Part shown: positions 1-64,000 of the stretch, piece by piece
How positions within the stretch are numbered: the stretch's first letter is position 1
Layout: each line of letters begins with the position of its first letter
Source of the DNA: Acidobacteriota bacterium
GTDB taxonomy: Bacteria > Acidobacteriota > Vicinamibacteria > Marinacidobacterales > Marinacidobacteraceae
DNA: 64,000 nt
Direction of reading: 5' to 3'
Assembly: GCA_022826825.1 (NCBI GenBank)
Contig: JAJDUD010000027.1
Span: 1,050 to 65,049 of the forward strand
The notes under the pieces: generated by a model
Databases searched by the model: none
Told to the model about the DNA's origin: nothing
The model's input: only the letters and a program-made list of their open reading frames with translations
Position numbers and translations under genes: made by a program

Positions 1-400
1 TTCGAGCGGTTCTTGCCGCGCTCGATGCGCTTGGAGATCCGGACCTCTCCCTCCCGGTCGAGCAGGGGAACGACACCCATCTCGCGGAGGTACATCCGGA
101 CCGGGTCGTTGGTGCGCTCGATGGCGCTCGGCGTCAGGTCGAGGGTGGTGCCTTCGGTGTCGCGGGACTTCTCGTACGCCTCCTCGGACTCGTAGAGCGG
201 GATGCCCCATTCCGTCAGGCTCTCCAGGAACTCCTCGGGCGGGTCGTCGCCCCCCCAGGCGTCCTGGACCTCTTCGGTCAGCAGATAACCGCGGTCCTTC
301 CCGAGCGCGACGAGCGCCTTGACTTCATCGGTCTGGGCCTCGACTCCGAAGTCACGGAGCAGCTCCAGGTCGTACCCGGGGGTTTCCGCGTGTTCCATGG
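1..400 (-). CDS. rpoD: RNA polymerase sigma-70 factor RpoD, N-terminal part; the gene runs off the window start
   Basis: The minus-strand translation from the ATG at 400 reads MEHAETPGYDLELLRDFGVEAQTDEVKALVALGKDRGYLLTEEVQ...DPVRMYLREMGVVPLLDREGEVRISKRIERG. This matches the sigma-70 region 1.1/1.2 signature. It lies directly downstream of dnaG, as in the classical dnaG-rpoD operon. The ORF track does not list it because there is no stop codon in the window. Confidence 0.8.
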
Positions 401-678
401 TTGATCCTCCGGGCGAGTCTCTCAGGCCGTTCCCGGCTCCGCAACGGCAAGATGTTCAGCCGACACAGTCGCCGGCCTGCTCATTCGGATTCCCGCGCCC
501 CGGCACAGACGGATTCCGCAAACTCTCCAAAAAGGCAATTCCCGGCGGGAACGGACAGCAGAGGCGGGCAAGTTCGGATCGGTCCGGCGTTCAGCCCGTT
601 CGTATTGCCGGCCGGGTGACACCAAACAGCAACCGGGCACTCTAGCATGCAGAAGGGCCGAAACGCCCCGGACCGACG

Positions 679-2484
679 TCAGGCGCCGCGATCGGAAGGG
701 GCCGAACCACGCCGCAGCCGGTCGACCTCCTCGTTGATCCGCTGGAGTTCCGCGAGGGCGGCGAGCGCTTCGTCTCCGTCGCCGCGGGCGGTTGCCCGGA
801 GGGCCGGCAGCTTCTGCCGGAGGCTCAGGATGCGCAGGGCGTCGAGACACTCTCCCGGATTCTGCTTCTCCGTGTTGAGGCCCACCGGCTCCATCTGGAT
901 CTCGATCAGGAGGCGTTGGCGATCCGAAGTCTCGGCCGCCAACCCACGGAGCCGGTCCGCGAGCCGGGAGCCGCCCCCGTCCGCCGCCTGTTTCAGGTCG
1001 AGCAGGATGGACGAGCTGACGAACCCCTCGAGCTCCCCGGGTTCCGCCTCCCGGAGGAGCCGGGCGACCTCGTCGGGCTCCGCATCCGCCCAGCGGATCA
1101 GGTCCCGCTCGGCCGGGGTGGGCGGCCCCCGGGGCGGGCCGGGAGCCGGGGCGGGGGAGGCTTCCACGGGGGATGGAACGCTCTCGTTGCGCACGCCTCC
1201 GGGGGAGGGCCGGCTGCGGAGCCGCGCCATCTCCTGCCGGGCGCTCTCCAGCGAGAAACCGAGCGATCCGGCGGCCTCGGTGAGCCATTCCTCGCGGTCC
1301 AGGGGGCTCGGGGCGCGGGCGATGATCTCGAGTACCTCCCGGGCGGCGGCCGCGCGCCCGCCGCCGGAGCGGGCCGGCTGCCGGGCCTCCTCGACCAGGA
1401 ACTCCACGAACGCCGGCGCCGTCCGGATGGCCTCCCGAAAGGCGTCCGCGCCGTCTTCGCGAATGATGTCGTCCGGGTCGCGGCCCCCGGAGAGGGGCGC
1501 CACCCGCACCCGGAGCTGGGCTTCGAGCAGGATCGGGAGGCTCCGGAGGGTGGCGCGCCGTCCTCCGGCGTCGGCGTCGAACGCGAGGACGATGTCGCGG
1601 GTCTGGGCCGAGAGGAGCTTCGCGTGATCGGGCGTGAGGGCGGTGCCGCAGACGGCGACGGCGCCGGCGATCCCCGCCTGCCACGCCGATAGGCAGTCGA
1701 AGTAACCCTCGAACAGGATGGCGGTGCGCTCCCGGCGGATGGTGCTCCGTGCCCGGTGTAGTCCGTAGAGGACCGAGCGCTTCCGGTAGATCGGGCTGTC
1801 GGGACTGTTGATGTACTTCGGTTCGGACCCGTCGAGGCTCCGGCCTGCGAAGCCGGCCGCGCGTCCCTGGCTGTCGAAGATGGGAACGATCAAACGGTTC
1901 CGGAAGAAGTCGTGGTGTCCGCCGCGCTTCGCCTCGCGGGCGAGGCCCGCTTCGGTGAGCGTGTCCCGGTCGATGCCGGACTTCCCGAGGGTGGTCGTGA
2001 GGTCGTCCCAGCGGCCCGGAGCGAACCCGAGGCCGTACTCGGTGATCGTGTCCCCGGTGAGGCCGCGCTTCCTGAGATAGCTGCGCGCCTGGTGACCGTC
2101 TTCGCCAAGCAGCGCGCGCTGGAAGTAGTCGAGGGCCTTCCGGTTGGCGGCCCGGAGCCTCTCGTCGCGGGAGGACTTCTGCGGGTCGGTCTCGGGGATC
2201 GGGATCCCGGCGCGCCGCGCCAGTTGATGGAGGGCTTCCACGAAGGACAGCCCCTCGCGTTTCATCAGGAAACCGAAGACGTCGCCGCTCTCCTTGCAGC
2301 CGAAGCAGTGAAAGAAACCCCGCTCGGCGTTGACGTGAAAGGAGGGGGCGGTCTCGTTGTGGAACGGGCAGAGTCCCGTGAAGCGGCCGGGCCCCGCCGA
2401 ACGCAGCGCCACGGCCTCGCCGACCACTTCGACGATGTCGTTCGACTCCCGGACCTGCTCCCGGAACGCCTCCCGTCCGGCCAT
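679..2484 (-). CDS. dnaG: DNA primase DnaG
   Basis: 601 aa. It has an N-terminal CHC2 zinc finger (CPFHNETAPSFHVNAERGFFHCFGC) followed by a Toprim region. It is followed on the same strand by rpoD. Confidence 0.9.
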   Translation of the reverse strand: MAGREAFREQVRESNDIVEVVGEAVALRSAGPGRFTGLCPFHNETAPSFHVNAERGFFHCFGCKESGDVFGFLMKREGLSFVEALHQLARRAGIPIPETDPQKSSRDERLRAANRKALDYFQRALLGEDGHQARSYLRKRGLTGDTITEYGLGFAPGRWDDLTTTLGKSGIDRDTLTEAGLAREAKRGGHHDFFRNRLIVPIFDSQGRAAGFAGRSLDGSEPKYINSPDSPIYRKRSVLYGLHRARSTIRRERTAILFEGYFDCLSAWQAGIAGAVAVCGTALTPDHAKLLSAQTRDIVLAFDADAGGRRATLRSLPILLEAQLRVRVAPLSGGRDPDDIIREDGADAFREAIRTAPAFVEFLVEEARQPARSGGGRAAAAREVLEIIARAPSPLDREEWLTEAAGSLGFSLESARQEMARLRSRPSPGGVRNESVPSPVEASPAPAPGPPRGPPTPAERDLIRWADAEPDEVARLLREAEPGELEGFVSSSILLDLKQAADGGGSRLADRLRGLAAETSDRQRLLIEIQMEPVGLNTEKQNPGECLDALRILSLRQKLPALRATARGDGDEALAALAELQRINEEVDRLRRGSAPSDRGA

Positions 2485-2510
2485 CGGTCGAGCATACTCC
2501 CCACCCCGCG

Positions 2511-3299
2511 ATGAATGACGAAGCCCTGCGCAGTCTGCTCCAGGGGGTCGCCTCCGGCGAGGTGACGCCCGGCGAGGCGGCGCGGCGGTTGCGCTTTCCG
2601 TTCGAAACCATCGGCGTGGACGGCAAGACGCCGTTCGCGCGCCTCGACCACCAGCGGGAGCTCCGGCGGGGTTTCCCCGAGGTCGTGCTGGCGGAGGGGA
2701 AGAGCGCGGAACAGGTCGTGGAGATCGTTCGCGCGCTCCGCGAAACCGCCACTCAGACGCTCGTCACCCGGGCCGCCCCCGAGACGGCGCGCGCCGTCCG
2801 GGAAGCGGTTCCGGACGCGGTCTGGCATGCCGAGGCCCGGGCCGTCGTGGTCTCCCGCGCGGCCCCCGAGCCTACGGGCGCCCGGATCGGGGTGGTGTCG
2901 GCCGGAACTTCCGACATCCCGGTGGCCGAGGAAGCCGCCCTGACCGCGGAGCTCATGGGCGCCGAGGTCCGGCGGACCTTCGACATCGGGGTCGCGGGCA
3001 TCCAGCGGCTCCTCACCGAGGCGTCCCATTTCCGCTCGCTGCACGCCATGGTGGTGGTCGCCGGCATGGAAGCGGCGCTCGCGCCGGTGGTGGCGGGGCT
3101 CGCGCCCTGCCCGATCGTCGCGGTCCCCACGTCCACGGGGTACGGGGCGTCGTGGGGAGGGCTTACCGCGCTCCTTTCCCTGCTCAACAGTTGCGCCCCG
3201 GGGGTCACCGTGGTCAACATCGACAACGGATTCGGCGGCGGTTACGCCGCGGCGCTAGCGGTGGCGCATTTCCGGAGGCTCGAGTCGGACTCGCCGTAG
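2511..3299 (+). CDS. larB: LarB-family protein (PurE-like carboxylase, nickel-pincer cofactor biosynthesis family)
   Basis: 262 aa. The N-terminal helical segment (LRSLLQGVASGEVTPGEAARRL) is followed by a PurE/AIR-carboxylase-like fold (GVVSAGTSDIPVAEEAA...VVAGMEAALAPVVAGL). No larC or larE is nearby. Confidence 0.55.
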   Translation: MNDEALRSLLQGVASGEVTPGEAARRLRFPFETIGVDGKTPFARLDHQRELRRGFPEVVLAEGKSAEQVVEIVRALRETATQTLVTRAAPETARAVREAVPDAVWHAEARAVVVSRAAPEPTGARIGVVSAGTSDIPVAEEAALTAELMGAEVRRTFDIGVAGIQRLLTEASHFRSLHAMVVVAGMEAALAPVVAGLAPCPIVAVPTSTGYGASWGGLTALLSLLNSCAPGVTVVNIDNGFGGGYAAALAVAHFRRLESDSP

Positions 3300-4652
3300 C
3301 CTCCGGACGAGGGCCAAGGCCCCTCCCCCGGCGAGGATCAGGCCGGCCGGGAGGAACTCCGCCAGCCGGATGGGCCAGGGAAGAAACCACGGCTCGCCGG
3401 GCGGAATGTTCCAGGGCGCCCAGTAGGCGAACACCAGGGTCCCGGAGAGGGCCAGCGTCGCCGCCAGCAGCACCCGGCGCCCGGGGTGCAGGACCATGAA
3501 CGGGAGCGTCCACAGGAAGTACCACGGGTGGGCCACCGGGGACAGCAGGAACACGGCGCCCGCCAGCAGGGGTACGGCGAGGGCGGGTCCCACCCGGCGG
3601 TGGAGCAGGACCGCGAGCAGCGCGACGACGGAAGCCAGCACCGCGAACCGGCCGTACTCGCCGAAGACCGTCTCAAGCAGGAGGAAGCCGGATTCATTGA
3701 AACGCCAGTGGCGCGCGAAGAACCAGAGGCTGCCGGTCATCTCCCCGAGACGCGCCCCGAGACCCCGATCGAGCAGCGCGGGCGTGAGGAAGGGGGCCGC
3801 GACCAGCGCCGTGGTGCCGAGCGCCGCGAGCAGCACGCGGAGGGGCCCGCGAGCCTCCCGCCGGGCAGGGAGCAGCAGGAACGGGAGAAGCACGCCGCCG
3901 GCGATCTTGGAGAGCCCGGAGAGGGCGGCCAGGCACGCGGCGGCGGCCGGACGCGCCGACTCGGCGGCCAGGATCCCGAGCCCGAGCAGGGCCACGCCGA
4001 GGGCATCGACGTGGCCTCCACCGGCGATCTCGGTGAGCGGCAGGGGATTCCAGGCGTAGAGAACGACAATCCCCGCGGGAAGCCCGCGGCGCCGCAGCAG
4101 CAGGACCAGTGCGGCGACGAGGAGCCCCTCGACGACGACCAGCGCCGCCTTCATCACTGCCGGGTGGACCGAGACCGCGGTCACAACCCGGAAAAAGAGC
4201 TGCGCGAAGGGCGGATAGATGGCGGGCAGCTTCCAGTAGTTGACGCCGGCATGGGTCTCCGGAAGCGCGGCCGCGAGCTCGGCCAGCTCCGGATCGTCCG
4301 GCGCGTGCCGATAGGGATCGCCCCCCACCGAAGGAACCCGTCCCTCCCAGATCATTCGGTGAATGTCCGCCTCGGGGGAAGGCGGAACCGCGACCAGGAG
4401 GGCCCGGCTGAGGACCCCGGCCCCGACAACGACCAGCAACACCCCGCGCGCCGAGAGGCCGAAGCCGCTCCCGCGGAGCAGGGGCAGGGCGGCGAGGAGT
4501 AGCGGCGCCAGCAGCGACAGCGAAACCGCGGCGTGCGCCTCCCAGCCGAGGTCGCGGATGAAGACGAGCGACAGCGCCCCGGCGAGGAGTACGTGGAGCA
4601 CCCCGGCCGCCGCGAGCCAACGCCAATTCACCGCGCGCGGAGTGTGTACCAA
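3255..4652 (-). CDS. Polytopic membrane glycosyltransferase, GT87/DUF2029-like
   Basis: 465 aa and very hydrophobic, with many predicted TM helices and an HPWYFLW motif. It is transcribed divergently from the GT2 gene. The start codon choice is uncertain. Confidence 0.45.
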   Translation of the reverse strand: MVHTPRAVNWRWLAAAGVLHVLLAGALSLVFIRDLGWEAHAAVSLSLLAPLLLAALPLLRGSGFGLSARGVLLVVVGAGVLSRALLVAVPPSPEADIHRMIWEGRVPSVGGDPYRHAPDDPELAELAAALPETHAGVNYWKLPAIYPPFAQLFFRVVTAVSVHPAVMKAALVVVEGLLVAALVLLLRRRGLPAGIVVLYAWNPLPLTEIAGGGHVDALGVALLGLGILAAESARPAAAACLAALSGLSKIAGGVLLPFLLLPARREARGPLRVLLAALGTTALVAAPFLTPALLDRGLGARLGEMTGSLWFFARHWRFNESGFLLLETVFGEYGRFAVLASVVALLAVLLHRRVGPALAVPLLAGAVFLLSPVAHPWYFLWTLPFMVLHPGRRVLLAATLALSGTLVFAYWAPWNIPPGEPWFLPWPIRLAEFLPAGLILAGGGALALVRRLRRVRLEPPEMRHR

Positions 4653-4699
4653 CCCGTTCGGCGCGCGGCGTTGCCGGCCGGGAGACAGAATTCACCTGC

Positions 4700-6223
4700 T
4701 TGCCCTTCGCCGACGCCGTTCTGACGGCCTATTTCGTCGTCCTGCTGCTGCTCTCGGTCTACGGCTCCCACCGGTACGTGCTGGTGTACCGGCTGTCCCG
4801 CTTTGCCGGCCGGTCCGCGGCGGCCGCGGAACGGCTGCGGGTCCGCGGGGCGCCGCTCCTCGCGGGCGACCCGCCGCGGGTGCTCATCCAGCTCCCCGTG
4901 TTCAACGAACGCTACGTCGTCGAGCGGCTGATCCGGGCGGTGGCCGCGCTGGACTATCCGCGGTCGCGGCTCAGCGTGCAGGTGCTCGACGACTCGACGG
5001 ACGACACCGGGGAGATCGCCGACCCCGTGATCGGGGAATGCGCGGCCGCCGGACTCGACATCCGGCGCCTCCACCGCACGGACCGCCGCGGTTTCAAGGC
5101 GGGGGCGCTGCAGGTGGGCCTCGACGCCTCCGACGCGCCCTTCGTGGCCATCTTCGACGCCGACTTCGTCCCCGAACCCGACTTCCTGCGCAGGACGCTG
5201 CCGTACCTGCTCGCGGACGAACGGACCGGCCTCGTGCAGGCCCGCTGGGACCACCTGAACCGGGACTACTCGCTCCTCACCGACGTGCAGGCCATTCTGC
5301 TGGACGGGCACTTCATGGCCGAGCACGGCGGACGCCACGTCGCGGGGTGCTTCTTCAACTTCAACGGGACGGCGGGAATCTGGCGGCGGGCGGCGATCGA
5401 GGACGCCGGAGGCTGGGAGGGAGACACCCTGACCGAAGATCTCGACCTCTCTTACCGCGCCCAGCTCCGGGGCTGGAAGTTCGTCTTCGTGCCCGAGATC
5501 GCGGCCCCGGCCGAACTCCCGGTTTCCATGAACGCCTTCAAGGCGCAGCAGCGCCGCTGGGCCCAGGGATCGCTCCAGACCGCCCGGAAGCTGCTGCCGC
5601 AGATCCTGGCGTCGCCACTGCCGCTGCGCGTCCGGGCGGAGGCCTTTTTCCACCTCACGAGCAACCTCGCCTATCCGCTGATGGCGGTCCTGAGCCTGTT
5701 GATGACGCCGGTCCTCTTCGCCCGGGTGAGCACCGGGCTCCGGGAGATGGCGCTCCTCGACATTCCCATCTTCGCCGCCGCCACCCTTTCGGTGGTGTCC
5801 TTCTACGCCTTTTCCCAGAGCCGGGTGCTGCGGCTCCAGCCGGAGGACGCGCGGGAGGGTCTCTGGCGCCGGGCGCGGAACATCCCGGCAGCGCTCGCGG
5901 TCGGCATCGGCATCTCGTTCAGCAACGCCTCTGCCGTCCTGTCCGGCGTGCTCGGCCGCCGCACGCCTTTCATCCGGACGCCAAAATACGGGATTGCCGG
6001 AACGGGCGGCCGGTGGCGTCAGAAGACCTACCGGATGCCGGCCGGCGCCGTCCCGGCGCTGGAGTTCGGCCTCGGAGTCGTGATGGCGGGCGCCACCTGC
6101 TACGCCGTGGTCGAGGGCGTCGCCGCCTCGGCGCCGTTCCTGCTCCTGTTCGCCGCGGGCTACCTCTACGTCGGAGGCCGCTCGCTCCTCGAGGCGCGCC
6201 GCGCCGCCGCCGCTGCCGAATGA
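4700..6223 (+). CDS. Family 2 glycosyltransferase, processive cellulose-synthase-like (QxxRW)
   Basis: 507 aa. It has DxD-type motifs (FDADFVPEPDF), a TED motif and QQRRW, plus N- and C-terminal TM helices. Confidence 0.75.
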   Translation: MPFADAVLTAYFVVLLLLSVYGSHRYVLVYRLSRFAGRSAAAAERLRVRGAPLLAGDPPRVLIQLPVFNERYVVERLIRAVAALDYPRSRLSVQVLDDSTDDTGEIADPVIGECAAAGLDIRRLHRTDRRGFKAGALQVGLDASDAPFVAIFDADFVPEPDFLRRTLPYLLADERTGLVQARWDHLNRDYSLLTDVQAILLDGHFMAEHGGRHVAGCFFNFNGTAGIWRRAAIEDAGGWEGDTLTEDLDLSYRAQLRGWKFVFVPEIAAPAELPVSMNAFKAQQRRWAQGSLQTARKLLPQILASPLPLRVRAEAFFHLTSNLAYPLMAVLSLLMTPVLFARVSTGLREMALLDIPIFAAATLSVVSFYAFSQSRVLRLQPEDAREGLWRRARNIPAALAVGIGISFSNASAVLSGVLGRRTPFIRTPKYGIAGTGGRWRQKTYRMPAGAVPALEFGLGVVMAGATCYAVVEGVAASAPFLLLFAAGYLYVGGRSLLEARRAAAAAE

Positions 6224-6810
6224 ACCAACTCCTCGAACGCGCGCTCTTCTTCGGAGCCGGCCTGGCTTTCGGGATCCTGGTCGGGTTCCTCGTGTCCGGA
6301 TCTTCGGGGCCGCCGGCGCCCGCGCCGCCGCCCGTCCCGGCGGCCGCCCCGGAGACCGCTTCCGCCGCCGCCCCCGAACCCCGGCCCGTCGACCCCGCGG
6401 CCCTTGAGACACTGCTCGCCGCGGTCGAGGCGCGGCCCGAGGATCCGGCGGCCCGGGCCGCCGTCGCGGATCTCCATCTCGACGCGCTGGACTTCGGGGA
6501 AGCCGTGTACTGGCTGCAACAGGCGCGGAATCTCGCGCCGTCGGATCTCGAACTCCGGGCCCGTCTCGCCTTCGCGCAGCTCGGCGCCGGCGACGTCGCC
6601 GGGGCGGTGGCCGGCTACGAGGCCGTGCTCGCCGAGGATCCGGAACACTTCGAGAGCCTGGTGGCGCTCGGCCGCGTCCGCCTCTTCGTGGGGCAGGACC
6701 TGCCGGCCGGCATCGAGCTCTGGGAACGCGCGATCGCCGCGGCGCCGGATTCACCCGCGGCGGCGGCGCTCCGGGCCCAGATCGAGTCGCTCCGGACCGC
6801 GCATCCGTAG
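6220..6810 (+). CDS. TPR-repeat protein with an N-terminal membrane anchor, translationally coupled to the GT2 gene
   Basis: Its ATG at 6220 overlaps the GT2 stop as ATGA. The product reads MNQLLERALFFGAGLAFGILVGFLV...AVYWLQQARNLAPSDLELRARLAFAQLGAGDVAGAVAGYEAVLAEDPEHFESLVALGRVRLF (TPR-like). It is the C-terminal portion of the 815-aa run-through ORF 4363..6810. Confidence 0.5.
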   Translation: MNQLLERALFFGAGLAFGILVGFLVSGSSGPPAPAPPPVPAAAPETASAAAPEPRPVDPAALETLLAAVEARPEDPAARAAVADLHLDALDFGEAVYWLQQARNLAPSDLELRARLAFAQLGAGDVAGAVAGYEAVLAEDPEHFESLVALGRVRLFVGQDLPAGIELWERAIAAAPDSPAAAALRAQIESLRTAHP

Positions 6811-6858
6811 GGCACCGGCGTCCTGTCCGGGCGGCGGGCCGCTTCGGGGCCGGTGCCT
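6811..6858 (+). terminator. Stem-loop with a perfect 9-bp inverted repeat, ggcaccggc ... gccggtgcc, immediately after the TPR gene stop
   Basis: The inverted repeat is visible in the sequence. There is no U-tract, so function as an intrinsic terminator is uncertain. Confidence 0.25.
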
Positions 6859-6876
6859 GACTAAGATCAAAACGCC

Positions 6877-7125
6877 GTGATCGTCCGTTTCCTGCAGTTC
6901 CTGCTCGCCTTCCTGGTGGTCCGGATCCTGTGGGGCCTCATTCGATCGCTCTTCTCGAAGCCGGCGAGTCCACCTCGGGCGGCGCCCGCCGGAAAGACCG
7001 AACAGCGCGGCGAGGTCGTCCGCTGCGAACGCTGCGACCTCCACGTCCCGAAGGAGCGGGCGGTGGTCCGGGATGGACGGACGTTCTGCTCGGACGACTG
7101 TGTGGATTCGCGAGGCCGAGCCTGA
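6877..7125 (+). CDS. Small membrane-anchored protein with a C-terminal CxxC...C...C zinc-ribbon-like motif
   Basis: 82 aa with a hydrophobic N-terminus. The C-terminus reads CERCDLHVPKERAVVRDGRTFCSDDC. Confidence 0.35.
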   Translation: MIVRFLQFLLAFLVVRILWGLIRSLFSKPASPPRAAPAGKTEQRGEVVRCERCDLHVPKERAVVRDGRTFCSDDCVDSRGRA

Positions 7126-7178
7126 TCTGCGCAGGTCAGCATCACTTGAAACCCCAGGTCCCAACTGGAAGACTGCCG

Positions 7179-7448
7179 ATGCAGATGATCCGGACCGAAG
7201 GGGAGAATCCGTTCCCGACCATCCATGCTGACGTCGTTGCATGCGAGGCTTGGTTGGTGGCTGCTTGGTTGGTGGCTGAATGCCGCGAGGTTGGTGTCGT
7301 CACCCAGGGCAAGACGCTGGACGAAAGGGTCGCAAGTCTCCGCGAAGCCCTGACGGTTCACCTCGACGGGGAGGGGTTGGACCGCCATGCTCCTTCCACC
7401 GGGCCGCGTCTGGTCGTGCGCTATGAGACGACGGCCTGCACGGCCTGA
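7179..7448 (+). CDS. HicB-like (UPF0150) antitoxin-family protein
   Basis: 89 aa: MQMIRTEGENPFPTIHADVVACEAWLVAAWLVAECREVGVVTQGKTLDERVASLREALTVHLDGEG. This fits the HicB pattern (...P.LPGC.SQG.T.EEA..N.KEA...HLE). Its GC content is lower than that of the flanking genes. No HicA partner was found. Confidence 0.4.
   Translation: MQMIRTEGENPFPTIHADVVACEAWLVAAWLVAECREVGVVTQGKTLDERVASLREALTVHLDGEGLDRHAPSTGPRLVVRYETTACTA
7248..7277 (+). repeat. Perfect tandem duplication of a 15-bp unit, gcttggttggtggct, inside the HicB-like ORF
   Basis: The two units are at 7248-7262 and 7263-7277. The duplication is in frame and produces the AWLVA-AWLVA repeat. Confidence 0.85.
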
Positions 7449-7608
7449 TTCTCCGCGTCCTCCGGTCCGGAGTGTTGTCGCCTCGCGTTCGGAACGGTCG
7501 GCGAGTCCATCGGGGCTCGAGAAGCCGCGTCGGACTCACGATGCGGGTGCACCGTGCCATCGACGCTGGTTTCGCGCTCCCGCGCGATGCCGGCCAGAGG
7601 CCGGCCCG

Positions 7609-7867
7609 GTTGCTGTGAAAACGCAGTCCGGCGGGTCGGCCGAGCGCCTTGATGGCGACGCCGGCTTGGAACGCCGACCTCCGGGCGGCACCGCGCTGCG
7701 TGACCGCGCAGCGCACGGCCCGGCGCCGAGCTGCGGGATGGTTCTCTCCCGCGGTGCAACCGGGCGGAAGGGACGCGCCCAGGTCTCTGTCGCCCAGGAC
7801 GACGTGCGGCACGTCGCCCGCGGGCCTTCGGCCCGCTGTGCCGACCGGAGGTCGGCGTTCCAAGCCG
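7609..7867. mobile_element. Family-1 MITE/REP-like element, copy A. It starts gttgctgtgaaaacgcagtccggcgggtcggcc and carries the 31-bp hairpin unit ccggcttggaacgccgacctccgg(g/t)cggcac in both orientations
   Basis: It is ~85-90% identical over ~260 bp to 27308..27570. The hairpin units are at 7670-7700 (forward) and 7836-7866 (reverse). The distal end (to ~7990) is degenerate. Confidence 0.65.
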
Positions 7868-8016
7868 TTACCGCCATTTTCATGCCCGGCGGGGTGCGCA
7901 GGAGGACGCGCGCAGGCGCGTTTCTCCCGGTGGGGGCTCCAAGCCGGGGCTGCCATCACGGGGTTCGGCGGATCGGCGAGTCTGCCTTCTCGTCGCCACG
8001 ATTTGGCGTCGCCGTC

Positions 8017-9630
8017 ATGGTGCTTTTGTTCGCGTCCTTCCAAACCTCGCCTGCGGCCGGTCAGATTGCGTTCCGCGACGTTGCCGAGACCGCCGGCATC
8101 TCCTTCCGGCACGAGCGGGGCGCCCGGGGCGAGTGGCACCCCGTGGAGACGATGGGGTCCGGCGTCGCCGTCCTCGACTACGACGGCGACGGGGCGCCCG
8201 ACCTCTTCTTCGTGCAGGGCGGGGAGGTGCCGGGGACGGGCCGGCCGCCGGGACCCGTGGGGGCGCTCTATCGCAACGAAGGGGCCGGGCGCTTTCGGGA
8301 CGTGAGCGTGGCGGCCGGGTTCGGAGCGCCAGCCCCGGTCGAGGGTCACGGGATGGGCGCGGTCGCCGCCGACTACGACAACGACGGGGACGCCGACCTG
8401 CTGATCACCCGCGCCGGACGGGACCTCCTCTACGCGAACCGGGGCGACGGGACGTTCACGCTCCGGGACGCGGGACTGAACGCGGCGGGCTGGAGCGCGA
8501 GCGCCGCCTTCTCGGACCTCGACGGGGACGGCGATCTCGATCTCTTCGTCACCCACTACCTCGACTGGTCCCCGGCGAACAACCCGGTGTGCGCGCGGAC
8601 GATCGCCGGCGAGCCGGTCCGCTCCTACTGCCTCCCCGACGCCTTCTCCGGAGTGCCGGACCTGCTCTACGAGAACCGCGGCGACGGTTCGTTCGCCGAC
8701 GTGACCGAGGCCGCCGGCGTGGGACTCCGGACCGGCAAGGGGCTCGGCGTCCTCGCCGCCGACCTGATCGGGGACTTTCTCCCCGACCTCTATGTGGCGA
8801 ACGACACGGTGCCCAACTTCCTCTTCGAGAACCTGGGAGGGCTGCGGTTCCGGGAACGGGGCCTCCCGGCGGGCGTCGCCTACGACGGCGACGGGAACGC
8901 CCTCGCCGGCATGGGGATCGCGGCGGCGGACATCGAGTCCGACGGGGACCTCGACCTGTTCGTCACGAACTTCCAGGGCGAGGCGAACAACCTCTACGTG
9001 TCGGACCGGCACGGCGTGTTCCGCGACGTCTCCTTCCTCTCCGGGGTGGGGCGCCCGTCGCTCGCCTGGCTGGGCTTCGGCGCCGTCTTCGCCGACCTCG
9101 ACAACGACGCCGCGCCGGACCTCTGCGTCACCAACGGCCACGTCCTCGACAACGCGCCGATCCTCTTTCCCGGAACGGACTACCGCCAGCGGGACGTCTG
9201 CTTCCGCAACCTGGGCGGTTCGTTCGAGCCGGTGGTGCTGGACCTGCCTCCGGCGGTCGGCCGGGGCCTGGTGGCGATCGATTTCGACGAGGACGGCCTC
9301 CTCGATCTCGCCGTCTCCCGCTCCGGCGGAACGGCGGCGCTGCTTCGGAATGGCGGCGACCCGGCTCCCCGGGCGGTGCTGCGCCTCGTGGGACGGGCCT
9401 CCAACCGCGACGGGGTCGGCGCCGAGGTCGTGGTGGACCGGGGAGGACGATCGAGCCGGTCGGTGGTCACCGCCGGATCGAGCTATCTGTCGTCCGGGGC
9501 CCGGGAGGTCTGGATCGGCCTTCGGCCCGGAGTCCCGGACTCGGTTAGGGTGCGCTGGCCTGCCGGCGCCGAACAGCCGGTTCGGGTGGACGGGCCGGGG
9601 TCGTTCCCGGTCGTCGAAGAACCAGACTAG
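8017..9630 (+). CDS. CRTAC1-family protein (FG-GAP/VCBS-like repeats plus an ASPIC/UnbV C-terminal domain), secreted
   Basis: 538 aa, starting MVLLFASFQTSPAAG (signal-like). It has repeated DxDGDGxxDL motifs (LDYDGDGAPDLFF, SDLDGDGDLDLFV, IESDGDLDLFVTN) and an UnbV-like C-terminus. The longer upstream extension of ORF 7387.. reads through repeat element A and is rejected. Confidence 0.7.
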   Translation: MVLLFASFQTSPAAGQIAFRDVAETAGISFRHERGARGEWHPVETMGSGVAVLDYDGDGAPDLFFVQGGEVPGTGRPPGPVGALYRNEGAGRFRDVSVAAGFGAPAPVEGHGMGAVAADYDNDGDADLLITRAGRDLLYANRGDGTFTLRDAGLNAAGWSASAAFSDLDGDGDLDLFVTHYLDWSPANNPVCARTIAGEPVRSYCLPDAFSGVPDLLYENRGDGSFADVTEAAGVGLRTGKGLGVLAADLIGDFLPDLYVANDTVPNFLFENLGGLRFRERGLPAGVAYDGDGNALAGMGIAAADIESDGDLDLFVTNFQGEANNLYVSDRHGVFRDVSFLSGVGRPSLAWLGFGAVFADLDNDAAPDLCVTNGHVLDNAPILFPGTDYRQRDVCFRNLGGSFEPVVLDLPPAVGRGLVAIDFDEDGLLDLAVSRSGGTAALLRNGGDPAPRAVLRLVGRASNRDGVGAEVVVDRGGRSSRSVVTAGSSYLSSGAREVWIGLRPGVPDSVRVRWPAGAEQPVRVDGPGSFPVVEEPD

Positions 9631-9639
9631 GGAGAAGCG

Positions 9640-10692
9640 ATGCGCTCAAGGCGACTCATCCAGGCCGTGGACCTCCACGCCGCCGGCGAGCCCGGACGGG
9701 TCATCGTCGGGGGCGTCCTCGACGTGCCGGGCGAGACGATGTTCCGGAAGATGCAGTACCTCGAGCGCCACGCCGACGGGATCCGGAAGCTCATGCTCCG
9801 GGAGCCCCGCGGATATCCGGCCGCCAACTGCAACCTGGTGCTGCCGCCGACCCATCCCGACGCCGACGCGGGGTTCGTGATCATGGAGCAGACCGAGTAC
9901 CCGCCGATGTCCGGAACGAACACCATCTGCACGGTCACCGCGCTCATCGAGACCGGCATGGTGGCGGCCGTCGAGCCGCTGACCGAACTCACCCTGGAGA
10001 CGCCCGCCGGACTGATCCAGGTGCAGGCGAGCGTGGACGGCGGCAAGGTCACCCGGGTCACCTTCGAGAACGTGCCCGCCTTTCCGGTCCACCTGGGGGC
10101 GAAGGTGGAGATTCCCACCTTCGGCGAGGTGGAGGTGGACGTCTCCTGGGGCGGGATGTTCTACGCGATCGCCGACGCGGCCCGCTTCGGGCTCCGGATC
10201 GTCCCGGAGCACGGGCGGGAGCTGGCCCGGGTGGGGGCGATGGTGAAGCAGGCGGCGCGCGAACAGCTCGAGGCGGTGCATCCCGAGAACCCCGAGATCC
10301 GGCAGGCGAGCATCGGCGAACTCACCGGACCCTTCGACCCCGAAACCCGGACCGCCGCGAACGCGGTCTCGGTCGCGGTCGGCGACCTCGACTGGGACCG
10401 CCCCGAGACCTGGACCGGTGCGCTCGACCGCTCCCCCTGCGGGACGGGAACGTCCGCCCGGATGGCCTGCCTCCACGCACGGGGCCTGCTGGGAATCGGC
10501 GAGGACTTCCATCACCTCGGTCCGGTCGGCACCGAGTTCGTGGGACGGCTGGTCCGCACCACCACCGTGGGCGGGGTGCCGGCGGTGGTGCCGACGATCA
10601 GCGGGACCGCCTGGATCACCGGGACGGCGCAGTATTCCGTGGACCCGGGGGATCCCTTCCCGGAGGGGTTCACGGTCGGGGACATCTGGTAG
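9640..10692 (+). CDS. Proline racemase family protein (4-hydroxyproline epimerase / trans-3-hydroxy-L-proline dehydratase-like)
   Basis: 350 aa. It contains the family motif SPCGTGTSARMA and an overall PrdF/HypE-like layout. It starts 10 bp after the CRTAC1 stop, with a GGGAGAAG ribosome-binding site. Confidence 0.75.
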   Translation: MRSRRLIQAVDLHAAGEPGRVIVGGVLDVPGETMFRKMQYLERHADGIRKLMLREPRGYPAANCNLVLPPTHPDADAGFVIMEQTEYPPMSGTNTICTVTALIETGMVAAVEPLTELTLETPAGLIQVQASVDGGKVTRVTFENVPAFPVHLGAKVEIPTFGEVEVDVSWGGMFYAIADAARFGLRIVPEHGRELARVGAMVKQAAREQLEAVHPENPEIRQASIGELTGPFDPETRTAANAVSVAVGDLDWDRPETWTGALDRSPCGTGTSARMACLHARGLLGIGEDFHHLGPVGTEFVGRLVRTTTVGGVPAVVPTISGTAWITGTAQYSVDPGDPFPEGFTVGDIW

Positions 10693-10715
10693 GCGTCACC
10701 CGGGATTGGCGGTGG

Positions 10716-10765
10716 GAGTTTCGCTGGCCGCCGGCCGGCGATGCCGGTCTGAAGACCGGCGCTCC
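10716..10765. repeat. Family-2 repeat, solo right arm (gggagtttcgc...gcgatgccggtctgaagaccggcgctcc)
   Basis: It matches the right arm of the complete element at 18240..18458 and the arms at 39964 and 42691. Confidence 0.6.
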
Positions 10766-10839
10766 TCCCGGCGCTGCGGCAAGCCGCATAAAATGTCCCG
10801 TTGCCCATCGCGGCAGCAGCAGGAGGGCTCTCCACGGCC

Positions 10840-12897
10840 ATGGTAAAGATGATTCGTTCTTCTGTCGGCAGGCGTTCTGACCGGCTGGTGTTCTTTGGCG
10901 CGCTCGCGTGCGCCGGGCTCTTGTTCGCCGGGTCCGCCGCGGCGCAGGATCCCGCGGAACTCGTGGTGGATCCGCCCGAGCTGACGCTCGAGGTCGGAAC
11001 AACCGCGCAGCTCACCGCGACCGTCCGGGACGCGGCCGGCAACGCGCTCGAGCGCGGCGTGGTGTTCTTCTCGCGGGCCCGGCGCTACGTGGGGGTGAAC
11101 CCGGCGGGGATGGTGGAAGCCCACCGTCCCGGCGAGCACACCCTGATCGCCATGGTTCCGGCGGACCCCGGCGCCATGGACCGGCGCGCCGAGCCGGCGC
11201 TGATGGTCGAGATTCCGGTGACGGTGCCGTGGCCGCCGCTCGCGAGCGTCGAGATCGCGGCGCTTCCGGGCAATCTCTACGCCGGGACCTCCCTGCGGGT
11301 CACCGCCACGGCCACGGACACCTCCGGGGCCGAGCGCAAACCCGACTTCGCGTGGTCGTCGAGCGACTCCGACGTGGCGACGGTCAGCCCGCACGGGGTC
11401 CTGATGCTCCACGGCGAGGGGTCGGCGACGATCTCCGCGAGCGCCGAGTCCGCCAGCGGCGACGCCACGGTCCGGGTGAGCGCCAATCCGGCGGTCCGCC
11501 TCGAGGTCTCCGCTGCCGAGGAAGAGGTTCGCACCGGCGACGTGGTCTGGTTCGAGGGGCGCGCCCTCGACGCCGGCGGCAACGAGGTTCCCGACTTCCC
11601 GATCCAGTACGCGGTCTCGACCCGGACCCCGGACACCCTGGTGGCGCCCGGCGCGGCCGCCTTCGTGGAGCCGGACGGCGCCTTCGTCGCCGAGCGGCCG
11701 GGCCTCCACACCGTGGTGGCCGCCGGGGGCTCGCTCACCGCCCGGGAGACGATCCGTGCGGTCGGCCGCAACCTGAAGAAGGACTGGGAGATCGTGGGCC
11801 GGGGTCCGGTGCGCGACCGGCACACCTCGGACCTGTGGGTCTGGGAGGGTCTCGACGGCCGCGACTACGCGATCACCGGGACGTGGGGCGCCGACGGGCA
11901 CGCCTACTTCTGGGACGTGACCGATCCGTCGAGCATCCACCTCGTGGACACCGTCCGGGTGGACGCCCGCACCGTGAACGACGTGAAGGTCTCGCCCGAC
12001 GGCAAGTTCGCGGTCATCAGCCGGGAAGGCGCCTCCAACCGGCGGAACGGGCTGGTGGTCCTCGACGTGGCGAACCCCACCGACGGGGTGAAGATCATCG
12101 CCCGCTACGACGACCAGTTGACCGGCGGCGTCCACAACACGTTCGTGGCCGAGAACCACATCCTGGCGCTCTCCGCCGGGCGGCGCTACGACATCCTGAA
12201 CGCCGAGGATCCCGAGAACCCCTACCGGGTGGGACGCTTCGAGCTCGACACTCCCGGCCACGGCATCCACGACGTCTGGGTGCAGGACGGCATCGCCTGG
12301 TCCTCGAACTGGACCGACGGGGTGGTCGCGGTGGACATCGGCGGCGGCGGCAAGGGCGGCGCCCCCAACAACCCCGTGATGATGGGCAGCTTCAAGTACC
12401 CGAACGGCTGGAACCACGCCGGCTTCCCCTACCGGAGCCAGTCCACCGGCAAGATGCTGGTGTTCGCCGGCGACGAGAACTTCCCCTGGGGCTTCGACCC
12501 CGAGGGCAAGCTCCCGGACCGGGCGGCGGGCTGGGTCCACATCGCCGAGTGGGATGAGGACGGCGGGATCGGCCGCGAGGTGGCGCGCTACCAGGTCCCC
12601 GAGGCCGGCACCCACAACCTCTGGATCGAGGACGACATCATGTATGTCGGCTACTACAACGGCGGCCTCCGGGTGGTGGACGTCTCCGGCGAGCTGCGCG
12701 GCGACCTCTACCAGCAGGGCCGGGAGATCAGCTTCTTCGAGCCGGCCGATCCCGAAGGCTTCAAGCCCAACGCCCCGTTCGTCTGGGGCCCGCAGCCTTT
12801 CAAGGGCACCATCTTCTTCACCGACTTCAACTCGGGCCTCTGGGCCGTCCGGCTCGTGGATCCCGAGACCCCGCGCAACATGGGGGAACCCAACTGA
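10840..12897 (+). CDS. Secreted Big_2 (bacterial Ig-like) + LVIVD-repeat beta-propeller protein, paralog 1
   Basis: 685 aa. A signal peptide is followed by Big_2-like segments (TATVRDAAGN..., ATISASAESASGDATVRV) and then LVIVD repeats (NGLVVLDVANP, GGLRVVDVSGE). It is ~55-60% identical to paralogs 2-4. Confidence 0.7.
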   Translation: MVKMIRSSVGRRSDRLVFFGALACAGLLFAGSAAAQDPAELVVDPPELTLEVGTTAQLTATVRDAAGNALERGVVFFSRARRYVGVNPAGMVEAHRPGEHTLIAMVPADPGAMDRRAEPALMVEIPVTVPWPPLASVEIAALPGNLYAGTSLRVTATATDTSGAERKPDFAWSSSDSDVATVSPHGVLMLHGEGSATISASAESASGDATVRVSANPAVRLEVSAAEEEVRTGDVVWFEGRALDAGGNEVPDFPIQYAVSTRTPDTLVAPGAAAFVEPDGAFVAERPGLHTVVAAGGSLTARETIRAVGRNLKKDWEIVGRGPVRDRHTSDLWVWEGLDGRDYAITGTWGADGHAYFWDVTDPSSIHLVDTVRVDARTVNDVKVSPDGKFAVISREGASNRRNGLVVLDVANPTDGVKIIARYDDQLTGGVHNTFVAENHILALSAGRRYDILNAEDPENPYRVGRFELDTPGHGIHDVWVQDGIAWSSNWTDGVVAVDIGGGGKGGAPNNPVMMGSFKYPNGWNHAGFPYRSQSTGKMLVFAGDENFPWGFDPEGKLPDRAAGWVHIAEWDEDGGIGREVARYQVPEAGTHNLWIEDDIMYVGYYNGGLRVVDVSGELRGDLYQQGREISFFEPADPEGFKPNAPFVWGPQPFKGTIFFTDFNSGLWAVRLVDPETPRNMGEPN

Positions 12898-14030
12898 TGC
12901 CTTCCCGCTCCCGCATCCGCTTCCTGGCGGCGTCCGTCCTGGTCCTTTCGCTGTCCCTCGCTCCGCTGGCGGCCGCCGAAGATCCCGAGCCGCCGCGGCG
13001 CAACTACTTCGTCTACGTCTGCGCCGAGTCGGACGACACCGTCCACCTGCTCCGCTACGGCCCCACCGGCTTCGAGGAGCTCGACCAGATCACGGTCGGC
13101 AGTTTCCCGACGGAGACCGAGGGCCCGCACGGAATCAACATCTCGCCCGACGGGCGCTACTGGTTCCTCTCCATCGCCCACGGCATGCCGTTCGGCGCCG
13201 TGCACAAGTACGAGACCGGGACCAACGAGTGGCTCGGGGACGCCACCCTCGGCATGTTCCCGGCGACGATGGACGTCTCGCCGAGCACCGGGCTGCTCTA
13301 CGTCGTCAACTTCAACCTCCACGGCGACCACGTCCCGAGCACCATCTCGGTGGTGGAGACCGGGACCATGATCGAGGTGGCCACCATTGACACCGGCGTG
13401 ATGCCGCACGGCGCGCGGATGAACGGCAAGGGCGACCGGCTCTACTCGGTGAACATGATGGACGACGAGCTGGTCGAAGTGGACACCATGCGCTTCGAGA
13501 TCGCCCGGCGCCTCTATCTCGGGACCGACCCGCATGCCGGACACGCCGGCATGGACCACGGTGACATGGGCGGCATGCGCGCGCCGGTGGTGAAGCCCAC
13601 CTGGGCGACCAAGCCCTCGCCCGCCGGCAAGGTGTACGTGGCCGGCAACGGCGACAGCGCCATCTACGAGGTGGACCTCGAGGGATGGGAGGTCTCGCGG
13701 CGGTTCGATGCCGGCCCGGGGGAGAACCCCTACAACCTCGAGATCACGTCGGACGGCTCGGTGCTGGTCGCCACCTACAAGTCCGGCAAGAGACTCGGCT
13801 TCTGGGACCTCGGCAGCGGCGAGCTGATCGCCGCGCCGGAGACCACGCGGCGGGTGCCGCACGGCGTGGTGGTCTCGGACGACGACCGCTACGCGATCGT
13901 GACCCTCGAAGGGGTCGGGGGCGAGCCGGGGACGGTCGAGGTCTATGACATCGCCACCACCCAGCGGGTCTCCGAGATCGACGTCGGCAAGCAGGCCGGC
14001 GGCATCATCTACTGGAAGGGCGAGCCGTAA
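12897..14030 (+). CDS. Secreted YVTN-family beta-propeller repeat protein with a His-rich loop
   Basis: 377 aa. A signal peptide is followed by repeated ~40-aa YVTN-like blades (LLYVVNFNLHGD, RLYSVNMMDDE, VYVAGNGDSAIYEVD). The loop reads DPHAGHAGMDHGDMGGM. Its start overlaps the paralog-1 stop by one nucleotide (TGATG). Confidence 0.65.
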   Translation: MPSRSRIRFLAASVLVLSLSLAPLAAAEDPEPPRRNYFVYVCAESDDTVHLLRYGPTGFEELDQITVGSFPTETEGPHGINISPDGRYWFLSIAHGMPFGAVHKYETGTNEWLGDATLGMFPATMDVSPSTGLLYVVNFNLHGDHVPSTISVVETGTMIEVATIDTGVMPHGARMNGKGDRLYSVNMMDDELVEVDTMRFEIARRLYLGTDPHAGHAGMDHGDMGGMRAPVVKPTWATKPSPAGKVYVAGNGDSAIYEVDLEGWEVSRRFDAGPGENPYNLEITSDGSVLVATYKSGKRLGFWDLGSGELIAAPETTRRVPHGVVVSDDDRYAIVTLEGVGGEPGTVEVYDIATTQRVSEIDVGKQAGGIIYWKGEP

Positions 14031-14050
14031 ATCGCGCCTGGGAGGCACTG

Positions 14051-16117
14051 ATGACCGAGCAGCACTCGAATTCCTGGACGCGGTTCCTGATCGCGTTCGG
14101 TTGCACCCTCGCGCTGGTCCCGGGACTCGCGCTGGCCCAGGAAGAGGCGGAGGCCGAGGAAGGCCCGCAGCCCGCCGAGCTCATCGTTACCCCGTCCGAG
14201 CTCGAGCTCGAGGTCGGCGACTCGCTGACGCTCGAGGCCGAAGTCCGGGACGGCGACGGCAACCCGATGGACCGCACGGTGGTGTTCTATTCGCGCCGCC
14301 GGCGCTCGGTGGGCGTGAACCCGGCGGGCATCGTCGAGGCCTACCGGCCGGGCGAGCACGTCCTGATCGCCATGGTGCCGAAGGACCCGGAGGACCTCCA
14401 CCGGCGGGCCGAACCCGCAGTGATGGTGGAGATCCCGGTGACGATCCCCAACCCGCCGGTGGCGACGGTCGAGGTCGCGAACCTGCCGGGGCACCTGTAC
14501 GCAGGGACCGAGATCGGCCTGCGCCCGACGGTCACGGACATCTCGGAGGCCGTCCGGCACGACGTGGAGGTCGGCTGGAGCACCGCGGACCCGTCGGTCG
14601 CGAGCGTGGACGCCCTCGGGGTGCTGACCCTGGTGAGCGCCGGGCGGACCACCCTGACGGTCTCCGCCGAGGAGGCTTCGAGCGACACCGCCATCGAGGT
14701 GCTCGCCAACCCGGTCGCCTCGATCACCCTCGGCGGGGCGCCGGCGGAGCCGGTGCGCACCGGCGACGTGGTGTTCTTCGAGGCGAAGGTCACGGACGCC
14801 TCCGGGAACGAGGTGCCCGACTACCCGGTGCAGTTCGCCACCTTCGGCATCCCCGCCGACGGGATCGTGGCCCCGGGCGCGATCGGCCAGGTCGATGACG
14901 CGGGCGCCTTCGTGGCCGAGCGGTCGGGAACCCACACGGTGATCGTGGACGGGTTCAACCACTCGGCGAGCGCGACGGTCGCGGTCGTCGCCCGGAACGT
15001 GCGGAAGGACGTCGAGGTCGTGGGACGGGGCCCCGTCCGCGACCGGCGCACCTCCGACCTCTGGGTCTGGGAGGGCACCGACGGCCGGGACTACGCCGTG
15101 ACCGGCACCCACAGCGCCGACGGCCACGCCTACTTCTGGGACGTCACCGACCCGTCGGCGATCTCGCTGATCGACACCGTGCGGGTGGACGCCCGGACGG
15201 TGAACGACGTCAAGGTCTCGGAGGACGGCAAGTTCTGCGTGATCAGCCGGGAGGGCGCCTCGAACCGGAAGAACGGCCTGGTGATCCTCGACGTCAGCGA
15301 CGTGCAGAACGGCATCGAGGTGATCGCCCGCTACGACGACCAGCTCAGCGGCGGCGTCCACAACGTCTTCATCGCCGAGGACCACATCTACGCGCTCTCG
15401 GCGGGCCGGCGCTACGACATCCTGAACGCCGAGGACCCGACGAACCCGTACCGGGTGGGACGCTTCGAGCTGGACACCCCCGGCCACTCCATCCACGACG
15501 TGTGGGTGGCGGACGGGATCGCCTACTCCTCCAACTGGAACGACGGGATCGTCGCGGTGGACGTGGGCGGCGGCGGCATGGGCGGTGCGCCGAACAACCC
15601 GGTGATGCTCGGAAGCACCCCGTACCCGAGCGGCTGGAACCACGCGGCGTATCCCTACCGCAGCAAGTCCACCGGCAAGTTCCTGATGATCGGCGGGGAC
15701 GAGGCGTTCCCGTACCAGTTGATGGAAGGGCCGCGAGCCCCGCGCCGGGCGGCCGGCTGGATCCACATCTTCGAGTGGGACGAGTGGGACAACCCCAAGG
15801 AAGTGGCCCGCTACCAGGTGCCGGAGGCGGGAACCCACAACCTGTGGGTCGAGGACGACATCCTCTACATCGCCTACTACAACGGCGGCCTGCGGGTCGT
15901 GGACATCTCCGGCGAGATGCGCGGCGACCTCTACCGCCAGGGGCGCGAGATCGCCATGTTCCGCCCCTTCGATCCCGAGACCGTCAAGCCGAACACCCCC
16001 TTCGTCTGGGGGCCGCAGCCCTACAAGGGCCACATCTTCATCGCCGACAACAGCTCGGGCCTCTGGGCGGTCAAGCTCGTGGACGCCGAGCCGCGCAACC
16101 TTGGTGAACCGCACTAG
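14051..16117 (+). CDS. Secreted Big_2 + LVIVD beta-propeller protein, paralog 2
   Basis: 688 aa. It is ~85-90% identical to paralogs 3 and 4, with a GGGAGG ribosome-binding site upstream. Confidence 0.75.
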   Translation: MTEQHSNSWTRFLIAFGCTLALVPGLALAQEEAEAEEGPQPAELIVTPSELELEVGDSLTLEAEVRDGDGNPMDRTVVFYSRRRRSVGVNPAGIVEAYRPGEHVLIAMVPKDPEDLHRRAEPAVMVEIPVTIPNPPVATVEVANLPGHLYAGTEIGLRPTVTDISEAVRHDVEVGWSTADPSVASVDALGVLTLVSAGRTTLTVSAEEASSDTAIEVLANPVASITLGGAPAEPVRTGDVVFFEAKVTDASGNEVPDYPVQFATFGIPADGIVAPGAIGQVDDAGAFVAERSGTHTVIVDGFNHSASATVAVVARNVRKDVEVVGRGPVRDRRTSDLWVWEGTDGRDYAVTGTHSADGHAYFWDVTDPSAISLIDTVRVDARTVNDVKVSEDGKFCVISREGASNRKNGLVILDVSDVQNGIEVIARYDDQLSGGVHNVFIAEDHIYALSAGRRYDILNAEDPTNPYRVGRFELDTPGHSIHDVWVADGIAYSSNWNDGIVAVDVGGGGMGGAPNNPVMLGSTPYPSGWNHAAYPYRSKSTGKFLMIGGDEAFPYQLMEGPRAPRRAAGWIHIFEWDEWDNPKEVARYQVPEAGTHNLWVEDDILYIAYYNGGLRVVDISGEMRGDLYRQGREIAMFRPFDPETVKPNTPFVWGPQPYKGHIFIADNSSGLWAVKLVDAEPRNLGEPH

Positions 16118-16130
16118 GGGACAACGAACC

Positions 16131-18188
16131 ATGAACCGGACACTGCACCTTCATCCCTTGCCCGTGGCGGTTGCCGCGCTTCTGCTGCTCGCCTTCCCGG
16201 CGTTCGCCCAGGAGGAAGCCGAGGAGACGGCCGCGCCCGAGCCCGCTGAACTCGTCATCACCCCGTCCGAGGTGGAACTCGAGGTCGGCGACTCGCTGAC
16301 GCTCCAGTCCGAGGTCCGGGACAGCGAAGGCAACCCGATGGACCGCACGGTGGTGTTCTACTCGCGCCGCCGGCGCTCGGTGGGGGTCAACCCGGCGGGC
16401 ATCGTCGAGGCTTACCGGCCCGGTGAGCACACCCTGATCGCCATGGTGCCGAAGGACCCGGAGGACACCAGCCGCCGGGCCGAGCCTGCGGTCATGGTGG
16501 AGATCCCGGTGACCATCCCCAATCCCCCGGTGGCCACCGTCGAGGTCGTGAACCTCCCGGGCCACCTCTACACGGGGACCGAGATCGGCCTCCGTTCCCT
16601 GGTCACCGACATCTCGGGCGCGGTCCGGAACGACGTCGAGGTGGGCTGGAGCAGCGCCGACCCGTCGGTGGCGAGCGTGGACTCCCTCGGGGTGCTGACC
16701 CTGATGGGCGCCGGCACGACGACGGTCACGGTGTCCGCCGAGGAGGCGTCGAGCGACGCCGCGGTCGAGGTGCTCGCCAACCCGGTGGCCTCGATCACCC
16801 TGAGCGGAGCGCCCGACGACGCGGTGCGGACCGGCGACGTGGTGTTCTTCACCGCGACGGCGATGGACGGTTCGGGGAATGCGGTGCCGGACTACCCGGT
16901 GCAGTTCGCGACCTTCGGGGTCCCGACGGACGGGATCGTGGCGCCCGGCGCCATCGGACAGGTGGACGAGGACGGCGCCTTCGTGGCGGAGCGCACCGGC
17001 ACCCACACGGTGATCGCCGACGGGTTCACGACGTCCGCCAGCGCGACGGTGGCGGTGGTGCCGAGGAACGTGCGCAAGGACGTGGAAGTGGTCGGGCAGG
17101 GCCCCGTCCGCGACCGGCGCACCTCGGACCTCTGGGTCTGGGAAGGCGTCGACGGCCGGGACTACGCGGTCACCGGCACCCACAGCGCGGACGGCCACGC
17201 CTACTTCTGGGACGTCACCGACCCCTCGGCGATCGCCCTGATCGACACGGTGCGGGTGGACGCCCGCACGGTGAACGACGTGAAGGTCTCCGAGGACGGG
17301 ATGTTCTGCGTGATCAGCCGCGAGGGGGCCTCGAACCGGAAGAACGGCCTCGTGATCCTCGACGTCAGCGATCCGCTGAACGGCGTCTCGGTGATCGCCC
17401 GCTACGACGACCAGCTCAGCGGCGGGGTCCACAACGTCTTCATCGCGGAAGACCACGTCTATGCGCTCTCCGCGGGACGCCGCTACGACATCCTGAACGC
17501 CGAGGACCCGACGAACCCCTACCGGGTGGGGCGCTTCGAGCTCGACACCCCCGGCCACTCGATCCACGACGTCTGGGTCCACGAGGGCATCGCGTATTCG
17601 TCCAACTGGAGTGATGGCGTGGTCGCCGTGGACGTGGGCGGCGGCGGCATGGGCGGGGCTCCCAACAACCCCGTGATGCTGGGCAAGACCCCGTATCCGA
17701 GCGGCTGGAACCACGCGGCGTATCCCTACAAGAGCCAGTCCACCGGCAAGTTCCTGATGATCGGCGGGGACGAGGCGTTCCCCTACCAGACGATGCGCGC
17801 GGAGCGGACTCCCGGCCGGGCCGCCGGCTGGATCCACATCTTCGAGTGGGACGACTGGGAGAACGCCCGCGAGGTAGCCCGCTACCAGGTGCCCGAGGCG
17901 GGGACCCACAACCTGTGGGTGGAGGACGACATCCTCTACATCGCCTACTACAACGGCGGCCTGCGGGTGGTGGACATCTCCGGCGAGCTGCGCGGCGACC
18001 TCTACCGCCAGGGGCGCGAGATCGCCATGTTCCGCCCGTTCGATCCCGAGAGCCGGGTCCCGAACGCCCCGATGGTCTGGGGACCGCAGCCCTACAAGGG
18101 CAACATCTTCCTCAGCGACATGAACTCGGGCCTCTGGGCCGTCAAGCTGGTGGATCCCGAGCCGATCAACCTGGGCGAACCGGAGTAA
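16131..18188 (+). CDS. Secreted Big_2 + LVIVD beta-propeller protein, paralog 3
   Basis: 685 aa. It starts 13 bp after the paralog-2 stop. Confidence 0.75.
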   Translation: MNRTLHLHPLPVAVAALLLLAFPAFAQEEAEETAAPEPAELVITPSEVELEVGDSLTLQSEVRDSEGNPMDRTVVFYSRRRRSVGVNPAGIVEAYRPGEHTLIAMVPKDPEDTSRRAEPAVMVEIPVTIPNPPVATVEVVNLPGHLYTGTEIGLRSLVTDISGAVRNDVEVGWSSADPSVASVDSLGVLTLMGAGTTTVTVSAEEASSDAAVEVLANPVASITLSGAPDDAVRTGDVVFFTATAMDGSGNAVPDYPVQFATFGVPTDGIVAPGAIGQVDEDGAFVAERTGTHTVIADGFTTSASATVAVVPRNVRKDVEVVGQGPVRDRRTSDLWVWEGVDGRDYAVTGTHSADGHAYFWDVTDPSAIALIDTVRVDARTVNDVKVSEDGMFCVISREGASNRKNGLVILDVSDPLNGVSVIARYDDQLSGGVHNVFIAEDHVYALSAGRRYDILNAEDPTNPYRVGRFELDTPGHSIHDVWVHEGIAYSSNWSDGVVAVDVGGGGMGGAPNNPVMLGKTPYPSGWNHAAYPYKSQSTGKFLMIGGDEAFPYQTMRAERTPGRAAGWIHIFEWDDWENAREVARYQVPEAGTHNLWVEDDILYIAYYNGGLRVVDISGELRGDLYRQGREIAMFRPFDPESRVPNAPMVWGPQPYKGNIFLSDMNSGLWAVKLVDPEPINLGEPE

Positions 18189-18239
18189 GGAGAACCCTGG
18201 GAGCGCCGGCCAGTCCTCCCGGGTGGGGCCTTCAGACCA

Positions 18240-18458
18240 GGAGCGCCGGTGTTCACACCGGCATCGCGGCCGCAGGCCGCGAAACTCCCGGCGCCATCGC
18301 GCCACATTGCGGGGACCCGAGACGAAGACGGCGAAATCGGAGTGCGCGCGCGCCGTTGTCGTCGCGCCACTCCCTTTGACGGGGGCGCCATGCGGCGAAA
18401 TGAAGCCCGGGAGTTTCGCCCGCTGCGCGGGCGATGCCGGTGTGAACACCGGCGCTCC
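18240..18458. mobile_element. Family-2 MITE-like element, 219 bp, with perfect 28-bp terminal inverted repeats (ggagcgccggtgttcacaccggcatcgc ... gcgatgccggtgtgaacaccggcgctcc)
   Basis: The terminal repeats are exact reverse complements. The interior is also partly palindromic. Related arms occur at 10716, 39964, 42691 and 42999. A family-1 right-end fragment (ctgcatttgcacagcaactgg) follows at 18470..18497. Confidence 0.7.
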
Positions 18459-18572
18459 TCGCCATCCCCGCCGTCGGCCGGGCTGCATTTGCACAGCAAC
18501 TGGCCGGCACCGCCCGCCGCAGGCGGGCGAAATCCCCGCGGTGCCGTCTACACCCGCGGGGCGGTCGCGTCT

Positions 18573-19046
18573 TCAGGTCGTGAACAGGAAGCCGAAGACC
18601 GCGATCAGCACCGTGATCAGGAGGGCCAAGGCGCCAAACAGGATCTGTACCTGAGCCTTCAGCCCATCCAAACGGGCGGCGATGACGTCCAGCTTGCGGT
18701 CGCGTTCCGCGAGCAGCTCGCCATGGGCGGCGACGGTATCGGTCAGCTTCGCGACGGCTTCCGTCAAGGCCTCGAGCTTCCGATCCTGTGCGTCGAACCG
18801 CTGGCGCATCTCCAGCAGGAACGGCTGAAGCTGCGGGGTAAGGGCTTCGGAAACCACGGCGCGGATCCGCTTTTCCGCAGTATAGGCGACGGGGGCGTCG
18901 AACCCGGCCTCCAACAGAGTGTGGAAGAGGGCGCCGTTGGGCGCGCCTTTCGAAGACGGCATGTCTGCTGTGGGGGCGCGCGCGTCCGGCGGCGGCTGGG
19001 ACCTCTCTGGTCCGGGGGTAGGTGGCTGCGGGTCGGTCTCGGGCAC
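18573..19046 (-). CDS. Hypothetical protein, Pro-rich N-terminus, coiled coil and C-terminal TM helix
   Basis: 157 aa, ending ...LKAQVQILFGALALLITVLIAVFGFLFTT. It sits between LVIVD paralogs 3 and 4. Confidence 0.4.
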   Translation of the reverse strand: MPETDPQPPTPGPERSQPPPDARAPTADMPSSKGAPNGALFHTLLEAGFDAPVAYTAEKRIRAVVSEALTPQLQPFLLEMRQRFDAQDRKLEALTEAVAKLTDTVAAHGELLAERDRKLDVIAARLDGLKAQVQILFGALALLITVLIAVFGFLFTT

Positions 19047-19222
19047 CGGGAACTCCTTCGGAAATGGGCTGTCGGAAGACGCGGGTGTCTTCCCCTACTT
19101 CTCCAGACGCAATTCCGGCCCGAAAATTCCCGCTGCGCGGAGGTTTGTGGAAAAGTCGGAGTGAAGATGGCTCAGGCGGCGGGGCGGGCGTATATTCCCG
19201 AGCGTCGAGGGACCGCACGACC

Positions 19223-21277
19223 ATGACCCGAACCTTTCGTTTCCATCCCATCTCCCTTGTGGCCGCCGCACTGCTCCTTCTCGCCTTCCCGGCGTTCGCG
19301 CAGGAAGAAGAGGAGGCGGCCGGCCCCGAGCCCGCCGAACTCGTCATCACCCCGAGCGAGCTGACGCTCGAGGTGGGGGCGACGGCGACCCTCGAGGCCG
19401 AGGTCCGCGATGACGACGGCAACGTCATGGACCGCACCGTGGTCTTCTTCTCGCGCCGGCGCCGTTCGGTGGGCGTGAACCCCGCCGGGATCGTGGAGGC
19501 CTTCCGGCCCGGCGAGCACACCCTGATCGCCATGGTGCCGCGGGACCCCGAGGACACCGACCGGCGGGCCGAACCCGCGGTGATGGTGGAGATCCCGGTC
19601 ACGATCCCCAACCCGCCGGTGGCCACCGTCGAGGTGGCCAACCTGCCGGGCCATCTCTACGCCGGCACCGAGATCGGGCTGCGTTCGACGGTCACCGACA
19701 CCTCGGGCGCGGTCCGCAGCGACGTGGAGGTGGGCTGGAGCAGCGCCGACCCGTCGGTGGCCGGCGTGGACGCCCTCGGGGTCCTCACCCTGACGGGCGT
19801 GGGGCGGACGACCGTCACCGTCACCGCCGAGGAGGCGTCCGGCGACACCGCGATCGAGGTGCTCGCCAACCCGGTTGCCTCCATCACGCTGACCGGGGCG
19901 CCGGCGGACGCGATCCGCACCGGCGACGTGGTCTTCTTCGAGGCGCAGGTCACCGACGCCTCCGGGAACGAAGTTCCCGACTACCCGGTCCAGTTCGCGA
20001 CGCTCGGGATTCCCGCGGACGGGATCGTGGCGCCCGGAGCCATCGGCCAGGTGGACGCGGACGGCGCGTTCGTCGCCGAACGGTCGGGGACGCACACCGT
20101 GATCGCCGACGGGTTCACGAAGTCGGCGAGCGCCACGGTGGCGGTTACGTCCCGGAACGTGCGAAAGGACGTCGAGATCGTGGGGCAGGGCCCGGTCCGC
20201 GACCGCTACACCTCCGACCTCTGGGTCTGGGAGGGCACGGACGGCCGGGACTACGCGGTGACCGGCACCTGGGGCGCCGATGGCCACGCCTACTTCTGGG
20301 ACGTCACCGATCCCGCGGCGATGTCGCTCATCGACACGGTTCGGGTGGACGCCCGGACGGTGAACGACGTGAAAGTCTCGGAGGACGCGAAGTTCTGCGT
20401 GATCAGCCGGGAAGGGGCCTCCAACCGGCGGAACGGTCTCGTCATCCTCGACATCAGCGACCCGCAGAGCGGGGTCCAGGTGATCGCCCGCTACGACGAC
20501 CAGCTCACCGGCGGGGTCCATAACGTCTTCATCGCCGAAGACCACATCTACGCACTGTCGGCGGGGCGGCGCTTCGACATCCTGAATGCCGAAGACCCGA
20601 CGAACCCGTACCGGGTGGGCCGCTTCGAACTGGACACGCCCGGCCACTCGATCCACGACGTGTGGGTGGAGGACGGGATCGCCTACTCCTCGAACTGGGA
20701 CGACGGCATCGTCGCGATCGACGTGGGCGGCGGCGGCATGGGCGGCGCGCCCAACAACCCGGTCATGCTCGGCAGCGCGCCGCACCCGAGCGGCTGGAAC
20801 CACGCGGCGTATCCCTATCGGAGCGAGTCCACCGGCAAGTTCCTGATGATCGGCGGGGACGAGGCGTTCCCGTACCAGACGATCGGGGAATCGGACACGC
20901 CGGACCGGGCCGCCGGCTGGATTCACATCTACGAGTGGGACGAATGGGAAGACGCCCGCGAGGTGGCGCGCTACCAGGTGCCCGAGGCCGGAACCCACAA
21001 CCTGTGGGTCGAGGACGACATCCTCTACATCGGCTACTACAACGGCGGCCTGCGGGTAGTGGACATCTCAGGCGACCTGCGGGGCGACCTCTACCGGCAG
21101 GGACGGGAGATCGCGGTCTTCTGGCCGCAGGACCCGGAGAGCTTCATCCCCAACGCGCCCATGGTCTGGGGGCCGCAGCCCTACAAGGGTCACATCTTCG
21201 TCGCCGACCACCACTCGGGCCTCTGGGCGGTGAAGCTCGTGGACCCGGAGCCGGTGAACCTGGGAGAGCCGCAGTAG
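19223..21277 (+). CDS. Secreted Big_2 + LVIVD beta-propeller protein, paralog 4
   Basis: 684 aa, starting MTRTFRFHPISLVAAALLLLAFPAFAQEEEE. It is ~85-90% identical to paralogs 2 and 3. Confidence 0.75.
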   Translation: MTRTFRFHPISLVAAALLLLAFPAFAQEEEEAAGPEPAELVITPSELTLEVGATATLEAEVRDDDGNVMDRTVVFFSRRRRSVGVNPAGIVEAFRPGEHTLIAMVPRDPEDTDRRAEPAVMVEIPVTIPNPPVATVEVANLPGHLYAGTEIGLRSTVTDTSGAVRSDVEVGWSSADPSVAGVDALGVLTLTGVGRTTVTVTAEEASGDTAIEVLANPVASITLTGAPADAIRTGDVVFFEAQVTDASGNEVPDYPVQFATLGIPADGIVAPGAIGQVDADGAFVAERSGTHTVIADGFTKSASATVAVTSRNVRKDVEIVGQGPVRDRYTSDLWVWEGTDGRDYAVTGTWGADGHAYFWDVTDPAAMSLIDTVRVDARTVNDVKVSEDAKFCVISREGASNRRNGLVILDISDPQSGVQVIARYDDQLTGGVHNVFIAEDHIYALSAGRRFDILNAEDPTNPYRVGRFELDTPGHSIHDVWVEDGIAYSSNWDDGIVAIDVGGGGMGGAPNNPVMLGSAPHPSGWNHAAYPYRSESTGKFLMIGGDEAFPYQTIGESDTPDRAAGWIHIYEWDEWEDAREVARYQVPEAGTHNLWVEDDILYIGYYNGGLRVVDISGDLRGDLYRQGREIAVFWPQDPESFIPNAPMVWGPQPYKGHIFVADHHSGLWAVKLVDPEPVNLGEPQ

Positions 21278-21281
21278 GGGG
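21251..21281 (+). repeat. Direct repeat, left copy: the last ~31 bp of LVIVD paralog 4 including its stop codon (ccggtgaacctgggagagccgcagtaggggg)
   Basis: It matches 22295..22325 at 29 of 31 positions. The similarity extends ~35 bp if the upstream ggacc is included. Confidence 0.8.
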
Positions 21282-21288
21282 GAGCCCG

Positions 21289-21429
21289 CTACCGATCGCC
21301 CCTCCCGGGAGCGCCCGGCAGCAAGGGTGCGACCAGGGCCCGGGCGACCACGAGGTCCTGCTCGACCTGGGCATCCTGGACCCAGGGCGCGCGCGCTCGC
21401 CACTCGGTGATGTAGTCGCGCGGGATCAC
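21289..21429 (-). pseudogene. Truncated AbiEii/AbiGii nucleotidyltransferase toxin: only the N-terminal 46 codons remain
   Basis: The minus-strand GTG at 21429 overlaps the abiEi stop as GTGA. The translation VIPRDYITEWRARAPWVQDAQVEQDLVVARALVAPLLPGAPGRGDR* matches the conserved AbiEii N-terminus (...W....W..DAQVEQDL..SRAL). It ends at a stop codon 12 bp after the LVIVD-4 stop. Confidence 0.55.
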
Positions 21430-22232
21430 GTCTCCACCTCGACTTCGGCGTTGATGCGCAGCCGCCACCGCCGGTCGCGCGGACCGTCATGGGGGCTGCC
21501 GGGCACGAGCAGCACGGTGTCGCGCGCACGGCGGCGCACGTCGCGCTCGAGGGTCGATGCCTTGTCGGCCGCGCCAACGAGGTCGAGCAGGTAACCGAGG
21601 CGCTGCGCCCAGGAAACCGGCGCCGTCCCCGCTGCTGCCGCGAGCCGACCCGGCCGGATGTGCTCGGCGAGTTCCGCAATGACCGTGGCCGCCTGAGCAA
21701 GTCCCCCGACGCGTTTCTGGTAGCCGACCAGGTCAACGGCTGTGGCTTCGAGGCTCGATACCCGGATCGCCCCACGCGGCGTGTTGAAGCTCTGGACGGG
21801 AACCTCGGCGAGGCGGGTGCGAGTGATGAAGGAAACCGCGACGCTGCCGCACGAAATCGGCCGGCGATACCCGGCCAGCGCCACCTGGAAGGTTTGCGGA
21901 CGGTGGTGCGCGGCGCCGTGGAACTGGGCTGCCGACAGGAGCGCGGCGTAGTAGCGCCGATCGAGATGCGCCATGAACGCGGGGACGAACTGCTCGGCCG
22001 GCAGGCAGCCGAGGCGCCGGTACTCTGGGGGTACGACGACGTAGAAGCCGCGCCCGGGACTCGCGATCAGCCCTTTGTTCGCCAGCCGGCTGAGCGCGAG
22101 TCTGGCCGCCGCCGGCGAGACGCCGAGAAGCCGGCGCATCTCCATCGCCGTGAAGTGGTGTCGGCCGGCAGCCGCAAAGTCGGCAACCAGGCTGCCGGCT
22201 CGGCGTGGCCTCGACTCCGATTTCATCCACAT
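21426..22232 (-). CDS. Type IV toxin-antitoxin AbiEi-family antitoxin / transcriptional regulator
   Basis: 268 aa. The N-terminal wHTH (MEMRRLLGVSPAAARLALSRLANKGLIASPGRGFYVVVP) and the C-terminal AbiEi domain are both present. The upstream region at 22233..22290 is AT-rich and unusual for this genome, and it contains a gtatc-N7-gatac palindrome. Confidence 0.65.
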   Translation of the reverse strand: MWMKSESRPRRAGSLVADFAAAGRHHFTAMEMRRLLGVSPAAARLALSRLANKGLIASPGRGFYVVVPPEYRRLGCLPAEQFVPAFMAHLDRRYYAALLSAAQFHGAAHHRPQTFQVALAGYRRPISCGSVAVSFITRTRLAEVPVQSFNTPRGAIRVSSLEATAVDLVGYQKRVGGLAQAATVIAELAEHIRPGRLAAAAGTAPVSWAQRLGYLLDLVGAADKASTLERDVRRRARDTVLLVPGSPHDGPRDRRWRLRINAEVEVET

Positions 22233-22294
22233 AATGTATCATTAAGCGATACTTTAAGCAGTCATTTGCGAAATCTCTGTGAACGCAGGACCAG

Positions 22295-22325
22295 CCGGTG
22301 GACCTGGGAGAGCCGCAGTAGGCGG
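22295..22325 (+). repeat. Direct repeat, right copy (ccggtggacctgggagagccgcagtaggcgg)
   Basis: This is a near-identical copy of the LVIVD-4 3' end at 21251..21281. It lies ~1 kb downstream and brackets the abiEi/abiEii-remnant module. Confidence 0.8.
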
Positions 22326-22483
22326 GTGCGCCTTCAGGTCGGCACCGGCTGGAGGCAGCCCAGCGGACGAAGGCCGGATCAGCCTGACGCACGGCTTCGC
22401 CACCGTTCCCGCTGTCCGACGCTCCCTATACTCCGCGCCGCGACGAGGGGCGCAGAACGCTGGAGCGCATCGATCCGGGACTG

Positions 22484-23197
22484 GTGGACGCCCTTTGGCT
22501 GGGAGTCCTGATCCTGGTTTCGGGCGTGTCGGCCTGGTCGGGCGCCCTCGCCGTCCGGGAGGCCCGGCGGGAGACGCCGCCGGAGTTGACGGCGGCCGAG
22601 AAGCGCTCCATCTACCGGCGCGGGAGCGTCATGCTGTGGGTGCTCGCGGTGGGGACCCTGGCCTGGTGGGGCTTCGCCGGGCGGGACTGGGCCGCGCTGG
22701 GCTTCGCGGCGCCGCGCTGGACCTGGCCGGCGGCCGGCGCCGCCCTCGCCCTCATCGTCTGGCTGGCCGCGGATACCGCAAGGCAAACGGCGCCGTCGCG
22801 GATCTCCGGCACCCGGGAGCGATGGCGGATCCAGAACCCCTACATCCCGGTCTCCGGAGCCGAGTTCCGGAGCTACACGGTCCTGGCCGTGAGCGCCGGG
22901 ATCTGCGAGGAGATCGTTTACCGGGGCTTCATGATCGCCGTCCTCCGCGCCTGGTTCGGCCCCGGATGGGAGGGAGCGGCGCTCGCTGTCGGGCTACCGG
23001 CCGTCTTCTTCGGGGCCGCTCACGCCGCCCAGGGATGGCGCGGCGTCGTCGGGGCCGCGGGGGGCGCCTTGGCGTGGGGATTCATGGTGATCGAAACCGG
23101 TTCCGTCTGGCCCGGCATCGTGTTCCACGTCCTGTGGGACCTGTTCATGGGGTGGCTGGGGTTCCGGTTCCTGCGGCCTTCCCCGACCGGGACCTGA
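22484..23197 (+). CDS. CPBP-family intramembrane metalloprotease (CAAX protease/Abi domain)
   Basis: 237 aa and multi-TM. It carries the conserved EEIVYRG ... FFGAAH ... HVLWD motifs. Confidence 0.7.
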   Translation: MDALWLGVLILVSGVSAWSGALAVREARRETPPELTAAEKRSIYRRGSVMLWVLAVGTLAWWGFAGRDWAALGFAAPRWTWPAAGAALALIVWLAADTARQTAPSRISGTRERWRIQNPYIPVSGAEFRSYTVLAVSAGICEEIVYRGFMIAVLRAWFGPGWEGAALAVGLPAVFFGAAHAAQGWRGVVGAAGGALAWGFMVIETGSVWPGIVFHVLWDLFMGWLGFRFLRPSPTGT

Positions 23198-23295
23198 TCC
23201 GTACTCTGCCTGGATTCGCCTTCGGAGCCGGCGCCGGACGCCGGCTCACGCTGGCGTTCCGAGCGGCTGCGCCATCCGGGGGAATGAGGTCCGTC

Positions 23296-23349
23296 CCGCC
23301 GCCCGCCTTCGGCGGGCTGTGCCGACCGGAGGTCGGCGTTCCAAGCCGG
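23296..23349. repeat. GC hairpin (gcccgcc-ttc-ggcgggc) followed by a family-1 31-bp hairpin unit in reverse orientation (gtgccgaccggaggtcggcgttccaagccgg)
   Basis: It lies between convergent genes (CPBP protease and S9 peptidase). Copies of the same unit are at 7670, 7836, 27363, 27525, 27618, 36287 and 36407. Confidence 0.6.
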
Positions 23350-23368
23350 TGCGCCACGCGGGCCAGGA

Positions 23369-25348
23369 TCACTCCCCCGCGGGGTATTCGATGTCGGTGA
23401 CCAGAAACTCCTCGAAGAAATCGAGCATGTCGTGGAGCTTGTCGATCGTGTTCTGCCTCCCGTAGACGTAGTACCCCTCACCCGGATACGCCTTGTAGCG
23501 CACGATCTTGTAGTGCTGGTCGAGCTTGCGGGCGAAGTTCAGCGCGGCCTGCGGCTGGTCTTCGCGCATCCGCCAGCCGGCCGCCACGCCCTCGCCCTGG
23601 ATCACGAAGGTCGGCGTCGTGACCTCGTGCGCCTTCAGGATGGACGAGCTGTTGAGGTACGTCTCGCGGTTTTCGGGATACGGGCCGAGTTCGTACTCGA
23701 CCAGCTTGATGTGCTGGAGCTCGTGGACCGTGGAGTGGAACTCGGTCATGTCGCCATAGCCCGACAGCGAGATGGCCGCCTGGAAGACGTCGGGGGCGAA
23801 GGCGACCGCCGCCATGGTCATGATCCCGCCGTAGCTGGTCCCGGTGACCCCGATCCGGTCGGGGTCCACGTCGGACCGGCCCTTCAGGTAGTCCACCCCG
23901 GCGAGGACGTCCTCGAGGTCGCAGTGCCCCCAGCACTCGTTGTTGAGGTCCTCGAAGGCGAGGCCGTAGCCGGAACTGCCGCGGATGTTCGGCATGAGCA
24001 CGACGTAGCCGCGCTGGGCGAAGAAGTGGACCTGCTGGTGCCGCCGGAACTGGTCGTCGAACTGGGACGTGGGTCCGCCGTGGATCCAGACCACGCCGGG
24101 GAAGCGTTCGCCGGGCGCCGCGTCCGGCGGCGTGTGCACGTAGGCCTCGATGGTGAGGCCGTCGGTGCTCGGGTAGCGGATCTTTTCGGGGAGCTCGACG
24201 CGGGGCTCGGCGTCCGCGCCGATCTCGCTGTGCGCGAGCGCGCTCTCTCCCGAGGCGAGGTCGAGCACGAAGAGTTCCGCGGGGCGCGCCGGGGTCTCGA
24301 AGGTGTAGCTGATCCGGGTCCCGTCGGGCGACCACTCGGGACGGAGCGCCGCTCCGGTCTCCCGCTCCACGAGCGTCCGGCCCCCGGACCCGTCCACCGC
24401 CGCCAGCCGCAGGGAATGGACGCCGCCCCGGTTCTCGGTGTAGCTGACCCAGGCGCCGTCGGGCGACCAGCGGGCGTCGCTCTGGTCGTGGTCCGCAGCC
24501 GCCAGCGGCCGGGGCTCACCCCCCGCGCGCGGCGCGATCCAGAAGTTCAGCCAGCCGCTGCGCTGGGAGCGGAAGAGCAGGTGCTCGCCGTCGGGCGACG
24601 GCTGGGCGGCGCCGAACGCCCGGCCCGCGCGGTAGTCGAAGAAGCCGGTGTCCGCGATCACGGTGCGCGGATTCCGGCCGTCGGGGGTGACCTCGATCAC
24701 GTCGTGGTCCACCCAGCGGTCGTCCATGCGCACGTAGAAGAGCGCCCCGGAGTCCGGGGCCCAGCTCGGATACCCCTCGTAGAGCGGGTCGCTGGTGAGC
24801 CGGTGCACCTCGCCGCCGGGGACCGACACCTTCCAGATGTCCATGGTGCCGAACCGGTCGCCGGAGAACGCGATCCAGGCGCCGTCCGGGGACCAGGCGA
24901 GCCCGTTCGCCCGCGCCGAGAGCCGGGTGAGCCGCCGGTCCGTACCCTCCTCGGCCGACCACAGGTAGATGTCCGGCGCGCCGTCACGGTCGGTGGTGTA
25001 GGCGACGAAACGGCCGTCGGGCGACCAGACCGGCTGCGGAGCCCCGAGCGATCCCACCCCGCTGAGCGCCAGGTCCCCGGTGAGCACCCGGAACGAGCCG
25101 TCCCCGGGGTCCACGCCGGCGAGGTCGCCCCCGGCCGACACGAAGGTGATCAGGGACCCGTCCGGCGCCCACTGGGGCGAACGGCTTCCCCCGACCGCGG
25201 CGCGCAGGTCTACGAGTTCGGCGGCGCCGATCGGGCCGGTGAGCTCGTCGGCCGTCCCGGACGGCGAGCCGCCTCCCTCCAGGGCGCACGCGAGCCCCGC
25301 GGCGAGCGCGCACCCGGCTGCGACGGCAAGAAATCGGTGCTGTTTCAT
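23369..25348 (-). CDS. S9-family serine peptidase (prolyl oligopeptidase/dipeptidyl-aminopeptidase-like) with an N-terminal TolB-like beta-propeller
   Basis: 660 aa, starting at the minus-strand ATG 25348 (MKQHRFLAVAAGCALAAGLACA signal). The propeller repeats are WSPDG-type. The catalytic domain reads GVTGTSYGG (GxSxGG) ... HGGP. The long N-terminal extension in ORF 23369..26878 is rejected. Confidence 0.8.
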   Translation of the reverse strand: MKQHRFLAVAAGCALAAGLACALEGGGSPSGTADELTGPIGAAELVDLRAAVGGSRSPQWAPDGSLITFVSAGGDLAGVDPGDGSFRVLTGDLALSGVGSLGAPQPVWSPDGRFVAYTTDRDGAPDIYLWSAEEGTDRRLTRLSARANGLAWSPDGAWIAFSGDRFGTMDIWKVSVPGGEVHRLTSDPLYEGYPSWAPDSGALFYVRMDDRWVDHDVIEVTPDGRNPRTVIADTGFFDYRAGRAFGAAQPSPDGEHLLFRSQRSGWLNFWIAPRAGGEPRPLAAADHDQSDARWSPDGAWVSYTENRGGVHSLRLAAVDGSGGRTLVERETGAALRPEWSPDGTRISYTFETPARPAELFVLDLASGESALAHSEIGADAEPRVELPEKIRYPSTDGLTIEAYVHTPPDAAPGERFPGVVWIHGGPTSQFDDQFRRHQQVHFFAQRGYVVLMPNIRGSSGYGLAFEDLNNECWGHCDLEDVLAGVDYLKGRSDVDPDRIGVTGTSYGGIMTMAAVAFAPDVFQAAISLSGYGDMTEFHSTVHELQHIKLVEYELGPYPENRETYLNSSSILKAHEVTTPTFVIQGEGVAAGWRMREDQPQAALNFARKLDQHYKIVRYKAYPGEGYYVYGRQNTIDKLHDMLDFFEEFLVTDIEYPAGE

Positions 25349-25522
25349 GACCCCGGCTCCTCCCGGCCGCGGTGCGCGCGACCGGAACACAGGACGGAGA
25401 CTACTGGATGCGCGCCGCGGTCGCTGATGCGGGGACGGCCTCACAGTCGGTAGGCTCTCCTTTCCAATCGAAGCTCCCGCGGACGGGTCCCGAGACCCGC
25501 CGCAAGACCAGGAGGAGACAGC

Positions 25523-26794
25523 ATGTTCCGAAACCGGACCGGCGCGGTCTGCGCCACTCTCTTCACCCCCTTGCTGCTGCTCGGGGCCTGCGCCCCGACC
25601 GAGGAGGTCCCGCAGTCGACCGCCACCGTATTCGAGGGCGCGACCGTCATCGTCGGTGACGGCAGCGACCCGATCGAGAACGGCGTGTTCGTCATCGACG
25701 GTGACAGGTTCGTCGCCGTCGGCGCCGCCGGCGACGTGATGGCGCCCGAGGGCGCCGCACGGGTGGACCTCGCCGGCAAGACGGTGATCCCGGCGCTCCT
25801 CGACACCCACGTGCACCTGCGGGTGGACCGCGAGGGCCTGATCGACGACCTCCGGCGGCGCGCCTACTACGGGGTGGGCGCCGCGATGAGCCTCGGCCAC
25901 GACGACGGCGACGCGGCCGCCGCCGTGCGGGAAAACCCGGTGCCCGGCGCGGCGCTGGCGCTGACCGCGGGCCGCGGCATCACCCGGCCCGAGCCGGGAC
26001 GTTCCGAGGTCCCCTACTGGATCGACACGCCGGAGGAAGGCCGCGCTGCAGTCCGGGAAATCGCTGCCGCGAACGTGGACATCGTCAAGATCTGGGTGGA
26101 CGACCGCGGCGGCCAGTACGAGAAGGTGACCGCGGACCTCTACGGCCCGATCATCGAGGAGGCGCATGAGCACGGCCTGCGGGTGACCGCTCACATCTTT
26201 ACGCTCGAGGACGCCAAGGGGCTGCTGGAGGCCGGGGTGGACTCGTTCGCCCACAGCGTTCGGGACATGGACGTGGACGACGAGTTCGTGGCGATGGTCC
26301 AGGAGCGGCCGAACGTGGTCCTGATGGCGAACATGGGCGCCCGCGGCGCCTACGAGGACATGAGCTGGCTCTCGGGCACCCTGAGCGGCGAGGCGCTCGA
26401 GGCGGCCCAGGCCGCCCACGAGGAACGGCCCGAGGCGCACGAGTCGTTCGGCATCCAGGCGCGCAACCTGGTCCGGCTGCACGAGGCCGGGATGAAGATC
26501 GTCATGGGCACCGACGGCAACGGCGGCTGGCGGCCCCACATCGAGATGCGGGACATGGTGGAGTCCGGGATGAGCCCGCACGACGTGATCGTCGCCTCGA
26601 CCGGCGAGGCGGCGGAGTTCCTCATGCTGCACGACACCGGCACCGTCGAAGCCGGCAAGAGCGCGGACTTCGTGGTGCTCGGATCGAACCCGCTGGACGA
26701 CATCATGAACACCCGGGACATCGAGTCCGTGTACCTCCGGGGCGACGAGGTGGACCGGGCCGGGCTGAGCGCCGGCTGGGTCGGCGGGCAGTAG
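25523..26794 (+). CDS. Amidohydrolase-family metal-dependent hydrolase, probable lipoprotein
   Basis: 423 aa. The lipobox-like motif is LLLLGACAP. It has the DTHVHL metal-binding motif and an amidohydrolase-1-like C-terminus (ADFVVLGSNPLDDI). Confidence 0.7.
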   Translation: MFRNRTGAVCATLFTPLLLLGACAPTEEVPQSTATVFEGATVIVGDGSDPIENGVFVIDGDRFVAVGAAGDVMAPEGAARVDLAGKTVIPALLDTHVHLRVDREGLIDDLRRRAYYGVGAAMSLGHDDGDAAAAVRENPVPGAALALTAGRGITRPEPGRSEVPYWIDTPEEGRAAVREIAAANVDIVKIWVDDRGGQYEKVTADLYGPIIEEAHEHGLRVTAHIFTLEDAKGLLEAGVDSFAHSVRDMDVDDEFVAMVQERPNVVLMANMGARGAYEDMSWLSGTLSGEALEAAQAAHEERPEAHESFGIQARNLVRLHEAGMKIVMGTDGNGGWRPHIEMRDMVESGMSPHDVIVASTGEAAEFLMLHDTGTVEAGKSADFVVLGSNPLDDIMNTRDIESVYLRGDEVDRAGLSAGWVGGQ

Positions 26795-26804
26795 GCGACC
26801 GGCG

Positions 26805-27236
26805 ATGAAGCACGCGCACACCGTCAGTTGGGCGATCTTCGCCCTGCTCGGCGCCATCACCATCGTGGTCTCGCTCACCTCGCTCAGCGCCGCCTACCTG
26901 AACCCGGACGCCGACCTGATCGCCGGCCGGTTCACCCCGGCCGAGCTGTCGGACGGCGACCCCGAGGTGGCGGCTGCGCTCTCCGCGCGGCGGGGCACCG
27001 CGGCCGCGTTCGGCCTCTCCTACGGGATCCTGCTGTTCGGAATCGCGTGGGGCCCCTACCGGCGGCGGGGCCGCCTCTTCAAGTGGCTGCTCATCGCCAG
27101 CCTGGTGAACGCGGGCGTCATCCTGCTCCGCGCGCCGGTGCTGGGGGTCGGGCTCGGGCTCGTGACCGCGTTCGTTCCGCTCGGATTGATCGTCATCGCC
27201 GCGGCGCTCGGGGTGATGGCGCGCCGCCAGGCCTGA
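26805..27236 (+). CDS. Hypothetical small membrane protein
   Basis: 143 aa with 3-4 predicted TM helices. Confidence 0.4.
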   Translation: MKHAHTVSWAIFALLGAITIVVSLTSLSAAYLNPDADLIAGRFTPAELSDGDPEVAAALSARRGTAAAFGLSYGILLFGIAWGPYRRRGRLFKWLLIASLVNAGVILLRAPVLGVGLGLVTAFVPLGLIVIAAALGVMARRQA

Positions 27237-27285
27237 GGGCTCCGGACCGGAGTCCGAGACCGGTCCGCCGACGGGCGAGATCGCT

Positions 27286-27727
27286 CACCGGCTTGGAACG
27301 CCGGCCAGTTGCTGTGAAAATGCAGTCCGGCGGGTCGGCCGAGCGTCTTGATGGCGCAGCCGGCTTGGAACGCCGGCCTCTGGCCGGCACGCGCTGCGCG
27401 ACCGCGCAGCGCACGGCACGGCGCCAACCTGCGGGATGGTTCTCTCTCGGTGCAAACGGGCGGAGGGGACGCTCCCGGACCTCTGTCGCCCGAGACGACG
27501 AGCGGCGCGTCGCCCGCGGGCCTTCGGCCCGCTGTGCCGACCCGAGGTCGGCGTTCCAAGCCGTACGCGCCACGGGGCGGTTCAGCCCTACGCCGTTGCG
27601 GCCCTGCGGGCCGCGTGCCGACCGGAGGTCGGCGTTCCAAGCCGGCTGCGCCATCACGGCTGTTGGCCGACCCCGCAGGATTGCATGTTCACAGCAACTG
27701 GCTGGAGGCCGGCGGTCCCAGCCGTTT
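27286..27727. mobile_element. Family-1 composite MITE-like element, copy B, with ~45-bp imperfect terminal inverted repeats (cggcttggaacgccggccagttgctgtgaaaatgca ... tgcatgttcacagcaactggctggaggccggcggtcccagccg) and three internal 31-bp hairpin units
   Basis: The ends are reverse complements of each other, as seen in the sequence. The hairpin units are at 27363, 27525 and 27618. The interior is ~85-90% identical to 7609..7867. Confidence 0.65.
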
Positions 27728-27773
27728 CCCTGATCTGCGCCCGTTACGCTTCGTGGCCGCGAGGAGGACCCCG

Positions 27774-28742
27774 ATGCGCATCGTTTCCCTGGCCGAGATT
27801 CAGGCGGCCATCGCCCCGGAGGCCGCCATCGACGCGGTGAAGGCGGGGTTCATCGCCCATGCGAAGGGGCTGGTGGAGTGCCCCGAGCCCACGCAGATCG
27901 TGTTCCGCGATGAGCAGGGGGACCACCACGGCGAGTGTCACGTCAAGTCGGCCACCTGGGAGGGCCTCCCGTACGCGGCGGTCAAGATCGCGTCGGGGTC
28001 CTACCGGAACGCGGCGCGCGGCCTGCCGGGCGCCGGCGGCATGATCGTCCTGATCGCTTCCGAGACCGGGCTCCCGGAGGCGATCCTGCACGACGAGTGC
28101 TGGCTCACCAACGTCCGCACCGCCGCCGCCGGGGCCCTCGCCGCCGGCCTGAAGCCGGTCTCGAAGGACGCGACCCTGGGCGTGATCGGCACCGGGACCC
28201 AGGCGGAGATGCAGGCCGAGATGATCTGCGCCCACCTCGGGCTCGGTTCGGTCGCCGTCTGGGGGCGGAACCCGACCAGGGCGGCCGCGCTCGCCGACCG
28301 GCTGCGGGCCGGCGGGCTCGCGGCGACCCCGATGGCCACCGTCCGCGAGGTGTGCCACGCGAGCGCCATCCTGGTGACGACCACTCCCGCCACGAGCCCC
28401 GTCGTCCATCTCGAAGACGTTCCCGAGACGCTCCACATCGTCGCCGTCGGGGCCGACACCCCGGGGAAGACGGAACTGGACTCGCGCATCCTGGGCAGGG
28501 CCCACACCATCGTCACCGACGCTCACCAGGAATGCCTCAGCAACAGCGACTTCGGGGCCGCGGTGCGGGCCGGAGAGATCGCGGAGGACTGCGACGCTTC
28601 CTTCGGGGAGATGCTGGCGCTCGCCGAGCCGGACCCGCGGCTGGCGCGGGACGGGATCTCGGTCGTCGATCTGACCGGGATGGGGGTTCAGGACCTCGCG
28701 ATCGCGGAGATGACGCTGAACGCGCTGGCGGATTCGCGGTAG
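27774..28742 (+). CDS. Ornithine cyclodeaminase / mu-crystallin family protein
   Basis: 322 aa with a Rossmann motif (GVIGTGTQAEMQAE) and family-like ends. The upstream extension of ORF 27348.. reads through repeat element B and is rejected. Confidence 0.75.
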   Translation: MRIVSLAEIQAAIAPEAAIDAVKAGFIAHAKGLVECPEPTQIVFRDEQGDHHGECHVKSATWEGLPYAAVKIASGSYRNAARGLPGAGGMIVLIASETGLPEAILHDECWLTNVRTAAAGALAAGLKPVSKDATLGVIGTGTQAEMQAEMICAHLGLGSVAVWGRNPTRAAALADRLRAGGLAATPMATVREVCHASAILVTTTPATSPVVHLEDVPETLHIVAVGADTPGKTELDSRILGRAHTIVTDAHQECLSNSDFGAAVRAGEIAEDCDASFGEMLALAEPDPRLARDGISVVDLTGMGVQDLAIAEMTLNALADSR

Positions 28743-28815
28743 GGACGATGCCGTAGGAGCGCGGGCCGGTTCTTGCGCTCCTGGCGCTCCGTCCCTCCGG
28801 TACCCTCCCCGCCCC

Positions 28816-31713
28816 ATGGGAGAGCTGGCGCGCGAACTCGCGTCGCGGATCGAGGGGGACGTGCGGTTCGACCGCGCGAGCCGGATCCTCTACTCGAACG
28901 ACGCCAGCATCTACCAGGTCGAGCCCCTGGGGGTGGTGATCCCCCGCCACACCGCGGACGTGGCGGAAGCGGTCCGGGTCGCCCGGGAGGCGGCCGCCCC
29001 GGTGCTGCCGCGCGGCGGCGGCACCTCGCTTGCCGGACAGGCGGTCGGCGAAGCGGTGGTGCTCGACCTGTCGGTGCACTTCCGCCATGTGCTCGAGATC
29101 AACCGGGAAGAGATGTGGGCCCGGGTGCAGCCGGGGCTGGTGCAGGACGCCTTCAGCGCGGCGCTTGCCCCCCACGGACTGCGGTTCGGCCCCGAGACCT
29201 CCACCTCGAACCGCGCGAACCTCGGCGGCATGATCGGCAACAACTCGGCCGGCGCCCGCTCGCTCGTCTACGGGAAGACGGTGGAGAACGTCCTCGACGC
29301 CACCGTGGTGCTGCCCGACGGGAGCTGCGAGCGCCTCGGCTGGCTGAGCTGGGACGACATCCGGCGCCGGGCGCGGGGGAACTCGGCGCTCGGCCCGCTG
29401 CTGCGCGAGCTGCTGGCGCTCCGGGACGAGTATTCGGAAGACATCCGGGAGCGGTTCCCGCGCATCCCGCGGCGGGTCTCCGGCTACAACCTCGATGTCC
29501 TGCTGGATCCGTCCGGGGTGAACCTCGCGCACCTCGTGGTCGGCTCCGAGGGGACGCTCGGGACCGTGGTGGAGGCGCGGGTGAAGCTCTACCCGCTGCC
29601 GCCCGCGGTCGGACTCGCCGTCCTGCACTTCGACGGGATGCTCCCGGCGCTCGAGGCGGGGGTGGTGGCGCTCGAGCTGCGTCCGACCTGCGTCGAACTC
29701 GTGGACCGAATGGTCATGGAGCTCGCCCGCGAGTCGCTCGAGTACTCACGGCGCCTCCACTTCATCGAGGGCGAGCCCGGGGCGCTCATCCTGGTCGAGT
29801 TCGCCGGCCAGACCCGCGGGGAAGTGGCCGCCAAGCTGGCCGCGCTCGAACGCCGGCTCGGAAACCGCGGCCGTCCCCATCTCCGCGTGCTCGACCCGGC
29901 GGAACAGAAGAACGTCTGGGCGGTCCGGAAGGCCGCGCTCCCGCTCCTCCTCAGCCTTCCCGGCGACAAGAAGCCCATCGCCTTCGTCGAGGACACCGCG
30001 GTCGAACCCTCGCGGCTGCCGGAGTTCATCCGCGGCTTCGAGGACATCCTCGCCGGCCGCGACACCGAGGGGAGCTTCTACGCGCACGCCGGCGCCGGCT
30101 GCCTCCACATCCGGCCGCTGATCAACCTGAAGGACCCCGCCGAGATCCGGAAGATGGACACCCTCGCGCAGGAGATCTGCGAGCTGGTGCTCGACTTCGG
30201 GGGCGCCATGAGCGGCGAGCACGGCGACGGCCTCGCGCGCAGCCATTTCAACGAGAAGGTGTTCGGGCCGCGCGTCTACGACGCGTTCAAGCGCCTCAAG
30301 GCGGCGTTCGACCCGGCCGGCCTCATGAACCCGGGGAAGGTGGTGGACGCGCCCGCCATGACCGACAACCTGCGCTACGGCGGGGACTACCGGGCCGAGG
30401 AGCTGCCGGTGGTCTATCCCTACCAGCGCCACGGCGGCTTCGCCGGGGCGGTCGAGCTCTGCAACGGGGCCGGGGTCTGCCGCAAGGAACTCGTGGGGAC
30501 GATGTGTCCCTCGTTCATGGCGACCAAGGAGGAGGAGCACTCCACCCGGGGCCGGGCGAACCTGCTGCGGGCGCTGCTCGACGGCCGGCTGCCGCCGGAG
30601 CGGGAGTCGGAGGACCGGGTGCTCCAGGCGCTCGACCTCTGCCTCGGCTGCAAGGCCTGCAAGGCCGAGTGCCCGTCCGGGGTGGACATGGCCCGGCTCA
30701 AGTCCGACTTCCAGCACCACTACTACCGCGACCGGCGCCGACCGCTCGCCGACCGCATCTTCGGGGCGCCCGACGTGCTGGCCCGCTGGGGAAGCCGGTT
30801 CGGGCCGCTCGCCCGCTGGGTGGACCGGCGGGGCTGGGCCGCCTCGCTGCTGTCCCGGACCATCGGTTTCGACCGGCGCCGGAGCCTGCCGAGCCTCGCC
30901 CGCGAGCCGCTCGCGCGCTGGTTCCGGCGGGTGGAGGCCGCCTCCCAGCCGGCCGCGCCGCGGGGCAAGGTGGCGCTCTTCCCCGACACCTTCACGAACT
31001 ACTTCGAGCCGCAGATCGGGGCCGCCGCCTGCCGGGTGCTCTGGGCGCTCGGGTACCGCGTCGAGCTGGCCCCCGAGGTCTGCTGCGGCCGGCCCGCCAT
31101 CTCGCGGGGCCTGCTCGACCGGGCCCGGCGGCTGGCCCGGGAGAGTGTCCGGGCCCTCGGCGGCATCGCCGCGGAGGGCACGAAGATCGTGGGGCTCGAG
31201 CCCTCGTGCCTGTTCAGCTTCCGCGACGAGATCCCCGAGCTCGTTCCCGAGGAGGAGCGGGCGGCGGCCGAGGACGTCGCGCGGAGCGCGGTGCTGTTCG
31301 ACGAGTTCCTGGCCGATCACCGGGAGGAGCTTTTCCGGCTGACCGGCGGCCGCGGCGAGGGTTCGCACGTCCTCGCCCACGGCCACTGCCACCAGAAGAC
31401 GTTCTGCGGGACGGGCCCGCTCGCCGGCCTCCTCGGAACCACCGGCGCCGAGGTCACGGTGGCGGACTCCGGCTGCTGCGGGATGGCCGGCAGCTTCGGC
31501 TACACCTCCGACCACTACGAACTGTCGCTCGCCATCGGCGAACGCCGGCTCTTCCCGGCGGTGCGGGGGCTCGCGACCGAGGACGCGCTGGTGGCGGCCG
31601 GGACCTCCTGCCGGCACCAGGTGCACGACGCGACGAAACGCTACGCGATCCACCCGGCGGAGTACATCGCGCAGTACCTCCCGGACGGCAGCGGCCCCGA
31701 CGGGGGCGCGTAG
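28816..31713 (+). CDS. Fused FAD-binding oxidase (GlcD-like) and Fe-S/CCG-domain (GlcF-like) dehydrogenase
   Basis: 965 aa. It has an N-terminal FAD_binding_4 domain, a FAD-oxidase C-terminal domain, two 4Fe-4S Cys clusters (CPSFMATKEEEH..., CLGCKACKAECP) and two CCG motifs (CCGRPA, CCGMAGSFGY). Confidence 0.8.
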   Translation: MGELARELASRIEGDVRFDRASRILYSNDASIYQVEPLGVVIPRHTADVAEAVRVAREAAAPVLPRGGGTSLAGQAVGEAVVLDLSVHFRHVLEINREEMWARVQPGLVQDAFSAALAPHGLRFGPETSTSNRANLGGMIGNNSAGARSLVYGKTVENVLDATVVLPDGSCERLGWLSWDDIRRRARGNSALGPLLRELLALRDEYSEDIRERFPRIPRRVSGYNLDVLLDPSGVNLAHLVVGSEGTLGTVVEARVKLYPLPPAVGLAVLHFDGMLPALEAGVVALELRPTCVELVDRMVMELARESLEYSRRLHFIEGEPGALILVEFAGQTRGEVAAKLAALERRLGNRGRPHLRVLDPAEQKNVWAVRKAALPLLLSLPGDKKPIAFVEDTAVEPSRLPEFIRGFEDILAGRDTEGSFYAHAGAGCLHIRPLINLKDPAEIRKMDTLAQEICELVLDFGGAMSGEHGDGLARSHFNEKVFGPRVYDAFKRLKAAFDPAGLMNPGKVVDAPAMTDNLRYGGDYRAEELPVVYPYQRHGGFAGAVELCNGAGVCRKELVGTMCPSFMATKEEEHSTRGRANLLRALLDGRLPPERESEDRVLQALDLCLGCKACKAECPSGVDMARLKSDFQHHYYRDRRRPLADRIFGAPDVLARWGSRFGPLARWVDRRGWAASLLSRTIGFDRRRSLPSLAREPLARWFRRVEAASQPAAPRGKVALFPDTFTNYFEPQIGAAACRVLWALGYRVELAPEVCCGRPAISRGLLDRARRLARESVRALGGIAAEGTKIVGLEPSCLFSFRDEIPELVPEEERAAAEDVARSAVLFDEFLADHREELFRLTGGRGEGSHVLAHGHCHQKTFCGTGPLAGLLGTTGAEVTVADSGCCGMAGSFGYTSDHYELSLAIGERRLFPAVRGLATEDALVAAGTSCRHQVHDATKRYAIHPAEYIAQYLPDGSGPDGGA

Positions 31714-31769
31714 CCCACGGAACTCTCCGGCCCCCGTTCGCGTTAGCTGGATCCCGGAGAATCCGAACG

Positions 31770-32363
31770 ATGCAGGACGAAGCGCGAGAGATCCGCGTTG
31801 CCGCGATCCTGGGCACCACCCGTCCGGGCAACCTCACGTCCCGGGTGCTCGCCCTCGCGGTGGACGAGCTCTTGCAGCGCCCCGGTGTCCGGGTGACCCG
31901 GATCGACCCCGCGGAACTGGACCTGCCGTTTCCCGGCCAGCCCGGCGAGTCCCCCGGCCGGGAGCGTCTGAAGGCCGCCGTCCGGGAGGCCGACGGAGTG
32001 CTCTTCGCGACCCCCGAGTACCACGGCAGCTACGCCGCCGCCATGAAGCTCGTGATCGAGAATCTCGGGTACCCGTCGGAACTGGCGGGAAAGCCGGCCG
32101 CGCTCATCGGCGCCGCATCCGGCGCGATCGGGGCGGTCAAGGCCCTCGAGCACCTGCGGAGCGTCCTGTCGCACGTCGGGGCCATCGTGCTCCCGGGACC
32201 GGTGTCGGTCGCCGGCGTGGGCCGGGTGTTCGACGCGGAGGGGCGATGCCTCGACGAGGCCGTCGAGAAGCGGACCCGCCGGCTGGCGGTCAACCTGCTC
32301 GACTACATCGAGCGGAGCACCTGCCCGGCGGCGGGGCTCGAGGCGTTCGCGCGGCGCGGGTAG
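31770..32363 (+). CDS. NAD(P)H-dependent FMN reductase family protein
   Basis: 197 aa. It shows the flavodoxin-like pattern ILGTTRPGNLTS ... LFATPEYHGSY. Confidence 0.7.
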   Translation: MQDEAREIRVAAILGTTRPGNLTSRVLALAVDELLQRPGVRVTRIDPAELDLPFPGQPGESPGRERLKAAVREADGVLFATPEYHGSYAAAMKLVIENLGYPSELAGKPAALIGAASGAIGAVKALEHLRSVLSHVGAIVLPGPVSVAGVGRVFDAEGRCLDEAVEKRTRRLAVNLLDYIERSTCPAAGLEAFARRG

Positions 32364-32389
32364 GCCGCGATCGCCGCGCGTCAGCGCGG

Positions 32390-32782
32390 TCAGCCGCCGG
32401 ACGGCGGCGTTTCCCCGGCCGGCTGGACCAGGTGGGTCTCGATCAAAGTCTCGACACGGACCATCCGTTCGGAGAGCTCGCCGATCTGCTTCTGGAAGTC
32501 CAGCATCTGGTTCTGAAGTTCCAGCATCTGGCCGCTGAGGGTCGTGAACCCGAGCGCGCCGGCGGCGAGCATCGTCCCGAACATGGTGACGAACATCGTG
32601 ACCAGCAGCCTCTCGGTCCGGGTGAGCGGCTCGCGGGAGTGGCCGCCGCGATTCCCGGCGGGCTCTACGGCTCCGCGGGTCATCGGTTTACCCCGTTTGT
32701 CACGCAACTGAGTATAGGGCTCGTTCGGGGTCCTCGGCGAAGGGGCGGGTGTACCCGCCGGCGTCTCGATGCGTTCGTTCAT
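32390..32782 (-). CDS. Hypothetical protein with one TM helix and a coiled coil
   Basis: ~130 aa from the ATG at 32782, with a GGAGGA ribosome-binding site. It reads ...LVTMFVTMFGTMLAAGALGF... LELQNQMLDFQKQIGELSERMVRVETLIETHL. Confidence 0.35.
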   Translation of the reverse strand: MNERIETPAGTPAPSPRTPNEPYTQLRDKRGKPMTRGAVEPAGNRGGHSREPLTRTERLLVTMFVTMFGTMLAAGALGFTTLSGQMLELQNQMLDFQKQIGELSERMVRVETLIETHLVQPAGETPPSGG

Positions 32783-32939
32783 GGAAGAGTCCTCCATGAT
32801 GCATAGACGTAAATCGAGCCGGTTTTTTCCCACCTGGCGGCGCTTTGTGGAAAAGTCGGTTTGAAGTGCGCCAGGGCGCGCCGGGCCGGAGGCGATCGGG
32901 ACGGGCGACGTACGCCGGTGCGGAGGGAGAACCCCGCGT

Positions 32940-33587
32940 TCAGCGCGGGTCGCGTTCGCGCCCGGGTCGCTCCCGGTCCGGGGACGCGCCGGTCGCGGCC
33001 GCCCCGACCTGGGCCTCGAAGCGCCAGTCGCTGTAGCGGCGCGCCCCCTCGTAGGTGCGGAAGCTGAGGAGGTCGCTGGTGCTCACCACTCCGGTGATCC
33101 CGGTGACCGTCCCGGGCGCGTCGGGATCGGGACGCTCCTCGTCTTCGTCCCGCTCCCCGGAAGCCGCGCCTGCGTCCCGCTCCCCGAACTCCGCGCCGGC
33201 CGGGTTGGTGGGCCGCGCCCGCGCGCCGATGACGCCCGCCGCGGAGGTGGCCGGCGCCGCCGCTTCCTCGGCGCGCAGGATGCGGAAGCCGCGCCCGGTC
33301 ATCGGATCGTCCCAGGCGCGGCGGAGGTACTTGCCCTCGACCAGTTCCTCAAGGGTCTCGGGCAGGGTCCCCGGCCGGTCCTGCTGGAAGCGTTCGAGGG
33401 CGCGCACGACCGCCTCGCCCCGGAAGAGCAGCTCCGCTTCCCGGTCGCGTTGCACGGCCTGGCTCCAGAGCGTCACCGCCGCGGTCAGGCCGACCCCCAC
33501 CAGCGTGACGCCGACCAGCACGCCGAAGAGCACGTAGCCCTCGGAACCGCGGGAGGCGTCCTTACCACTCACGGTACGGCCGTCCAT
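32940..33587 (-). CDS. Putative type II secretion minor pseudopilin (prepilin-like N-terminus)
   Basis: 215 aa. It has a GYVLFGVLVGVTLVG prepilin-like hydrophobic segment and an acidic, low-complexity C-terminus. Confidence 0.4.
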   Translation of the reverse strand: MDGRTVSGKDASRGSEGYVLFGVLVGVTLVGVGLTAAVTLWSQAVQRDREAELLFRGEAVVRALERFQQDRPGTLPETLEELVEGKYLRRAWDDPMTGRGFRILRAEEAAAPATSAAGVIGARARPTNPAGAEFGERDAGAASGERDEDEERPDPDAPGTVTGITGVVSTSDLLSFRTYEGARRYSDWRFEAQVGAAATGASPDRERPGRERDPR

Positions 33588-33969
33588 CGCTGCCGATCTC
33601 CTCCGAGCGGCTGCGGACGTCGGAGACCCCGGCCGGAGCGTCCGGGAACATGGGGTCGTAGCCGTCGCGCACCTCCTCCCAGAGGATGGACTGGGTCATC
33701 GGGTCTTCGGGGATCTCCCGGAGATAGCCGGAGACGACGAGGTCGGCGAGGTTCGCCGGGAACTCGTCGTGGTCGGCCCGGTACTGGTCGAGCCGCTCCC
33801 GGACCGTCGCCAGGTTGTGCTCCAGCACCGCTTCCTTCGCCTTGACGATCTGCGCCTGGTAGCGGGGCACCGCGATGGCGAAGAGGATCCCCAGGACCAG
33901 CAGTACCAGCACCATCTCGATGAAGCTGAACCCGGCGCTCTTTCCGGCGCGGGCGGGTCGCATCACCAT
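33562..33969 (-). CDS. gspG: Type II secretion system major pseudopilin GspG
   Basis: 135 aa. It has the prepilin cleavage/methylation motif GFSFIEMVLVLLVLGILFAIAVP and a GspG-like body. Confidence 0.75.
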   Translation of the reverse strand: MVMRPARAGKSAGFSFIEMVLVLLVLGILFAIAVPRYQAQIVKAKEAVLEHNLATVRERLDQYRADHDEFPANLADLVVSGYLREIPEDPMTQSILWEEVRDGYDPMFPDAPAGVSDVRSRSEEIGSDGRPYREW

Positions 33970-34451
33970 GACCGGTAGGGGGTGCCGTCGAGGGCGCGGC
34001 GGGGCGAGGCGGAGCGGATGTCGTAGACGTTCTGGCCGCCCCAGGAGAGGCGGCCCGGGTCGTCCTGGTAGGAGCGCAGCAGCCAGTCGGCGCGCCCGGT
34101 CATCGGGTCCACCGGGAGGCGGCGGAGGAAGCGGACGACGGGGACCCGGCCGTCCGGGTCGCGGGGGCCGGGCACCCCCTCCACCAGCGCCTCCAGGTCC
34201 GGCGGGTAGTCCTCGTGGTCGGGCTCGATGAAGTCGGGATCGATCTCGCCGGCCTCGGCGGCCTCGCGGTAGGCGTCGATCGCCATCCGGACGGTGCGGA
34301 GGTTCCGGCGGAGCTCGATCTCGTCGGCGCGGACCGAGGCGACCTTGGCGACCGGGATGATCCCCATCGCCAGCACCGCGAGGATCCCGGCGGCCACCAC
34401 CAGCTCGATGAGGGTGAAGCCGCGCTGTCGTTCGGGACGGAAAGGCCGCAT
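33963..34451 (-). CDS. GspG-like pseudopilin paralog
   Basis: 162 aa from the ATG at 34451 (MRPFRPERQRGFTLIELVVAAGILAVLA). Its C-terminus (...TPYRSW) parallels the GspG C-terminus (...RPYREW). Confidence 0.55.
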   Translation of the reverse strand: MRPFRPERQRGFTLIELVVAAGILAVLAMGIIPVAKVASVRADEIELRRNLRTVRMAIDAYREAAEAGEIDPDFIEPDHEDYPPDLEALVEGVPGPRDPDGRVPVVRFLRRLPVDPMTGRADWLLRSYQDDPGRLSWGGQNVYDIRSASPRRALDGTPYRSW

Positions 34452-35680
34452 CAGAACTGGGGCACCGAGGCGAGGCTGAACAGCGGCAGGTAGATCGCGA
34501 GCAGCACGAGCGCGACGAAGCCGCCCAGGATGAGGAGCACGACCGGGGTGAGGAGGCTGAGGAGCACGGTCACCCGGTTCTCGATCACCTCGTCGTTGAA
34601 GTCGGCGACCGAGGAGACCATGCGGGCGAGATCGCCGGTGCCCTCTCCCACCCGCACCATCTGGAGCGCGAAGCCGGGGATCTCGCCGGTCTCCGCCAGC
34701 GTCTCGACGAAGGAGCGGCCCTCGCGGACCGGCCCGGCGGTGGGCTCCAGCACGCTCCGGAGATAGCGGTTGCCCACCGCGCGCGCCGCCACCGGGATCG
34801 CGCTGACGAGCGGCATGCCCCCGGCGAGCAGGGTGCCGAGCGACCGCGCGAACTGGGAGACCGCGTACAGCCGGAGGACTTCGCCGATGGCCGGCAGGCG
34901 GAGGACCGCGCGGTCCCGGATGCGCTTCGCCCGGGCGGTCCGGGACCAGGCGGCGAAGACCAGCACCGCGGCCAGCAGGCCGGCAACCACCCACAGGAGG
35001 TGCGTGCGGACGAACTCCGCGGTCGTCAGCAGCGTCGTGGTGAGGGGAGGCAGTTCCTGCCCGAACCCGGCGAAGAAGGGGACGAAGTTCGGGACCACCC
35101 CGAGCAGCAGGTAGGCGGCGGTACCGAGGAGCGCGGTGAGCAGGAAGGCGGGATAGACCATGGCGGCGGTCAGGCTCGACCGGGCCTTCACCGCGACGCG
35201 CATGGCGTCCGTGAACCGCACGATCATCCCCGCGAGGTCGCCGCTGGTCTCGCCGGCCTGGAGACACGCCGGATAGACGGACGGGAAGAACGGATAGCGG
35301 GCGGCCGCGGTGCTCATCGGCACCCCGGACTTGACCTCGGAGAGGATGGTCTGGACCGCCTCGCGCAGGGTCGGATTCTCCATGCGCTCGACCATGATGC
35401 CGAGCGACTCGGCGAGCGGCAGCCCGGCGTGCAGCAACGCGGCGAGCTCCTGGTTGAAGAGCAACACCTCGCGGCTGCGGACCGGACGCCGCCGGAAGAA
35501 GGGCGTTCCGCCCTCGAAGAGCCGCCCGAGCGAGGCGAAGGCCGAGGTGCGGTGGATCGCGAAGACGTGGAGCCCCTGGCTCTGCAGTTCCTGGCGGGCG
35601 GCGCCTTCGTCCCGGGCGGTCAGCCGGAGCCGCCGCAGGTCGCCCGCCGGTTCGCCGACCTGGCAGAGGAATTCGGGCAT
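34451..35680 (-). CDS. gspF: Type II secretion system inner-membrane platform protein GspF
   Basis: ~410 aa from the ATG at 35680. It consists of two GspF/PilC repeat domains with TM segments. No gspE lies upstream; smpB is there, on the opposite strand. Confidence 0.8.
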   Translation of the reverse strand: MPEFLCQVGEPAGDLRRLRLTARDEGAARQELQSQGLHVFAIHRTSAFASLGRLFEGGTPFFRRRPVRSREVLLFNQELAALLHAGLPLAESLGIMVERMENPTLREAVQTILSEVKSGVPMSTAAARYPFFPSVYPACLQAGETSGDLAGMIVRFTDAMRVAVKARSSLTAAMVYPAFLLTALLGTAAYLLLGVVPNFVPFFAGFGQELPPLTTTLLTTAEFVRTHLLWVVAGLLAAVLVFAAWSRTARAKRIRDRAVLRLPAIGEVLRLYAVSQFARSLGTLLAGGMPLVSAIPVAARAVGNRYLRSVLEPTAGPVREGRSFVETLAETGEIPGFALQMVRVGEGTGDLARMVSSVADFNDEVIENRVTVLLSLLTPVVLLILGGFVALVLLAIYLPLFSLASVPQF

Positions 35681-35754
35681 CGGGGGTTTTCCGGATGGTA
35701 AACGTGGCCGCGGTACCCGTGTTGTTTCCGGCATTTGACGGCTAGACTCGTTTC

Positions 35755-36267
35755 ATGAGTCGAAAGAAGACCGCCAGGAAGAAACGCCGGTTGCGCTCCG
35801 CCGGAGCGCACGGGGGAGGCTTCCGCAACGAGCAGGTGCTTTCGGAGAACCGGAGGGCGCGGCGGAACTTCGTCATCCTCGAGCAGTTCGAGGCGGGCAT
35901 CGCGCTCACCGGCGCCGAGGTGAAGTCCTGCCGGGCGGGCGGGGCGAACCTTAAGGACGCCTACGGCCGCGAGCGGAACGGCGAGATCTTCCTCGTGAAC
36001 TGCCACATCGCCCCCTACGTGAACGCACCCGCCGACCAGGGGAACCCCGAGCGGAACCGGAAGCTCCTCCTCCACGAGGACGAGATGCGCCGGATCGCCG
36101 GCAAGCTCACCACCGCCGGCCTGACGCTCGTGCCGCTCCGCATCCACCTCCGGAACGGCTGGATCAAGGTCCAGGTCGCCCTTGCCAAGGGCAAGAGCAC
36201 CCGCGACCGCCGCGAGACCATCCGCCGCCGCGAGGCCGACCGCGAAGCCCGCGAAGCGCTCGGCTAG
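35755..36267 (+). CDS. smpB: SsrA-binding protein SmpB
   Basis: 170 aa. The core reads NRRARRNFVILEQFEAGIALTGAEVKS...LLLHEDEMRRI...KGKSTRDRRE. It has an Arg/Lys-rich N-terminal extension. Confidence 0.8.
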   Translation: MSRKKTARKKRRLRSAGAHGGGFRNEQVLSENRRARRNFVILEQFEAGIALTGAEVKSCRAGGANLKDAYGRERNGEIFLVNCHIAPYVNAPADQGNPERNRKLLLHEDEMRRIAGKLTTAGLTLVPLRIHLRNGWIKVQVALAKGKSTRDRRETIRRREADREAREALG

Positions 36268-36286
36268 GGAAAGGGGAGGCGGCGCG

Positions 36287-36437
36287 CCGGCTTGGAACGC
36301 CGACCTCCGGTCGGCACGCGCGGTGCTCCGCACCGCGCACGTCACAACCGCCCCCGGAAACGGTGGCTCTCACCTCGGCGTGGAGCGCAAGAGCGGAGGC
36401 GGCACACCGGCTTGGAACGCCGACCTCCGGTCGGCAC
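36287..36437 (+). repeat. Two direct copies of the family-1 hairpin unit (gaggcggcRcRccggcttggaacgccgacctccggtcggcac) separated by a ~90-bp spacer
   Basis: The units are at 36287-36317 and 36407-36437. Each contains the 7-bp stem gccgacc-tcc-ggtcggc. They lie between smpB and the S9 peptidase gene. Confidence 0.7.
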
Positions 36438-36532
36438 CGCTGCGCGAAGCGCAGCGAGGGCGCGGACGCCCACCGGCATCCAGGGCGCGCTCCGTAGAAT
36501 CGGCCCGGTCCCACGTCGCCGGGAGGTATCCC

Positions 36533-38488
36533 ATGCCCAGGCTCCCCAAATCCATCGCTCTCTCGGCCCTCCTGTCGACCGTCCTCGCCGCTCCCACCGC
36601 CGCCCAGAACGCACCCCAACCACTCCCCGTCGAGACGCTCCTGTCGCTCTCCTCCGCCGTGGGCGGCGAGACGCCGCGCTGGGCCCCCGACGGCGAGCGG
36701 ATCCTCCTCGGCGGCGCGAACCTGCGGCTCCTCCGCGCCGAGGGCGGCGCCATCAGCGAACTCCCGCTATCCACGGGAGGCAGCGGCCATTTCCTGGCGT
36801 CGGCCGAGCCGAAGTGGTCGCCCGACGGACGATGGATCTCCTACGTGTCCGACCGAAGCGGCACCCCGGAGATCTGGCTCTGGTCCATCGAGAAAGGCGA
36901 AGCGCTCCGCCTCACCGGGAACGGCGGACGGCTGATCAAGGGCACCTCCTGGTCGCCGGACGGGCGCCGGATCGCGTTCGCCGGCAATCGTCACGGGCAG
37001 TACGACGTGTGGACGGTGGAGGTCCCGTCCGGAGAGGCCCGCCGGCTGACCGACGGACCCGCACTGGAGGTCTATCCCGCCTGGAGCCCCGATTCCGCCT
37101 CCGTCCTGTTCGTCCGGCTCGACGGCGCATGGATGGACCACACCATCGTGGAAATCCCGGCCGGCGGCGGCGAAGAGCGGGTCATCGTGCGCGACGAGGA
37201 CTTCTTCGACTACGGCGAGGGGGGCACGTTCGGCTATCCCCTCATCTCCCCGGACGGCTCGACGGTGGTCTTCCCGTCCTACCGCTCCGGGTGGATCAAC
37301 TACTGGAGCGTGCCCCGCGCGGGAGGAGAACCCACGCGGCTGGCGGCGGCCGAGGCCGACCAGACGGAGGGCGCCTGGTCCCCGGACGGCGGCGGGTTCG
37401 CGTACGTCGAGAACCACGGGGGCACCTACCAGCTCAAAGTCGCGCCGGCGGACGGCGGGAAGCCGCGCGTCATCGCGGCGCCCGAATCCGGAATCGTCGG
37501 ATCCCCCCAGTGGTCTCCGGACGGCGGCCGCATCGCAACCACCCTCGAGACCCCGACCCGTCCCGGGGATCTGGTGGTCCACGACCTTGCCTCGGGGACG
37601 TCGGCCCGGCTGACCGACTCGGTGCCGATGGAGGGCATCGAAAGTCGCCTCGCCAAGCCCGGGAAGGTGGCGTTTTCGAGCGGGGACGGTCTGGAAATCC
37701 CCTCCTACCTCTACCGGCCCGGCGCCGGCTGGGGCGACGAGGACGGCCGCCATCCGGCGATCGTCTGGACCCACGGCGGACCCACGTCGCAGTGGGAGGA
37801 CAGCTTCGAGCCCGCGATCCAGTTCTTCGTGCAGCGCGGCTATGTGGTGCTGCTGCCCAACGTGCGCGGCAGCTCCGGGTACGGGCGCGCGTTCGAGGAG
37901 GCCAACGACGGCTGCTGGGGCAAGTGTGACTTCGCCGACGCGGTGGCGGCCGCCGAGTACCTCCGGACCCTCCCCTACGTCCACCCGCAGCGCATCGGGA
38001 CCACCGGCACCAGCTACGGCGGGTTCATGTCGTGCGCGGCGGTGAGCTTCGGCGGCGAGACCTTCGGAGCGGTGATCGCGGCGTCCGGCTACTGCGACCG
38101 CGTCACCTTCTTCGAGGACGGCGAGTTCCGCCACCTGCAGCAACTGCGGAAGGAGATGGGCCGGCTCGAGGAGCACCGGGACCGCTACCTCGCGAACTCC
38201 CCCTACTACCACCTCGCCGATGCGCAGGCGCCCGTCTTCGTCCTCCACGGCGAGGGCCGCTACCCGGGCTCGCCGCAGATGACCGAGTTCTTCCGGGAGC
38301 TCCAGCGCCTCTACAAACCCGCCCGCTACAAGGCCTATCCCGGCGAGAACTTCTACGTCCGGGGCTTCGACAACACGATGGAGATGCTCGCCGACATGAA
38401 GGCGTTCTTCGATTTCTATCTGCTGGGCCGGAACGTGAACCTGCCGGGGGTCGGATACCTGGAGGAACTCGAGGGCGTGTCGCACTGA
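36533..38488 (+). CDS. S9-family serine peptidase with an N-terminal beta-propeller, paralog of 23369..25348
   Basis: 651 aa from the ATG at 36533, with a GGGAGG ribosome-binding site (MPRLPKSIALSALLSTVLAAPTAAQ signal). It has WSPDG propeller repeats, a GTTGTSYGG serine motif and an HGG... motif. The upstream part of ORF 36182.. reads through the hairpin repeats and is rejected. Confidence 0.8.
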   Translation: MPRLPKSIALSALLSTVLAAPTAAQNAPQPLPVETLLSLSSAVGGETPRWAPDGERILLGGANLRLLRAEGGAISELPLSTGGSGHFLASAEPKWSPDGRWISYVSDRSGTPEIWLWSIEKGEALRLTGNGGRLIKGTSWSPDGRRIAFAGNRHGQYDVWTVEVPSGEARRLTDGPALEVYPAWSPDSASVLFVRLDGAWMDHTIVEIPAGGGEERVIVRDEDFFDYGEGGTFGYPLISPDGSTVVFPSYRSGWINYWSVPRAGGEPTRLAAAEADQTEGAWSPDGGGFAYVENHGGTYQLKVAPADGGKPRVIAAPESGIVGSPQWSPDGGRIATTLETPTRPGDLVVHDLASGTSARLTDSVPMEGIESRLAKPGKVAFSSGDGLEIPSYLYRPGAGWGDEDGRHPAIVWTHGGPTSQWEDSFEPAIQFFVQRGYVVLLPNVRGSSGYGRAFEEANDGCWGKCDFADAVAAAEYLRTLPYVHPQRIGTTGTSYGGFMSCAAVSFGGETFGAVIAASGYCDRVTFFEDGEFRHLQQLRKEMGRLEEHRDRYLANSPYYHLADAQAPVFVLHGEGRYPGSPQMTEFFRELQRLYKPARYKAYPGENFYVRGFDNTMEMLADMKAFFDFYLLGRNVNLPGVGYLEELEGVSH

Positions 38489-38695
38489 GTGCTGGGCCGC
38501 GGAGCGCGTACATCAGCCGTATGGCGCGTAGACTGGGAGCCCCCGCCGCGAAACGCTCATGATCGGGTCCTCCCGCACACCGCGCCCGTCACGAAAATCG
38601 CGGAAACTGCCTGGAACGCCTCAACCCCCTGCTCGCGGATTGATCTGAACTGCCATGGCTGCACGACGGGCACTGGTCCGCCGGAAGTCGCGTCC

Positions 38696-38911
38696 ATGAA
38701 CTACCGATACGAAGTCATCATCTACTGGAGCAGCGCGGACGGCGTGTTCGTGGCCGAGGTACCCGAACTGCCCGGCTGCATGGCTCACGGCGACTCGCAA
38801 GAGGCCGCCATCCGGAACGTCAAGGAAGCGATGGAGCTCTGGATTGATACCGCCACCGAATTCGGTGATCCCGTGCCGGAACCGAAGGGCGAACGCCTGA
38901 TGCTGGCCTGA
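38696..38911 (+). CDS. HicB-family antitoxin-like protein (UPF0150)
   Basis: 71 aa: MNYRYEVIIYWSSADGVFVAEVPELPGCMAHGDSQEAAIRNVKEAMELWIDTATEFGDPVPEPKG. This is the canonical HicB N-domain pattern. No convincing HicA ORF was found in 38489..38695. Confidence 0.6.
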   Translation: MNYRYEVIIYWSSADGVFVAEVPELPGCMAHGDSQEAAIRNVKEAMELWIDTATEFGDPVPEPKGERLMLA

Positions 38912-38918
38912 GGCGGCT

Positions 38919-39085
38919 CTGCGACCGCGTCACCTTCTTCGAGGACGGCGAGTTCCGCCACCTCCAGCAACTGCGGAAGGAGATGGGCCGGCGTGAGGAG
39001 CACCGGGACCGCTACCTCGCGAACTCCCCCTGCTACCACCTCCCCGACGCCCGGGGTCGGGTACCTCGAGGGCGTATCCCGCTGA
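38919..39085 (+). pseudogene. Degenerate duplicate of the 3' end of the S9 peptidase gene (≈38092..38224 fused to ≈38441..38488)
   Basis: It is ~95% identical over ~130 bp (ctgcgaccgcgtcaccttcttcgaggacggcgagttccgccacct...) and has an internal deletion. It lies directly after the HicB-like gene. Confidence 0.65.
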
Positions 39086-39207
39086 GAGGGAGCCCCGAGC
39101 GCACCGCGAGGCGCATCTACAATCCCTCCATCGCCCCCGAACCGGGGAAGTCAGGCCCGTAGGACGCGGCGCCACGGCGGCGCCCGGCCTTTCCCAGGAG
39201 ACTTCGC

Positions 39208-39957
39208 ATGAGATCCAAGATGGCGCTCGCGCTCTCCGCGGCGCTGGCGTGCGCGGCCATCGCCGGCGACGCTCCGGCGCAGACCGGGCCGCAACCGCCC
39301 CCGGACAAGGAGGCCATCCGGGAGATCGTCCGGGAGTATCTGCTCGAGCATCCGGAGGTGATCGAAGAGGCGATCCGCGCGCTCCAGGCGAAACGCCAGG
39401 CCGACCAGGCGGCGAGGACGCGGGACGCGCTGGTGAAGAACCGCGTGGCGCTGGTGGACCACCCGATGTCGCCTGTCTCCGGCAACCCGGAGGGCGACGT
39501 GACGCTCGTGGAGTTCTTCGACTACCAGTGCGGCTACTGCAAGCGCTCGCTCGAGCCGGTCATGGACCTGCTCGAAACCGACCCGGGACTGCGGGTCGTG
39601 TGGAAGGACTTTCCGGTGCTGGGGCAGGTCTCGACGTTCGCCGCGCTCGCGTCCATGGCGGCGCAGAAGCAGGGGAAGTACCTGGCGTTCCACAAGGCGC
39701 TCATGGGGGCGGCGGACCGCCTCAGCGAGGAGTCCGTGATCGAGATCGCGGGACAGGTCGGCCTCGACGTCGCGCGCCTCCAGCGGGACATGGCCGACCG
39801 CGAGATCATCGCCTATCTGCAAGACACCCAGCGTCTTGCCCGCGAGCTCGGGATCAACGGGACCCCGGCCTTCGTGATCGGGAACACGCTGGTGCCCGGC
39901 GCCGTCGACGGCGCCCGGCTCCGTCAGCTCATCGCCCAGGCTCGCACCGGCGGCTGA
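39208..39957 (+). CDS. DsbA-family periplasmic thiol:disulfide oxidoreductase
   Basis: 249 aa with a signal peptide. The thioredoxin active site is CGYC (FFDYQCGYCKR). The fold is DsbA-like (NGTPAFVIG). Confidence 0.75.
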   Translation: MRSKMALALSAALACAAIAGDAPAQTGPQPPPDKEAIREIVREYLLEHPEVIEEAIRALQAKRQADQAARTRDALVKNRVALVDHPMSPVSGNPEGDVTLVEFFDYQCGYCKRSLEPVMDLLETDPGLRVVWKDFPVLGQVSTFAALASMAAQKQGKYLAFHKALMGAADRLSEESVIEIAGQVGLDVARLQRDMADREIIAYLQDTQRLARELGINGTPAFVIGNTLVPGAVDGARLRQLIAQARTGG

Positions 39958-39963
39958 TGGGAA

Positions 39964-40004
39964 CGCCGGTCTCTGACCGGCATCGCCCGCGCAGCGGGCG
40001 AAAC
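39964..40004. repeat. Family-2 repeat arm (cgccggtctctgaccggcatcgcccgcgcagcgggcgaaac) between the convergent dsbA and TonB-dependent receptor genes
   Basis: It matches the arms of the 18240..18458 element and the arm at 42691. Confidence 0.6.
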
Positions 40005-40052
40005 CACACATCCGCCGACCGTCAATGAGGACGCCGCCCGCTGGAACGCCCC

Positions 40053-42668
40053 TCACCCCTCCCACGCATACCGCAACCGCGCGTACAGAAAGACCCCGTT
40101 GAAACCCCACGGCGTGTACTCGCTGTACCGCTCCCCCACGTCACCCGCGTTCGGACTCTCGTCGGAGAAGGTGTTGAACACGTTTTGCGCCCCCACCGCC
40201 AGCGTCGTCCGCCCCGAAACCGGCAGGCTGACCTCCAGGTCCGCCACCGGCTTCCCGGCGAAGAGGGTCTGGGCGCTGTCCCAGTCGAACCACGCCCCGT
40301 AGTAGGCCACGCGGGCGAGCACCTCCGCGAACCCGACGCGGCTCGTGACGCTGACGTTCCAGCGGTTCCGCGGCAGGGAGGACTCGAACTCCCGCACCCG
40401 GCGCTCGGCCTGGAGCATCTCCGGATTGAAGTCCGTCACGGTGGTCGTGGTGTGGTTCAGGACGGCGCTGAAGCGCGTGTCGCCTCCCAGCGCCCGCGGC
40501 GTCCAGGTCGAGACGATGTCCACGCCCTGGGTGCGGGTCGCGATGTCGTTCGTGAAGAAGCGGAAGCTCGCCAGCCCCCGCGCGGCCTCCACCCCCGCCG
40601 CGAGGAGCCCCTCCACCTCCTCCGGGTTCAGGGTGAAGTCGCTGGTGACCGCGAGCCGGTCTTCGAGGTCCACCCGGAAGAGGTCGGCCGTCAGGGTGAA
40701 GCGGCCGCGCTCGACCAATGCTCCGAGCGAGTAGTTCCTCGAGGTTTCCGGGGCGAGCGGCCCCCCGCCGCGGAGCATCGCGACCGGCGAGATGGAAGGG
40801 ATCGTCCCCCGCTCGGTCAGGTCCCGCAGAATCGGATCGAACTTCGTGGAGACGTTGAAGGAGTTCTGCTGCCCGGGCGTCGGCGCCCGGAACCCGGTGC
40901 CCGCGCTCGCGCGCAGCGAGAGTCCGCGGTTCAGCCGGTAGCGGCCCGACAGCTTGCCGTTGACCGTGTTCCCGAAGTCCTCGAAGCGCTCCGCGCGGAG
41001 GGCGGCGCCGAGGAGCCAGCGCCCGCGCCGGCCGCTCAGCTCGACGTCGCCGTACGCCGCGACGCTCCCGCGGCCCCAGCGTCCGGCGGCCAGCGGCCCG
41101 TAGCCGCTGAAGCCGTTGGACCCCGCCCCGAACCCCTGCGCCGCGTAGGGGCCGACCTGCCACGACTCCGGCTGGCCCTCGCGGATCTCGTACTGCTCGT
41201 GCCGCCATTCGGCCCCGACCGCCAGGTGGAGGCGGTCGCCGAGCGGCCGGGTGGCGTCCAGGTTCACGGCGATCTCCCGCTGCTGGTTGACCCCGAGGTC
41301 GAAGTCCGTGGGGGTCTCCGGCCCGAGCGAGGCGTTGACCGTGTCCTCGAGAAAGAAGCTCGCCTCGTGGCTTCCCAGACTGACGCTCGCGTCCCAGGTG
41401 ACGCCCCCGGCGGAGAGCCGGCGGAGACCCCAGACCACCGACAGGTCGGCGGAGCTGCCGCCGAACGTCGGGGTGAACCCGCCCGGGAAGCGCTCCTGGA
41501 ACGAGAAACAGTTGTCGTCGGCGAGCACCCGGGCGAGCGGGCCGGGATCCGGGACGTGGCCCACCACCCGCACCTCCGGGCAGCCGGCCGAACCCATGCC
41601 GTGCGCGGCGAGCACGTCGCCGACGAGCAGCGTGCGCCCGCCGTCGACGCTGAAGACGCCGCTCCGGCTGTTCGGGTTGCGGAAGAAGAAGCTGCCGCTC
41701 GCCGTCCGCGCCGCGTAGCCCGCGTGCCCGTAGAGCTGGAGGCCGCCCTGGAAGAGGTGGCCGAAGTTGCCGAACAGCTTCAGGTCGCCGTCCACGTCGG
41801 GCGAGCCCCACACCTGGGCCGGGTCCCGGACGTGGCCGTTCCCCGCCGCGATCAGCGCGGCCACGTCGCTCCGCTGGGTGCTCCGGTCGGTGGGAGCGGC
41901 GCCGCCGTATTCGAGGCTCAGGTTCGCAAAGCCCGCGTTCCCGAGCGGAAGCCCGACGTTCCCCGCGAAGTTCCAGGTCTCCCCGTCCCACGCCTCCCCG
42001 TGGATGCCGCTCAGGAACTCGACGGCCCCGCCCGAGCGGTCGTCCCGGAGCAGGAAGTTCATGACCCCGGCGATCGCGTCCGAGCCGTACTGCGCCGCCG
42101 CCCCGTCGCGGAGCACCTCGACGCGCCGGAGCGCGATGGCGGGGATGGCCGCGAGGTCCGGCCCCTGGGACCCGAAGGAGACCCCGTTCCCGCCGTTCCA
42201 GTCGATCACCGCGGACCGGTGGCGGCGCTTGCCGTTGATGAGGACCAGCGTGTGGTTCGGCGCCAGGTTGCGCAGCATCGCCGGCCGCACCAGGGTCGCC
42301 GCGTCGCTGATCGGCTGCATGTTCACGGCGAACGACGGGACCAAAGTGCGGAGCCGCTCGTAGATGGAGGGCGTTCCCTGGCTCAGGAGGTCCTCGGGCC
42401 GGATCGCGTCAATCGGCGCCGCCGATTCCAGGATCGAGCGCGGCGTGGCCCGTGTACCGACCACCACGACCTCCTCGGTGAACCGGGGCGGCCCCGGTTC
42501 GGGTTCGGGCTGCTCCGGCTGCTCTTGTTCAGGCGGGTCCGCCTGCTGCTGGAGCGGCCGGGGTGCTGGTCCCGCGGCGGCGGGCGTGACCGCAGCCAGG
42601 ATCATCAGCAGCGCGGCACACAAAGGCGCAAGATCGGGGATCACGCCACAGCCCCGTCCCACGCCCAT
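40053..42668 (-). CDS. TonB-dependent outer-membrane receptor
   Basis: ~871 aa from the minus-strand ATG at 42668, with a signal peptide. It has a Pro/Glu-rich linker, a plug domain (EEVVVVGTRA ... NHTLVLINGKR) and a large beta-barrel with the typical C-terminal region. The longer N-terminus in the ORF track reads through a family-2 repeat. Confidence 0.8.
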   Translation of the reverse strand: MGVGRGCGVIPDLAPLCAALLMILAAVTPAAAGPAPRPLQQQADPPEQEQPEQPEPEPGPPRFTEEVVVVGTRATPRSILESAAPIDAIRPEDLLSQGTPSIYERLRTLVPSFAVNMQPISDAATLVRPAMLRNLAPNHTLVLINGKRRHRSAVIDWNGGNGVSFGSQGPDLAAIPAIALRRVEVLRDGAAAQYGSDAIAGVMNFLLRDDRSGGAVEFLSGIHGEAWDGETWNFAGNVGLPLGNAGFANLSLEYGGAAPTDRSTQRSDVAALIAAGNGHVRDPAQVWGSPDVDGDLKLFGNFGHLFQGGLQLYGHAGYAARTASGSFFFRNPNSRSGVFSVDGGRTLLVGDVLAAHGMGSAGCPEVRVVGHVPDPGPLARVLADDNCFSFQERFPGGFTPTFGGSSADLSVVWGLRRLSAGGVTWDASVSLGSHEASFFLEDTVNASLGPETPTDFDLGVNQQREIAVNLDATRPLGDRLHLAVGAEWRHEQYEIREGQPESWQVGPYAAQGFGAGSNGFSGYGPLAAGRWGRGSVAAYGDVELSGRRGRWLLGAALRAERFEDFGNTVNGKLSGRYRLNRGLSLRASAGTGFRAPTPGQQNSFNVSTKFDPILRDLTERGTIPSISPVAMLRGGGPLAPETSRNYSLGALVERGRFTLTADLFRVDLEDRLAVTSDFTLNPEEVEGLLAAGVEAARGLASFRFFTNDIATRTQGVDIVSTWTPRALGGDTRFSAVLNHTTTTVTDFNPEMLQAERRVREFESSLPRNRWNVSVTSRVGFAEVLARVAYYGAWFDWDSAQTLFAGKPVADLEVSLPVSGRTTLAVGAQNVFNTFSDESPNAGDVGERYSEYTPWGFNGVFLYARLRYAWEG

Positions 42669-42690
42669 GCCCGAACACGATAGCGGAATC

Positions 42691-43026
42691 GGAGCGCCGG
42701 TCTTCAGACCGGCATCGCCCGCGCAGCGGGCGAAACTCCCGACGCCATTTCGCCGCATTGCACCGCCGCTCAAAGGAACGGCGAGGCGCCTGCACGGGCG
42801 TACGCTGCGTCGCCATCCCCGTTCCGGACCCCCGCGACGGGGCGCCATGGTGCCGCGAGTTTGCTGTGAGAATGCAGTCCCGCGGGTCGGCCAAGCGCCG
42901 TGAGAACGCCGCCGGCCGGCGTCCCAGTCGTTCCGCCGTTCTCATCACCGGCGGGGTGTGCGGCACATCCCGGTCATGCCCGTTTCACGCCGTTGGCCGC
43001 GATGCCGGTCCGATGACGGGCGCTCC
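42691..43026. mobile_element. Nested composite repeat: family-2 arms (42691.. and 42999..43026) enclosing a family-1 left-end fragment (42859..42960)
   Basis: The left arm reads ggagcgccggtcttcagaccggcatcgcc. The degenerate right arm reads gcgatgccggtccgatgacgggcgctcc. The internal segment gtttgctgtgagaatgcagtcccgcgggtcggcc matches the family-1 start. Confidence 0.5.
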
Positions 43027-43200
43027 CGATGGCCTCCATACGGACGGGTTGCACCGAGCCATCGCTGATGACGATGGCCTCCCCGGTCGTCCGGCATCGT
43101 CCCGCGCCGTGGACAGGGGTTGAGCAACGCCTGTGCGTGCATCGACTGGATTGACGAAATAGACGGAATAGACGATAATCTGCCTAACGAGGCCAACAGG

Positions 43201-43818
43201 ATGAAGAACACGGTCATCGAAGCAGGGGAAGATCCAATTGGGGCGCTGGAAGGTGTGGTGCATGCGGCCGCTCGCCATCTGAGCGCCCGCCACATCGCCG
43301 CACTGGCGCAACATCCGGAAGCCGTGAGATCCGCATTGGCGGCGGTAGCGGCCACCTTGGCGACCGAGGGAGCGCCGGTGCCCACTGGGGAGGTCGAGAC
43401 GATCAGGGGCGAGGCGCCCAATCTGATCAGCGCTGCGGAGGGGGCTCGACGTCTGGATGCCATCACCCAACCCGGACCGAGTGAAGACGTGCTGAGTTCC
43501 GACGAGCTTGCCGCCCGCATGGGCTTCAAGACCCGTCAGTCAGTCCACAACCAACGCATCAAGGGCAGGATCGTGGGCTGGCAGACCGTTCGGCGGGGTT
43601 TCGTCTTTCCGGCCGGGCAGCTCGACGAACGGGGCAGGCCTCCGGCGGGATTGGAGCGCGTCGTGCCGCATTTCGCCGACGGATACTCCGCGTGGATGTG
43701 GCTTCAATCGCCGCAACCGGCGCTGGATGGGGCCGCGCCACTCGATGTGTTGAGGCGGGGGCACGCGGAATCGGTCGCAGCCGCCGCGCGAGGAGAAACG
43801 CAAGGCGACTTCATGTGA
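43201..43818 (+). CDS. Xre/MbcA/ParS-family antitoxin (DUF2384 toxin-binding domain), partner of the RES toxin
   Basis: The C-terminal motif AWMWLQSPQPALDGAAPLDVLRRGHAESV matches the ParS/MbcA pattern (W...P.LGG..P.DLL). The start is uncertain and alternatives exist at 43120. The stop overlaps the toxin GTG as GTGA. Confidence 0.6.
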   Translation: MKNTVIEAGEDPIGALEGVVHAAARHLSARHIAALAQHPEAVRSALAAVAATLATEGAPVPTGEVETIRGEAPNLISAAEGARRLDAITQPGPSEDVLSSDELAARMGFKTRQSVHNQRIKGRIVGWQTVRRGFVFPAGQLDERGRPPAGLERVVPHFADGYSAWMWLQSPQPALDGAAPLDVLRRGHAESVAAAARGETQGDFM

Positions 43819-44408
43819 CCTCCGGGTACGACGCATCGGGCATTCGCGATTGTGTCCGTCCCTTCCAGTTTGAGCGGATGATTCGCCTGATTTCTCGGGT
43901 TCATCGGGAGAGTCCGCTGGGAGTTGTGCCGACGCCCAGTCGTTTCAGTGATCCCCGCGGGAGCTACGCGGTTCTCTATGCCGCGGCGTCCTTGCGCTGC
44001 GCGTTCTGGGAAACGATCGCGCGGGGCCGGTTCACGCGGCGCAAGCGTCGGGAAATGCGGCGTCAGGATATAGAGACCAAACTCGTCGTGTGGCTGTGTT
44101 CCACGGAGCCGCTCGCACTCGTGGATCTGCGCGCCGACGGTCCCGTCAGGATGGGTGCTCCGACCGCAGTAATTCATGATGCCCATCATGCGGCCGGCCG
44201 GGCGCTCTCGGCCGTGGTTTACGGCGACTTGCCGGACGTGGACGGCATTCTGTATCCCTCGCGCTTCACGACGGAGACGTGTGTGGCGGTATTCGACCGG
44301 GCGATCCACAAACTGCAAGCGACGGATGCCGCGCCCCTGATGGCCCTGTCAGCCCTCGGGGAAGTGCTGTCCGACTACGAGATCACCCTTACGAACCCAC
44401 CGGCTTGA
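43815..44408 (+). CDS. RES-domain toxin (ParT/MbcT-like NAD+-targeting toxin family)
   Basis: 197 aa from GTG. The RES signature is RFSDPRGSYAVLYAAASLRCAFWETIAR ... DGILYPSRF (Arg, Glu, Ser). It overlaps the antitoxin stop by 4 bp. Confidence 0.7.
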   Translation: MTSGYDASGIRDCVRPFQFERMIRLISRVHRESPLGVVPTPSRFSDPRGSYAVLYAAASLRCAFWETIARGRFTRRKRREMRRQDIETKLVVWLCSTEPLALVDLRADGPVRMGAPTAVIHDAHHAAGRALSAVVYGDLPDVDGILYPSRFTTETCVAVFDRAIHKLQATDAAPLMALSALGEVLSDYEITLTNPPA

Positions 44409-44611
44409 CCGGGTTCCACCACACGCGCAAGGCTGCTCAACCAGATTCCCGACCCCTCTGGGAGAGCCGGCCAATGTTCCGACCAACGTCACACGGACGG
44501 ACGGTCCGCCGTTTACGGAGTTGGCCGACCGGCAGAACCGGCGGAGAGGGCAGCCGCCACGCGTCTCGATCAGGAAGGGCGCGGTACTCCCCGGATCAGA
44601 CCGGCACTGCC

Positions 44612-45550
44612 TCACCGGCTGCGCGGCTCGCCCCGGAAGACCTCGCGCCGGTGCCAGGCCACGAAGGCGGCATCAGGCAGGTGCGCGGACTCCTGGGGAG
44701 CCCGGAGAGGCCGTCCGCGCGCGTCCACGAGCTGGTGGTAGGCATCGCTCACGCCTGTCAATTCGTTCGACACGAGCAGGACGAATCCTGCACTGCTCCC
44801 ACCTTCGAGCCCGATGGCGCCCCGATCGAGAGCGCGATGATGCAGCGTGCAAAGCGCCAGCCCGTTGGGCACCCGGTCCGGTCCGCCGGCGGCGTGCCAC
44901 TTGATGTGCGCGGCGTCGAGCCCGAGGAGATCGTCGTTGAGCCGGACGTCAAAGTCGCAGATGGCGCAACGGCGCTCGTAGGCGGTGAGGACGCGGCGGC
45001 GGAAATCGGGGTCCCGCCTCCGCGGCTTGACCGTCTTCTCGCCGTACAGTGTCATGGCCTCAAGCGCCATCGATTCTGGAAGTCCGACTGCATCCCGGAT
45101 GGAGGCATGCGAGGACTCCGGGAAGTTCTGGACCAGCAAGCGGGCTGCTGCGGTCTCGACGAGTTCCGCGTCGCCGCGCAGCAGGCGATCCAGATACGGC
45201 GGAAACCCGCCCCTTACACCCCGCTGTCGAAGCGGGGTCACGCGAAGGGTCCCTGCGGATGTTGTCGGAAGCGTTTCGACCCTTGGGATTTCCCAAAGGT
45301 CATCGCCGACTAATCGGCCAAACGGATCTTCCGGATGGAGGCTGCTTCTCCGTGGCCCGTAATGGACAAGCAGGTCTTTGAGTTTCGGTTCGATTTCGTC
45401 CGAGTAGCTGGCGAGGCGCGGTTTTCGTTGCGCGATCCGGCCGAGCGCGAGCAGCAAGAGTAGCGGCTTGTGCGGAGCCCGCCGCCCCCCGCGCTTCCAC
45501 ACCTTGAGGTTGTCTTTGTCGAGCGCTCGGAGGAACTCGTGCCCGGTCAT
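44612..45550 (-). CDS. HNH_2-type endonuclease with an N-terminal putative DNA-recognition domain, co-directional and apparently co-transcribed with dndA
   Basis: 312 aa. The HNH_2 motif is CAICDFDVRLNDDLLGLDAAHIKWHAAGGPDRVPNGLALCTLHHRALDRGAIGL. It starts 34 bp after the dndA stop on the same strand. Confidence 0.6.
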   Translation of the reverse strand: MTGHEFLRALDKDNLKVWKRGGRRAPHKPLLLLLALGRIAQRKPRLASYSDEIEPKLKDLLVHYGPRRSSLHPEDPFGRLVGDDLWEIPRVETLPTTSAGTLRVTPLRQRGVRGGFPPYLDRLLRGDAELVETAAARLLVQNFPESSHASIRDAVGLPESMALEAMTLYGEKTVKPRRRDPDFRRRVLTAYERRCAICDFDVRLNDDLLGLDAAHIKWHAAGGPDRVPNGLALCTLHHRALDRGAIGLEGGSSAGFVLLVSNELTGVSDAYHQLVDARGRPLRAPQESAHLPDAAFVAWHRREVFRGEPRSR

Positions 45551-45583
45551 CGGTTCTCCGTCCGGCTGGACGTGACACCGATG

Positions 45584-46714
45584 TTACAGAAGTGACGTGA
45601 TCCGGTTGGTCACGGCCTCCCAGTCAACCGGACCTGTCAAATGCGACCAGGAAATGCGAAGAGCCCCTCGGATTTGCTCTTTCGACAGTCCCATCGCCTC
45701 GAGGACATGGCTTGGTGTGTAGCTCTGCGAGGTGCACGCTGACCCGTTCGAGATCGCAATCAGGTCCTTGACGGCCACGATTACGGCTTCGCCGTCCAAC
45801 CCTGGAAATGACAGGTTCACGGTGTGCGCACTGGTCCGGTCCGGATCGCCGTGGATCACCGGCTCAAGCGGTGCTAACCCGCGCATGGTCTCCTCCCGGA
45901 ACGCAAGACACCTGGCCTTTCGCACCCCCGCCTCCTTCGCCCCCAGCTCCGCCGCCAGACCCAGCCCGGCGATCAGGTGAACCGGGAGCGTCCCGGGCCG
46001 TAGGCCACGCTCCTGCCCTCCGCCGAAGAACAACGGGCTAAGTGAAGGTCGCCGGAAACGTCGCCGGCGGGCCACCAGGGCCCCCACCCCTTTCGGCCCG
46101 TAGACCTTGTGGCCGCTTACGCTGATCAGGTCAATCCGGGAGTCCTGCAAGGCGTCCAACTCCTTTCCGAACCCCTGGGCGGCGTCCACATGGAAGTACG
46201 CGGGGTGATCCGCCAGAACCGCCGCCACCTTCTCTACCGGCTGGATCACCCCGGTTTCGTTGTTCACGTGCATGACGGAGACGAGCAAGGTGTCGTCTCG
46301 CAACGCCTCGGCGACCGCCTCTGGATGCACCCAACCGGATGGCCCGCAGGGCAGGCGGACGACCTTGAAACCCCTCTCTTCGAGGACCTCCAAGGGCTCC
46401 AACACGGCCTTGTGCTCGATCTGCGTGGTGATAACGTGGCGACGCCCCGAGCGTCGTCCCTCGCCTTCCAACCCGAGGATCGTCAGGTTGTTGGACTCGG
46501 TGGCGCCCGACGTGAACAGCACCTCATCTGGTTGCGCCTGCACGACCCCGGCGACCTGCGCCCGGGCGTGCTGGACGGCCCGTTTCGCCCGTACGCCGTA
46601 GTCATGCGTCCGGGATCCGGCGTTCCCGAACTCCGGGTCCAGGTACTGGATCACGAGATCGCGCACCCGAGGCTCGATTGGAGTGGTGGCGTTGCAATCG
46701 AGGTAGGCGGTCAC
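45584..46714 (-). CDS. dndA: Cysteine desulfurase (IscS/NifS family), positioned as DndA
   Basis: 376 aa. It has class-V aminotransferase motifs (SGHKVYGPKG PLP-lysine, catalytic SACTS). It is transcribed divergently from dndBCDE, as in canonical dnd loci. Confidence 0.75.
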   Translation of the reverse strand: MTAYLDCNATTPIEPRVRDLVIQYLDPEFGNAGSRTHDYGVRAKRAVQHARAQVAGVVQAQPDEVLFTSGATESNNLTILGLEGEGRRSGRRHVITTQIEHKAVLEPLEVLEERGFKVVRLPCGPSGWVHPEAVAEALRDDTLLVSVMHVNNETGVIQPVEKVAAVLADHPAYFHVDAAQGFGKELDALQDSRIDLISVSGHKVYGPKGVGALVARRRRFRRPSLSPLFFGGGQERGLRPGTLPVHLIAGLGLAAELGAKEAGVRKARCLAFREETMRGLAPLEPVIHGDPDRTSAHTVNLSFPGLDGEAVIVAVKDLIAISNGSACTSQSYTPSHVLEAMGLSKEQIRGALRISWSHLTGPVDWEAVTNRITSLL

Positions 46715-46826
46715 GGAAGCAGGCTAACACCCGGTCTAGACCACTTTCGCCCCAGTTTGCGTGTATGCAATGTACTTGACAAACAATGGTACAATACAAA
46801 CAAACTGCGATCAGCCGGAGGTCCCT
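46715..46826. promoter_or_regulatory. Divergent dndA/dndB intergenic region, AT-rich for this genome, with TTGACA at 46776-46781 and a GGAGG ribosome-binding site at 46816-46820
   Basis: The lower GC content and the TTGACA hexamer are visible in the sequence. In characterised systems DndB binds this intergenic region. No confident -10 element was assigned. Confidence 0.3.
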
Positions 46827-47957
46827 ATGCTCGCCAGTTCCACTCGCACGCCCCAGGCGACTGAGCCGACTTTCGGATACAGCTTCCCGGCGATCCGGGG
46901 AGTGCAGGCGGGACGTGAGTACTACGTCTCGATGTGCCCACTCCGGTTCGTCCCCAAGGTCTTCCTGTTCAACGAAGCTGAGCTCGTTCCAGGCCTGCGC
47001 GCCCAGCGGGTCCTGAATCGCGCAAGGTTGCCGGAACTCACCAACTACATCCTCGCGAACCGCGAGAGCTACTGCTTTTCGGCGCTCACGGCATCCTTGG
47101 ATGGGCCCGTGAGGTTCGAACCGCTCTCGAATGGGACGGAGCCGGGACGGATCGGAACGCTTCACGTCCACATGGATACGCGGTTTCTCATCAACGATGG
47201 ACAGCATCGGCGGGCGGCCATCGAGAACGCTCTGCGCGAGGATCCGGATCTCGCCGACGACAGCATCGCGATCGTCTTTTTCCTGGATCGGGGGCTGGAG
47301 CGATCGCAGCAGATGTTCGCGGACCTGAACCGCCACGCCGTGCGGCCTTCGAAGTCGCTCGGAGTCCTCTACGACCATCGAGATGAACGGGCGTATTTGG
47401 TCCGCTTGGTCGTTGAGCGATTCCCGCTCTTCCAGGACGTGGTGGAACAGGAGCGGACGACCCTTTCGGCACGTTCTCGCAAGCTGTTCACCCTGAGCGC
47501 GATCTATACGGCCACCAACGCTCTCACCACGGGGCACGGCGACCTCTCGCTGGAGGAACGTGTGGAGTACGCCGTCCGCTTCTGGCAGGTGGTGAGCAAG
47601 CAGTTCCCGGACTGGCGAAAGGTGCAAGAGCGGAAGCTGACCGCGGGAGAGATCCGGAGAGATTTCATCCATTCCCACGGGATCACTCTCCAGGCGCTCG
47701 GGCGGATCGGTAACGGCCTCTTTCGCGAGGAGGCGTACGGACCCAAGCTGCGGCCCCTGCGTGACGTTGACTGGTCTCGGTCCAACGCCGAATTGTGGGA
47801 AGGCAGGGCGCTGAGCGCAGGGCGGGTTTCCAAGTCCGGAAACAGCGTCGTCCTGACCACGAACCTCCTCAAGCAGAAGCTCGGACTGCCCCTCACGACG
47901 GAAGAGCAGCGGGTAGAGCGCGCCTTCGAGCGCGGCCGCAAGAAGAAGAATGGCTAA
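46827..47957 (+). CDS. dndB: DNA sulfur modification protein DndB (DGQHR domain)
   Basis: 376 aa. It contains the DGQHR motif (FLINDGQHRRAAIE) and the DndB-typical QMFADLNRHAVRPS segment. Confidence 0.85.
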   Translation: MLASSTRTPQATEPTFGYSFPAIRGVQAGREYYVSMCPLRFVPKVFLFNEAELVPGLRAQRVLNRARLPELTNYILANRESYCFSALTASLDGPVRFEPLSNGTEPGRIGTLHVHMDTRFLINDGQHRRAAIENALREDPDLADDSIAIVFFLDRGLERSQQMFADLNRHAVRPSKSLGVLYDHRDERAYLVRLVVERFPLFQDVVEQERTTLSARSRKLFTLSAIYTATNALTTGHGDLSLEERVEYAVRFWQVVSKQFPDWRKVQERKLTAGEIRRDFIHSHGITLQALGRIGNGLFREEAYGPKLRPLRDVDWSRSNAELWEGRALSAGRVSKSGNSVVLTTNLLKQKLGLPLTTEEQRVERAFERGRKKKNG

Positions 47958-49467
47958 TCGGCTCGCCGGCCTTCCGTCCGTGTTCCAGGAGGACGGCATC
48001 GGTGAGACCCTGCGTCAGCACAAGCACTTCGTCCAGCAGTTGTATCTGGAGGATGAAGTCCCGTGGGTCGTGGGCTACAGCGGGGGGAAAGACTCCACCG
48101 CGACCCTGCAACTCGTCTGGCTTGCGATTGCGGAACTCGACGAGTCCCAGCGCCAAAAGCCCGTCCACGTCATCAGCACCGACACGCTCGTCGAGAACCC
48201 CATCGTTGCGGCGTGGGTGACCCATTCGCTCGACAAGATCAACGAAGCCGCAAAGGCGTCTTCCCTTCCGTTCGTTGCTCACCGCCTGACCCCCGAGGTG
48301 GAGGACACCTTTTGGGTCAACCTGATCGGGAAGGGCTATCCGGCGCCCCGTCACAAGTTCCGCTGGTGCACGGAACGGCTCAAGATCAAGCCCTCGAACC
48401 GGTTCATTCGCAATGTCGTGCGCCGGAACGGGGAAGCGATTCTGGTCCTCGGTACTCGGAAGGCGGAGAGCGCCAAGCGCGCTTCCACGATGAAGAAACT
48501 GGAAGAACATAGGGTCCGCGACCGATTGAGCCCGAACGCCAGTCTCCCCGGATGCCTCGTGCTGTCGCCCCTAGAGGACTGGTCGAACGACGACGTGTGG
48601 CTTTTCCTCATGCAGGTGGACAACCCTTGGGGCTACCGCAACAAGGATCTCCTCACGATGTACCAAGGAGCTTCGGAGGACGGCGAGTGCCCACTGGTGG
48701 TCGATACCTCGACGCCCAGTTGTGGGGACAGCCGGTTCGGTTGCTGGGTGTGCACGCTCGTCGACAAGGACCGGTCCATGACCGCGATGATCCAGAACGA
48801 CGAGGAAAAGGAATGGATGCTGCCGCTGCTGGAACTCCGGAACGAACTCGACACGCCCAATGACCGGCCGCTCCGGGACTTCCGCCGGATGACCGGGGCG
48901 GTCCAGCTCTTTCACGACCGTCCCATCCCCGGCCCCTACACGCAGAAAGCACGCGAGACGTGGCTGCGTCGCGTGCTCCAGGCCCAGCGCTGGGTCCGGG
49001 AGAACGGCCCCAAGGACGTAAGGTCAATCGAACTCATCACCGCCGCCGAACTTGCAGAGATTCGGCGGATCTGGGTCGTGGAGAAACACGAGATCGAGGA
49101 TCTGTTGCCCGGGATTTACGAGGAGGAAACCGGCGAGCCGTATCCAGACGCCGCAAGCAGAAACGACAGCCCTCTCGGGCCCGAAGGGCTGGAAGCGCTC
49201 AAACAGGTCTGTGGCGACGACTCGCTCCACTACGAGTTGACGCGCAATCTCCTGTCGCTCGAGTGGCAGTATCGAACTCATCTCAAGCGGAGGGGGCTTC
49301 TCGACCGAATCGAGGCGATGGTGCGCCGCGGGTATTACGAGAGCGCCGACGACGCGACGGATTACGCGCGGAAACGGAAGCACGCGCTGGACGCCGCCCG
49401 GGAACTTGCAGCGCGCGAGATCGACGAGGCTCCCCGTTACGCGAAGCCTTCCTTGTTCGAGGTCTGA
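47950..49467 (+). CDS. dndC: DNA phosphorothioation protein DndC (PAPS-reductase-like ATP pyrophosphatase)
   Basis: 505 aa. It has the PP-loop SGGKDST and conserved Cys (CGDSRFGCWVCT). It overlaps the dndB stop by 8 bp. Confidence 0.85.
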   Translation: MANRLAGLPSVFQEDGIGETLRQHKHFVQQLYLEDEVPWVVGYSGGKDSTATLQLVWLAIAELDESQRQKPVHVISTDTLVENPIVAAWVTHSLDKINEAAKASSLPFVAHRLTPEVEDTFWVNLIGKGYPAPRHKFRWCTERLKIKPSNRFIRNVVRRNGEAILVLGTRKAESAKRASTMKKLEEHRVRDRLSPNASLPGCLVLSPLEDWSNDDVWLFLMQVDNPWGYRNKDLLTMYQGASEDGECPLVVDTSTPSCGDSRFGCWVCTLVDKDRSMTAMIQNDEEKEWMLPLLELRNELDTPNDRPLRDFRRMTGAVQLFHDRPIPGPYTQKARETWLRRVLQAQRWVRENGPKDVRSIELITAAELAEIRRIWVVEKHEIEDLLPGIYEEETGEPYPDAASRNDSPLGPEGLEALKQVCGDDSLHYELTRNLLSLEWQYRTHLKRRGLLDRIEAMVRRGYYESADDATDYARKRKHALDAARELAAREIDEAPRYAKPSLFEV

Positions 49468-49489
49468 TGGCCGTGCGGCAGGTCGGGTC

Positions 49490-51466
49490 GTGATTCTCGA
49501 CGAACTCGTTCTCGAGAATTTCGGAGTTTTTCGCGGACGGAACGTCCTGTCACTCACCCCGCCGTCGCGTCGAAAGCCCCTTGTGGTCGTGGGAGGGTTG
49601 AACGGTGCCGGGAAAACTACCCTTCTTGATGCCGTGCAACTGGCCCTCTTCGGGAAGCGCGCACCGTGTGTTGACGGAAACGGCGGCGGCTACAACGGCT
49701 ACCTGAGGGGGCTCATTCACCGGGGTGTTCGGTCTTCCACGGGCGCGAGTCTGGAACTCTCCTTTCGGCATCGGGACGCAAGTTCCGAGCACCGCTACCG
49801 GGTCCGCCGCCACTGGCGCAGCAGGTTTCGCACGGTCCAGGAGAAAGTCGAAGTCCTCCGCGACGACCACCCTCACCGAACGCTCTCCGAACGCTGGGTG
49901 GAATCCGTGGAACAGTTCATCCCGCTCGGGATTGCCCGTTTGGTGTTCTTCGACGGGGAGAAGATTGAGGCGCTCGCGGACCCCAGCACCTCGTCCGAGG
50001 CGCTACGAGCCGGTGTGAACGCGCTCCTCGGGCTAGGCATCGTCGAACGCCTCGGTGCCGACCTGATGGTCTACGAACGACGTAGCAAGAGCAGGCTGAT
50101 CCGGGGTTCGGACCAAACCGCGGTGAAGGCTGCGGAGCTTGAACTCAAACGGCTCGAAAGAGAACGGAAGTCGTGGGCAAACGAACGCGGTTCCCGCCAG
50201 AACGTGCTCGACCAAGCCCGCAAGCGCGTCGAGCAATGTGAAGCCCGGTTCCGCGCGGAGGGCGGCGACCTCTACGAGCGGCGGAAAGAGCTCGAAGAGG
50301 AGCGTGACGCGTGTCACCGGAGAGTGCGCGAGGCGGAAGATGGACTCCGAGACCAAGCGACCACGCTCGCTCCCTTCCTGCTCGTCGAGGACGTGATCTC
50401 GGCTGCGGCTGACCGAGCGGACGAAGAGTGGACGGCGGTCGAAGCCCAGCGGACCCACGAGGTGCTGTCCACGCGAGACCGGAAGATGTTGAAGGCGCTA
50501 CGCGGAAGAAAATGCAACGCGCGGCTCGTTGAAGAACTGGACGATCTGTTCCGCCGCGATCGAGAGGAGAGGAAATCGGCAACGAGGATTGAGGTTCTGC
50601 TGGGTGCATCCGACTTCACCCGTCACGAATTGCGGCGACTCAGCAGCGGTGGGCTGTCCGTGTTTCGGTCTTCCCTGGCGGAGACCAGAAGAGCCCTGCT
50701 CGAGGCACAGGCTGAATTCGAAGAGGCCGAAAGGACGCTCAGCATGGTCCCGGTCGGCGAATCGGTGAAGGCACTGATCGAGGATCGTGATGACGCCCGC
50801 CGGGCGGCGATTCGGGCGGAACAGGAGTTGGGCGAGGCCAAGTCCGCAGTGGACCGGATCGACCATGCCAGGGAACGACAGCGGGCGCGGTACGAACGCT
50901 TGCTTGCCGAGGCTGCGGAACAGTCATTGGAGATCGATGACATACAGCGCGCGCTCCATCATTCGGGACGCGTCCGCGACACATTGGATCGTTTCCGGTC
51001 CACTCTTCTGGACCGCAGTTGCCAACACATCGCCTCGCTGGTGCAGGAAGGCTTCCAGCACTTGCTCAGGAAGAAGGCGCTGATCACCGGAGTCGAACTG
51101 GACCCGGAACAGCTGGTGCTTGCGCTGCGGGGACCGGACGGCCGCAATCTCCCATCGGAGCGGCTGTCCGCGGGAGAACGCCAACTTCTGGCCGTCGCGA
51201 TCCTTTGGGCCCTAGCGCGTGCTTGCGGTCGGCCGCTGCCCCACATCGTGGACACTCCGCTCGGACGGCTGGACTCGACCCACCGTGACCACATCGTGCG
51301 GCGTTACTTCCCGAGCGCGAGCCACCAGGTAATCCTGCTTTCCACGGATGAGGAGATCACGCCGCCGTACTGGGAGAGGATCCACCGCCATGTCGGCCAC
51401 GCTTACACGTTGGTCCACGACGATCAGAGGGGCGCGACTTCGATTCGCGAGGGGTACTTCTGGTGA
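49490..51466 (+). CDS. dndD: DNA sulfur modification protein DndD (SMC-like ABC ATPase)
   Basis: 658 aa from GTG. Walker A is GLNGAGKTTLLDAVQLALFGK. It has a long coiled coil. The C-terminus carries the signature and Walker B motifs (LSAGERQLLAVAIL ... PHIVDTPLGRLD). Confidence 0.85.
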   Translation: MILDELVLENFGVFRGRNVLSLTPPSRRKPLVVVGGLNGAGKTTLLDAVQLALFGKRAPCVDGNGGGYNGYLRGLIHRGVRSSTGASLELSFRHRDASSEHRYRVRRHWRSRFRTVQEKVEVLRDDHPHRTLSERWVESVEQFIPLGIARLVFFDGEKIEALADPSTSSEALRAGVNALLGLGIVERLGADLMVYERRSKSRLIRGSDQTAVKAAELELKRLERERKSWANERGSRQNVLDQARKRVEQCEARFRAEGGDLYERRKELEEERDACHRRVREAEDGLRDQATTLAPFLLVEDVISAAADRADEEWTAVEAQRTHEVLSTRDRKMLKALRGRKCNARLVEELDDLFRRDREERKSATRIEVLLGASDFTRHELRRLSSGGLSVFRSSLAETRRALLEAQAEFEEAERTLSMVPVGESVKALIEDRDDARRAAIRAEQELGEAKSAVDRIDHARERQRARYERLLAEAAEQSLEIDDIQRALHHSGRVRDTLDRFRSTLLDRSCQHIASLVQEGFQHLLRKKALITGVELDPEQLVLALRGPDGRNLPSERLSAGERQLLAVAILWALARACGRPLPHIVDTPLGRLDSTHRDHIVRRYFPSASHQVILLSTDEEITPPYWERIHRHVGHAYTLVHDDQRGATSIREGYFW

Positions 51467-51882
51467 AACACCACTTTGCCCCGTTGGAGCGGATCCGTGT
51501 CTCCAAGAGGGCGCAGGACCAACTCGTGACGCTGCGTCGGCGGACGGGACTCCGCCAATGGAACTGGGTGTGCCGGTGGGCGTTCTGTCGGTCCATCGCC
51601 GAGCCCTCGAAGCCGCCGATGGTCCCGGTACCATCGGACAGCAACCTCGAAATGGCTTGGCAGGTGTTCGGAGGCGAGCACGAAGACATCTATGCGGCGA
51701 TCCTGCGGCAGCGGTGCATTCAGGATGGACTGGGGACGGACACTGAGACACTGGCAACCCAGTTCCGGCTGCATCTCCATCGGGGGATCGGATACCTCGT
51801 TGGCGACCAGTACATCCGGAGCATCGGCGAGTTAATCGGTAGCGTCGTGCCGTCCGATTCGGAGCGCCTTCTGCTGCGTTGA
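51463..51882 (+). CDS. dndE: DNA sulfur modification protein DndE
   Basis: 139 aa. It matches the conserved DndE pattern (RIRVSKRAQDQLVTLRRRTGLRQWNWVCRWAFCRSIAEP). It overlaps the dndD stop as GTGA. Confidence 0.8.
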   Translation: MKHHFAPLERIRVSKRAQDQLVTLRRRTGLRQWNWVCRWAFCRSIAEPSKPPMVPVPSDSNLEMAWQVFGGEHEDIYAAILRQRCIQDGLGTDTETLATQFRLHLHRGIGYLVGDQYIRSIGELIGSVVPSDSERLLLR

Positions 51883-53345
51883 GGGGCATCGAGCGCCATC
51901 GCACTGCGCTGCACCGAACCGAGCTGTCGCGACCGGTTCGGCTTGCACTCAACGATGGGGTCCTAGCGCGCGGCAAGAGTTTCTTCGACTATGGGTGCGG
52001 GCGTGGTGCGGACGTTCGCTATCTGGTTCGACGCGGATTTGATGCGGATGGCTGGGATCCGGTGCATCGCCCGGGGGACAGGTGCGCGGCTGACGTGGTG
52101 AATCTTGGATACGTAGCCAACGTCATCGAGGATCCCGATGAGCGGCTTGCCACTCTGCAGGACGCGTGGCGGCTCGCGCGCGAGGTTCTGGTTGTGGCGG
52201 CGAGGCTCGATGTCGATCGGCGCCATTGGCTCGGACCGAACTTGGGCGATGGGACCCTCACGCGGCTGGGAACTTTCCAGAAGTACTTCGCCCAGGACGA
52301 GTTGACCGAGTGGGTCAACGAGGCCACCGGGGAGGCGGCACTCGCGGCCGCGCCGGGTGTTCTCTACGTATTCCGGGACGCGGTTCGGCGAGAGACCTTC
52401 GCGGCAGCCCGATTCAGGTCCCGGGGGCGGCAGCTATCGATCGCCGCCTCCGTTGATCTCTATCGCGAGAACAGTGAGGCGTTGGATGGGCTCATGGAGT
52501 TCCACTGTGATCGCGGCCGGTTGCCCCGGACCGAAGAGTTCCCGCAATCTGATTCCCTCGTGAGTGCCTTCGGCAGCGTGCGACGGGCCGCGCGGTTCCT
52601 GCGCGGCCTCGTCGGAGCACGGCGATGGGACGATGCGCGCCGAGAGCGCTCGGCCGATCTGCTGGTCTATCTCGCGCTAGCTCGGTTTCGCGGCAGACCG
52701 CGGCTCTCAGAGCTGCCCCAAGCGCTCCAACTGGATATCCGGTCGCTGTTCTCGACTTACAAATTTGCCTGCTCGACAGCAGACACTCTGCTGTTTCGCG
52801 CCGGCGACGCCGAAGCGATCGACAAGTCCTGCCGCGACTCACCGGTCGGCAAGATCACACCAACAGCCTTTTACGTGCACGAATCCGCACTGTCACGCCT
52901 AGCGCCGGTACTTCGCGTCTACGAGGGCTGCGCTCGGAGCTACCTCGGAGCCGTGGAGGATGCCAACATCATCAAGCTCTATCGTACCCAGTCCAAGGTC
53001 TCCTATCTTGAGTATCCCGATTTTGACAACGATCCCCATCCGGAGCTTCACCGGTCCGTCAACATCTGCCTCCGGTCATTCAAAGTGAAGGTGCGTTGCT
53101 ACGAGAGCAACAGACCTGTTCTGCACAGAAAGGAGCTGTTCGTGGATCCGTCGTATCCGCGGCGATCGGTGTTCGCCCGTTTGTCAGCGCAGGAGGAGCG
53201 GCATGGGTTGTATTCGCATCCTTCGGCAATTGGGCGACGTCAGGATTGGGACAAGTATTTGACAGCTGCCGGCCTCGGGCACCGTGGCCATCGATTGGTC
53301 GGAGCCAAGTCCTCACGTCCTTCCATTGCCAACATCCCGGCCTAA
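51879..53345 (+). CDS. dnd-associated putative SAM-dependent methyltransferase, translationally coupled to dndE
   Basis: 488 aa from a TTG start that overlaps the dndE stop. The SAM motif I-like segment is FFDYGCGRGADV. Its size and position match the putative methyltransferases that accompany dnd clusters. Confidence 0.55.
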   Translation: MRGIERHRTALHRTELSRPVRLALNDGVLARGKSFFDYGCGRGADVRYLVRRGFDADGWDPVHRPGDRCAADVVNLGYVANVIEDPDERLATLQDAWRLAREVLVVAARLDVDRRHWLGPNLGDGTLTRLGTFQKYFAQDELTEWVNEATGEAALAAAPGVLYVFRDAVRRETFAAARFRSRGRQLSIAASVDLYRENSEALDGLMEFHCDRGRLPRTEEFPQSDSLVSAFGSVRRAARFLRGLVGARRWDDARRERSADLLVYLALARFRGRPRLSELPQALQLDIRSLFSTYKFACSTADTLLFRAGDAEAIDKSCRDSPVGKITPTAFYVHESALSRLAPVLRVYEGCARSYLGAVEDANIIKLYRTQSKVSYLEYPDFDNDPHPELHRSVNICLRSFKVKVRCYESNRPVLHRKELFVDPSYPRRSVFARLSAQEERHGLYSHPSAIGRRQDWDKYLTAAGLGHRGHRLVGAKSSRPSIANIPA

Positions 53346-53548
53346 AGTCGCCTTCCCCGAGATTCAAGAACACGACCAGAGAGCGTTCCGCCTACCGAAC
53401 AGTGTGATTCGCCTGAGCACTCTCGCTAGATTCCGCCGCTCCCCGCCATAACGCCTGCCCGGACAGCCGCGTGATCGAACTAGCCCATAGGACTCTCTCC
53501 ACCAGACCCTCATCAAGTAACGAATCTTCCCGACCGCCCTGTCTCCCC

Positions 53549-54034
53549 TCAGATCGCCTGCTCCCCCTCCGCCCGTCCAACCGTCCCAAGAGTTGCCTCC
53601 ACGCGAAGACGGAATATCCTGAGAAACGTATCCAATGTGCGTGGTTTGTCGTCAAACCACTCCTGTAGAACATCGAATCCTCCGTGGGCGTACTTGTTGA
53701 ATTCACGGACAGCCTCATCGCTCAAATAGCTCTGCGAGAGAGGATCCACGAGATTCGCCAGGGTCTCCCGCACAGCGGTCCTTTCTTCCAAATCCACGTT
53801 CAGGTAGTCGAGCTCCCGCCGTAGAAATAAAGCTACCAACAATCGGCCCCGCTTCTTGTACTCGCCAGGGTAGTAGTCCACAAGCTGTGCAGTTTCGCCC
53901 ACGTTCATCGACCTCTTGCGCTTCGTGGCGATTCCCGCCATAAGACAGAAGTAGTACGCGTCGAAGTCGATGTCCAGGTCAACGCGAATTTCCTCAAACC
54001 ACTTCCGAGCATCCCTCCTGATATAGAAATCCAT
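53549..54034 (-). CDS. Hypothetical protein; last gene of the low-GC four-gene operon
   Basis: 161 aa with no recognisable motif. It starts 6 bp after the upstream SMC-like gene on the same strand. Its GC content is ~55% against ~70% locally. Confidence 0.4.
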   Translation of the reverse strand: MDFYIRRDARKWFEEIRVDLDIDFDAYYFCLMAGIATKRKRSMNVGETAQLVDYYPGEYKKRGRLLVALFLRRELDYLNVDLEERTAVRETLANLVDPLSQSYLSDEAVREFNKYAHGGFDVLQEWFDDKPRTLDTFLRIFRLRVEATLGTVGRAEGEQAI

Positions 54035-54039
54035 ATCAT

Positions 54040-56031
54040 CTACTCCGTATTGTGCTGAAATGTTTCGAAGAAGCCTTCGTCCGTAACAACCATCCCGTCG
54101 TCGGTCACGGTACAGCCCTGACTCGCTAGTGCCGTATTTTCGTAGTCCGTCGCACCTTTCCGGAACAACGTGAGCAATCGGACACTGCCGCGTCCGGACC
54201 GAACCACACTCGGCACAAACTCGTTCCTCTCAGACGAAATAACGAACGCAACAAACTGGTCCGTAAGTAGCGGTACCAATTCGCCGATCTTCGGACGCAC
54301 CGCCAGATCGATCGGAATTGCCGGACTGTCAACAATAAAGGGCAAGCGATGCTGATCTGCCCTTCCCAAGAGCGTGGACAAGAACGCATAACCGATAGAG
54401 AGCGTCTCTCCTGCGCTGCCTCCCTCCTGATCCCTCAGCTTCAAGCAGCCATCGATTCTCTCCACACGAATGTCGTTGTGAGGCATCAACGCGCCAATTC
54501 GATCGTTCGTATCTTCGCAAATTGCATCCGTAATGGCTGTTCTAGCCTTGACCATCGCGGATTCTAGAACGCGAATCAACAAGTCTCGCTTCTGGCTCAA
54601 GCCTCGACTCTTGGTGACCTCTTCAACAGCACGCGTCAGGCGTTCAATGCCGTCACTTACGGTCTCTATCGAGAACACACGTTCAATGTCGACCGTCGAC
54701 GGCTGATCCAAGCGGACCATTTCGTCCCTATCGTTATAGGCCTTGAGTCGCTCGGTAATGGTCTCACGCTGAATTTTTAGGCGCCCAATTTGCTGCCCTA
54801 GGTCTCGCAGAACGTGATCTGGTTCCTCCACCTTCCGGGCAACGATGTCGCGTTGAGTCTTCGCCTGTTGCAGTGCGCGCGACTCATGATCGAGTTTCGC
54901 CACACGACGAGACACTAGTGCGGCAGGCGCCTGGCGTGAATCCCCAACGACATCCGCGATCTGTGACTTCATTGCGTTAAGCACGCTTACGTTGTCACTG
55001 CTGAGATAGGAGCGGGCGCGCGACTGAATTGCACGACGAACGTCCGCGTCGATAGAGCGACCGCAAACACACTCGCTCTCGGCCGCCAAGTCCTCGAAGA
55101 ATTCGCGCGCCGCGCTTTCTGGGAGTTTCGTATTATCAAGCGTTTCACGGAGCTCGAAAACGAGGTCCGCAAATCCCTCGGCTAACGCGTGTGGGTCGCG
55201 CATTTGTTCGAGAAGACTGCGCGAACTAGCATGAACGTTGTCGTTGAGTTGGGTGACCAACTGTTCGGCCTCACTAACGTCACGTTGGCGACCCCTATCC
55301 TGACTCAATTGGACGTCGTACTGTTCCTCTGCCCGACGCAGCGATTCCTGGACTGAGGAAAGCTCAGCATCCCAATGTTCCCTCTCGTGGTATAGCTTTT
55401 CGCGACGCTCCTTCCAGCGGCGCAATAGGTTAGTGCGGCGACTGTGGCCGCGCTGTTCACGTGCTCCTACATGCTGTGTCTGCCGTTCCCAGTACGACTC
55501 GATTGGACGCTCCATGTCACGAAAGATATTGAGCTGAAAGAGGCTCTCAACGGCAGTCTCGGCGTGTGTGTACTTTGGTTGGAGCAGGCGGTCTGCGAGT
55601 TCCCCGTCAAACACATAGAAATCGACGAACGCTTTGTTCATGAATCGCTTGACGCCGACGGGCGGATCGAAGCCCGCCTTCTGTCCGGCACCCCACGTGG
55701 TCTTGTATCCAACAGAACCCGTGTCGAAGTCAAAGTTCATGAGGATGGTGAGCCGCTTATCGTCGACCTGTAGACCTACCTCAAATAGTGCCGGACCATC
55801 CGATCCATTCTTTTTCGCCATGGCCCGCACAGCGTCCGGCGTCCAGTCACTAGCGGCACCGGAAAGCGCAGCCCGGAGAAGTGTCAGGGTAGTGGTTTTC
55901 CCCGTGCCATTAGGCATCTGGATTAGACAAACCGCGGCAGCGCTACCGTCGTTAAGCCGGCAATTCACTTCATGGTCCGGACAGCGAAGGCCCTTAGCCC
56001 GCCAGCCAAGTATGCGCAGGTTTGTAGTCAC
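54040..56031 (-). CDS. DndD-like / SMC-like ABC ATPase, a paralog of dndD
   Basis: 663 aa. N-terminal Walker A is CLIQMPNGTGKTTTLTLLRAAL. It has a central coiled coil. The C-terminal segment HRLPFIVDSPAIPIDL...FVAFVISSERNEF parallels DndD PLPHIVDTPLGRLD...QVILLSTDEEI. Confidence 0.6.
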   Translation of the reverse strand: MTTNLRILGWRAKGLRCPDHEVNCRLNDGSAAAVCLIQMPNGTGKTTTLTLLRAALSGAASDWTPDAVRAMAKKNGSDGPALFEVGLQVDDKRLTILMNFDFDTGSVGYKTTWGAGQKAGFDPPVGVKRFMNKAFVDFYVFDGELADRLLQPKYTHAETAVESLFQLNIFRDMERPIESYWERQTQHVGAREQRGHSRRTNLLRRWKERREKLYHEREHWDAELSSVQESLRRAEEQYDVQLSQDRGRQRDVSEAEQLVTQLNDNVHASSRSLLEQMRDPHALAEGFADLVFELRETLDNTKLPESAAREFFEDLAAESECVCGRSIDADVRRAIQSRARSYLSSDNVSVLNAMKSQIADVVGDSRQAPAALVSRRVAKLDHESRALQQAKTQRDIVARKVEEPDHVLRDLGQQIGRLKIQRETITERLKAYNDRDEMVRLDQPSTVDIERVFSIETVSDGIERLTRAVEEVTKSRGLSQKRDLLIRVLESAMVKARTAITDAICEDTNDRIGALMPHNDIRVERIDGCLKLRDQEGGSAGETLSIGYAFLSTLLGRADQHRLPFIVDSPAIPIDLAVRPKIGELVPLLTDQFVAFVISSERNEFVPSVVRSGRGSVRLLTLFRKGATDYENTALASQGCTVTDDGMVVTDEGFFETFQHNTE

Positions 56032-56033
56032 GG

Positions 56034-56297
56034 CTACGAATCAAGGCCGGCAGACGCGGCGGCGCCTTCGGCGTTAGAGCCAGGAGCGTCTCCTGACTCG
56101 TTTGGGGACCCTTCCGGTTCCAGGCGCACTTCCTTGTAAGCGAGATCAAGATGACGACGTGATGCGTCCAGGTCGTGGATATCCTCGGCGCCCGAAGCGA
56201 CGGCGGTAAACCAACCGATAAGCCTCCTGGCAAGTGCGGAACTTTGGCCGTGCTCTCTCGCAGCTTCGTGAATAGCGGTGCGGATTCGGGGATCCAT
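56034..56297 (-). CDS. Hypothetical 87-aa protein between the PLD-helicase and the DndD-like ATPase
   Basis: It lies 3 bp from the downstream gene and 13 bp from the upstream gene. It has no recognisable motif. Confidence 0.35.
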   Translation of the reverse strand: MDPRIRTAIHEAAREHGQSSALARRLIGWFTAVASGAEDIHDLDASRRHLDLAYKEVRLEPEGSPNESGDAPGSNAEGAAASAGLDS

Positions 56298-56309
56298 GGT
56301 TTAGGTGTC

Positions 56310-58193
56310 CTAGTCGGGGCGTAAGTTGGCTAGAGGTGATAGCCAATCACGGCGCTCTTCGTCCGCCGTAAGATCGGCGCCAGCTGTGCTGCCTCGAATG
56401 AAATCGACGATGTTGGCGATCTTTGTTGGGTTGTTCGGGTCGGTGCGAAGACACCGTCCGATCCTTTGGATGGTCTCAAGACGCGTGCGGTCAGAGGCGA
56501 ACAGAATGACAGAGTTCAAGGAGCGAATATCGATTCCCTCGGACAACCTATGGCAGGTCATTAGGCACTCTAAACGACCGCTCGCGAAGTCTTTGAGAAC
56601 TGCCTTCTCCTCGCCGGAATAGTACGTGTGGAAATCGGCTCGATGGCCGTGGATGATTTCTAGAATCGCGTTGCCATAGTCCCGGGTCTCTACAAACACG
56701 ATGGAGCGTTCGAGTAGGTCTTGGTGCGTCTCAATGAACTCAGCGAAGACGGGTATCTTGCCTTCGGCAGTCTTGTACACACGTGCGATGTCCGTCCACA
56801 CCTCCTGCTCGGACATTGGACTCCCCGCGGCGGTACGTGCGGCCTGTTTTCGATAGACGGCCTGGATACGTCTCTTATCGGCCTGCGACAGTTCGAAGGG
56901 TAGAGCAAAGTAGTGGAAGGGTGCCAGGATTCCGCGGCATATAGCCTGTTCGAGTCCGAAGCTCATTAGGACGGGCCCGATATGGGTCTCGATGAACTTG
57001 GTGCCTTCCTCATCGTATTTGCGCTCAGGCGTGGCACTCAGGCCCAGGCGGAAACGGACGGGATCGGAAAGCCCACCGAGTCGATTTCTATTGCCCTGAC
57101 TGCCGAGGCGATGGACTTCGTCGTGGATTAGAAGAGTTCGACCGGAATGGGCTGGGCTGAGTGAGCGGAGCGCTCGGTGGGCTTGGGGACGGGAGATCAG
57201 TAATACGGATCCGGCAGGAGATAGAATGAAGTCATTGAGTTGTTTGTGCTTCTCGTAGTGACGGAGAAGTTGATGTGTTTTTCGTACGGATGCAAACAAG
57301 CCGAGTACTTCTTCGTACCACTGATCAAGAAGGTCGATGCCATCGGTACAGACGATAATGGTATCGACGAGTCTTTTGTCGAATAGAGCCTCGATGATGT
57401 TGAGGGCAATCCGTGTCTTCCCCGTGCCAGTGGCCATATTGAGGACGCCGCGTTCTGCCTTCATGAAGACGGCCAGTGCCTCATCCTGGTGACGCCATTT
57501 GTTGTGCGATTTGGGCAATTCAGCGGCAGGTGAACGGGGAGTTTGAGACGCGCGGATCAATTTGCGGCGTGCCGCTTCGGGAAATTCGAAGACCAGAACC
57601 CCAGGATCCGTTTTATTCCACAGCGCCTCGAAATGCGCGCGCTTTCGGTGAGCACGCTTTGTGTCGTTCCAAGAGGAGTAGACGTCGACGCATTCGCGGT
57701 TGTTCTCGAATGCGTTTCGGCTTTCGTTGGACGATCCGGTGAAGGCGACGAAGTCCTGCTCGTCGAAGAAGATGCCGATCTTCTCGTGATACAGCCCAGT
57801 ACCGTTCTTCGGAACGGCGATCCGAATCTCCAAGCGCTTTAGTTCGAGCAGGAGGGCAAGACGCGCGGTCCCGTCACCAACGCCCTCTGAAAAGGTTGTG
57901 TCAATAATGTGTTCAAGGCGTTGGCTACAGATTTCTTTCTTGGTGATGCCGGACTTGATGGCCTCTAGGTCATCAGCCGATAGTTCGACGGACGTAATGA
58001 GACGAATGTGCCCGTCTCGCTTCAGGAACGCGCCCAAAGGGGCGCCAAATGACTCTAGAGCTGAACTAGAGAAGTAACCGACGGCACGCCAATAGTGTTT
58101 GGCCGCGTGCAGAGACGGGCGAAATAGATCGGCGACTAGGTCGTCGTAGCCGGAACGGTAGTCGGGCTTGTATTGAATCTCCCGTAGAGCCAT
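56310..58193 (-). CDS. PLD-family (HKD) nuclease fused to an SF2 DEAD/DEAH-type helicase, restriction-enzyme-like
   Basis: 627 aa. The N-terminal HxK motif is HEKIGIF. Helicase motif I is MATGTGKTRIAL, motif II is DEVH, motif III is SATP. The C-terminal RecA domain reads QRIGRCLR. Its GC content is lower than that of its surroundings. Confidence 0.7.
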   Translation of the reverse strand: MALREIQYKPDYRSGYDDLVADLFRPSLHAAKHYWRAVGYFSSSALESFGAPLGAFLKRDGHIRLITSVELSADDLEAIKSGITKKEICSQRLEHIIDTTFSEGVGDGTARLALLLELKRLEIRIAVPKNGTGLYHEKIGIFFDEQDFVAFTGSSNESRNAFENNRECVDVYSSWNDTKRAHRKRAHFEALWNKTDPGVLVFEFPEAARRKLIRASQTPRSPAAELPKSHNKWRHQDEALAVFMKAERGVLNMATGTGKTRIALNIIEALFDKRLVDTIIVCTDGIDLLDQWYEEVLGLFASVRKTHQLLRHYEKHKQLNDFILSPAGSVLLISRPQAHRALRSLSPAHSGRTLLIHDEVHRLGSQGNRNRLGGLSDPVRFRLGLSATPERKYDEEGTKFIETHIGPVLMSFGLEQAICRGILAPFHYFALPFELSQADKRRIQAVYRKQAARTAAGSPMSEQEVWTDIARVYKTAEGKIPVFAEFIETHQDLLERSIVFVETRDYGNAILEIIHGHRADFHTYYSGEEKAVLKDFASGRLECLMTCHRLSEGIDIRSLNSVILFASDRTRLETIQRIGRCLRTDPNNPTKIANIVDFIRGSTAGADLTADEERRDWLSPLANLRPD

Positions 58194-58580
58194 CGTGCGG
58201 GTAGTGCGGGATTACGGAGCTCTGAGGATGCTCAGGACTTGGGACCTGCTGCTCCGGGAACGTGGGATAGGAAGGGGATGAAATCGCCACCGAGGGCTGT
58301 CGAAGCCGAGTTTCCGCGACCGACTGTAATGGCCACGTGACAGATGTTACGCGAAACGGGATGAGGGCACCCGTCAAGAGTGATCGATGCTTGGGAAGGG
58401 TGACCGCCGAGACCTGGGACCGGGGGTCGAATGCCAAACAGTCACGAGGGCGCCGACATGAGTAGGGGTGCCGGGCGCTGGTCCCGAGGCCGGAGCTTCC
58501 GCATCTGCTGGTGAACCTGCGGTGCGTAAAGGCAGATTACGACATTGAGTGAACTCCAACATTTACGCTAATTTCCTGCA

Positions 58581-59834
58581 ATGCCCCGTTTCGAGCGCAG
58601 CCAGGTCGCCGCCCTGGCAAACCGCCTCCGCGAGACGCCCCGCCGGATCGTGGCGGTGTTCGGGCCCCGACAGACGGGCAAGACCACCATCATCCGGCAG
58701 GCGCTAGTCCGCTGCGGGATGCCGTTCCGCTACATCGCGGTGGACGAGCCGGACCCTTCGCCCGGGCGCCGCCCGGGGCGGGACGCGCCGCGGACGGATC
58801 CGTTCCCGGCCGCGATGCGGGACGAACGCTGGCTTGTGCAGTGCTGGGAGACCGCGCGCGAGGAAGCCGCGGCGGGCCGGGGCTTCGTGCTGGCGCTCGA
58901 CGAGATCCAGAAGGTCCCCCGTTGGTCGGAGGTAGTCAAGGGACTCTGGGACGCGGACCGGCTCGCCGACCGTGCCCTGCGGGTCGTGATCGCCGGATCG
59001 AGTCCGATGACGATGCAGCAGGGCCTGAACGAGAGCCTGGCCGGGCGTTTCGAGACGATGCCGGTGGCGCAGTGGTCGTTCCCGGAGATTGCCGCGGCCT
59101 TCGGTTTCGACATCGACCGCTACGTCTTCTACGGCGGCTACCCCGGCGCGGCGCCGCACGCCGGAACCCCTCCGGAGTGGCGCGACTACGTGCGCCGCTC
59201 GATCGCGGACGCGAGCGTCGAGCGCGACGTGCTGGCGATGACCCGGGTGGACCGGCCGGCGCTGCTGACGCGCCTCTTCCGGCTCGCCTGTCAGATGTCG
59301 GGGCAGATGGTCGCCTACAACAAGATGCTCGGCCAGCTCCGGGACGCGGGCAACACGACCACGCTCGCCCGCTATCTCGACCTGCTGGGCCGCGTCGGAC
59401 TGGTCGCCGGACTCGCGCGCTACGCGGGGCCGCTGTCCGACCGGGCGGCCAGCCCCAAGCTGAATGTCCTCGACACCTCTCTGATGACCGCGGCGTCCGG
59501 TTACACCTTCGAGGAGGCGGAGGCGGACCGCACCTTCTGGGGCCGGGTCGTCGAGACCGCCGTGGGGGCGCACCTCGTCAACACCGGTGGGATCGGCCTC
59601 CGCGTCCACTACTGGCGGGACGACGCGCACGAAGTGGACTTCGTGATCGAACGCGGGCCGAAGCTGGCGGCGATCGAGGTCAAGACCGGACGCGACCGGT
59701 CGAGCGGCCGCGGCCTCGCGGCGTTCCAGCAGCGCTACGAGCACGCCCGCACGGTCCTCGTGGGGCCGGGAGGCGTTTCCCTGGCGGATTTCCTCGGCCA
59801 ACCCGCCACGTACTGGGTGGCGCCGGACGAATGA
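58581..59834 (+). CDS. AAA-family ATPase with a DUF4143 C-terminal domain (AAA_14/DUF4143 family)
   Basis: 417 aa. Walker A is FGPRQTGKTT, Walker B is LALDEIQ. The DUF4143-like tail reads HYWRDDAHEVDFVIERGPKLAAIEVK. Its stop overlaps the start of the next gene as ATGA. Confidence 0.7.
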   Translation: MPRFERSQVAALANRLRETPRRIVAVFGPRQTGKTTIIRQALVRCGMPFRYIAVDEPDPSPGRRPGRDAPRTDPFPAAMRDERWLVQCWETAREEAAAGRGFVLALDEIQKVPRWSEVVKGLWDADRLADRALRVVIAGSSPMTMQQGLNESLAGRFETMPVAQWSFPEIAAAFGFDIDRYVFYGGYPGAAPHAGTPPEWRDYVRRSIADASVERDVLAMTRVDRPALLTRLFRLACQMSGQMVAYNKMLGQLRDAGNTTTLARYLDLLGRVGLVAGLARYAGPLSDRAASPKLNVLDTSLMTAASGYTFEEAEADRTFWGRVVETAVGAHLVNTGGIGLRVHYWRDDAHEVDFVIERGPKLAAIEVKTGRDRSSGRGLAAFQQRYEHARTVLVGPGGVSLADFLGQPATYWVAPDE

Positions 59835-62800
59835 CCTTGGTACCCCGCACCGTCACCGAAGCCGGCGACGACCGGTCCCGCCCGCTTGCCGCCTTCCGCG
59901 ACGCCGGAGCCTTCGTGCTCCTCGGCGATCCGGGAGCGGGCAAGACGACCGAGTTCCGCCGTGAGGTCGAGGCCCTGGGGGCCGACGCGCTGTTCCTTCC
60001 GGTCCGGGACTTCCTCACGTTCGCCGGAACCCGTGCCGACGCGTGGTCCGGGAAGACGCTGTTTCTTGACGGACTCGACGAGGTGCGGGCGGGACAGGGT
60101 GATCCGCGAGCGGTGCTCAACGACGTGCGGCGACAACTCGATGCGCTCGGCAGGCCGCCGTTCCGGCTCGCGTGCCGCGCGACGGACTGGCTCGGGAGCG
60201 ATCGGGAACGCCTGAGGGCGGTGTCCCCGGACGAAACCGTCACCGCGCTTCGACTCGATCCGCTCCGCGATCCGGACATCGAGTACTTGCTGGACGCGAA
60301 CCTGGGCGATGCCGAGGCCCGGCGTTTCCTGAAGTCCGCCGGGGAGAAGGGTCTCTCCGGGTGGCTGCGGAACCCGCAGGGCGTCGAAATCCTCATCACG
60401 GCCTTCGCTGCCGGTCGCGGCTGGCCCGCAAGCCGCCGGGCGGCGTTCGAGGCCGCCTGCCTCCGCATGGCCGGCGAGCGCAACACCGAGCATCGGGACG
60501 CGGCGAAGGGCCGGCCGAGTCCTGCTGAAATCCTGGACGCCGCCGCCGAACTCTCCGCGACGCTGCTGCTCTGCGGAGCGGTCGGGTGTTCGCTCGACGC
60601 CTCGTCATCGGACGACGGTTTCCCGTCACTGGACGAACTGCGCCCGACCGATCGGAGTCTGGCGCGGGCCGCCCTCGACACCAAACTGTTCACCGAGGCT
60701 GTCCCGGCCGGCGTCCGGCGGTTCGCACCCCATCACCGCCAGATCGCCGAGTTCCTGGGAGCGCGGTACCTCGCGCGGAGGATCGAGAGCGGCCTGCCCA
60801 TCGGCCGGGTGTTCGCTCTCCTGACGGCGCCGGACGGCGCCCCGCCGACGCCCCTCCGCGGTCTTGCCGCGTGGCTCGCCGCCCACCACCGGCCGGCCCG
60901 GGCGCGCCTGATCGAACGGGACGCCGTCGGCATGGCGGCCTACGGGGACCTCCACGATTTCTCACCCGGCGAGAAGGCGCGACTCCTGAACCGGATCCAC
61001 GCTCAGGATCCGAAACTGGACGCCGGACGGCTGCCCGAGGACGCGCTGCGATCCCTTGCCATCCCCGATCTGGCCTCGACCCTCCGGCAGGTCCTTGAAG
61101 CAACGGGCCGCGAAGACGCCGACCAGGTCGTCACCGGTTTCGTGCTCCGGGCGCTGGCGCTCGGCGAGCCGATGCCGGAGTTCACGGGTCTCCTCCTCGA
61201 GATCGTCCGCGATGAAACCCGGTGGTCCGTCGTCCACCGGCGAGCGCTGGATGCCTTCTTCCACAACTGCGTGGCTGCGGAGGCGCGGCGGGACGGCGCG
61301 CACCGGCTCCTGCTTGACATCCGCCGCGGCGAGGTCCGCGATGTCGACCGGGAGCTTCTCGGAACCCTCCTTGCCCGGATGTATCCCGAAGAGATTCCAC
61401 CCGGGGAGATTTGGAACTACCTCCTCGACCACCCGACCCGGCTCATCGGCCGGTACTACATGTTCTGGCGGCAAGATCTCTTCGACCGTACGCGGGAAGG
61501 CCGTTTCCCCGATCTGCTGGAGACCGTCGGCTCCCGACTCCCGGGATTGCGGTCAGTGCTGCACTCGCGCTTCCTCGAGGATCTTCCCGTCGCACTGCTT
61601 GCCCGGACGTTGGAGAGCGTTGGGGACCGAACGCCGGTGACTCGGGTGCACGATTGGCTCCGCATCGGGGCTCGCTCTCGAATCGCGCACCCGCACGCCA
61701 CCGAACCCGTTCGGAATATCCGCGCATTCCTCGAACGGCGTCCCGAGTTGCACAAGGCACTCTGGCTGGAGGGGTTGCGGCGGTGCCCGGAAGCGAACGA
61801 CCTTCTGGCCTGCGTTCGGCAGGTGGAGGAGAACCTGTACGGGGCCAACCTGCCGGATGACTTCGGGAGGTTCTGTCTGGAACAGGCCCTGAAGGTGGCG
61901 GACGGCCGGCCTCGGCTGGCGGAGTGGCTGCTCGGGGAGGCCATCAAGCGTGCCGCCGAAGAGGGAATCACTCTGGAGGAACTCGACGAACGGACGCGCC
62001 GGCGCGGGCGTCTGGAGGAGCGGCTTCCAGATTTGCTGCGAACCCCGCTGTCGCCCGGGTATCTCGGGATCAAGCGCGACAGGAAGGACTACACGGCGGA
62101 ACGCAGAGAGCGGGTTGGGCAGTGGGAGCGCCGCGTGCGCTCGGAAGTCGTGGCGCTCCGGGAGAATCGGGCGGTGCCGCAGTTGCTGCACGGGGTCGCG
62201 CAGGCGTATCTCGGGACACTGCAGCAGTACTTCGGCGGCCCGGACGATGGAGACTGGTTCTCCGATGCGACCCTCGTGGAGGCGGCGCTTCGCGGACTGA
62301 GCGGCGTCCCGTTCCGCGATGATGTCCCCGAGGTGGCGGAGATCCTTCGCCTGCGCGCCGAATCCCGGTTCCACTATCTCTCGTTGCCGTTTCTCGCCGG
62401 ACTCGAAGTAATGGAGAGAGAGGATCCGGAGCGACTCGCTACCCTCGACGACACGCAGCGACGGACCGCACTGACCCTCTACTACACGCTCCCGACGGGT
62501 CGGCTGGAGACACCTCCGTGGTATCGAGAACTGCTGCGGTCGCGCCCGGAGTTGGTTGCCGAGGTTCTCCTCCGCTGGGCCAAACCCAACATCGCCGCCG
62601 GGAGCGACAGCCTCGTGCATCTGGATCGTCTGGTCAGGGACCAGGATCACGCGGAGGTGGCCCGCCGAGTCTCGCTACCGCTCTTGCGGGGTTTCCCGTT
62701 GCGCGGCCTGGGAACGCAGCTTCGGGTCCTTGACTGTCTGCTCTGGGCGGCCCTGCGGCACGCCGACCGGACGGAACTCCAGAAGATCATTGAGCGCAAA

Positions 62801-63841
62801 GTCGCCTCGAAGAGCGTCACCACCGCGCAGCGGGCGCACTGGCTGGCGGCGGGTCTGGTCGCCGCCCCGGAGGACTACCGGGTCCGGTTCGACGAATTCA
62901 CGCGGGCCCAGGACGAGGCCACGCGCGAGGTGGCGGTCTTTCTGTGCCCCGATCGGGCCGTCCCGTTCCGGGTGAGCGTCACGGATCCTGCGACTCTGAG
63001 GCTGCTCGTCCAGCGATTCGCGCCGATGTTCGCGCCGGACGAGGAGTGGAAGGAAGGTCTAATGGACCTTCCGGACAGGGCGGCGGCAAAGACACATGCG
63101 TGGATCGAGATCCTCGGTGCGCAGCCGAGCGCCGCGGCGGGCGAGGCGCTGGACTCGCTGCTCGCGGATCCGACTCTCGCCGAGTGGAGGCGGACACTGG
63201 AGTTCGCGCGCGACCGCCAGCGCACTGCGAGCCGCGACGCCGGCTATGCGCCTGCTTCGGTGGAGCGCGTTGCGGAGACGTTGCGCGGAGGACGTCCGAC
63301 CAACGCGGCCGACCTACTGGCACTTGTCACCGATCATCTCGACGATCTCGCGGCCGACCTACGCGGTGGGGACGAGAACGCTTGGCGCGGCTTCTGGAAT
63401 GAGGACTCGTACGGACGTCCCGCGAGTCCCAAGCCGGAGAACTCGTGCCGCGATGCGGTGCTTGGGGCGCTGCGCCGGAGGTTGGGCGGTCGGATCGACG
63501 TGCTGCCCGAGGCGGGTCACGTCGGCGGCGCCCGCAGTGACCTCCGCGTGTCCTGCGACGGAATGGCCGTTCCCATCGAAATCAAGCGCGCGGGCCATCC
63601 GGGCCTCTGGACGGCCGTCTCCGAACAGCTCATCCCGAAGTACACGACGCTCCCGGCGGCCGACGGCCATGGGATCTACCTCGTCCTCTGGTTCGGCGGA
63701 GACCACGTCGGCAAGGGTCCGTCCGACCGGCGGCCGACGACTCCGGAGGATCTAAGGAAGGCTCTCGAGGAGCCGTCCCACGACGGCGAGCCGAAGATTC
63801 AGGTACGCGTTCTCGATGTGACCTCGCCCACCGTTCGGTAG
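59831..63841 (+). CDS. 1337-aa NACHT-type STAND NTPase with a long helical C-terminal region and a terminal PD-(D/E)xK nuclease-like domain
   Basis: Walker A is VLLGDPGAGKTTEF. The NACHT-type Walker B is LFLDGLDEV. The NACHT-associated motif reads FAPHHRQIAEFLGARYL (FxHxxxQEFLAA-like). About 900 aa of alpha-helical sequence follows. The C-terminus reads VLPEAGHVGGARSDLRVSCDGMAVPIEIKRAG (E...D...ExK). The longer ORF 58841.. is a frame overlap with the upstream gene and is rejected. Confidence 0.6.
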   Translation: MTLVPRTVTEAGDDRSRPLAAFRDAGAFVLLGDPGAGKTTEFRREVEALGADALFLPVRDFLTFAGTRADAWSGKTLFLDGLDEVRAGQGDPRAVLNDVRRQLDALGRPPFRLACRATDWLGSDRERLRAVSPDETVTALRLDPLRDPDIEYLLDANLGDAEARRFLKSAGEKGLSGWLRNPQGVEILITAFAAGRGWPASRRAAFEAACLRMAGERNTEHRDAAKGRPSPAEILDAAAELSATLLLCGAVGCSLDASSSDDGFPSLDELRPTDRSLARAALDTKLFTEAVPAGVRRFAPHHRQIAEFLGARYLARRIESGLPIGRVFALLTAPDGAPPTPLRGLAAWLAAHHRPARARLIERDAVGMAAYGDLHDFSPGEKARLLNRIHAQDPKLDAGRLPEDALRSLAIPDLASTLRQVLEATGREDADQVVTGFVLRALALGEPMPEFTGLLLEIVRDETRWSVVHRRALDAFFHNCVAAEARRDGAHRLLLDIRRGEVRDVDRELLGTLLARMYPEEIPPGEIWNYLLDHPTRLIGRYYMFWRQDLFDRTREGRFPDLLETVGSRLPGLRSVLHSRFLEDLPVALLARTLESVGDRTPVTRVHDWLRIGARSRIAHPHATEPVRNIRAFLERRPELHKALWLEGLRRCPEANDLLACVRQVEENLYGANLPDDFGRFCLEQALKVADGRPRLAEWLLGEAIKRAAEEGITLEELDERTRRRGRLEERLPDLLRTPLSPGYLGIKRDRKDYTAERRERVGQWERRVRSEVVALRENRAVPQLLHGVAQAYLGTLQQYFGGPDDGDWFSDATLVEAALRGLSGVPFRDDVPEVAEILRLRAESRFHYLSLPFLAGLEVMEREDPERLATLDDTQRRTALTLYYTLPTGRLETPPWYRELLRSRPELVAEVLLRWAKPNIAAGSDSLVHLDRLVRDQDHAEVARRVSLPLLRGFPLRGLGTQLRVLDCLLWAALRHADRTELQKIIERKVASKSVTTAQRAHWLAAGLVAAPEDYRVRFDEFTRAQDEATREVAVFLCPDRAVPFRVSVTDPATLRLLVQRFAPMFAPDEEWKEGLMDLPDRAAAKTHAWIEILGAQPSAAAGEALDSLLADPTLAEWRRTLEFARDRQRTASRDAGYAPASVERVAETLRGGRPTNAADLLALVTDHLDDLAADLRGGDENAWRGFWNEDSYGRPASPKPENSCRDAVLGALRRRLGGRIDVLPEAGHVGGARSDLRVSCDGMAVPIEIKRAGHPGLWTAVSEQLIPKYTTLPAADGHGIYLVLWFGGDHVGKGPSDRRPTTPEDLRKALEEPSHDGEPKIQVRVLDVTSPTVR

Positions 63842-63862
63842 AGCGGCGCCGGCGAATCGCCG

Positions 63863-64000
63863 TCAGGACGTTCGACGCGATCCCGAGAGGGACAAGCTTC
63901 GGACCTTACGGAGTGGGAAGGCGGTAATTCGCTCGGTCAGCGGGTAGTCCAGCTCCCCCGGATAGACGACCCACAGATGCTCGAGCCCAAGATCATCGGC
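63863..64000 (-). CDS. C-terminal end of a second DUF4143-type AAA ATPase; the gene continues beyond the window
   Basis: The minus-strand translation ...ADDLGLEHLWVVYPGELDYPLTERITAFPLRKV...* matches the conserved DUF4143 C-terminal motif (wvvyPG...y.l...I..lPl). It is convergent with the NACHT gene. Confidence 0.45.
   Translation of the reverse strand, partial: ADDLGLEHLWVVYPGELDYPLTERITAFPLRKVRSLSLSGSRRTS

Follow-up and report, generated by a model that had tools for sequence, protein, structure and literature searches.

Little is understood of how chromosomal toxin-antitoxin (TA) and small defence operons travel from locus to locus and from strain to strain, since mobility genes are missing from most of them. 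CIMEs are cis-mobilisable, att-flanked relics of ICEs that lack recombination genes. Campbell-type insertion-duplication of circular DNA is a laboratory technique and is not known as a natural means by which single TA or defence operons arrive together with duplications of 0.3–0.6 kb. Duplication of a gene end is known from e14, which lies in icd of E. coli and leaves the C-terminal pseudogene icdC; the two copies can recombine (PMC13626634). Transformation-induced merodiploidy has been described in S. pneumoniae (PMC3784515). Orphan antitoxins are well known, as recorded for example in a Klebsiella survey (PMC7192599). At the locus analysed here, an antitoxin gene without its toxin lies in a short insert bracketed by two copies of the 3' end of an intact host gene.

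The window, i.e., the whole 64,000-nucleotide stretch of DNA analysed, contains on its forward strand a gene of the S9 prolyl-oligopeptidase family with a PD40 beta-propeller (36533–38488; Pfam Peptidase_S9, E = 1.4e-37, and PD40, E = 5.8e-31), encoding 651 aa from the ATG at 36533. This host gene is intact, and the same 651-aa product is predicted on sister contigs. The initial annotation had described, directly after it, a 71-aa HicB-family gene and then a decayed duplicate of the peptidase 3' end with an internal deletion and a mutated stop region. Realignment confirmed this architecture: 38092–38228 and 38919–39055 form a direct repeat with 94% identity over 137 nt, and a self-comparison recovered the repeat at 96% identity over 129 nt (self-BLAST, E = 2.6e-57).

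The functional copy of the duplicated segment, H (38087–38488, forward strand), comprises the last 134 codons of the peptidase gene and its stop codon. Exactly this stretch is what the full-length second copies, H', align to in L003 (6219–6620) and L005 (3806–4208), where L numbers denote the loci fetched for comparison. These copies are 402/403 bp long and 97% (L003) and 95.5% (L005) identical to the H of their own locus. In the window, H' consists of two forward-strand parts: a decayed copy of 38086–38228 at 38914–39055 (94–96% identity), and, out of frame at 39056–39086, a copy of the terminal ~40 nt of the gene with its TGA, with an 86% match between the tails 38468–38489 and 39065–39086. 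Relative to 38086–38488 of the peptidase gene, it lacks one A, ~221 nt (roughly 38229–38449) and 9 nt (38461–38469), and because of these 221-, 9- and 1-nt deletions its TGA at 39083–39085 is out of frame. The deletions are common to all other contigs besides L003 and L005.

At the base level, H' starts at 38914/38915 and has CGGCT in common with 38086–38090. The junction (GGCGGCT, 38912–38918, forward strand) contains the last bases common to other hicAB loci and overlaps this CGGCT, the joint between the insert and H' being a 5-nt microhomology. In L005 the junction reads GGCTACTGC, of which an A has been lost in the window. The distance from the hicB stop to the start of H' is 5–7 nt in all hicB contigs of this context. 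H and H' of L003 are identical over their first ~288 nt, including four variants that are not in the window, and differ at 11 sites in the last ~110 nt. Moreover, tail haplotypes are swapped between H and H' in different contigs, and both copies fall within the diversity of the lineage. H and H' thus still exchange sequence by recombination, and comparison with the relatives shows the two copies to be scrambled by gene conversion and population recombination.

The insert measures 425 bp (0.43 kb; ~0.9 kb before decay). In the segment designated X (38489–38918), hicB is preceded by 207 non-coding bases after the peptidase stop. The first 47 nt (38489–38535, forward strand) are missing from relatives at this site and, given a weak resemblance to the end of a MITE-like dispersed repeat, are possibly its degenerate outer end; a 26-nt motif after the stop codon had no match in a scan of JGI metagenomes. 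The truncated left arm of this repeat follows at 38536–38618 (forward strand; 78% identity to window 7940–7854). A complete repeat of ~310 bp lies between the peptidase stop and hicA in L008 (2655–2962), of which the window retains just the first ~85 nt. The hicA leader (38617–38654, forward strand) is the point at which similarity to other hicAB loci begins, about 42 nt before the hicA ATG; this limit was set by blastn of L009 against L089, L092 and L094, with alignments starting at L009 160–163.

Copies of the MITE-like family, ~310–360 bp long, are dispersed in the window at 7584–7940, 27288–27700 and 42861–42990, with shorter pieces at 23289–23355, 36272–36470 and 38536–38618; its members have a conserved end, GTTGCTGTGAAAATGCAGTCCGGCGGGTCGGCC, and an internal hairpin, GCTTGGAACGCCGACCTCCGGTCGGCAC. 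A second family of short palindromic repeats (GGAGCGCCGGTGTTCACACCGGCATCGC...) is present as inverted pairs and single copies at 18239–18459, 42691–42788 and 39960–40004.

The toxin gene is reduced to a 14-codon ORF, MAARRALVRRKSRP (38655–38699, forward strand), identified by alignment to the intact hicA of L009 and consisting of the first ~11 and the last 4 codons of an 84-aa HicA with a 210-bp in-frame deletion between them. The intact L009 protein (Pfam HicA_toxin PF07927, E = 8.4e-8) is encoded by a gene overlapping hicB, and in L009 as in the window the stop codon of hicA, or of its remnant, is joined to the hicB start in an ATGA overlap. The search of 38489–38695 for a degraded hicA, suggested by the initial annotation, was rewarded through the L009 alignment, by which alone the remnant was recognised; a HicA profile search of the three forward frames of 38489–38697 detected none. 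A different deletion in L005 removed the spacer and the 5' three-quarters of hicA.

The hicB gene (38696–38911, forward strand) encodes a 71-aa antitoxin that is full length for its subfamily and has no cognate toxin left. Its product matches HicB_lk_antitox (PF15919, E = 7.7e-11) and UPF0150 (PF21748, E = 3.6e-10), both above the gathering score, and has thousands of relatives of 70–71 aa with 76–85% identity; the match to the solved HicB structures 6g1c and 6g1n is weak in sequence. The profile match covers positions 1–59 of 123, i.e., the N-terminal fold, and lacks the C-terminal RHH/HTH DNA-binding domain. The 140-aa ORF at 38489–38911 in the ORF list was rejected as a spurious upstream extension of hicB. 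NCBIfam provided no names for HicB, HicA or AbiEi, no sigma-70-like promoter or terminator was found in 38300–39300, and no Rfam family was found in the region.

In every contig examined, X is devoid of a recombinase or other mobility gene. Insertion of a transposon, IS or MITE was considered and rejected, since terminal inverted repeats at both insert ends and a short target duplication are absent, the MITE-like repeat being only internal to X and the duplication measuring 402 bp. X is therefore a mosaic in which short homologies join a fragment of a repeat to a truncated operon.

At the peptidase site, the toxin was lost and the antitoxin kept at least twice; the same is seen at the source-type locus (L093, L097), and at AbiE, too, the toxin is gone and the antitoxin remains. 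Within one population, hicA occurs intact, with an internal deletion and with a 5' deletion. HicB would persist as an orphan antitoxin that is neutral or else counteracts a related HicA encoded at another place in the genome.

A 96%-identical HicB, together with an intact HicA, is encoded at other loci in related MAGs. One such locus lies between an S-Me-THD gene and aroM (L089–L091, L095); another, a rearranged copy, retains the 3' end of a gene for a Res-type helicase and ~45 nt from the start of aroM (L092, L096). L091 and L011 belong to one MAG, VXNL01, and L011 carries no hicB at the peptidase site. The similarity of these loci to the peptidase-site hicAB, ~90%, begins ~42 nt upstream of hicA and ends 8 nt downstream of hicB. 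A defined end of the cassette was rejected, for the left limits of similarity vary by locus (-32 vs. -42), matching the 3' end of the Res-helicase gene. The peptidase-site hicAB differs from the VXNL01 copy (L091) by ~10% of nucleotides, about equal to the divergence of the host genes of the two lineages, and it was therefore probably copied from the lineage's own hicAB locus.

Two further arrangements were observed around hicAB or hicB. In L094, genes for a tyrosine integrase and HU (749–2141) are located directly upstream of the 96%-identical hicAB, and the common sequence has its boundary within a cluster of REP-like hairpins (equivalent to L089 3467). In L097, a copy of the 5' part of aroM (2308–2712 vs. 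4309–4732, 72% identical) directly follows a full-length gene for a Res-type helicase and precedes hicB-aroM by ~2 kb; it resembles an older rearrangement of this general kind.

With the peptidase protein as query, species-representative genomes yielded 78 loci, the closest of which belong to MAGs of Acidobacteria (Vicinamibacteria, 'Ca. Marinacidobacterium'); their isolate names suggest sponge and coral hosts. In about ten hicB-less species (e.g., L011, L012, L015, L017, L029, L036, L020 and L021) the peptidase gene is followed by dsbA, in most cases with smpB upstream. In the window, H' is followed by a 121-nt peptidase–dsbA spacer (39087–39207, forward strand; L012 7964–8070 at 89%) and by a dsbA/scsC-like thiol:disulfide oxidoreductase gene (39208–39957, forward strand; Pfam DSBA, E = 7e-24, and ScsC_N, E = 4.7e-13) that is syntenic in relatives. 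The same spacer sits within a few nt of the peptidase stop in the hicB-less relatives, and X has no counterpart at the peptidase site in related species. The position of the spacer and the absence of hicB in relatives thus mark both the insert and the duplication as derived, and the alternative of an ancestral hicB gene, named in the initial annotation, was not borne out by the orthologous loci. Comparison across species shows the ancestral order to be smpB, S9 peptidase, dsbA; H' with the spacer is accordingly the old arrangement, to which X and the duplication were added, probably at one time, in the lineage of the window.

The exact HicB protein is encoded on 14 metagenome contigs, ten of which were viewed, and near-identical variants occur in the same context. 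That hicB is ancestral at the site and the repeat an artefact of assembly or binning is extremely improbable. The data are indeed metagenome-derived, and the peptidase gene occurs at 82–83% identity also in MAGs assigned to other phyla; however, the identical peptidase-hicB-H' layout is present in at least 13 independent contigs from several samples and different assemblers, including a 3.99-Mb contig, which shows that the structure did not arise in assembly, and hicB is missing from the site in every related species. Small indels cannot be relied on in L005 and L008, which are 2x long-read contigs, and only their large differences were trusted. The look-up of an empty-site allele by the DsbA protein returned the window's own contig only, and neither a circular form nor a same-species empty-site allele was found.

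The peptidase–dsbA interval is variable among the relatives. REP-like MITE versions are located directly after the peptidase stop in most related species. In L013 (3072–3775) and L014 (8226–9095), ~2 kb are inserted between the peptidase gene and dsbA; this insert begins with a REP-like hairpin and an AT-richer stretch and contains ~12 tandem 72-bp units of ~75% identity. In L005 (4283–5464), a Rieske/ring-hydroxylating oxygenase gene with REP-like repeats on both sides lies between H' and dsbA. Peptidases 82–84% identical at the protein level are encoded in Longimicrobiales/Gemmatimonadota and Gammaproteobacteria MAGs (L022–L037, L046, L032) next to different neighbours, without smpB or dsbA, which reflects either inter-phylum transfer or mis-binning.

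The parallel with AbiE drawn in the initial annotation holds, and is stronger in relatives. On the reverse strand of the window (21249–22326), a 34-bp repeat of the end of the upstream LVIVD/Big_2 gene (21249–21282 / 22293–22326) encloses AbiEi (21426–22232; Pfam E = 2.4e-45), and the space for abiEii (21283–21425) corresponds to ~33 codons only. A putative AbiEii N-terminus is found there; the 46-aa candidate AbiEii stub had no Pfam match, and its 37-aa N-terminal part had no tblastn match in plasmids. Exact look-ups of the window AbiEi with two different start codons gave no match. At the same site, L103 and L104 carry intact AbiEi/AbiEii with duplications of 133 bp and 314 bp, respectively, that of L104 being 95% identical and ending 8 nt past the stop codon. 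The 34-bp repeat of the window is, by comparison with L104, the remnant of such a 314-bp duplication.

The gene hosting the AbiE insertion is the last of four tandem paralogues of ~690 aa with Big_2/LVIVD repeats (10801–21277; 70–89% DNA identity). A second S9 peptidase paralogue (23369–26878, reverse strand), ~71% identical to the first in DNA over 281 nt, adjoins AbiE, and this neighbourhood is kept in L103 and L104.

An AAA_21 gene pair in L093 lies between two copies of a segment that aligns over at least 165 bp, the left copy being cut by the edge of the fetched locus; judged from the sequences, the segment is estimated at ~300 bp. It spans the junction of the 5' end of an MFS gene and the 3' end of an S-Me-THD gene. 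The inserted pair, an AAA_21/AAA_15 ATPase gene with a gene for a 218-aa partner (L093 1–2800), lies between these two genes, both of which are kept intact, and is possibly a defence pair. A further case concerns the peptidase gene itself: in L041 (7897–8059) and L039 (7992–8244), a fragment of smpB is repeated directly after the peptidase stop, forming a smpB-[peptidase]-smpB' layout. The fragment starts near codon 41 and reaches ~240 nt beyond the smpB stop; in L041, H is at least 630 bp long. A faint trace of this repeat after the peptidase stop was noticed in L020 and L021. The layout suggests that the peptidase gene may itself have arrived by a like insertion-duplication.

The repeated targeting of gene 3' ends put forward in the initial annotation stands in so far as the pattern recurs at other loci; a targeting of 3' ends as such is unproven, since the L093 duplication covers a two-gene junction and the one in L041 reaches ~240 nt past the smpB stop. 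Among the peptidase, LVIVD and S-Me-THD/MFS loci, the starts of the duplications have no common motif. The scan for self-repeats covered the fetched loci and is not an unbiased survey.

Overall, the layout A-H-X-H'-B seen at the peptidase site is found with single-operon inserts at three other places (AbiE, the AAA_21 pair and smpB), and this recurrence bears on whether insertion and duplication were separate. Two independent events, either a tandem duplication followed by entry of hicAB at its joint, or entry of hicAB followed by a duplication with partial deletion leaving H', would be in keeping with the frequency of tandem duplications in bacteria and their induction by incoming DNA (PMC3784515), and the REP/MITE-like sequences after the stop in most relatives are possible fragile or recombinogenic sites. 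Such a history would, however, demand that the cargo landed precisely on the joint of H and H', or that a second X was removed precisely, and this separately at three or four loci; in addition, no contig shows either the insert or the duplication by itself. It is regarded as quite improbable. That insertions hit the joint of an existing duplication exactly in three to four cases is highly improbable; insertion and duplication therefore probably took place at one time.

The best explanation, given with moderate confidence, is that a single operon entered in one step by insertion-duplication without an integrase and later lost its toxin. A single event probably set a mosaic of the MITE-like repeat and hicA-hicB directly after the peptidase stop; the operon was copied from a locus of the Res-helicase/hicAB/aroM type and truncated 42 nt upstream of hicA and 8 nt downstream of hicB. 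In the same step, the final 402 bp of the peptidase gene were repeated beyond the insert, so that the gene stayed intact and a spare H' was left beside the old spacer. Two routes could lead to this outcome: single-crossover (Campbell-type) homologous integration of a circularised H + X, in which the microhomology would be the circularisation joint, or repair of a break or replication fork that joined copied DNA at microhomologies and resumed behind the break. Later changes were a deletion within the MITE-like repeat, the 210-bp in-frame loss from hicA and the three deletions in H'. The remnant of hicA would then be a 14-codon leader ending in the ATGA overlap, and retention of this overlap after the deletion predicts that hicB could still be translated. 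In length, every H would suffice for RecA: 402 bp at the peptidase site, 314 bp in L104, no less than 165 bp in L093 (cut by the locus edge) and no less than 630 bp in L041.

Besides the lack of a circular form and of a same-species empty-site allele among the contigs recovered, another feature speaks against a one-step insertion-duplication: H ends exactly at the stop codon, as predicted for an element-borne attP that restores the gene. Such a boundary would also be expected if donor and recipient alleles differed directly after the stop, as those of relatives do; alleles diverge at this very point, where most relatives carry REP-like hairpins. The same boundary belongs to the case for an integrase-mediated element, an e14/icd-like or CIME-like relic that would have carried the last 402 bp of the gene in its attP, integrated at ~38087 and then lost all but an addictive hicAB module, the latter being kept since a deletion of the antitoxin would be lethal as long as the toxin acts. 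The architecture is like that of e14, flanked by icd and the C-terminal pseudogene icdC (PMC13626634), the pattern is seen again at other gene ends, the tyrosine integrase of L094 adjoins a 96%-identical hicAB, and X is 3–6 times less diverse than its flanks. Such an origin is nevertheless doubtful. No variant at the peptidase or AbiE site contains an integrase or other cargo, even where the toxins are intact; the end of hicB, 8 nt from the supposed core, is an arbitrary cut of a cassette from another locus; the four duplication starts lack a common core motif; the duplications of L093 and smpB extend over a two-gene junction and ~240 nt past a stop codon, respectively; and H and H' both lie within the lineage's own diversity. 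The decayed mobile element proposed in the initial annotation is consequently unproven, the inserts at both sites being single operons without recombinase, transposase or island cargo in any variant, and an attachment site finds no support in a hicB/H' joint that is a 5-nt microhomology with hicAB cut arbitrarily and no recognisable att.

Mean pairwise divergence by segment was calculated across 11 contigs. It amounts to 3.1–5.8% for the peptidase gene, H, H', the spacer and dsbA, to 1.7% for the non-coding part of X and to 0.8% for the hicA remnant with hicB; X is thus 3–6 times less diverse than its flanks, and its edges are sharp. The low diversity of X reflects either a recent spread through a diverged population or the lack of a diverged homologue from which variation could be imported. 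A more speculative proposal, rated unlikely, is that in these sponge-associated Acidobacteria single TA or defence operons move without a recombinase of their own. Their integration by insertion-duplication would leave 0.3–0.6-kb copies of the end of the adjoining host gene, and recombination between H and H' would release an H + X circle able to re-enter any strain possessing the host gene. If this were true, the scar itself would be a mobility device, accounting for X being far less diverse than its flanks.

The locus keeps a near-whole life history of a cassette in a natural population: the source locus, the 402-bp scar, the microhomology joint, the intact toxin allele, two different toxin deletions and the progressive decay of H'. 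A like scar surrounds a second TA in the same window and at least two other inserts in relatives. Should it prove to be the general outcome of recombinase-free insertion-duplication, it would provide a simple sequence signature for recently acquired cassettes.

The components of the locus are ordinary, namely a decaying type II TA locus and a pseudogene fragment; unusual is the long, recurrent, recombinase-free scar. Like type II HicAB systems, e.g., that of Burkholderia pseudomallei (PDB 6g1c/6g1n), the locus has the hicA-hicB order, the 4-nt ATGA overlap and the respective Pfam matches, but the HicB is 71 aa long without an RHH/HTH domain and the toxin of the window is reduced to 14 codons. 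As in other orphan antitoxins, the antitoxin gene is kept without its toxin, whereas here the route is visible through coexisting hicA alleles. The AbiE type IV TA is represented by AbiEi in the window and by an adjoining AbiEii in relatives, the abiEii of the window differing in its length of ~33 codons. With CIMEs the locus has in common a short insert, direct repeats of the target and the absence of mobility genes; unlike them, it is associated with no known att function, cognate ICE or integrase. As with e14 (and phage 21) in icd, the closest known analogue, the host gene is kept intact and a second copy of its 3' end lies on the far side, but e14 is a 15-kb prophage with an integrase and a defined att core, while the insert described here is a 0.43-kb recombinase-free operon with a microhomology joint. 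The layout, A-H-X-H-B with the homologous segment on both sides of new DNA, is like that of Campbell-type integration and of the merodiploidy of S. pneumoniae, which differ in being known as a laboratory method or for duplications of 100–900 kb.

What the first reader, a model, noticed from the sequence alone, without database searches (positions are those of the whole stretch)
44612..46714. HNH_2 endonuclease apparently co-transcribed downstream of dndA
The 312-aa HNH_2 protein starts 34 bp after dndA on the same strand. Its motif reads LDAAHIKWHAAGGPDRVPNGLALCTLHHRALDRGAIGL. In canonical dnd loci dndA stands alone. A nuclease fused into the dndA transcription unit suggests that restriction activity is coupled to the expression of the modification genes. 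Its N-terminal ~200 aa may be a modification-reading domain.
Basis: inference. Interest (0 to 1): 0.6.

Follow-up and report, generated by a model that had tools for sequence, protein, structure and literature searches.

The report
Sulfur-reading nuclease beside dndA
The gene after dndA encodes a known type of nuclease that reads sulfur-modified (phosphorothioate) DNA and normally cuts it; its position next to the genes that write that mark is a strain-specific island junction, not a conserved operon, and related strains show the pairing is unstable.

Summary
A 312-aa ORF (44612-45550, minus strand) starts 33 nt after the dndA stop codon. It has a GGAG ribosome-binding site, and the scan found no terminator in the gap.

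The protein belongs to a known family. It has an N-terminal sulfur-binding domain (SBD) like those of ScoMcrA and SprMcrA, plus an HNH_2 nuclease. It matches NCBIfam NF045808, "phosphorothioated DNA-binding restriction endonuclease", at 288 bits against a cutoff of 180. However, characterised members of this family cut phosphorothioate (PT)-modified DNA, so it is not a classical partner of Dnd. A four-gene pbe-like module (53549-58193) is the likelier cognate restriction module.

Six relatives carry the same dndA/dndBCDE-methyltransferase module. Their homology to the window ends inside the dndA stop codon, and a different gene follows in each. dndA→SBD-HNH occurs only in contigs about 98% identical to the window, and those contigs have lost dnd genes by two different deletions while keeping the nuclease intact.

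Across phyla, 13 of 110 homologous loci lie near dnd genes, scattered over the tree. This matches the rare, unresolved cases already reported in the literature.

Verdict: a new member of a known kind, in a probably transient and conflict-prone arrangement.

The parts
44612..45550 (-). SBD-HNH gene (312 aa), predicted phosphorothioate-dependent restriction endonuclease
   Evidence: NF045808 at 288 bits against a cutoff of 180, matching the protein over residues 13-306. Homologues carry PF26340 DNA-SBD_ScoMcrA plus PF13391. AF2 model pLDDT is 84.6. Plasmid homologues are annotated 'phosphorothioated DNA-binding restriction endonuclease'.
45068..45514 (-). Sulfur-binding domain (residues ~13-161). 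Pocket residues are H27, K28, P76 and R79, with lid position D75.
   Evidence: phmmer against ScoMcrA 5zmm/5zmo gives E 3e-9 to 1e-8 over residues 20-161. Foldseek gives 5zmo E 6e-8 with TM(target) 0.80, SprMcrA 7cc9/7ccj 0.74-0.75, and Hga 8h0l. Residue mapping follows the alignment and PMC6224610.
44807..44968 (-). HNH_2 nuclease core (residues 195-248) with C195, C198, H215, N229, C234, H237 and H238
   Evidence: Pfam PF13391, E 6e-9. These residues are invariant in all 110 aligned homologues.
45551..45583 (-). 33-nt dndA/SBD-HNH spacer with GGAG at 45556-45559. It lies just outside the edge of the conserved dnd module.
   Evidence: Sequence. No terminator or promoter hit in the gap. Homology of L136 and L138 to the window stops at 45585, inside the dndA stop codon.
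45584..46714 (-). dndA cysteine desulfurase
   Evidence: TIGR03235 at 497 bits against a cutoff of 480. PADLOC DndA/SspA.
46715..46826 (.). Divergent dndA/dndB control region. It is A+T-rich and holds a direct repeat (46772-46786 and 46789-46803) and an inverted repeat (46753-46766 and 46794-46807).
   Evidence: The likely dndB ATG at 46827, preceded by GGAGG, was read from the sequence.
46761..53345 (+). dndB (46761/46827-47957), dndC (47950-49467), dndD (49406-51466), dndE (51463-51882) and a dnd-associated methyltransferase (51879-53345)
   Evidence: The TIGR03233, TIGR03183, TIGR03185, TIGR03184 and TIGR04096 matches are all full-length and above their cutoffs.
53549..58193 (-). pbe-like four-gene module: PbeA (56310-58193), an 87-aa ORF (56034-56297), a PbeC/DndD-like ATPase (54040-56031) and a 161-aa ORF (53549-54034). 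This is the likelier cognate restriction module.
   Evidence: PADLOC PbeA at 843 bits and weak PbeC hits. TIGR04095 at 164 bits, below its cutoff. ORFs. Gene GC is 0.54-0.56.
43120..44408 (+). Xre-like antitoxin and RES toxin pair, convergent on the SBD-HNH 3' end
   Evidence: Pfam RES E 9e-17 and Xre_MbcA_ParS_C, below cutoff. GC 0.645.
58581..59834 (+). AAA_14/DUF4143 ATPase (PADLOC PDC-S01). It has core-like GC and marks the far edge of the dnd-pbe insertion.
   Evidence: It is 91% aa identical in L081, which lacks dnd.

Best explanation
The ORF encodes a stand-alone phosphorothioate (PT)-dependent restriction endonuclease of the EcoWI/SprMcrA class. Its N-terminal sulfur-binding domain is expected to hold the Rp sulfur of a PT linkage in a hydrophobic pocket (H27, K28, P76). 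The C-terminal zinc-stabilised HNH domain is then expected to cut DNA nearby. This mechanism is inferred from the family; only membership of the family is shown here.

In this genome the gene sits immediately outside the dndA end of a horizontally acquired dndA/dndBCDE-methyltransferase plus pbe-like island, in a variable defence hotspot. With a 33-nt gap, its own ribosome-binding site and no terminator, it is probably transcribed by read-through from the dndA promoter. That coupling is a by-product of a strain-specific junction, not a conserved operon.

A PT-cutting enzyme and a PT-writing system are expected to clash. Coexistence here therefore needs either a nuclease whose sequence context differs from the host's PT motif or a nuclease of low activity. 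Loss of dnd genes in near-identical strains suggests the combination is unstable.
For: Family membership:
- NF045808 scores 288 bits against a cutoff of 180.
- The SBD matches ScoMcrA by sequence and ScoMcrA, SprMcrA and Hga by fold.
- Pocket residues H27, K28 and P76 and all HNH/Zn residues are conserved.
- Plasmid homologues carry this product name.

The adjacency is a junction, not an operon:
- The same dnd module (about 80% nt identity) in L136 and L138 aligns to the window only as far as 45585, inside the dndA stop codon.
- dndA is followed by different genes in L136, L138, L139, L140, L142 and L144.
- The closest SBD-HNH homologues (64-66% identity; L133, L002, L081) lie at the same chromosomal hotspot without dndA upstream. 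In L133 and L002 the preceding gene is a DUF4143 ATPase that overlaps the nuclease start by 4 nt.

Instability:
- L134 and L135 (98% identical) lack window 46252-61821 but keep an intact nuclease, with 11 synonymous and 6 non-synonymous codon differences.
- L137 (97.6%) lacks 50666-57392, which removes the dndD C-terminus, dndE, the methyltransferase and most of the pbe module.
- L141 and L143 keep only dndC and dndA beside an intact SBD-HNH.
- All five dnd loci with no SBD-HNH within 10 kb are intact.

Literature: SBD-HNH enzymes restrict dnd+ DNA, and fewer than 3.6% sit near dnd clusters, left as unresolved cases (PMC7461809).
Against: - Across phyla, 13 of 110 full-length homologous loci have dndB, C, D or E or the dnd-associated methyltransferase within about 10 kb, at nine or more separate places on the tree. 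That is far more than random placement would give.
- One distant acidobacterial locus (L050) repeats the dndA→SBD-HNH layout. One lineage (L088, L092, L118-L120) has a tight dndCDEA-MT-x-y-SBD-HNH string.
- In the window both the nuclease and all dnd genes look intact, so stable coexistence is possible there.
- The degraded-versus-intact contrast is 3 of 5 against 0 of 5 lineages (one-sided Fisher about 0.08). Two of the degraded assemblies have only about 4x coverage.
- No biochemical or transcript data exist for this protein.
Confidence: 0.62

Rival explanations
1. The nuclease is a true partner of Dnd. Its SBD reads host PT as a 'self' mark that holds the HNH nuclease off or releases it, so that unmodified phage DNA is cut. 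This would resemble the PT-sensing effectors DndI and SspE, and co-transcription with dndA would keep reader and writer in step.
For: - The association with dnd genes recurs independently (13 of 110 loci).
- There is a tight operon-like string in L118-L120, L088 and L092, and the same dndA→SBD-HNH order in L050.
- Pocket and catalytic residues are intact in the window.
- The gap is 33 nt with no terminator.
- PT-sensing nucleases paired with DndBCDE or SspABCD have precedents (PMC11662687, PMC9646914).
Against: - The same dnd module lacks this gene in six relatives.
- The closest homologues work in dnd-free contexts.
- Every characterised SBD-HNH cuts PT-DNA and restricts dnd+ plasmids (PMC7461809, PMC6224610, PMC7470945).
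- Sister strains lose dnd but keep the nuclease.
- There is no homology to DndI, SspE or DndFGH.
- The island already carries a pbe-like module.
Confidence: 0.13
2. The nuclease is an attenuated or specificity-shifted relic that no longer acts on the host's PT sites. It is tolerated next to dnd, either because its PT binding is weak or because it is poorly expressed after being separated from its usual upstream ATPase partner.
For: - The lid residue Y164 of ScoMcrA is Asp here (D75). The loop aligned with the ScoMcrA base-contacting loop (TTSAGTLRV) has lost the Lys/Arg residues seen in the nearest homologues (KKKGGRSV).
- Other dnd-linked homologues carry pocket substitutions never seen in 97 unlinked ones: P76→A with H27→N in L050, and P76→S in L069.
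- The dnd-linked enzyme Bsp48385I had only residual activity (PMC7461809).
- In relatives the gene is translationally coupled to a DUF4143 ATPase that is absent upstream here.
Against: - H27, K28, P76 and all HNH residues are intact.
- The lid position varies across active family members (PMC6224610).
- Codon differences from the 98% sister copy are mostly synonymous (11 against 6).
- Loop 34 is positively charged (R67, R68), a feature linked to stronger and broader PT binding in SprMcrA (PMC7470945; inference from the alignment).
Confidence: 0.2

Closest known systems
EcoWI / Bsp305I / Ksp11411I-type SBD-HNH PT-dependent restriction endonucleases (NCBIfam NF045808; Lutz et al. 2020, PMC7461809)
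   Same: The two-domain plan (N-terminal SBD, C-terminal HNH_2) and the size of about 300 aa are the same. The full-length HMM match is above the cutoff, and the HK and P pocket residues are conserved.
   Different: Identity to annotated plasmid members is only 34-40%. The gene lies 33 nt downstream of dndA beside an apparently intact dnd cluster, which that paper found rare (<3.6%) and left unresolved. Specificity and activity are untested.
SprMcrA (Streptomyces pristinaespiralis; PDB 7CC9, 7CCD, 7CCJ)
   Same: SBD plus HNH without an SRA domain. The SBD folds match at TM(target) 0.68-0.75. Loop 34 is positively charged (inference from the alignment and PMC7470945).
   Different: No sequence-level hit by phmmer. 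The base-contacting loop differs.
ScoMcrA (Streptomyces coelicolor; PDB 5ZMM, 5ZMO)
   Same: The SBD is homologous (E about 1e-8, TM(target) 0.80), with equivalents of H116, R117(K) and P165. The C-terminal HNH is weakly similar.
   Different: ScoMcrA has an extra head and an SRA-like domain (561 aa). Its lid residue Y164 is Asp here, and its SRGRR loop is not conserved.
Bsp48385I, the one characterised SBD-HNH located next to dndBCDEA-dndFGH (PMC7461809)
   Same: A PT-reader nuclease encoded beside a complete dnd cluster, on a probable mobile element.
   Different: Its neighbouring restriction module is dndFGH, whereas here it is pbe-like.
DndI and SspE, PT-sensing effectors of Dnd/Ssp defence (PMC11662687, PMC9646914)
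   Same: They are nucleases that read host PT and are encoded with the PT writers. They are functional analogues only under the rival reading.
   Different: There is no sequence or domain relationship: they are DUF262/NTPase-type proteins, and PADLOC gave no such hits. They are conserved partners of their modification genes, unlike this gene.

Membership tests
SBD-HNH PT-dependent restriction endonuclease (NF045808) | Full-length match to the curated family model above its cutoff | tested here: met
   288.3 bits against a cutoff of 180; protein residues 13-306 on model positions 8-284 of 284.
SBD-HNH PT-dependent restriction endonuclease (NF045808) | N-terminal sulfur-binding domain fold | tested here: met
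   phmmer against 5zmm/5zmo gives E 3e-9 to 1e-8. The AF2 model (pLDDT 84.6) hits 5zmo at E 6e-8 with TMt 0.80, and also SprMcrA and Hga SBDs. Homologues carry PF26340.
SBD-HNH PT-dependent restriction endonuclease (NF045808) | Sulfur-pocket residues equivalent to ScoMcrA H116, R117 (Lys in most homologues) and P165 | tested here: met
   These are H27, K28 and P76. P76 is invariant and H27 and K28 nearly invariant in alignment A1 and across 110 loci. The mapping follows and PMC6224610.
SBD-HNH PT-dependent restriction endonuclease (NF045808) | Aromatic or hydrophobic lid residue (ScoMcrA Y164) | tested here: inconclusive
   The window has Asp (D75). The position varies in the family (Y, F, Q, E, H, M, D) and was conserved in only 7 of 23 homologues in PMC6224610.
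SBD-HNH PT-dependent restriction endonuclease (NF045808) | Intact HNH catalytic residues (His, Asn, His) and zinc ligands | tested here: met
   C195, C198, H215, N229, C234, H237 and H238 are invariant in 110 of 110 sequences. HNH_2 E 6e-9.
SBD-HNH PT-dependent restriction endonuclease (NF045808) | Cleavage stimulated by Rp-phosphorothioate; restriction of dnd+ DNA | not testable with these tools
   This needs purified protein on PT and non-PT substrates, or transformation assays.
Cognate restriction partner of Dnd (DndFGH, PbeABCD, DndI, SspE) | Homology to a known Dnd/Ssp effector | tested here: not met
   PADLOC hits are only generic HNH and type IV REase models, with no DndF/G/H, DndI, SspE or Pbe hit.
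Cognate restriction partner of Dnd (DndFGH, PbeABCD, DndI, SspE) | Conserved linkage with the modification module across relatives | tested here: not met
   Six loci with the same dnd module lack the gene after dndA, and homology ends inside the dndA stop codon. The closest homologues are dnd-free.
dndA transcription unit | Co-transcription with dndA | not testable with these tools
   The sequence is consistent with it: same strand, 33-nt gap, an SD sequence, and no terminator or promoter hit. Transcript data are needed.

The most novel reading that the evidence does not exclude
The SBD-HNH protein may have been recruited as a PT-sensing effector of the Dnd system. Under this reading, host phosphorothioates read by the SBD mark self DNA and hold the HNH nuclease off or release it, and unmodified invader DNA is cut. 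This would be a third, structurally unrelated solution alongside SspE and DndI. It would explain why about 10% of this nuclease family sits beside dnd genes in many unrelated lineages.
Probability: 0.12. Interest if true: 0.75.

Novelty: new member of a known kind. Interest (0 to 1): 0.4.

Why it matters
PT-dependent nucleases are thought to be one reason dnd systems spread poorly, because reader-cutters and writers should exclude each other. This locus holds both, apparently intact and probably on one transcript. Its sister strains show three ways the clash may be resolved: two different deletions of dnd genes here, and pocket substitutions in other dnd-linked homologues. That makes it a natural test bed for two questions. 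The first is whether coexistence rests on non-overlapping sequence specificity. The second is whether some SBD-HNH proteins have switched from attacking PT-DNA to using PT as a self mark. If neither holds, it is an ordinary type IV enzyme caught at a mosaic defence-island junction.

Tried and rejected
- **Composition as a test of origin.** I asked whether the nuclease arrived with the dnd island. Its GC3 is 0.76, against 0.73-0.80 for the dnd genes and 0.89-0.92 for core genes. The dnd-free alleles in L133, L002 and L081 have the same GC3 (0.76-0.80), so composition cannot decide.
- **Promoter and terminator scan and RNA fold of the gap.** These found nothing distinctive. The consensus is sigma-70-type, and the host is probably an acidobacterium.
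- **DndA-like hits next to SBD-HNH at 37-43% identity** (L001, L008, L012, L065, L101-L112). I did not count these as dnd linkage, because no other dnd gene accompanies them and they may be housekeeping IscS/NifS-type genes.
- **tRNA search for an island integration site.** None was found in the window.
- **Inferring the host PT motif or the nuclease's sequence context from sequence.** I found no reliable basis. Only loop comparisons were made, and these remain inference.
- **The 1666-aa ORF 58841-63841.** It is probably an over-extended ORF. The real gene is likely the DUF8371 homologue starting near 61814.
Full report
**Observation**

The ORF at 44612-45550 (minus strand) translates to 312 aa and contains the quoted HNH motif verbatim. 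dndA is 45584-46714 on the same strand and scores 497 bits on TIGR03235 against a cutoff of 480. The gap between them is 33 nt. It carries GGAG 5 nt before the ATG. The scan found no promoter-like site in 44000-47200, and its only two terminator-like sites lie on the plus strand outside the gap. The RNA fold across the junction is unremarkable (z = -1.8). Co-transcription is plausible but not demonstrated.

**What the protein is**

- NCBIfam NF045808, "phosphorothioated DNA-binding restriction endonuclease", matches almost end to end at 288 bits against a cutoff of 180.
- Pfam finds HNH_2 at residues 195-248.
- Residues 20-161 match the sulfur-binding domain (SBD) of ScoMcrA (PDB 5ZMM, 5ZMO; E 3e-9 to 1e-8).
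- An AlphaFold model built from 43 homologues has pLDDT 84.6 and pTM 0.82. Foldseek matches it to the SBDs of ScoMcrA (TM(target) 0.80), SprMcrA (0.68-0.75) and Hga. Weaker whole-protein hits go to HNH type IV enzymes.
- Homologues in the protein database carry PF26340 (DNA-SBD_ScoMcrA) plus PF13391.
- Plasmid homologues at 34-40% identity are annotated with the same product name.

Mapping residues through the alignment onto the ScoMcrA structure paper (PMC6224610) gives the pocket residues. H116, R117 and P165 correspond to H27, K28 and P76, and all are conserved. The lid residue Y164 is Asp75, at a position that varies across the family. A168 corresponds to R79. The HNH and zinc residues (C195, C198, H215, N229, C234, H237, H238) are invariant in all 110 aligned homologues.

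It is the known phosphorothioate (PT) reader.

**Context in the window**

The gene lies at one end of a region of lowered G+C, 0.55-0.66 against about 0.70-0.72 in the flanks. In window order, the region holds:
- an Xre/RES toxin-antitoxin pair;
- the SBD-HNH gene and dndA, on the minus strand;
- dndB, dndC, dndD and dndE, diverging on the plus strand, all above their equivalog cutoffs;
- a dnd-associated methyltransferase (TIGR04096);
- a four-gene pbe-like module on the minus strand: PbeA at 843 bits in PADLOC, an 87-aa ORF, a PbeC/DndD-like ATPase and a 161-aa ORF;
- a core-like DUF4143 ATPase.

The island therefore already carries a candidate cognate restriction module. The flanking genes are 84-89% nt identical to those of Candidatus Marinacidobacterium genomes (Acidobacteriota, Vicinamibacteria).

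Characterised SBD-HNH enzymes (EcoWI, Bsp305I, Ksp11411I, SprMcrA) cut PT-modified DNA and restrict incoming dnd clusters (PMC7461809, PMC6224610, PMC7470945). They are modification-dependent type IV enzymes, not enzymes held in check by the modification. Lutz et al. predicted that such genes should avoid dnd clusters of the same specificity. They found fewer than 3.6% near dnd genes and left about 65 cases unresolved. Their proposed explanations were defective dnd, weak or inactive nucleases, or differing specificities (PMC7461809).

**Is dndA→SBD-HNH a conserved unit?**

I surveyed from both directions.

Starting from the nuclease, I examined 132 loci from genomes and metagenomes.
- Thirteen of 110 full-length homologues have dndB, C, D or E or the dnd-associated methyltransferase within about 10 kb.
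- These are scattered over at least nine places on a neighbour-joining tree and show several different arrangements.
- The arrangements include dndA→SBD-HNH (L050, next to Tn7-like tnsA and tnsB), dndCDEA-MT-x-y-SBD-HNH (L088, L092, L118-L120), dndB→SBD-HNH→MT (L023) and SBD-HNH→dndB (L091).
- The linkage is a minority pattern, yet it is far more frequent than random placement would give.

Starting from DndA, I examined the nearest relatives.
- The same dndA/dndBCDE-MT module, at about 80% nt identity, occurs in L136, L138, L139, L140 and L142, and more distantly in L144.
- For L136 and L138, nucleotide homology to the window runs from the methyltransferase to position 45585, inside the dndA stop codon, and stops there.
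- The gene after dndA differs each time: AlbA_2, a trypsin-like protease, unknown ORFs, or HARE-HTH.
- dndA followed by SBD-HNH occurs only in contigs 97.6-98% identical to the window (L134, L135, L137).

The nearest SBD-HNH homologues are only 64-66% identical, at 56-58% in the SBD and 74-75% in the HNH half.
- In L133 the gene lies at the same chromosomal hotspot without dnd. In L133 and L002 it is preceded by a DUF4143 ATPase whose stop overlaps its start.
- In L002/L136 the dnd module lies about 6 kb on the other side of the nuclease.

The adjacency in the window is therefore a lineage-specific junction at the island edge.

**Signs of conflict**

- L134 and L135 lack window 46252-61821, and the two contigs share the same junction. 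They keep a 668-nt dndA remnant and an intact nuclease. The nuclease differs from the window copy at 11 synonymous and 6 non-synonymous codons, which points roughly to purifying selection.
- L137 lacks 50666-57392. This removes the dndD C-terminus, dndE, the methyltransferase and most of the pbe module. The nuclease is 99% identical.
- L141 and L143 (the latter at 16x coverage) keep only dndC and dndA beside an intact SBD-HNH of the other allele.
- All five dnd loci with no SBD-HNH within 10 kb are intact. The window and L136 hold both genes intact.
- This gives 3 of 5 lineages degraded against 0 of 5 (one-sided Fisher about 0.08). The result is suggestive only, and two of the degraded assemblies have very low coverage.
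- The pocket proline (P76) is invariant in 97 unlinked homologues but is Ala in L050 (together with H27→N) and Ser in L069. Both are dnd-linked. The equivalent P165N substitution abolishes PT binding in ScoMcrA (PMC6224610).

**Most likely account**

Confidence in this account is about 0.6. The gene encodes an autonomous PT-dependent endonuclease. It lies just outside the dndA end of a mobile dnd-pbe island and is probably expressed by read-through from the dndA promoter. The divergent dndA/dndB control region contains repeats that could be a regulator site (inference). For the nuclease to coexist with an active Dnd system, it must have a different PT sequence context or low activity. The sister-strain deletions suggest the state is unstable. 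The steps shown are family membership, domain and residue conservation, the module boundary and the structural variants. The steps inferred are PT-dependent cleavage, read-through transcription and incompatibility.

**Rivals**

1. The nuclease is a recruited PT-sensing effector that uses host PT as a self mark, by analogy with DndI and SspE (PMC11662687, PMC9646914). The recurrent linkage and the L118-L120 operon favour this. The lack of conservation with the module, the dnd-free closest homologues and the family's known biochemistry count against it.
2. The nuclease is an attenuated or specificity-shifted relic. The D75 lid, the altered loop that aligns with ScoMcrA's base-contacting loop and the Bsp48385I precedent favour this. 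The intact pocket and catalytic residues and the mostly synonymous divergence count against it.

**Novelty**

This is a new member of a known family in an arrangement the literature has already flagged as rare and unexplained. The useful additions here are the precise module boundary, the strain-level deletion variants and the pocket substitutions confined to dnd-linked homologues.

Noticed in passing
window 53549-58193 (-): A four-gene pbe-like module (PbeA 627 aa, an 87-aa ORF, a 663-aa PbeC/DndD-like ATPase and a 161-aa ORF) has the lowest G+C in the window (0.54-0.56). It is only 48-62% aa identical to the pbe modules next to the otherwise 80%-identical dnd module in L137-L139, so the restriction module has been swapped independently of the modification genes.
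   Followed up: partly
window 51879-53345 (+): A dnd-associated putative methyltransferase (TIGR04096, 555 bits) is co-oriented directly after dndE. It recurs next to dnd in the related loci examined except L144, and in L023 and L072. In L023 the SBD-HNH gene sits between dndB and this methyltransferase. Its function was not examined here.
   Followed up: partly
window 46715-46826: The A+T-rich divergent dndA/dndB intergenic region has a 15-nt direct repeat (GTACTTGACAAACAA and GTACAATACAAACAA, 17-nt spacing) and a 14-nt inverted repeat (CAGTTTGCGTGTAT and ATACAAACAAACTG). It may be a regulator (DndB?) operator. The dndB start is more likely the ATG at 46827 than the GTG at 46761.
   Followed up: partly
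L133 8823-10927; L002 8799-10927; L141 5038-8312; L143 5719-8312: In the closest dnd-free relatives the SBD-HNH gene is the last gene of an operon with an AAA_14/DUF4143 ATPase (PADLOC PDC-S01), with a 4-nt stop/start overlap. In L141 and L143 a RelA_SpoT-like gene lies between the two. This is a possible multi-gene type IV system that I have not seen described.
   Followed up: partly
L050, L069, L072 (SBD-HNH genes): Substitutions of the sulfur-pocket proline (P76→A in L050, P76→S in L069) occur only in dnd-linked homologues (0 of 97 unlinked). H27→N occurs in L050 and L072 but also in 5 unlinked sequences.
   Followed up: partly
L050 10948-13558: In a Pyrinomonadaceae genome the dndEDCB/dndA-SBD-HNH block is followed directly by Tn7-like tnsA and tnsB, which suggests transposon-associated carriage of the pair.
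   Followed up: no
L118-L120, L088, L092: A tight same-strand string dndC-dndD-dndE-dndA, a small SAM methyltransferase, two unknown small ORFs, then SBD-HNH. It is followed on the other strand by a DndB-like gene and an MzaB-like HATPase. This is the best candidate for a true dnd/SBD-HNH operon.
   Followed up: partly
window 43120-44408 (+): An Xre-like/RES toxin-antitoxin pair with island-like G+C (0.645) converges on the 3' end of the SBD-HNH gene. It is present in the 98-99% sister contigs (complete in L137, with the 3' end of RES visible at the L134 contig end) but absent from L133, L136 and L138.
   Followed up: partly
window 58841-63841 (+) and 63887-63994 (-): The 1666-aa ORF is probably an artefact of ORF extension over the ATPase gene. 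The real gene is likely a DUF8371 homologue from about 61814. The last 108 nt of the window encode the C-terminus of a second, L002-type DUF4143 ATPase on the minus strand.
   Followed up: partly
L001 9556-9948: A fragment homologous to the HNH half of the nuclease lies directly upstream of the full SBD-HNH gene. It may be the remnant of a tandem duplication or an allele replacement.
   Followed up: no

Follow-up and report, generated by a model that had tools for sequence, protein, structure and literature searches.

A divergent EruA-like NACHT protein with a C-terminal restriction-endonuclease-fold domain, translationally coupled to a DUF4143 ATPase beside an acidobacterial Dnd-Pbe island

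Organization of the two-gene locus

The window analysed here, a 64 000 nt stretch of an Acidobacteriota contig, contains a cassette of two overlapping genes on the forward strand. Gene 1 (58581..59834, +) encodes a 417-aa AAA+ ATPase (AAA_14) with a C-terminal DUF4143 domain, assigned to the PADLOC candidate family PDC-S01. Gene 2 (59831..63841, +) encodes a 1336-aa EruA-like NACHT protein, homologues of which carry Pfam DUF8371 (precomputed PF28130). The second ORF is as described in the original prediction, with an ATG at 59831 and a stop at 63841, but the 1337 residues reported there are codons that include the stop, and the product is 1336 aa long. The start codon of gene 2 lies over the stop codon of gene 1, and the sequence at 59831..59834 (+) does read ATGA, as had been claimed. 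On the ORF map, a divergent intergenic region (58194..58580) separates pbeA, on the minus strand, from gene 1. The operon promoter presumably lies here; a simple sigma-70 scan revealed no consensus promoter, and the promoter and terminator scan was uninformative.

The NACHT module and the middle region of the gene 2 protein

The first 445 residues of the gene 2 protein (59831..61165, +) constitute a NACHT module, in which helical and winged-helix extensions come after the NTPase domain. In the translation, Walker A occupies aa 32–39, within LLGDPGAGKTT at aa 30–40, and Walker B is the DGLDE at aa 80–84, within LFLDGLDEV at aa 77–85. Motif conservation was scored in 30 homologues, the most distant of them 41 % identical. 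The residues G32, P34, G35, G37 and K38, in a GxxxxGK[ST] pattern, were invariant, as was each residue of D80-G81-L82-D83-E84, which conforms to the D[GAS]hDE form of Walker B that is a NACHT signature (Kibby et al., bioRxiv 10.1101/2022.07.19.500537). An H302 motif, FAPHHRQIAEFLGARYL, is present at aa 298–314, and R116 is sensor-1-like; all of the gene 2 motif residues quoted are invariant or nearly so in the 30 homologues.

Structures were predicted for both ends of the protein, up to aa 445 and from aa 1085. The predicted N-terminal module, an NTPase with a helical/winged-helix extension, is closest in structure to the NACHT modules of NLRs. This agrees with the original NACHT reading, and the P-loop, the DGLDE and the FxHxxxQEFLAA-like motif on which that reading was based are all present. 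The assignment is made from motifs and structure because the Pfam NACHT model, PF05729, does not match the window protein at gathering score; at best it gave an E value of 0.046, in two of the 30 family members. Searches of gene 2 against PADLOC v2 and Pfam-A models gave no match, and the full-length family profile found merely a short match to ribosome-recycling factor among PDB sequences. As the P-loop begins at residue 32, the translated protein lacks an N-terminal effector domain.

The middle region (aa 446–1084; 61166..63082, +) is a putative sensor or scaffold. It is the least conserved part of the protein, with a mean column conservation of 0.60; the NACHT module reaches 0.66 and the nuclease domain 0.65. 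From about aa 855 onwards the sequence is common to the HyoA family, the HyoA HMM aligning with aa 855–1331.

The predicted C-terminal nuclease domain

A helical bundle (aa 1085–1195; 63083..63415, +; helices H2-103 of the C-terminal model) precedes a predicted PD-(D/E)xK restriction-endonuclease-fold domain (aa 1196–1336; 63416..63838, +), characterized by E1203, D1237, E1250-x-K1252, Q1266 and Y1271. The corresponding motifs in the translation are PKPE (E1203), SDLRV (D1237) and PIEIKR (E1250 and K1252). The predicted structure has the core alpha-beta-beta-beta-alpha-beta fold, and the model positions of the catalytic D (strand 2), the (D/E)xK (strand 3) and the acidic residue of helix 1 fit the canonical strands. 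No substitution was seen at E1203, D1237 or E1250, while K1252 is fixed in 18 sequences and almost so in 30; the invariant set of the domain comprises E/D/ExK/Q/Y. Distant plasmid-borne homologues also keep all of the catalytic E/D/ExK residues. No known nuclease family profile was recovered for the C-terminus, either as a Pfam match or when the family profile was compared with PDB sequences, where nothing relevant was found. The earlier description of an E...D...EIK block typical of PD-(D/E)xK proteins is nevertheless upheld by the predicted fold and the invariant residues. As modelled, gene 2 ends in a restriction-endonuclease-fold domain with an intact catalytic constellation, and is presumably an active nuclease.

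These features bear on whether gene 2 could instead be a housekeeping or regulatory STAND protein, a MalT- or AfsR-like switch with a C-terminus that binds DNA without cutting it. Many of the homologous loci are indeed set among metabolic genes. However, the catalytic E/D/ExK residues are invariant, no HTH effector domain was found in the gene 2 protein, and the protein matches NACHT far more strongly than MalT. In addition, the family is distributed patchily across phyla, with members about 40 % identical, a pattern typical of defence genes that spread horizontally. A housekeeping role is therefore extremely unlikely.

Relationship to EruA and other anti-phage families

Bacterial NACHT proteins are related to the NLR immune receptors of animals, and those characterized are mostly single genes with N-terminal effectors. 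Gene 2 matches the NCBIfam model NF058535 (antiphage_EruA) with 861 bits, below the equivalog cutoff of 1000, and aa 12–1331 align with model positions 11–1318 of 1318 in a single collinear stretch. Homologues in Thauera, Methyloversatilis and Azonexus pass the cutoff (1016–1057 bits), and the betaproteobacterial homologues that score 1028–1057 bits have the same upstream ATPase as the window locus. Gene 2 and EruA are of the same length and have the same layout of NACHT, long middle and C-terminal nuclease. The window protein differs in its clade, whose members come mostly from Acidobacteriota-, Gemmatimonadota- and Latescibacterota-type MAGs. Judged by sequence, gene 2 is a divergent member of the known anti-phage NACHT family EruA and not a new kind of system. 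The full-length EruA match, taken together with the adjoining Dnd-Pbe island, is consistent with a role in defence. The description of EruA as antiphage comes from the curated family name, as the primary paper was not found; a literature search for the EruA/HyoA publication gave only unrelated papers, for example on the SlyA-type E. coli regulator EruA, and neither name appears in the 2026 Nature STAND survey or the 2025 trigger-screen preprint.

The family is large and mostly metagenomic, with relatives at no fewer than 303 genome loci. More than 1000 homologues of gene 2 were found, of conserved length, and the C-terminal module is represented in more than 1300 protein clusters at 50 % identity. 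Relatives also occur on plasmids; the Pantoea homologue, used as a DNA query, had no match in complete E. coli genomes. HyoA (NCBIfam NF058534) has the C-terminal part in common with gene 2, including the nuclease domain (aa 855–1331 to model positions 939–1428), but the score of 158 bits is far from the cutoff of 1200, the N-terminal half is poorly aligned and the model is longer, at 1430 positions.

Avs (AVAST) proteins likewise have a nuclease-type effector fused to a STAND NTPase sensor, and oligomerize on recognizing phage proteins. They differ from gene 2 in lying outside the NACHT clade and in having N-terminal effectors, whereas gene 2 falls within the NACHT clade and has none; the PADLOC Avs models did not match gene 2. 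A closer parallel in composition is bNACHT25, an anti-phage NLR-like sensor-effector that likewise has a D[GAS]hDE NACHT and a restriction-fold nuclease in one polypeptide (Kibby et al.). The Mrr-like nuclease of bNACHT25 is N-terminal, whereas that of gene 2 is at the extreme C-terminus, a position in which effectors are found in a minority of bacterial NACHT proteins (Kibby et al., bioRxiv 10.1101/2022.07.19.500537). Given a large family that is already in the catalogues, and the C-terminal effectors noted in that study, the original claim of an unusual architecture was overstated.

The DUF4143 ATPase

Gene 1 matches Pfam AAA_14 (73 bits, cutoff 27, E value 3e-20) and DUF4143 (99.9 bits, cutoff 28.1, E value 1.6e-28), both above gathering, and the PADLOC model PDLC04791 (PDC-S01) over its full length (483.8 bits, E value 7e-146). 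By Pfam coordinates the DUF4143 domain spans aa 214–369 (59220..59687, +). It contains a nuclease-like E..D353..E366-x-K368 motif (EVDFV ... IEVK), which is conserved in 74 homologues, as are Walker A (GxxxxGKT, with lysine K34) and Walker B (DE, D107/E108) of the ATPase domain. The DUF4143 region also gives weak matches to YraN/UPF0102 and CARF_PDDEXK models. A gene 1 profile found nothing useful among PDB sequences, and none of the NCBIfam models matches the ATPase. On sequence grounds, gene 1 belongs with the COG1373-type AAA+ ATPases, and its DUF4143 domain keeps the D...ExK motif.

In domain composition (AAA_14 and DUF4143) gene 1 resembles the PDC-S01/COG1373 ATPases, to which it is matched over its full length. 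PDC-S01 is listed as a single-gene candidate without known mechanism; the subfamily of gene 1 is instead tied to an EruA-like partner. The NACHT protein of this pair has an NCBIfam model, whereas its ATPase partner has none, and it is this conserved ATPase-nuclease partner that makes the locus of interest beyond the EruA family itself.

Pairing and co-evolution of the two genes

The two genes could be independent single-gene defence systems, side by side only because defence genes cluster. The PDC-S01 models, which describe a single-gene PADLOC candidate, match both gene 1 and an unrelated second ATPase nearby; NCBIfam models EruA and not the ATPase; and standalone EruA-like proteins exist. 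Independence is improbable, however, in view of the pairing observed at homologous loci. Counted from the NACHT side, in 82 homologous loci of the sampled clade, a gene 1 homologue ends where the gene 2 homologue begins in 75 (92 %), and these represent many phyla. Of 73 homologous loci in different phyla, most show an overlap of 4 nt, the start codon being ATG, GTG or TTG; gene order, strand and overlap persist across phyla at 31–43 % gene 2 identity. The pair remains intact while the flanking genes vary from locus to locus. In addition, the pairwise identities of the two genes are strongly correlated (Pearson r = 0.89; 0 of 500 permutations in a Mantel test). From the ATPase side, each of two selected ATPase homologues is followed, with a 4-nt overlap, by a gene for a 1404-aa protein; one of these partners is annotated as DUF8371 and the other has no Pfam match on record.

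This conserved adjacency, overlap and co-evolution bear out the predicted coupling of the NACHT protein to a DUF4143 ATPase. The pairing is beyond chance, though not obligate as had been proposed. No ATPase was found near the NACHT gene in six informative genome loci, nor near four distant plasmid homologues (from Pantoea, Vibrio, Ralstonia and Bradyrhizobium), and the ATPase is thus not essential everywhere. One of the ATPase-less proteins, L060, scores above the EruA cutoff.

The standalone EruA-like proteins keep every catalytic residue, and a NACHT protein of this type is therefore plausibly self-sufficient. The NACHT-nuclease could then be the whole sensor-effector, and the ATPase a safety or regulatory subunit, antitoxin- or chaperone-like, using its nuclease-like domain only for binding. 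Translational coupling, which fixes the stoichiometry of both products, would suit such an arrangement, as would the greater conservation of gene 1. A subunit of this kind is nonetheless unlikely: the conservation of D353, E366 and K368, and of Walker A and B, in the 74 gene 1 homologues points to a catalytically competent enzyme rather than a passive inhibitor. Gene 2 is the faster-evolving partner (mean identity 40 %, compared with 60 % for gene 1), and this rate, together with the low conservation of the middle region, fits a sensor role for the NACHT protein.

The varied contexts of the pair, often beside transposases or integrases (DDE_Tnp_1, IS66, IstB and an smpB hotspot), and the occurrence of relatives on plasmids, might also suggest a selfish mobile cassette or transposition module, in which an AAA+ ATPase and a restriction-fold nuclease act in the manner of TnsC and TnsA and have no part in immunity. 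Terminal inverted repeats were sought around the gene pair and none was found, and the transposon-like reading was rejected on this basis. Just 21 nt lie between the stop of gene 2 and the neighbouring gene, the conserved pair includes no transposase or recombinase, the N-terminal NACHT has its nearest counterparts in NLR immune receptors rather than in TnsC or IstB, and the family is curated as anti-phage. All of this makes a mobile cassette very unlikely.

Possible mechanism and significance

The locus probably encodes a two-gene anti-phage (or anti-mobile-element) module, in which a NACHT-nuclease functions with a translationally coupled, co-evolving ATPase. By analogy with Avs and bNACHT proteins, an infection cue would relieve autoinhibition of the gene 2 protein, and the NACHT module would then bind NTP and oligomerize. 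Oligomers could bring the C-terminal nuclease domains together, leading to cleavage of phage DNA or to abortive infection. The middle region probably serves as the sensor or as a scaffold. The gene 1 product would most likely join the NACHT protein in a complex, either regulating it or serving as a second nuclease/ATPase subunit.

More tentatively, the DUF4143 ATPase may be an unrecognized core subunit of EruA-type systems. The two proteins might form a hetero-complex in which two restriction-fold domains jointly cut DNA, or the NACHT oligomer might load or activate the ATPase-nuclease on DNA. This would provide a first mechanism for the very large, uncharacterized COG1373/DUF4143 (PDC-S01) family, and an example of a bacterial NACHT receptor working through a dedicated helper ATPase. 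If the partner is functionally required, two large uncharacterized families, DUF8371 and DUF4143/PDC-S01, would be joined in one mechanism, and tools that call EruA or PDC-S01 as single genes would be splitting one system. For the present, the cassette adds one well-supported but unsurprising member to an anti-phage family that is already catalogued.

Genomic neighbourhood and the second ATPase

A second DUF4143 ATPase is encoded convergently, its 3' end lying within the window (63863..64000, minus strand). Its presence was confirmed on the parent contig (L001 14033–15217, minus strand), where it encodes a 394-aa protein with AAA_14 and DUF4143. It belongs to a different PADLOC PDC-S01 subfamily, PDLC04790, and is about 25–27 % identical to gene 1. 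It was considered as a third component and rejected, since its synteny is confined to the closest relatives (L090 and L091), and it is probably an independent gene outside the conserved module.

The cassette adjoins a Dnd-Pbe island, in defence-rich DNA like that around its closest relatives, and the dnd genes and PLD-helicase operon named as neighbours in the original prediction are both real. Among 130 neighbours at 22 diverse loci, counted without a background control, the 25 most frequent Pfam families are mostly housekeeping, and the few defence-type families are Methylase_S (twice), N6_Mtase, PIN (twice) and IstB. In the closest relatives, the surroundings include Eco57I-like, SNF2, RelA/SpoT, Schlafen-like and toxin-antitoxin genes.

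Domain organization of gene 2

Gene 1, encoding the ATPase (58581–59834, + strand; 417 aa), and gene 2, encoding the NACHT protein (ATG at 59831, to 63841, + strand; 1336 aa), lie exactly where the original prediction placed them, as judged from the ORF map and the sequence, and the gene 2 start codon and gene 1 stop share an ATGA. The motifs it quoted, GDPGAGKTT, LFLDGLDEV, FAPHHRQIAEFLGARYL and PIEIKR, are all found in the gene 2 translation.

Gene 2 matches no Pfam-A or PADLOC model; the best result with the Pfam NACHT model is only E 0.046, in two of 30 family members. In structural comparison, the N-terminus scores 21.2 against NLRP3 NACHT (351 residues aligned), 20.5 and 19.6 against two further NLRP3 entries, 19.4 against NOD2 and about 14 against NLRP2 and NLRP1, with NB-ARC (NRC2) at 12.4, MalT at 12.3 and generic AAA+ proteins at no more than 11.5. 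In gene 2, the D[GAS]hDE signature, which sets NACHT apart from other STAND clades (Kibby et al., bioRxiv 10.1101/2022.07.19.500537), reads D80-G-L-D83-E84; it is invariant in the homologue alignment, as are K38, R116 and the H302 motif. The gene 2 product is a NACHT NTPase whose catalytic motifs are intact. Its P-loop starts at residue 32, and it therefore lacks an N-terminal effector.

In the structure model of aa 1085–1336 (18 homologues used, pLDDT 79.5), a helical bundle leads into an alpha-beta-beta-beta-alpha-beta core. E1203 is at the start of the first helix and D1237 at the beginning of strand 2, while strand 3 carries E1250-I-K1252 and the following helix Q1266 and Y1271. Comparison scores were 8.0 for BamHI, 7.9 for BstYI and OkrAI, 7.7 for Can2 and BglII, 7.1 for HamA, 6.8 for McrC and 6.2 for Cap4. 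Foldseek returned nothing below E 0.01 for this model; its best matches, SfsA, Can2, PspGI and OkrAI (all E > 0.01), share the fold. With sequence profiles alone, the C-terminus matched no nuclease family (Pfam; PDB sequences). The catalytic-type residues are invariant or near-invariant in homologue alignments, and are retained in plasmid homologues despite only 27–33% identity. Motifs, structural comparison, model and invariant residues support the predicted combination of NACHT and C-terminal restriction-fold domains; the fold assignment is well supported, and the domain, its catalytic-type residues intact, would be expected to act as a nuclease.

The intervening region (aa 446–1084) is variable, with the lowest conservation (mean column 0.60; NACHT module, 0.66; nuclease domain, 0.65). 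Within it, at aa about 771–797 (window about 62141–62221), is a strongly conserved motif, ALRENRAxPxLLhxxAxxYLG, with a profile match (E 9e-5) to chloroplast ribosome-recycling factor, which has SVRTNRASPTMLDRIEVEYYG. This likeness is short and probably convergent.

Family assignment

Gene 2 aligns end to end with NF058535, the NCBIfam release 20 equivalog model 'NACHT domain-containing antiphage protein EruA', scoring 861 bits, under the curated cutoff of 1000 bits, whereas homologues in Thauera, Methyloversatilis and Azonexus score 1016–1057 bits. The C-terminal part of a second NCBIfam model, HyoA, is common to gene 2, and Pfam family PF28130 (DUF8371) is a precomputed annotation of gene 2 homologues. 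Searching with a profile of this C-terminal module gave 1318 clusters (50% identity) at E <= 1e-30, the match lying nearly always at the very C-terminal end; members of full length have about 1330–1470 aa, and the many shorter matches are probably fragments. A literature search found no paper using the names EruA or HyoA in the NACHT anti-phage sense, and the anti-phage label therefore rests on NCBIfam curation. Within this catalogued anti-phage NACHT family the locus is a divergent member, and to call its architecture unusual, as was done originally, was an overstatement. What makes the locus interesting is only the conserved ATPase-nuclease partner: annotation models at present either handle this as a single-gene candidate of its own or ignore it.

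The partner ATPase and its conservation

Gene 1 exceeds gathering thresholds for Pfam AAA_14 (E 3e-20) and DUF4143 (E 1.6e-28), and is matched over its full length by the PADLOC candidate family PDC-S01 (PDLC04791, E 7e-146). Walker A, the Walker B DE pair and a C-terminal E...D353...E366-x-K368 motif (EVDFV ... IEVK) are kept in an alignment of 74 homologues, and the C-terminal motif stretch has weak matches to YraN/UPF0102 and a CARF-PDDEXK model. Apart from the weak YraN-type match, no NCBIfam model matches, and profile comparison with PDB sequences detected no solved structure. Together, the conserved motifs and weak matches indicate that gene 1 encodes an AAA+ ATPase bearing its own restriction-fold-like domain, with the catalytic-type motif preserved.

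Scanning one genome per species gave, among the matches listed, 80 loci with full-length gene 2 relatives (31–43% identity), in Acidobacteriota, Latescibacterota, Chloroflexota, Dadabacteria, Nitrospinota, Entotheonella, Opitutales and alpha-, beta- and gammaproteobacteria, including Thauera linaloolentis. When the window's own two contig copies are added, a gene 1 homologue (42–60% identity) ends at the start of the gene 2 homologue in 75 of 82 loci, in most with a start codon 4 nt before the gene 1 end. Pairwise identities of the two genes correlate (r = 0.89, 70 pairs; reached by none of 500 label permutations), gene 1 evolving more slowly (mean identity 60% versus 40%), and flanking genes vary between loci. 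Because of this adjacency, overlap, correlation and difference in flanks, the two genes are a conserved, co-inherited unit. Two gene 1 homologues from the ATPase match list are each followed, with the same 4-nt overlap, by a 1404-aa protein, one annotated DUF8371 and the other without a Pfam match on record.

The pairing is not obligate, as had been claimed: six informative loci lack an ATPase beside the gene 2 homologue, one of them, a Methyloversatilis protein, exceeding the EruA cutoff, and no gene 1 homologue lies within 5–6 kb of the gene in four inspected plasmid homologues (Pantoea, Vibrio, Ralstonia, Bradyrhizobium). On Pantoea agglomerans plasmid pFC61912-B_E, the standalone EruA-like gene (5923–9957; 775.6 bits) is flanked by integrase and hypothetical genes, with ppl, an anti-phage gene, 1.9 kb upstream and a gene of the Abi family 1.6 kb downstream.

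If gene 2 works as Avs and bNACHT proteins do, a phage cue might act on the middle region of gene 2, which would oligomerise in an NTP-dependent manner, so clustering nuclease domains that could cut DNA. C-terminal effectors of bacterial NACHT proteins have been suggested to lie, in space, where N-terminal ones do (Kibby et al., bioRxiv 10.1101/2022.07.19.500537). The reading we place first of three is that the ATPase is a physical partner of gene 2, either a second nuclease/ATPase subunit or a regulator. Second is an independent neighbour, against which the conserved overlap and co-evolution speak; third is a mobile-element function, although neither transposase nor terminal repeats occur at the pair.

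Many pair-bearing genomes are uncultured MAGs from lineages recognized as symbionts of marine sponges (Entotheonella, Spongiisociaceae, Dadabacteria, Latescibacterota, Poribacteria-like sets). At about 40% identity, the pair crosses more than 10 phyla, a range suggestive of wide horizontal spread. Two copies occur in some genomes (OY760734, OZ242219). In one locus (L052, 8001–12914), the gene 2 homologue is seemingly interrupted, the first ORF being only 181 aa and the match covering 4.9 kb; in another (L066, 6727–8232), the gene 1 frame extends about 230 nt beyond the usual stop. An insertion in the first and a frameshift in the second may be responsible, or else assembly errors.

Genomic context

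The second DUF4143 ATPase predicted from 63863 is real. Continuation of the matching metagenome scaffold, KELL22-1, gives a complete 394-aa AAA_14 and DUF4143 protein (window 63863–64000, continuing at 14033–15217 of contig copy L001, − strand; PDC-S01 subfamily PDLC04790), convergent with gene 2 and 21 nt from its stop. It has only about 25–27% identity to gene 1, and is probably a separate gene because it is kept downstream only in the pair's two closest relatives. In those relatives (81–85% identity), the pair lies amid Eco57I-like, SNF2, RelA/SpoT, Schlafen-like, PIN and HigA-like genes. Among 130 neighbours at 22 diverse loci, taken without a background control, the top families are mostly housekeeping, with few restriction-modification, PIN or IS genes, so this sample does not establish that the pair is in general enriched in defence islands.

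The dnd and PLD-helicase neighbours originally described are borne out. A lower-GC island (44612–58193; 0.55–0.66 versus about 0.70 elsewhere) contains, on one side, an HNH/type IV-like gene, dndA-like, dndB, dndC, dndD and dndE and, on the other, a − strand operon with PbeA (PLD and helicase; E 4.5e-254) together with a PbeC-like ATPase. What was described as a PLD-helicase operon is therefore the restriction arm, Pbe, of a phosphorothioation system, and the defence island, complete for phosphorothioation, looks like Dnd-Pbe. Between PbeA and the PbeC-like gene is an 87-aa Sp-CxC protein (PF20304; 56034–56297, − strand); a 161-aa ORF (53549–54034, − strand) without a family match follows. Neither matches the PADLOC PbeB or PbeD models, and the Pbe gene set here may therefore be a variant one. 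A 488-aa ORF (51879–53345, + strand), with only a weak Methyltransf_23 match (E 2.8e-4) and none in PADLOC, overlaps the dndE end in the manner of a dnd operon member.
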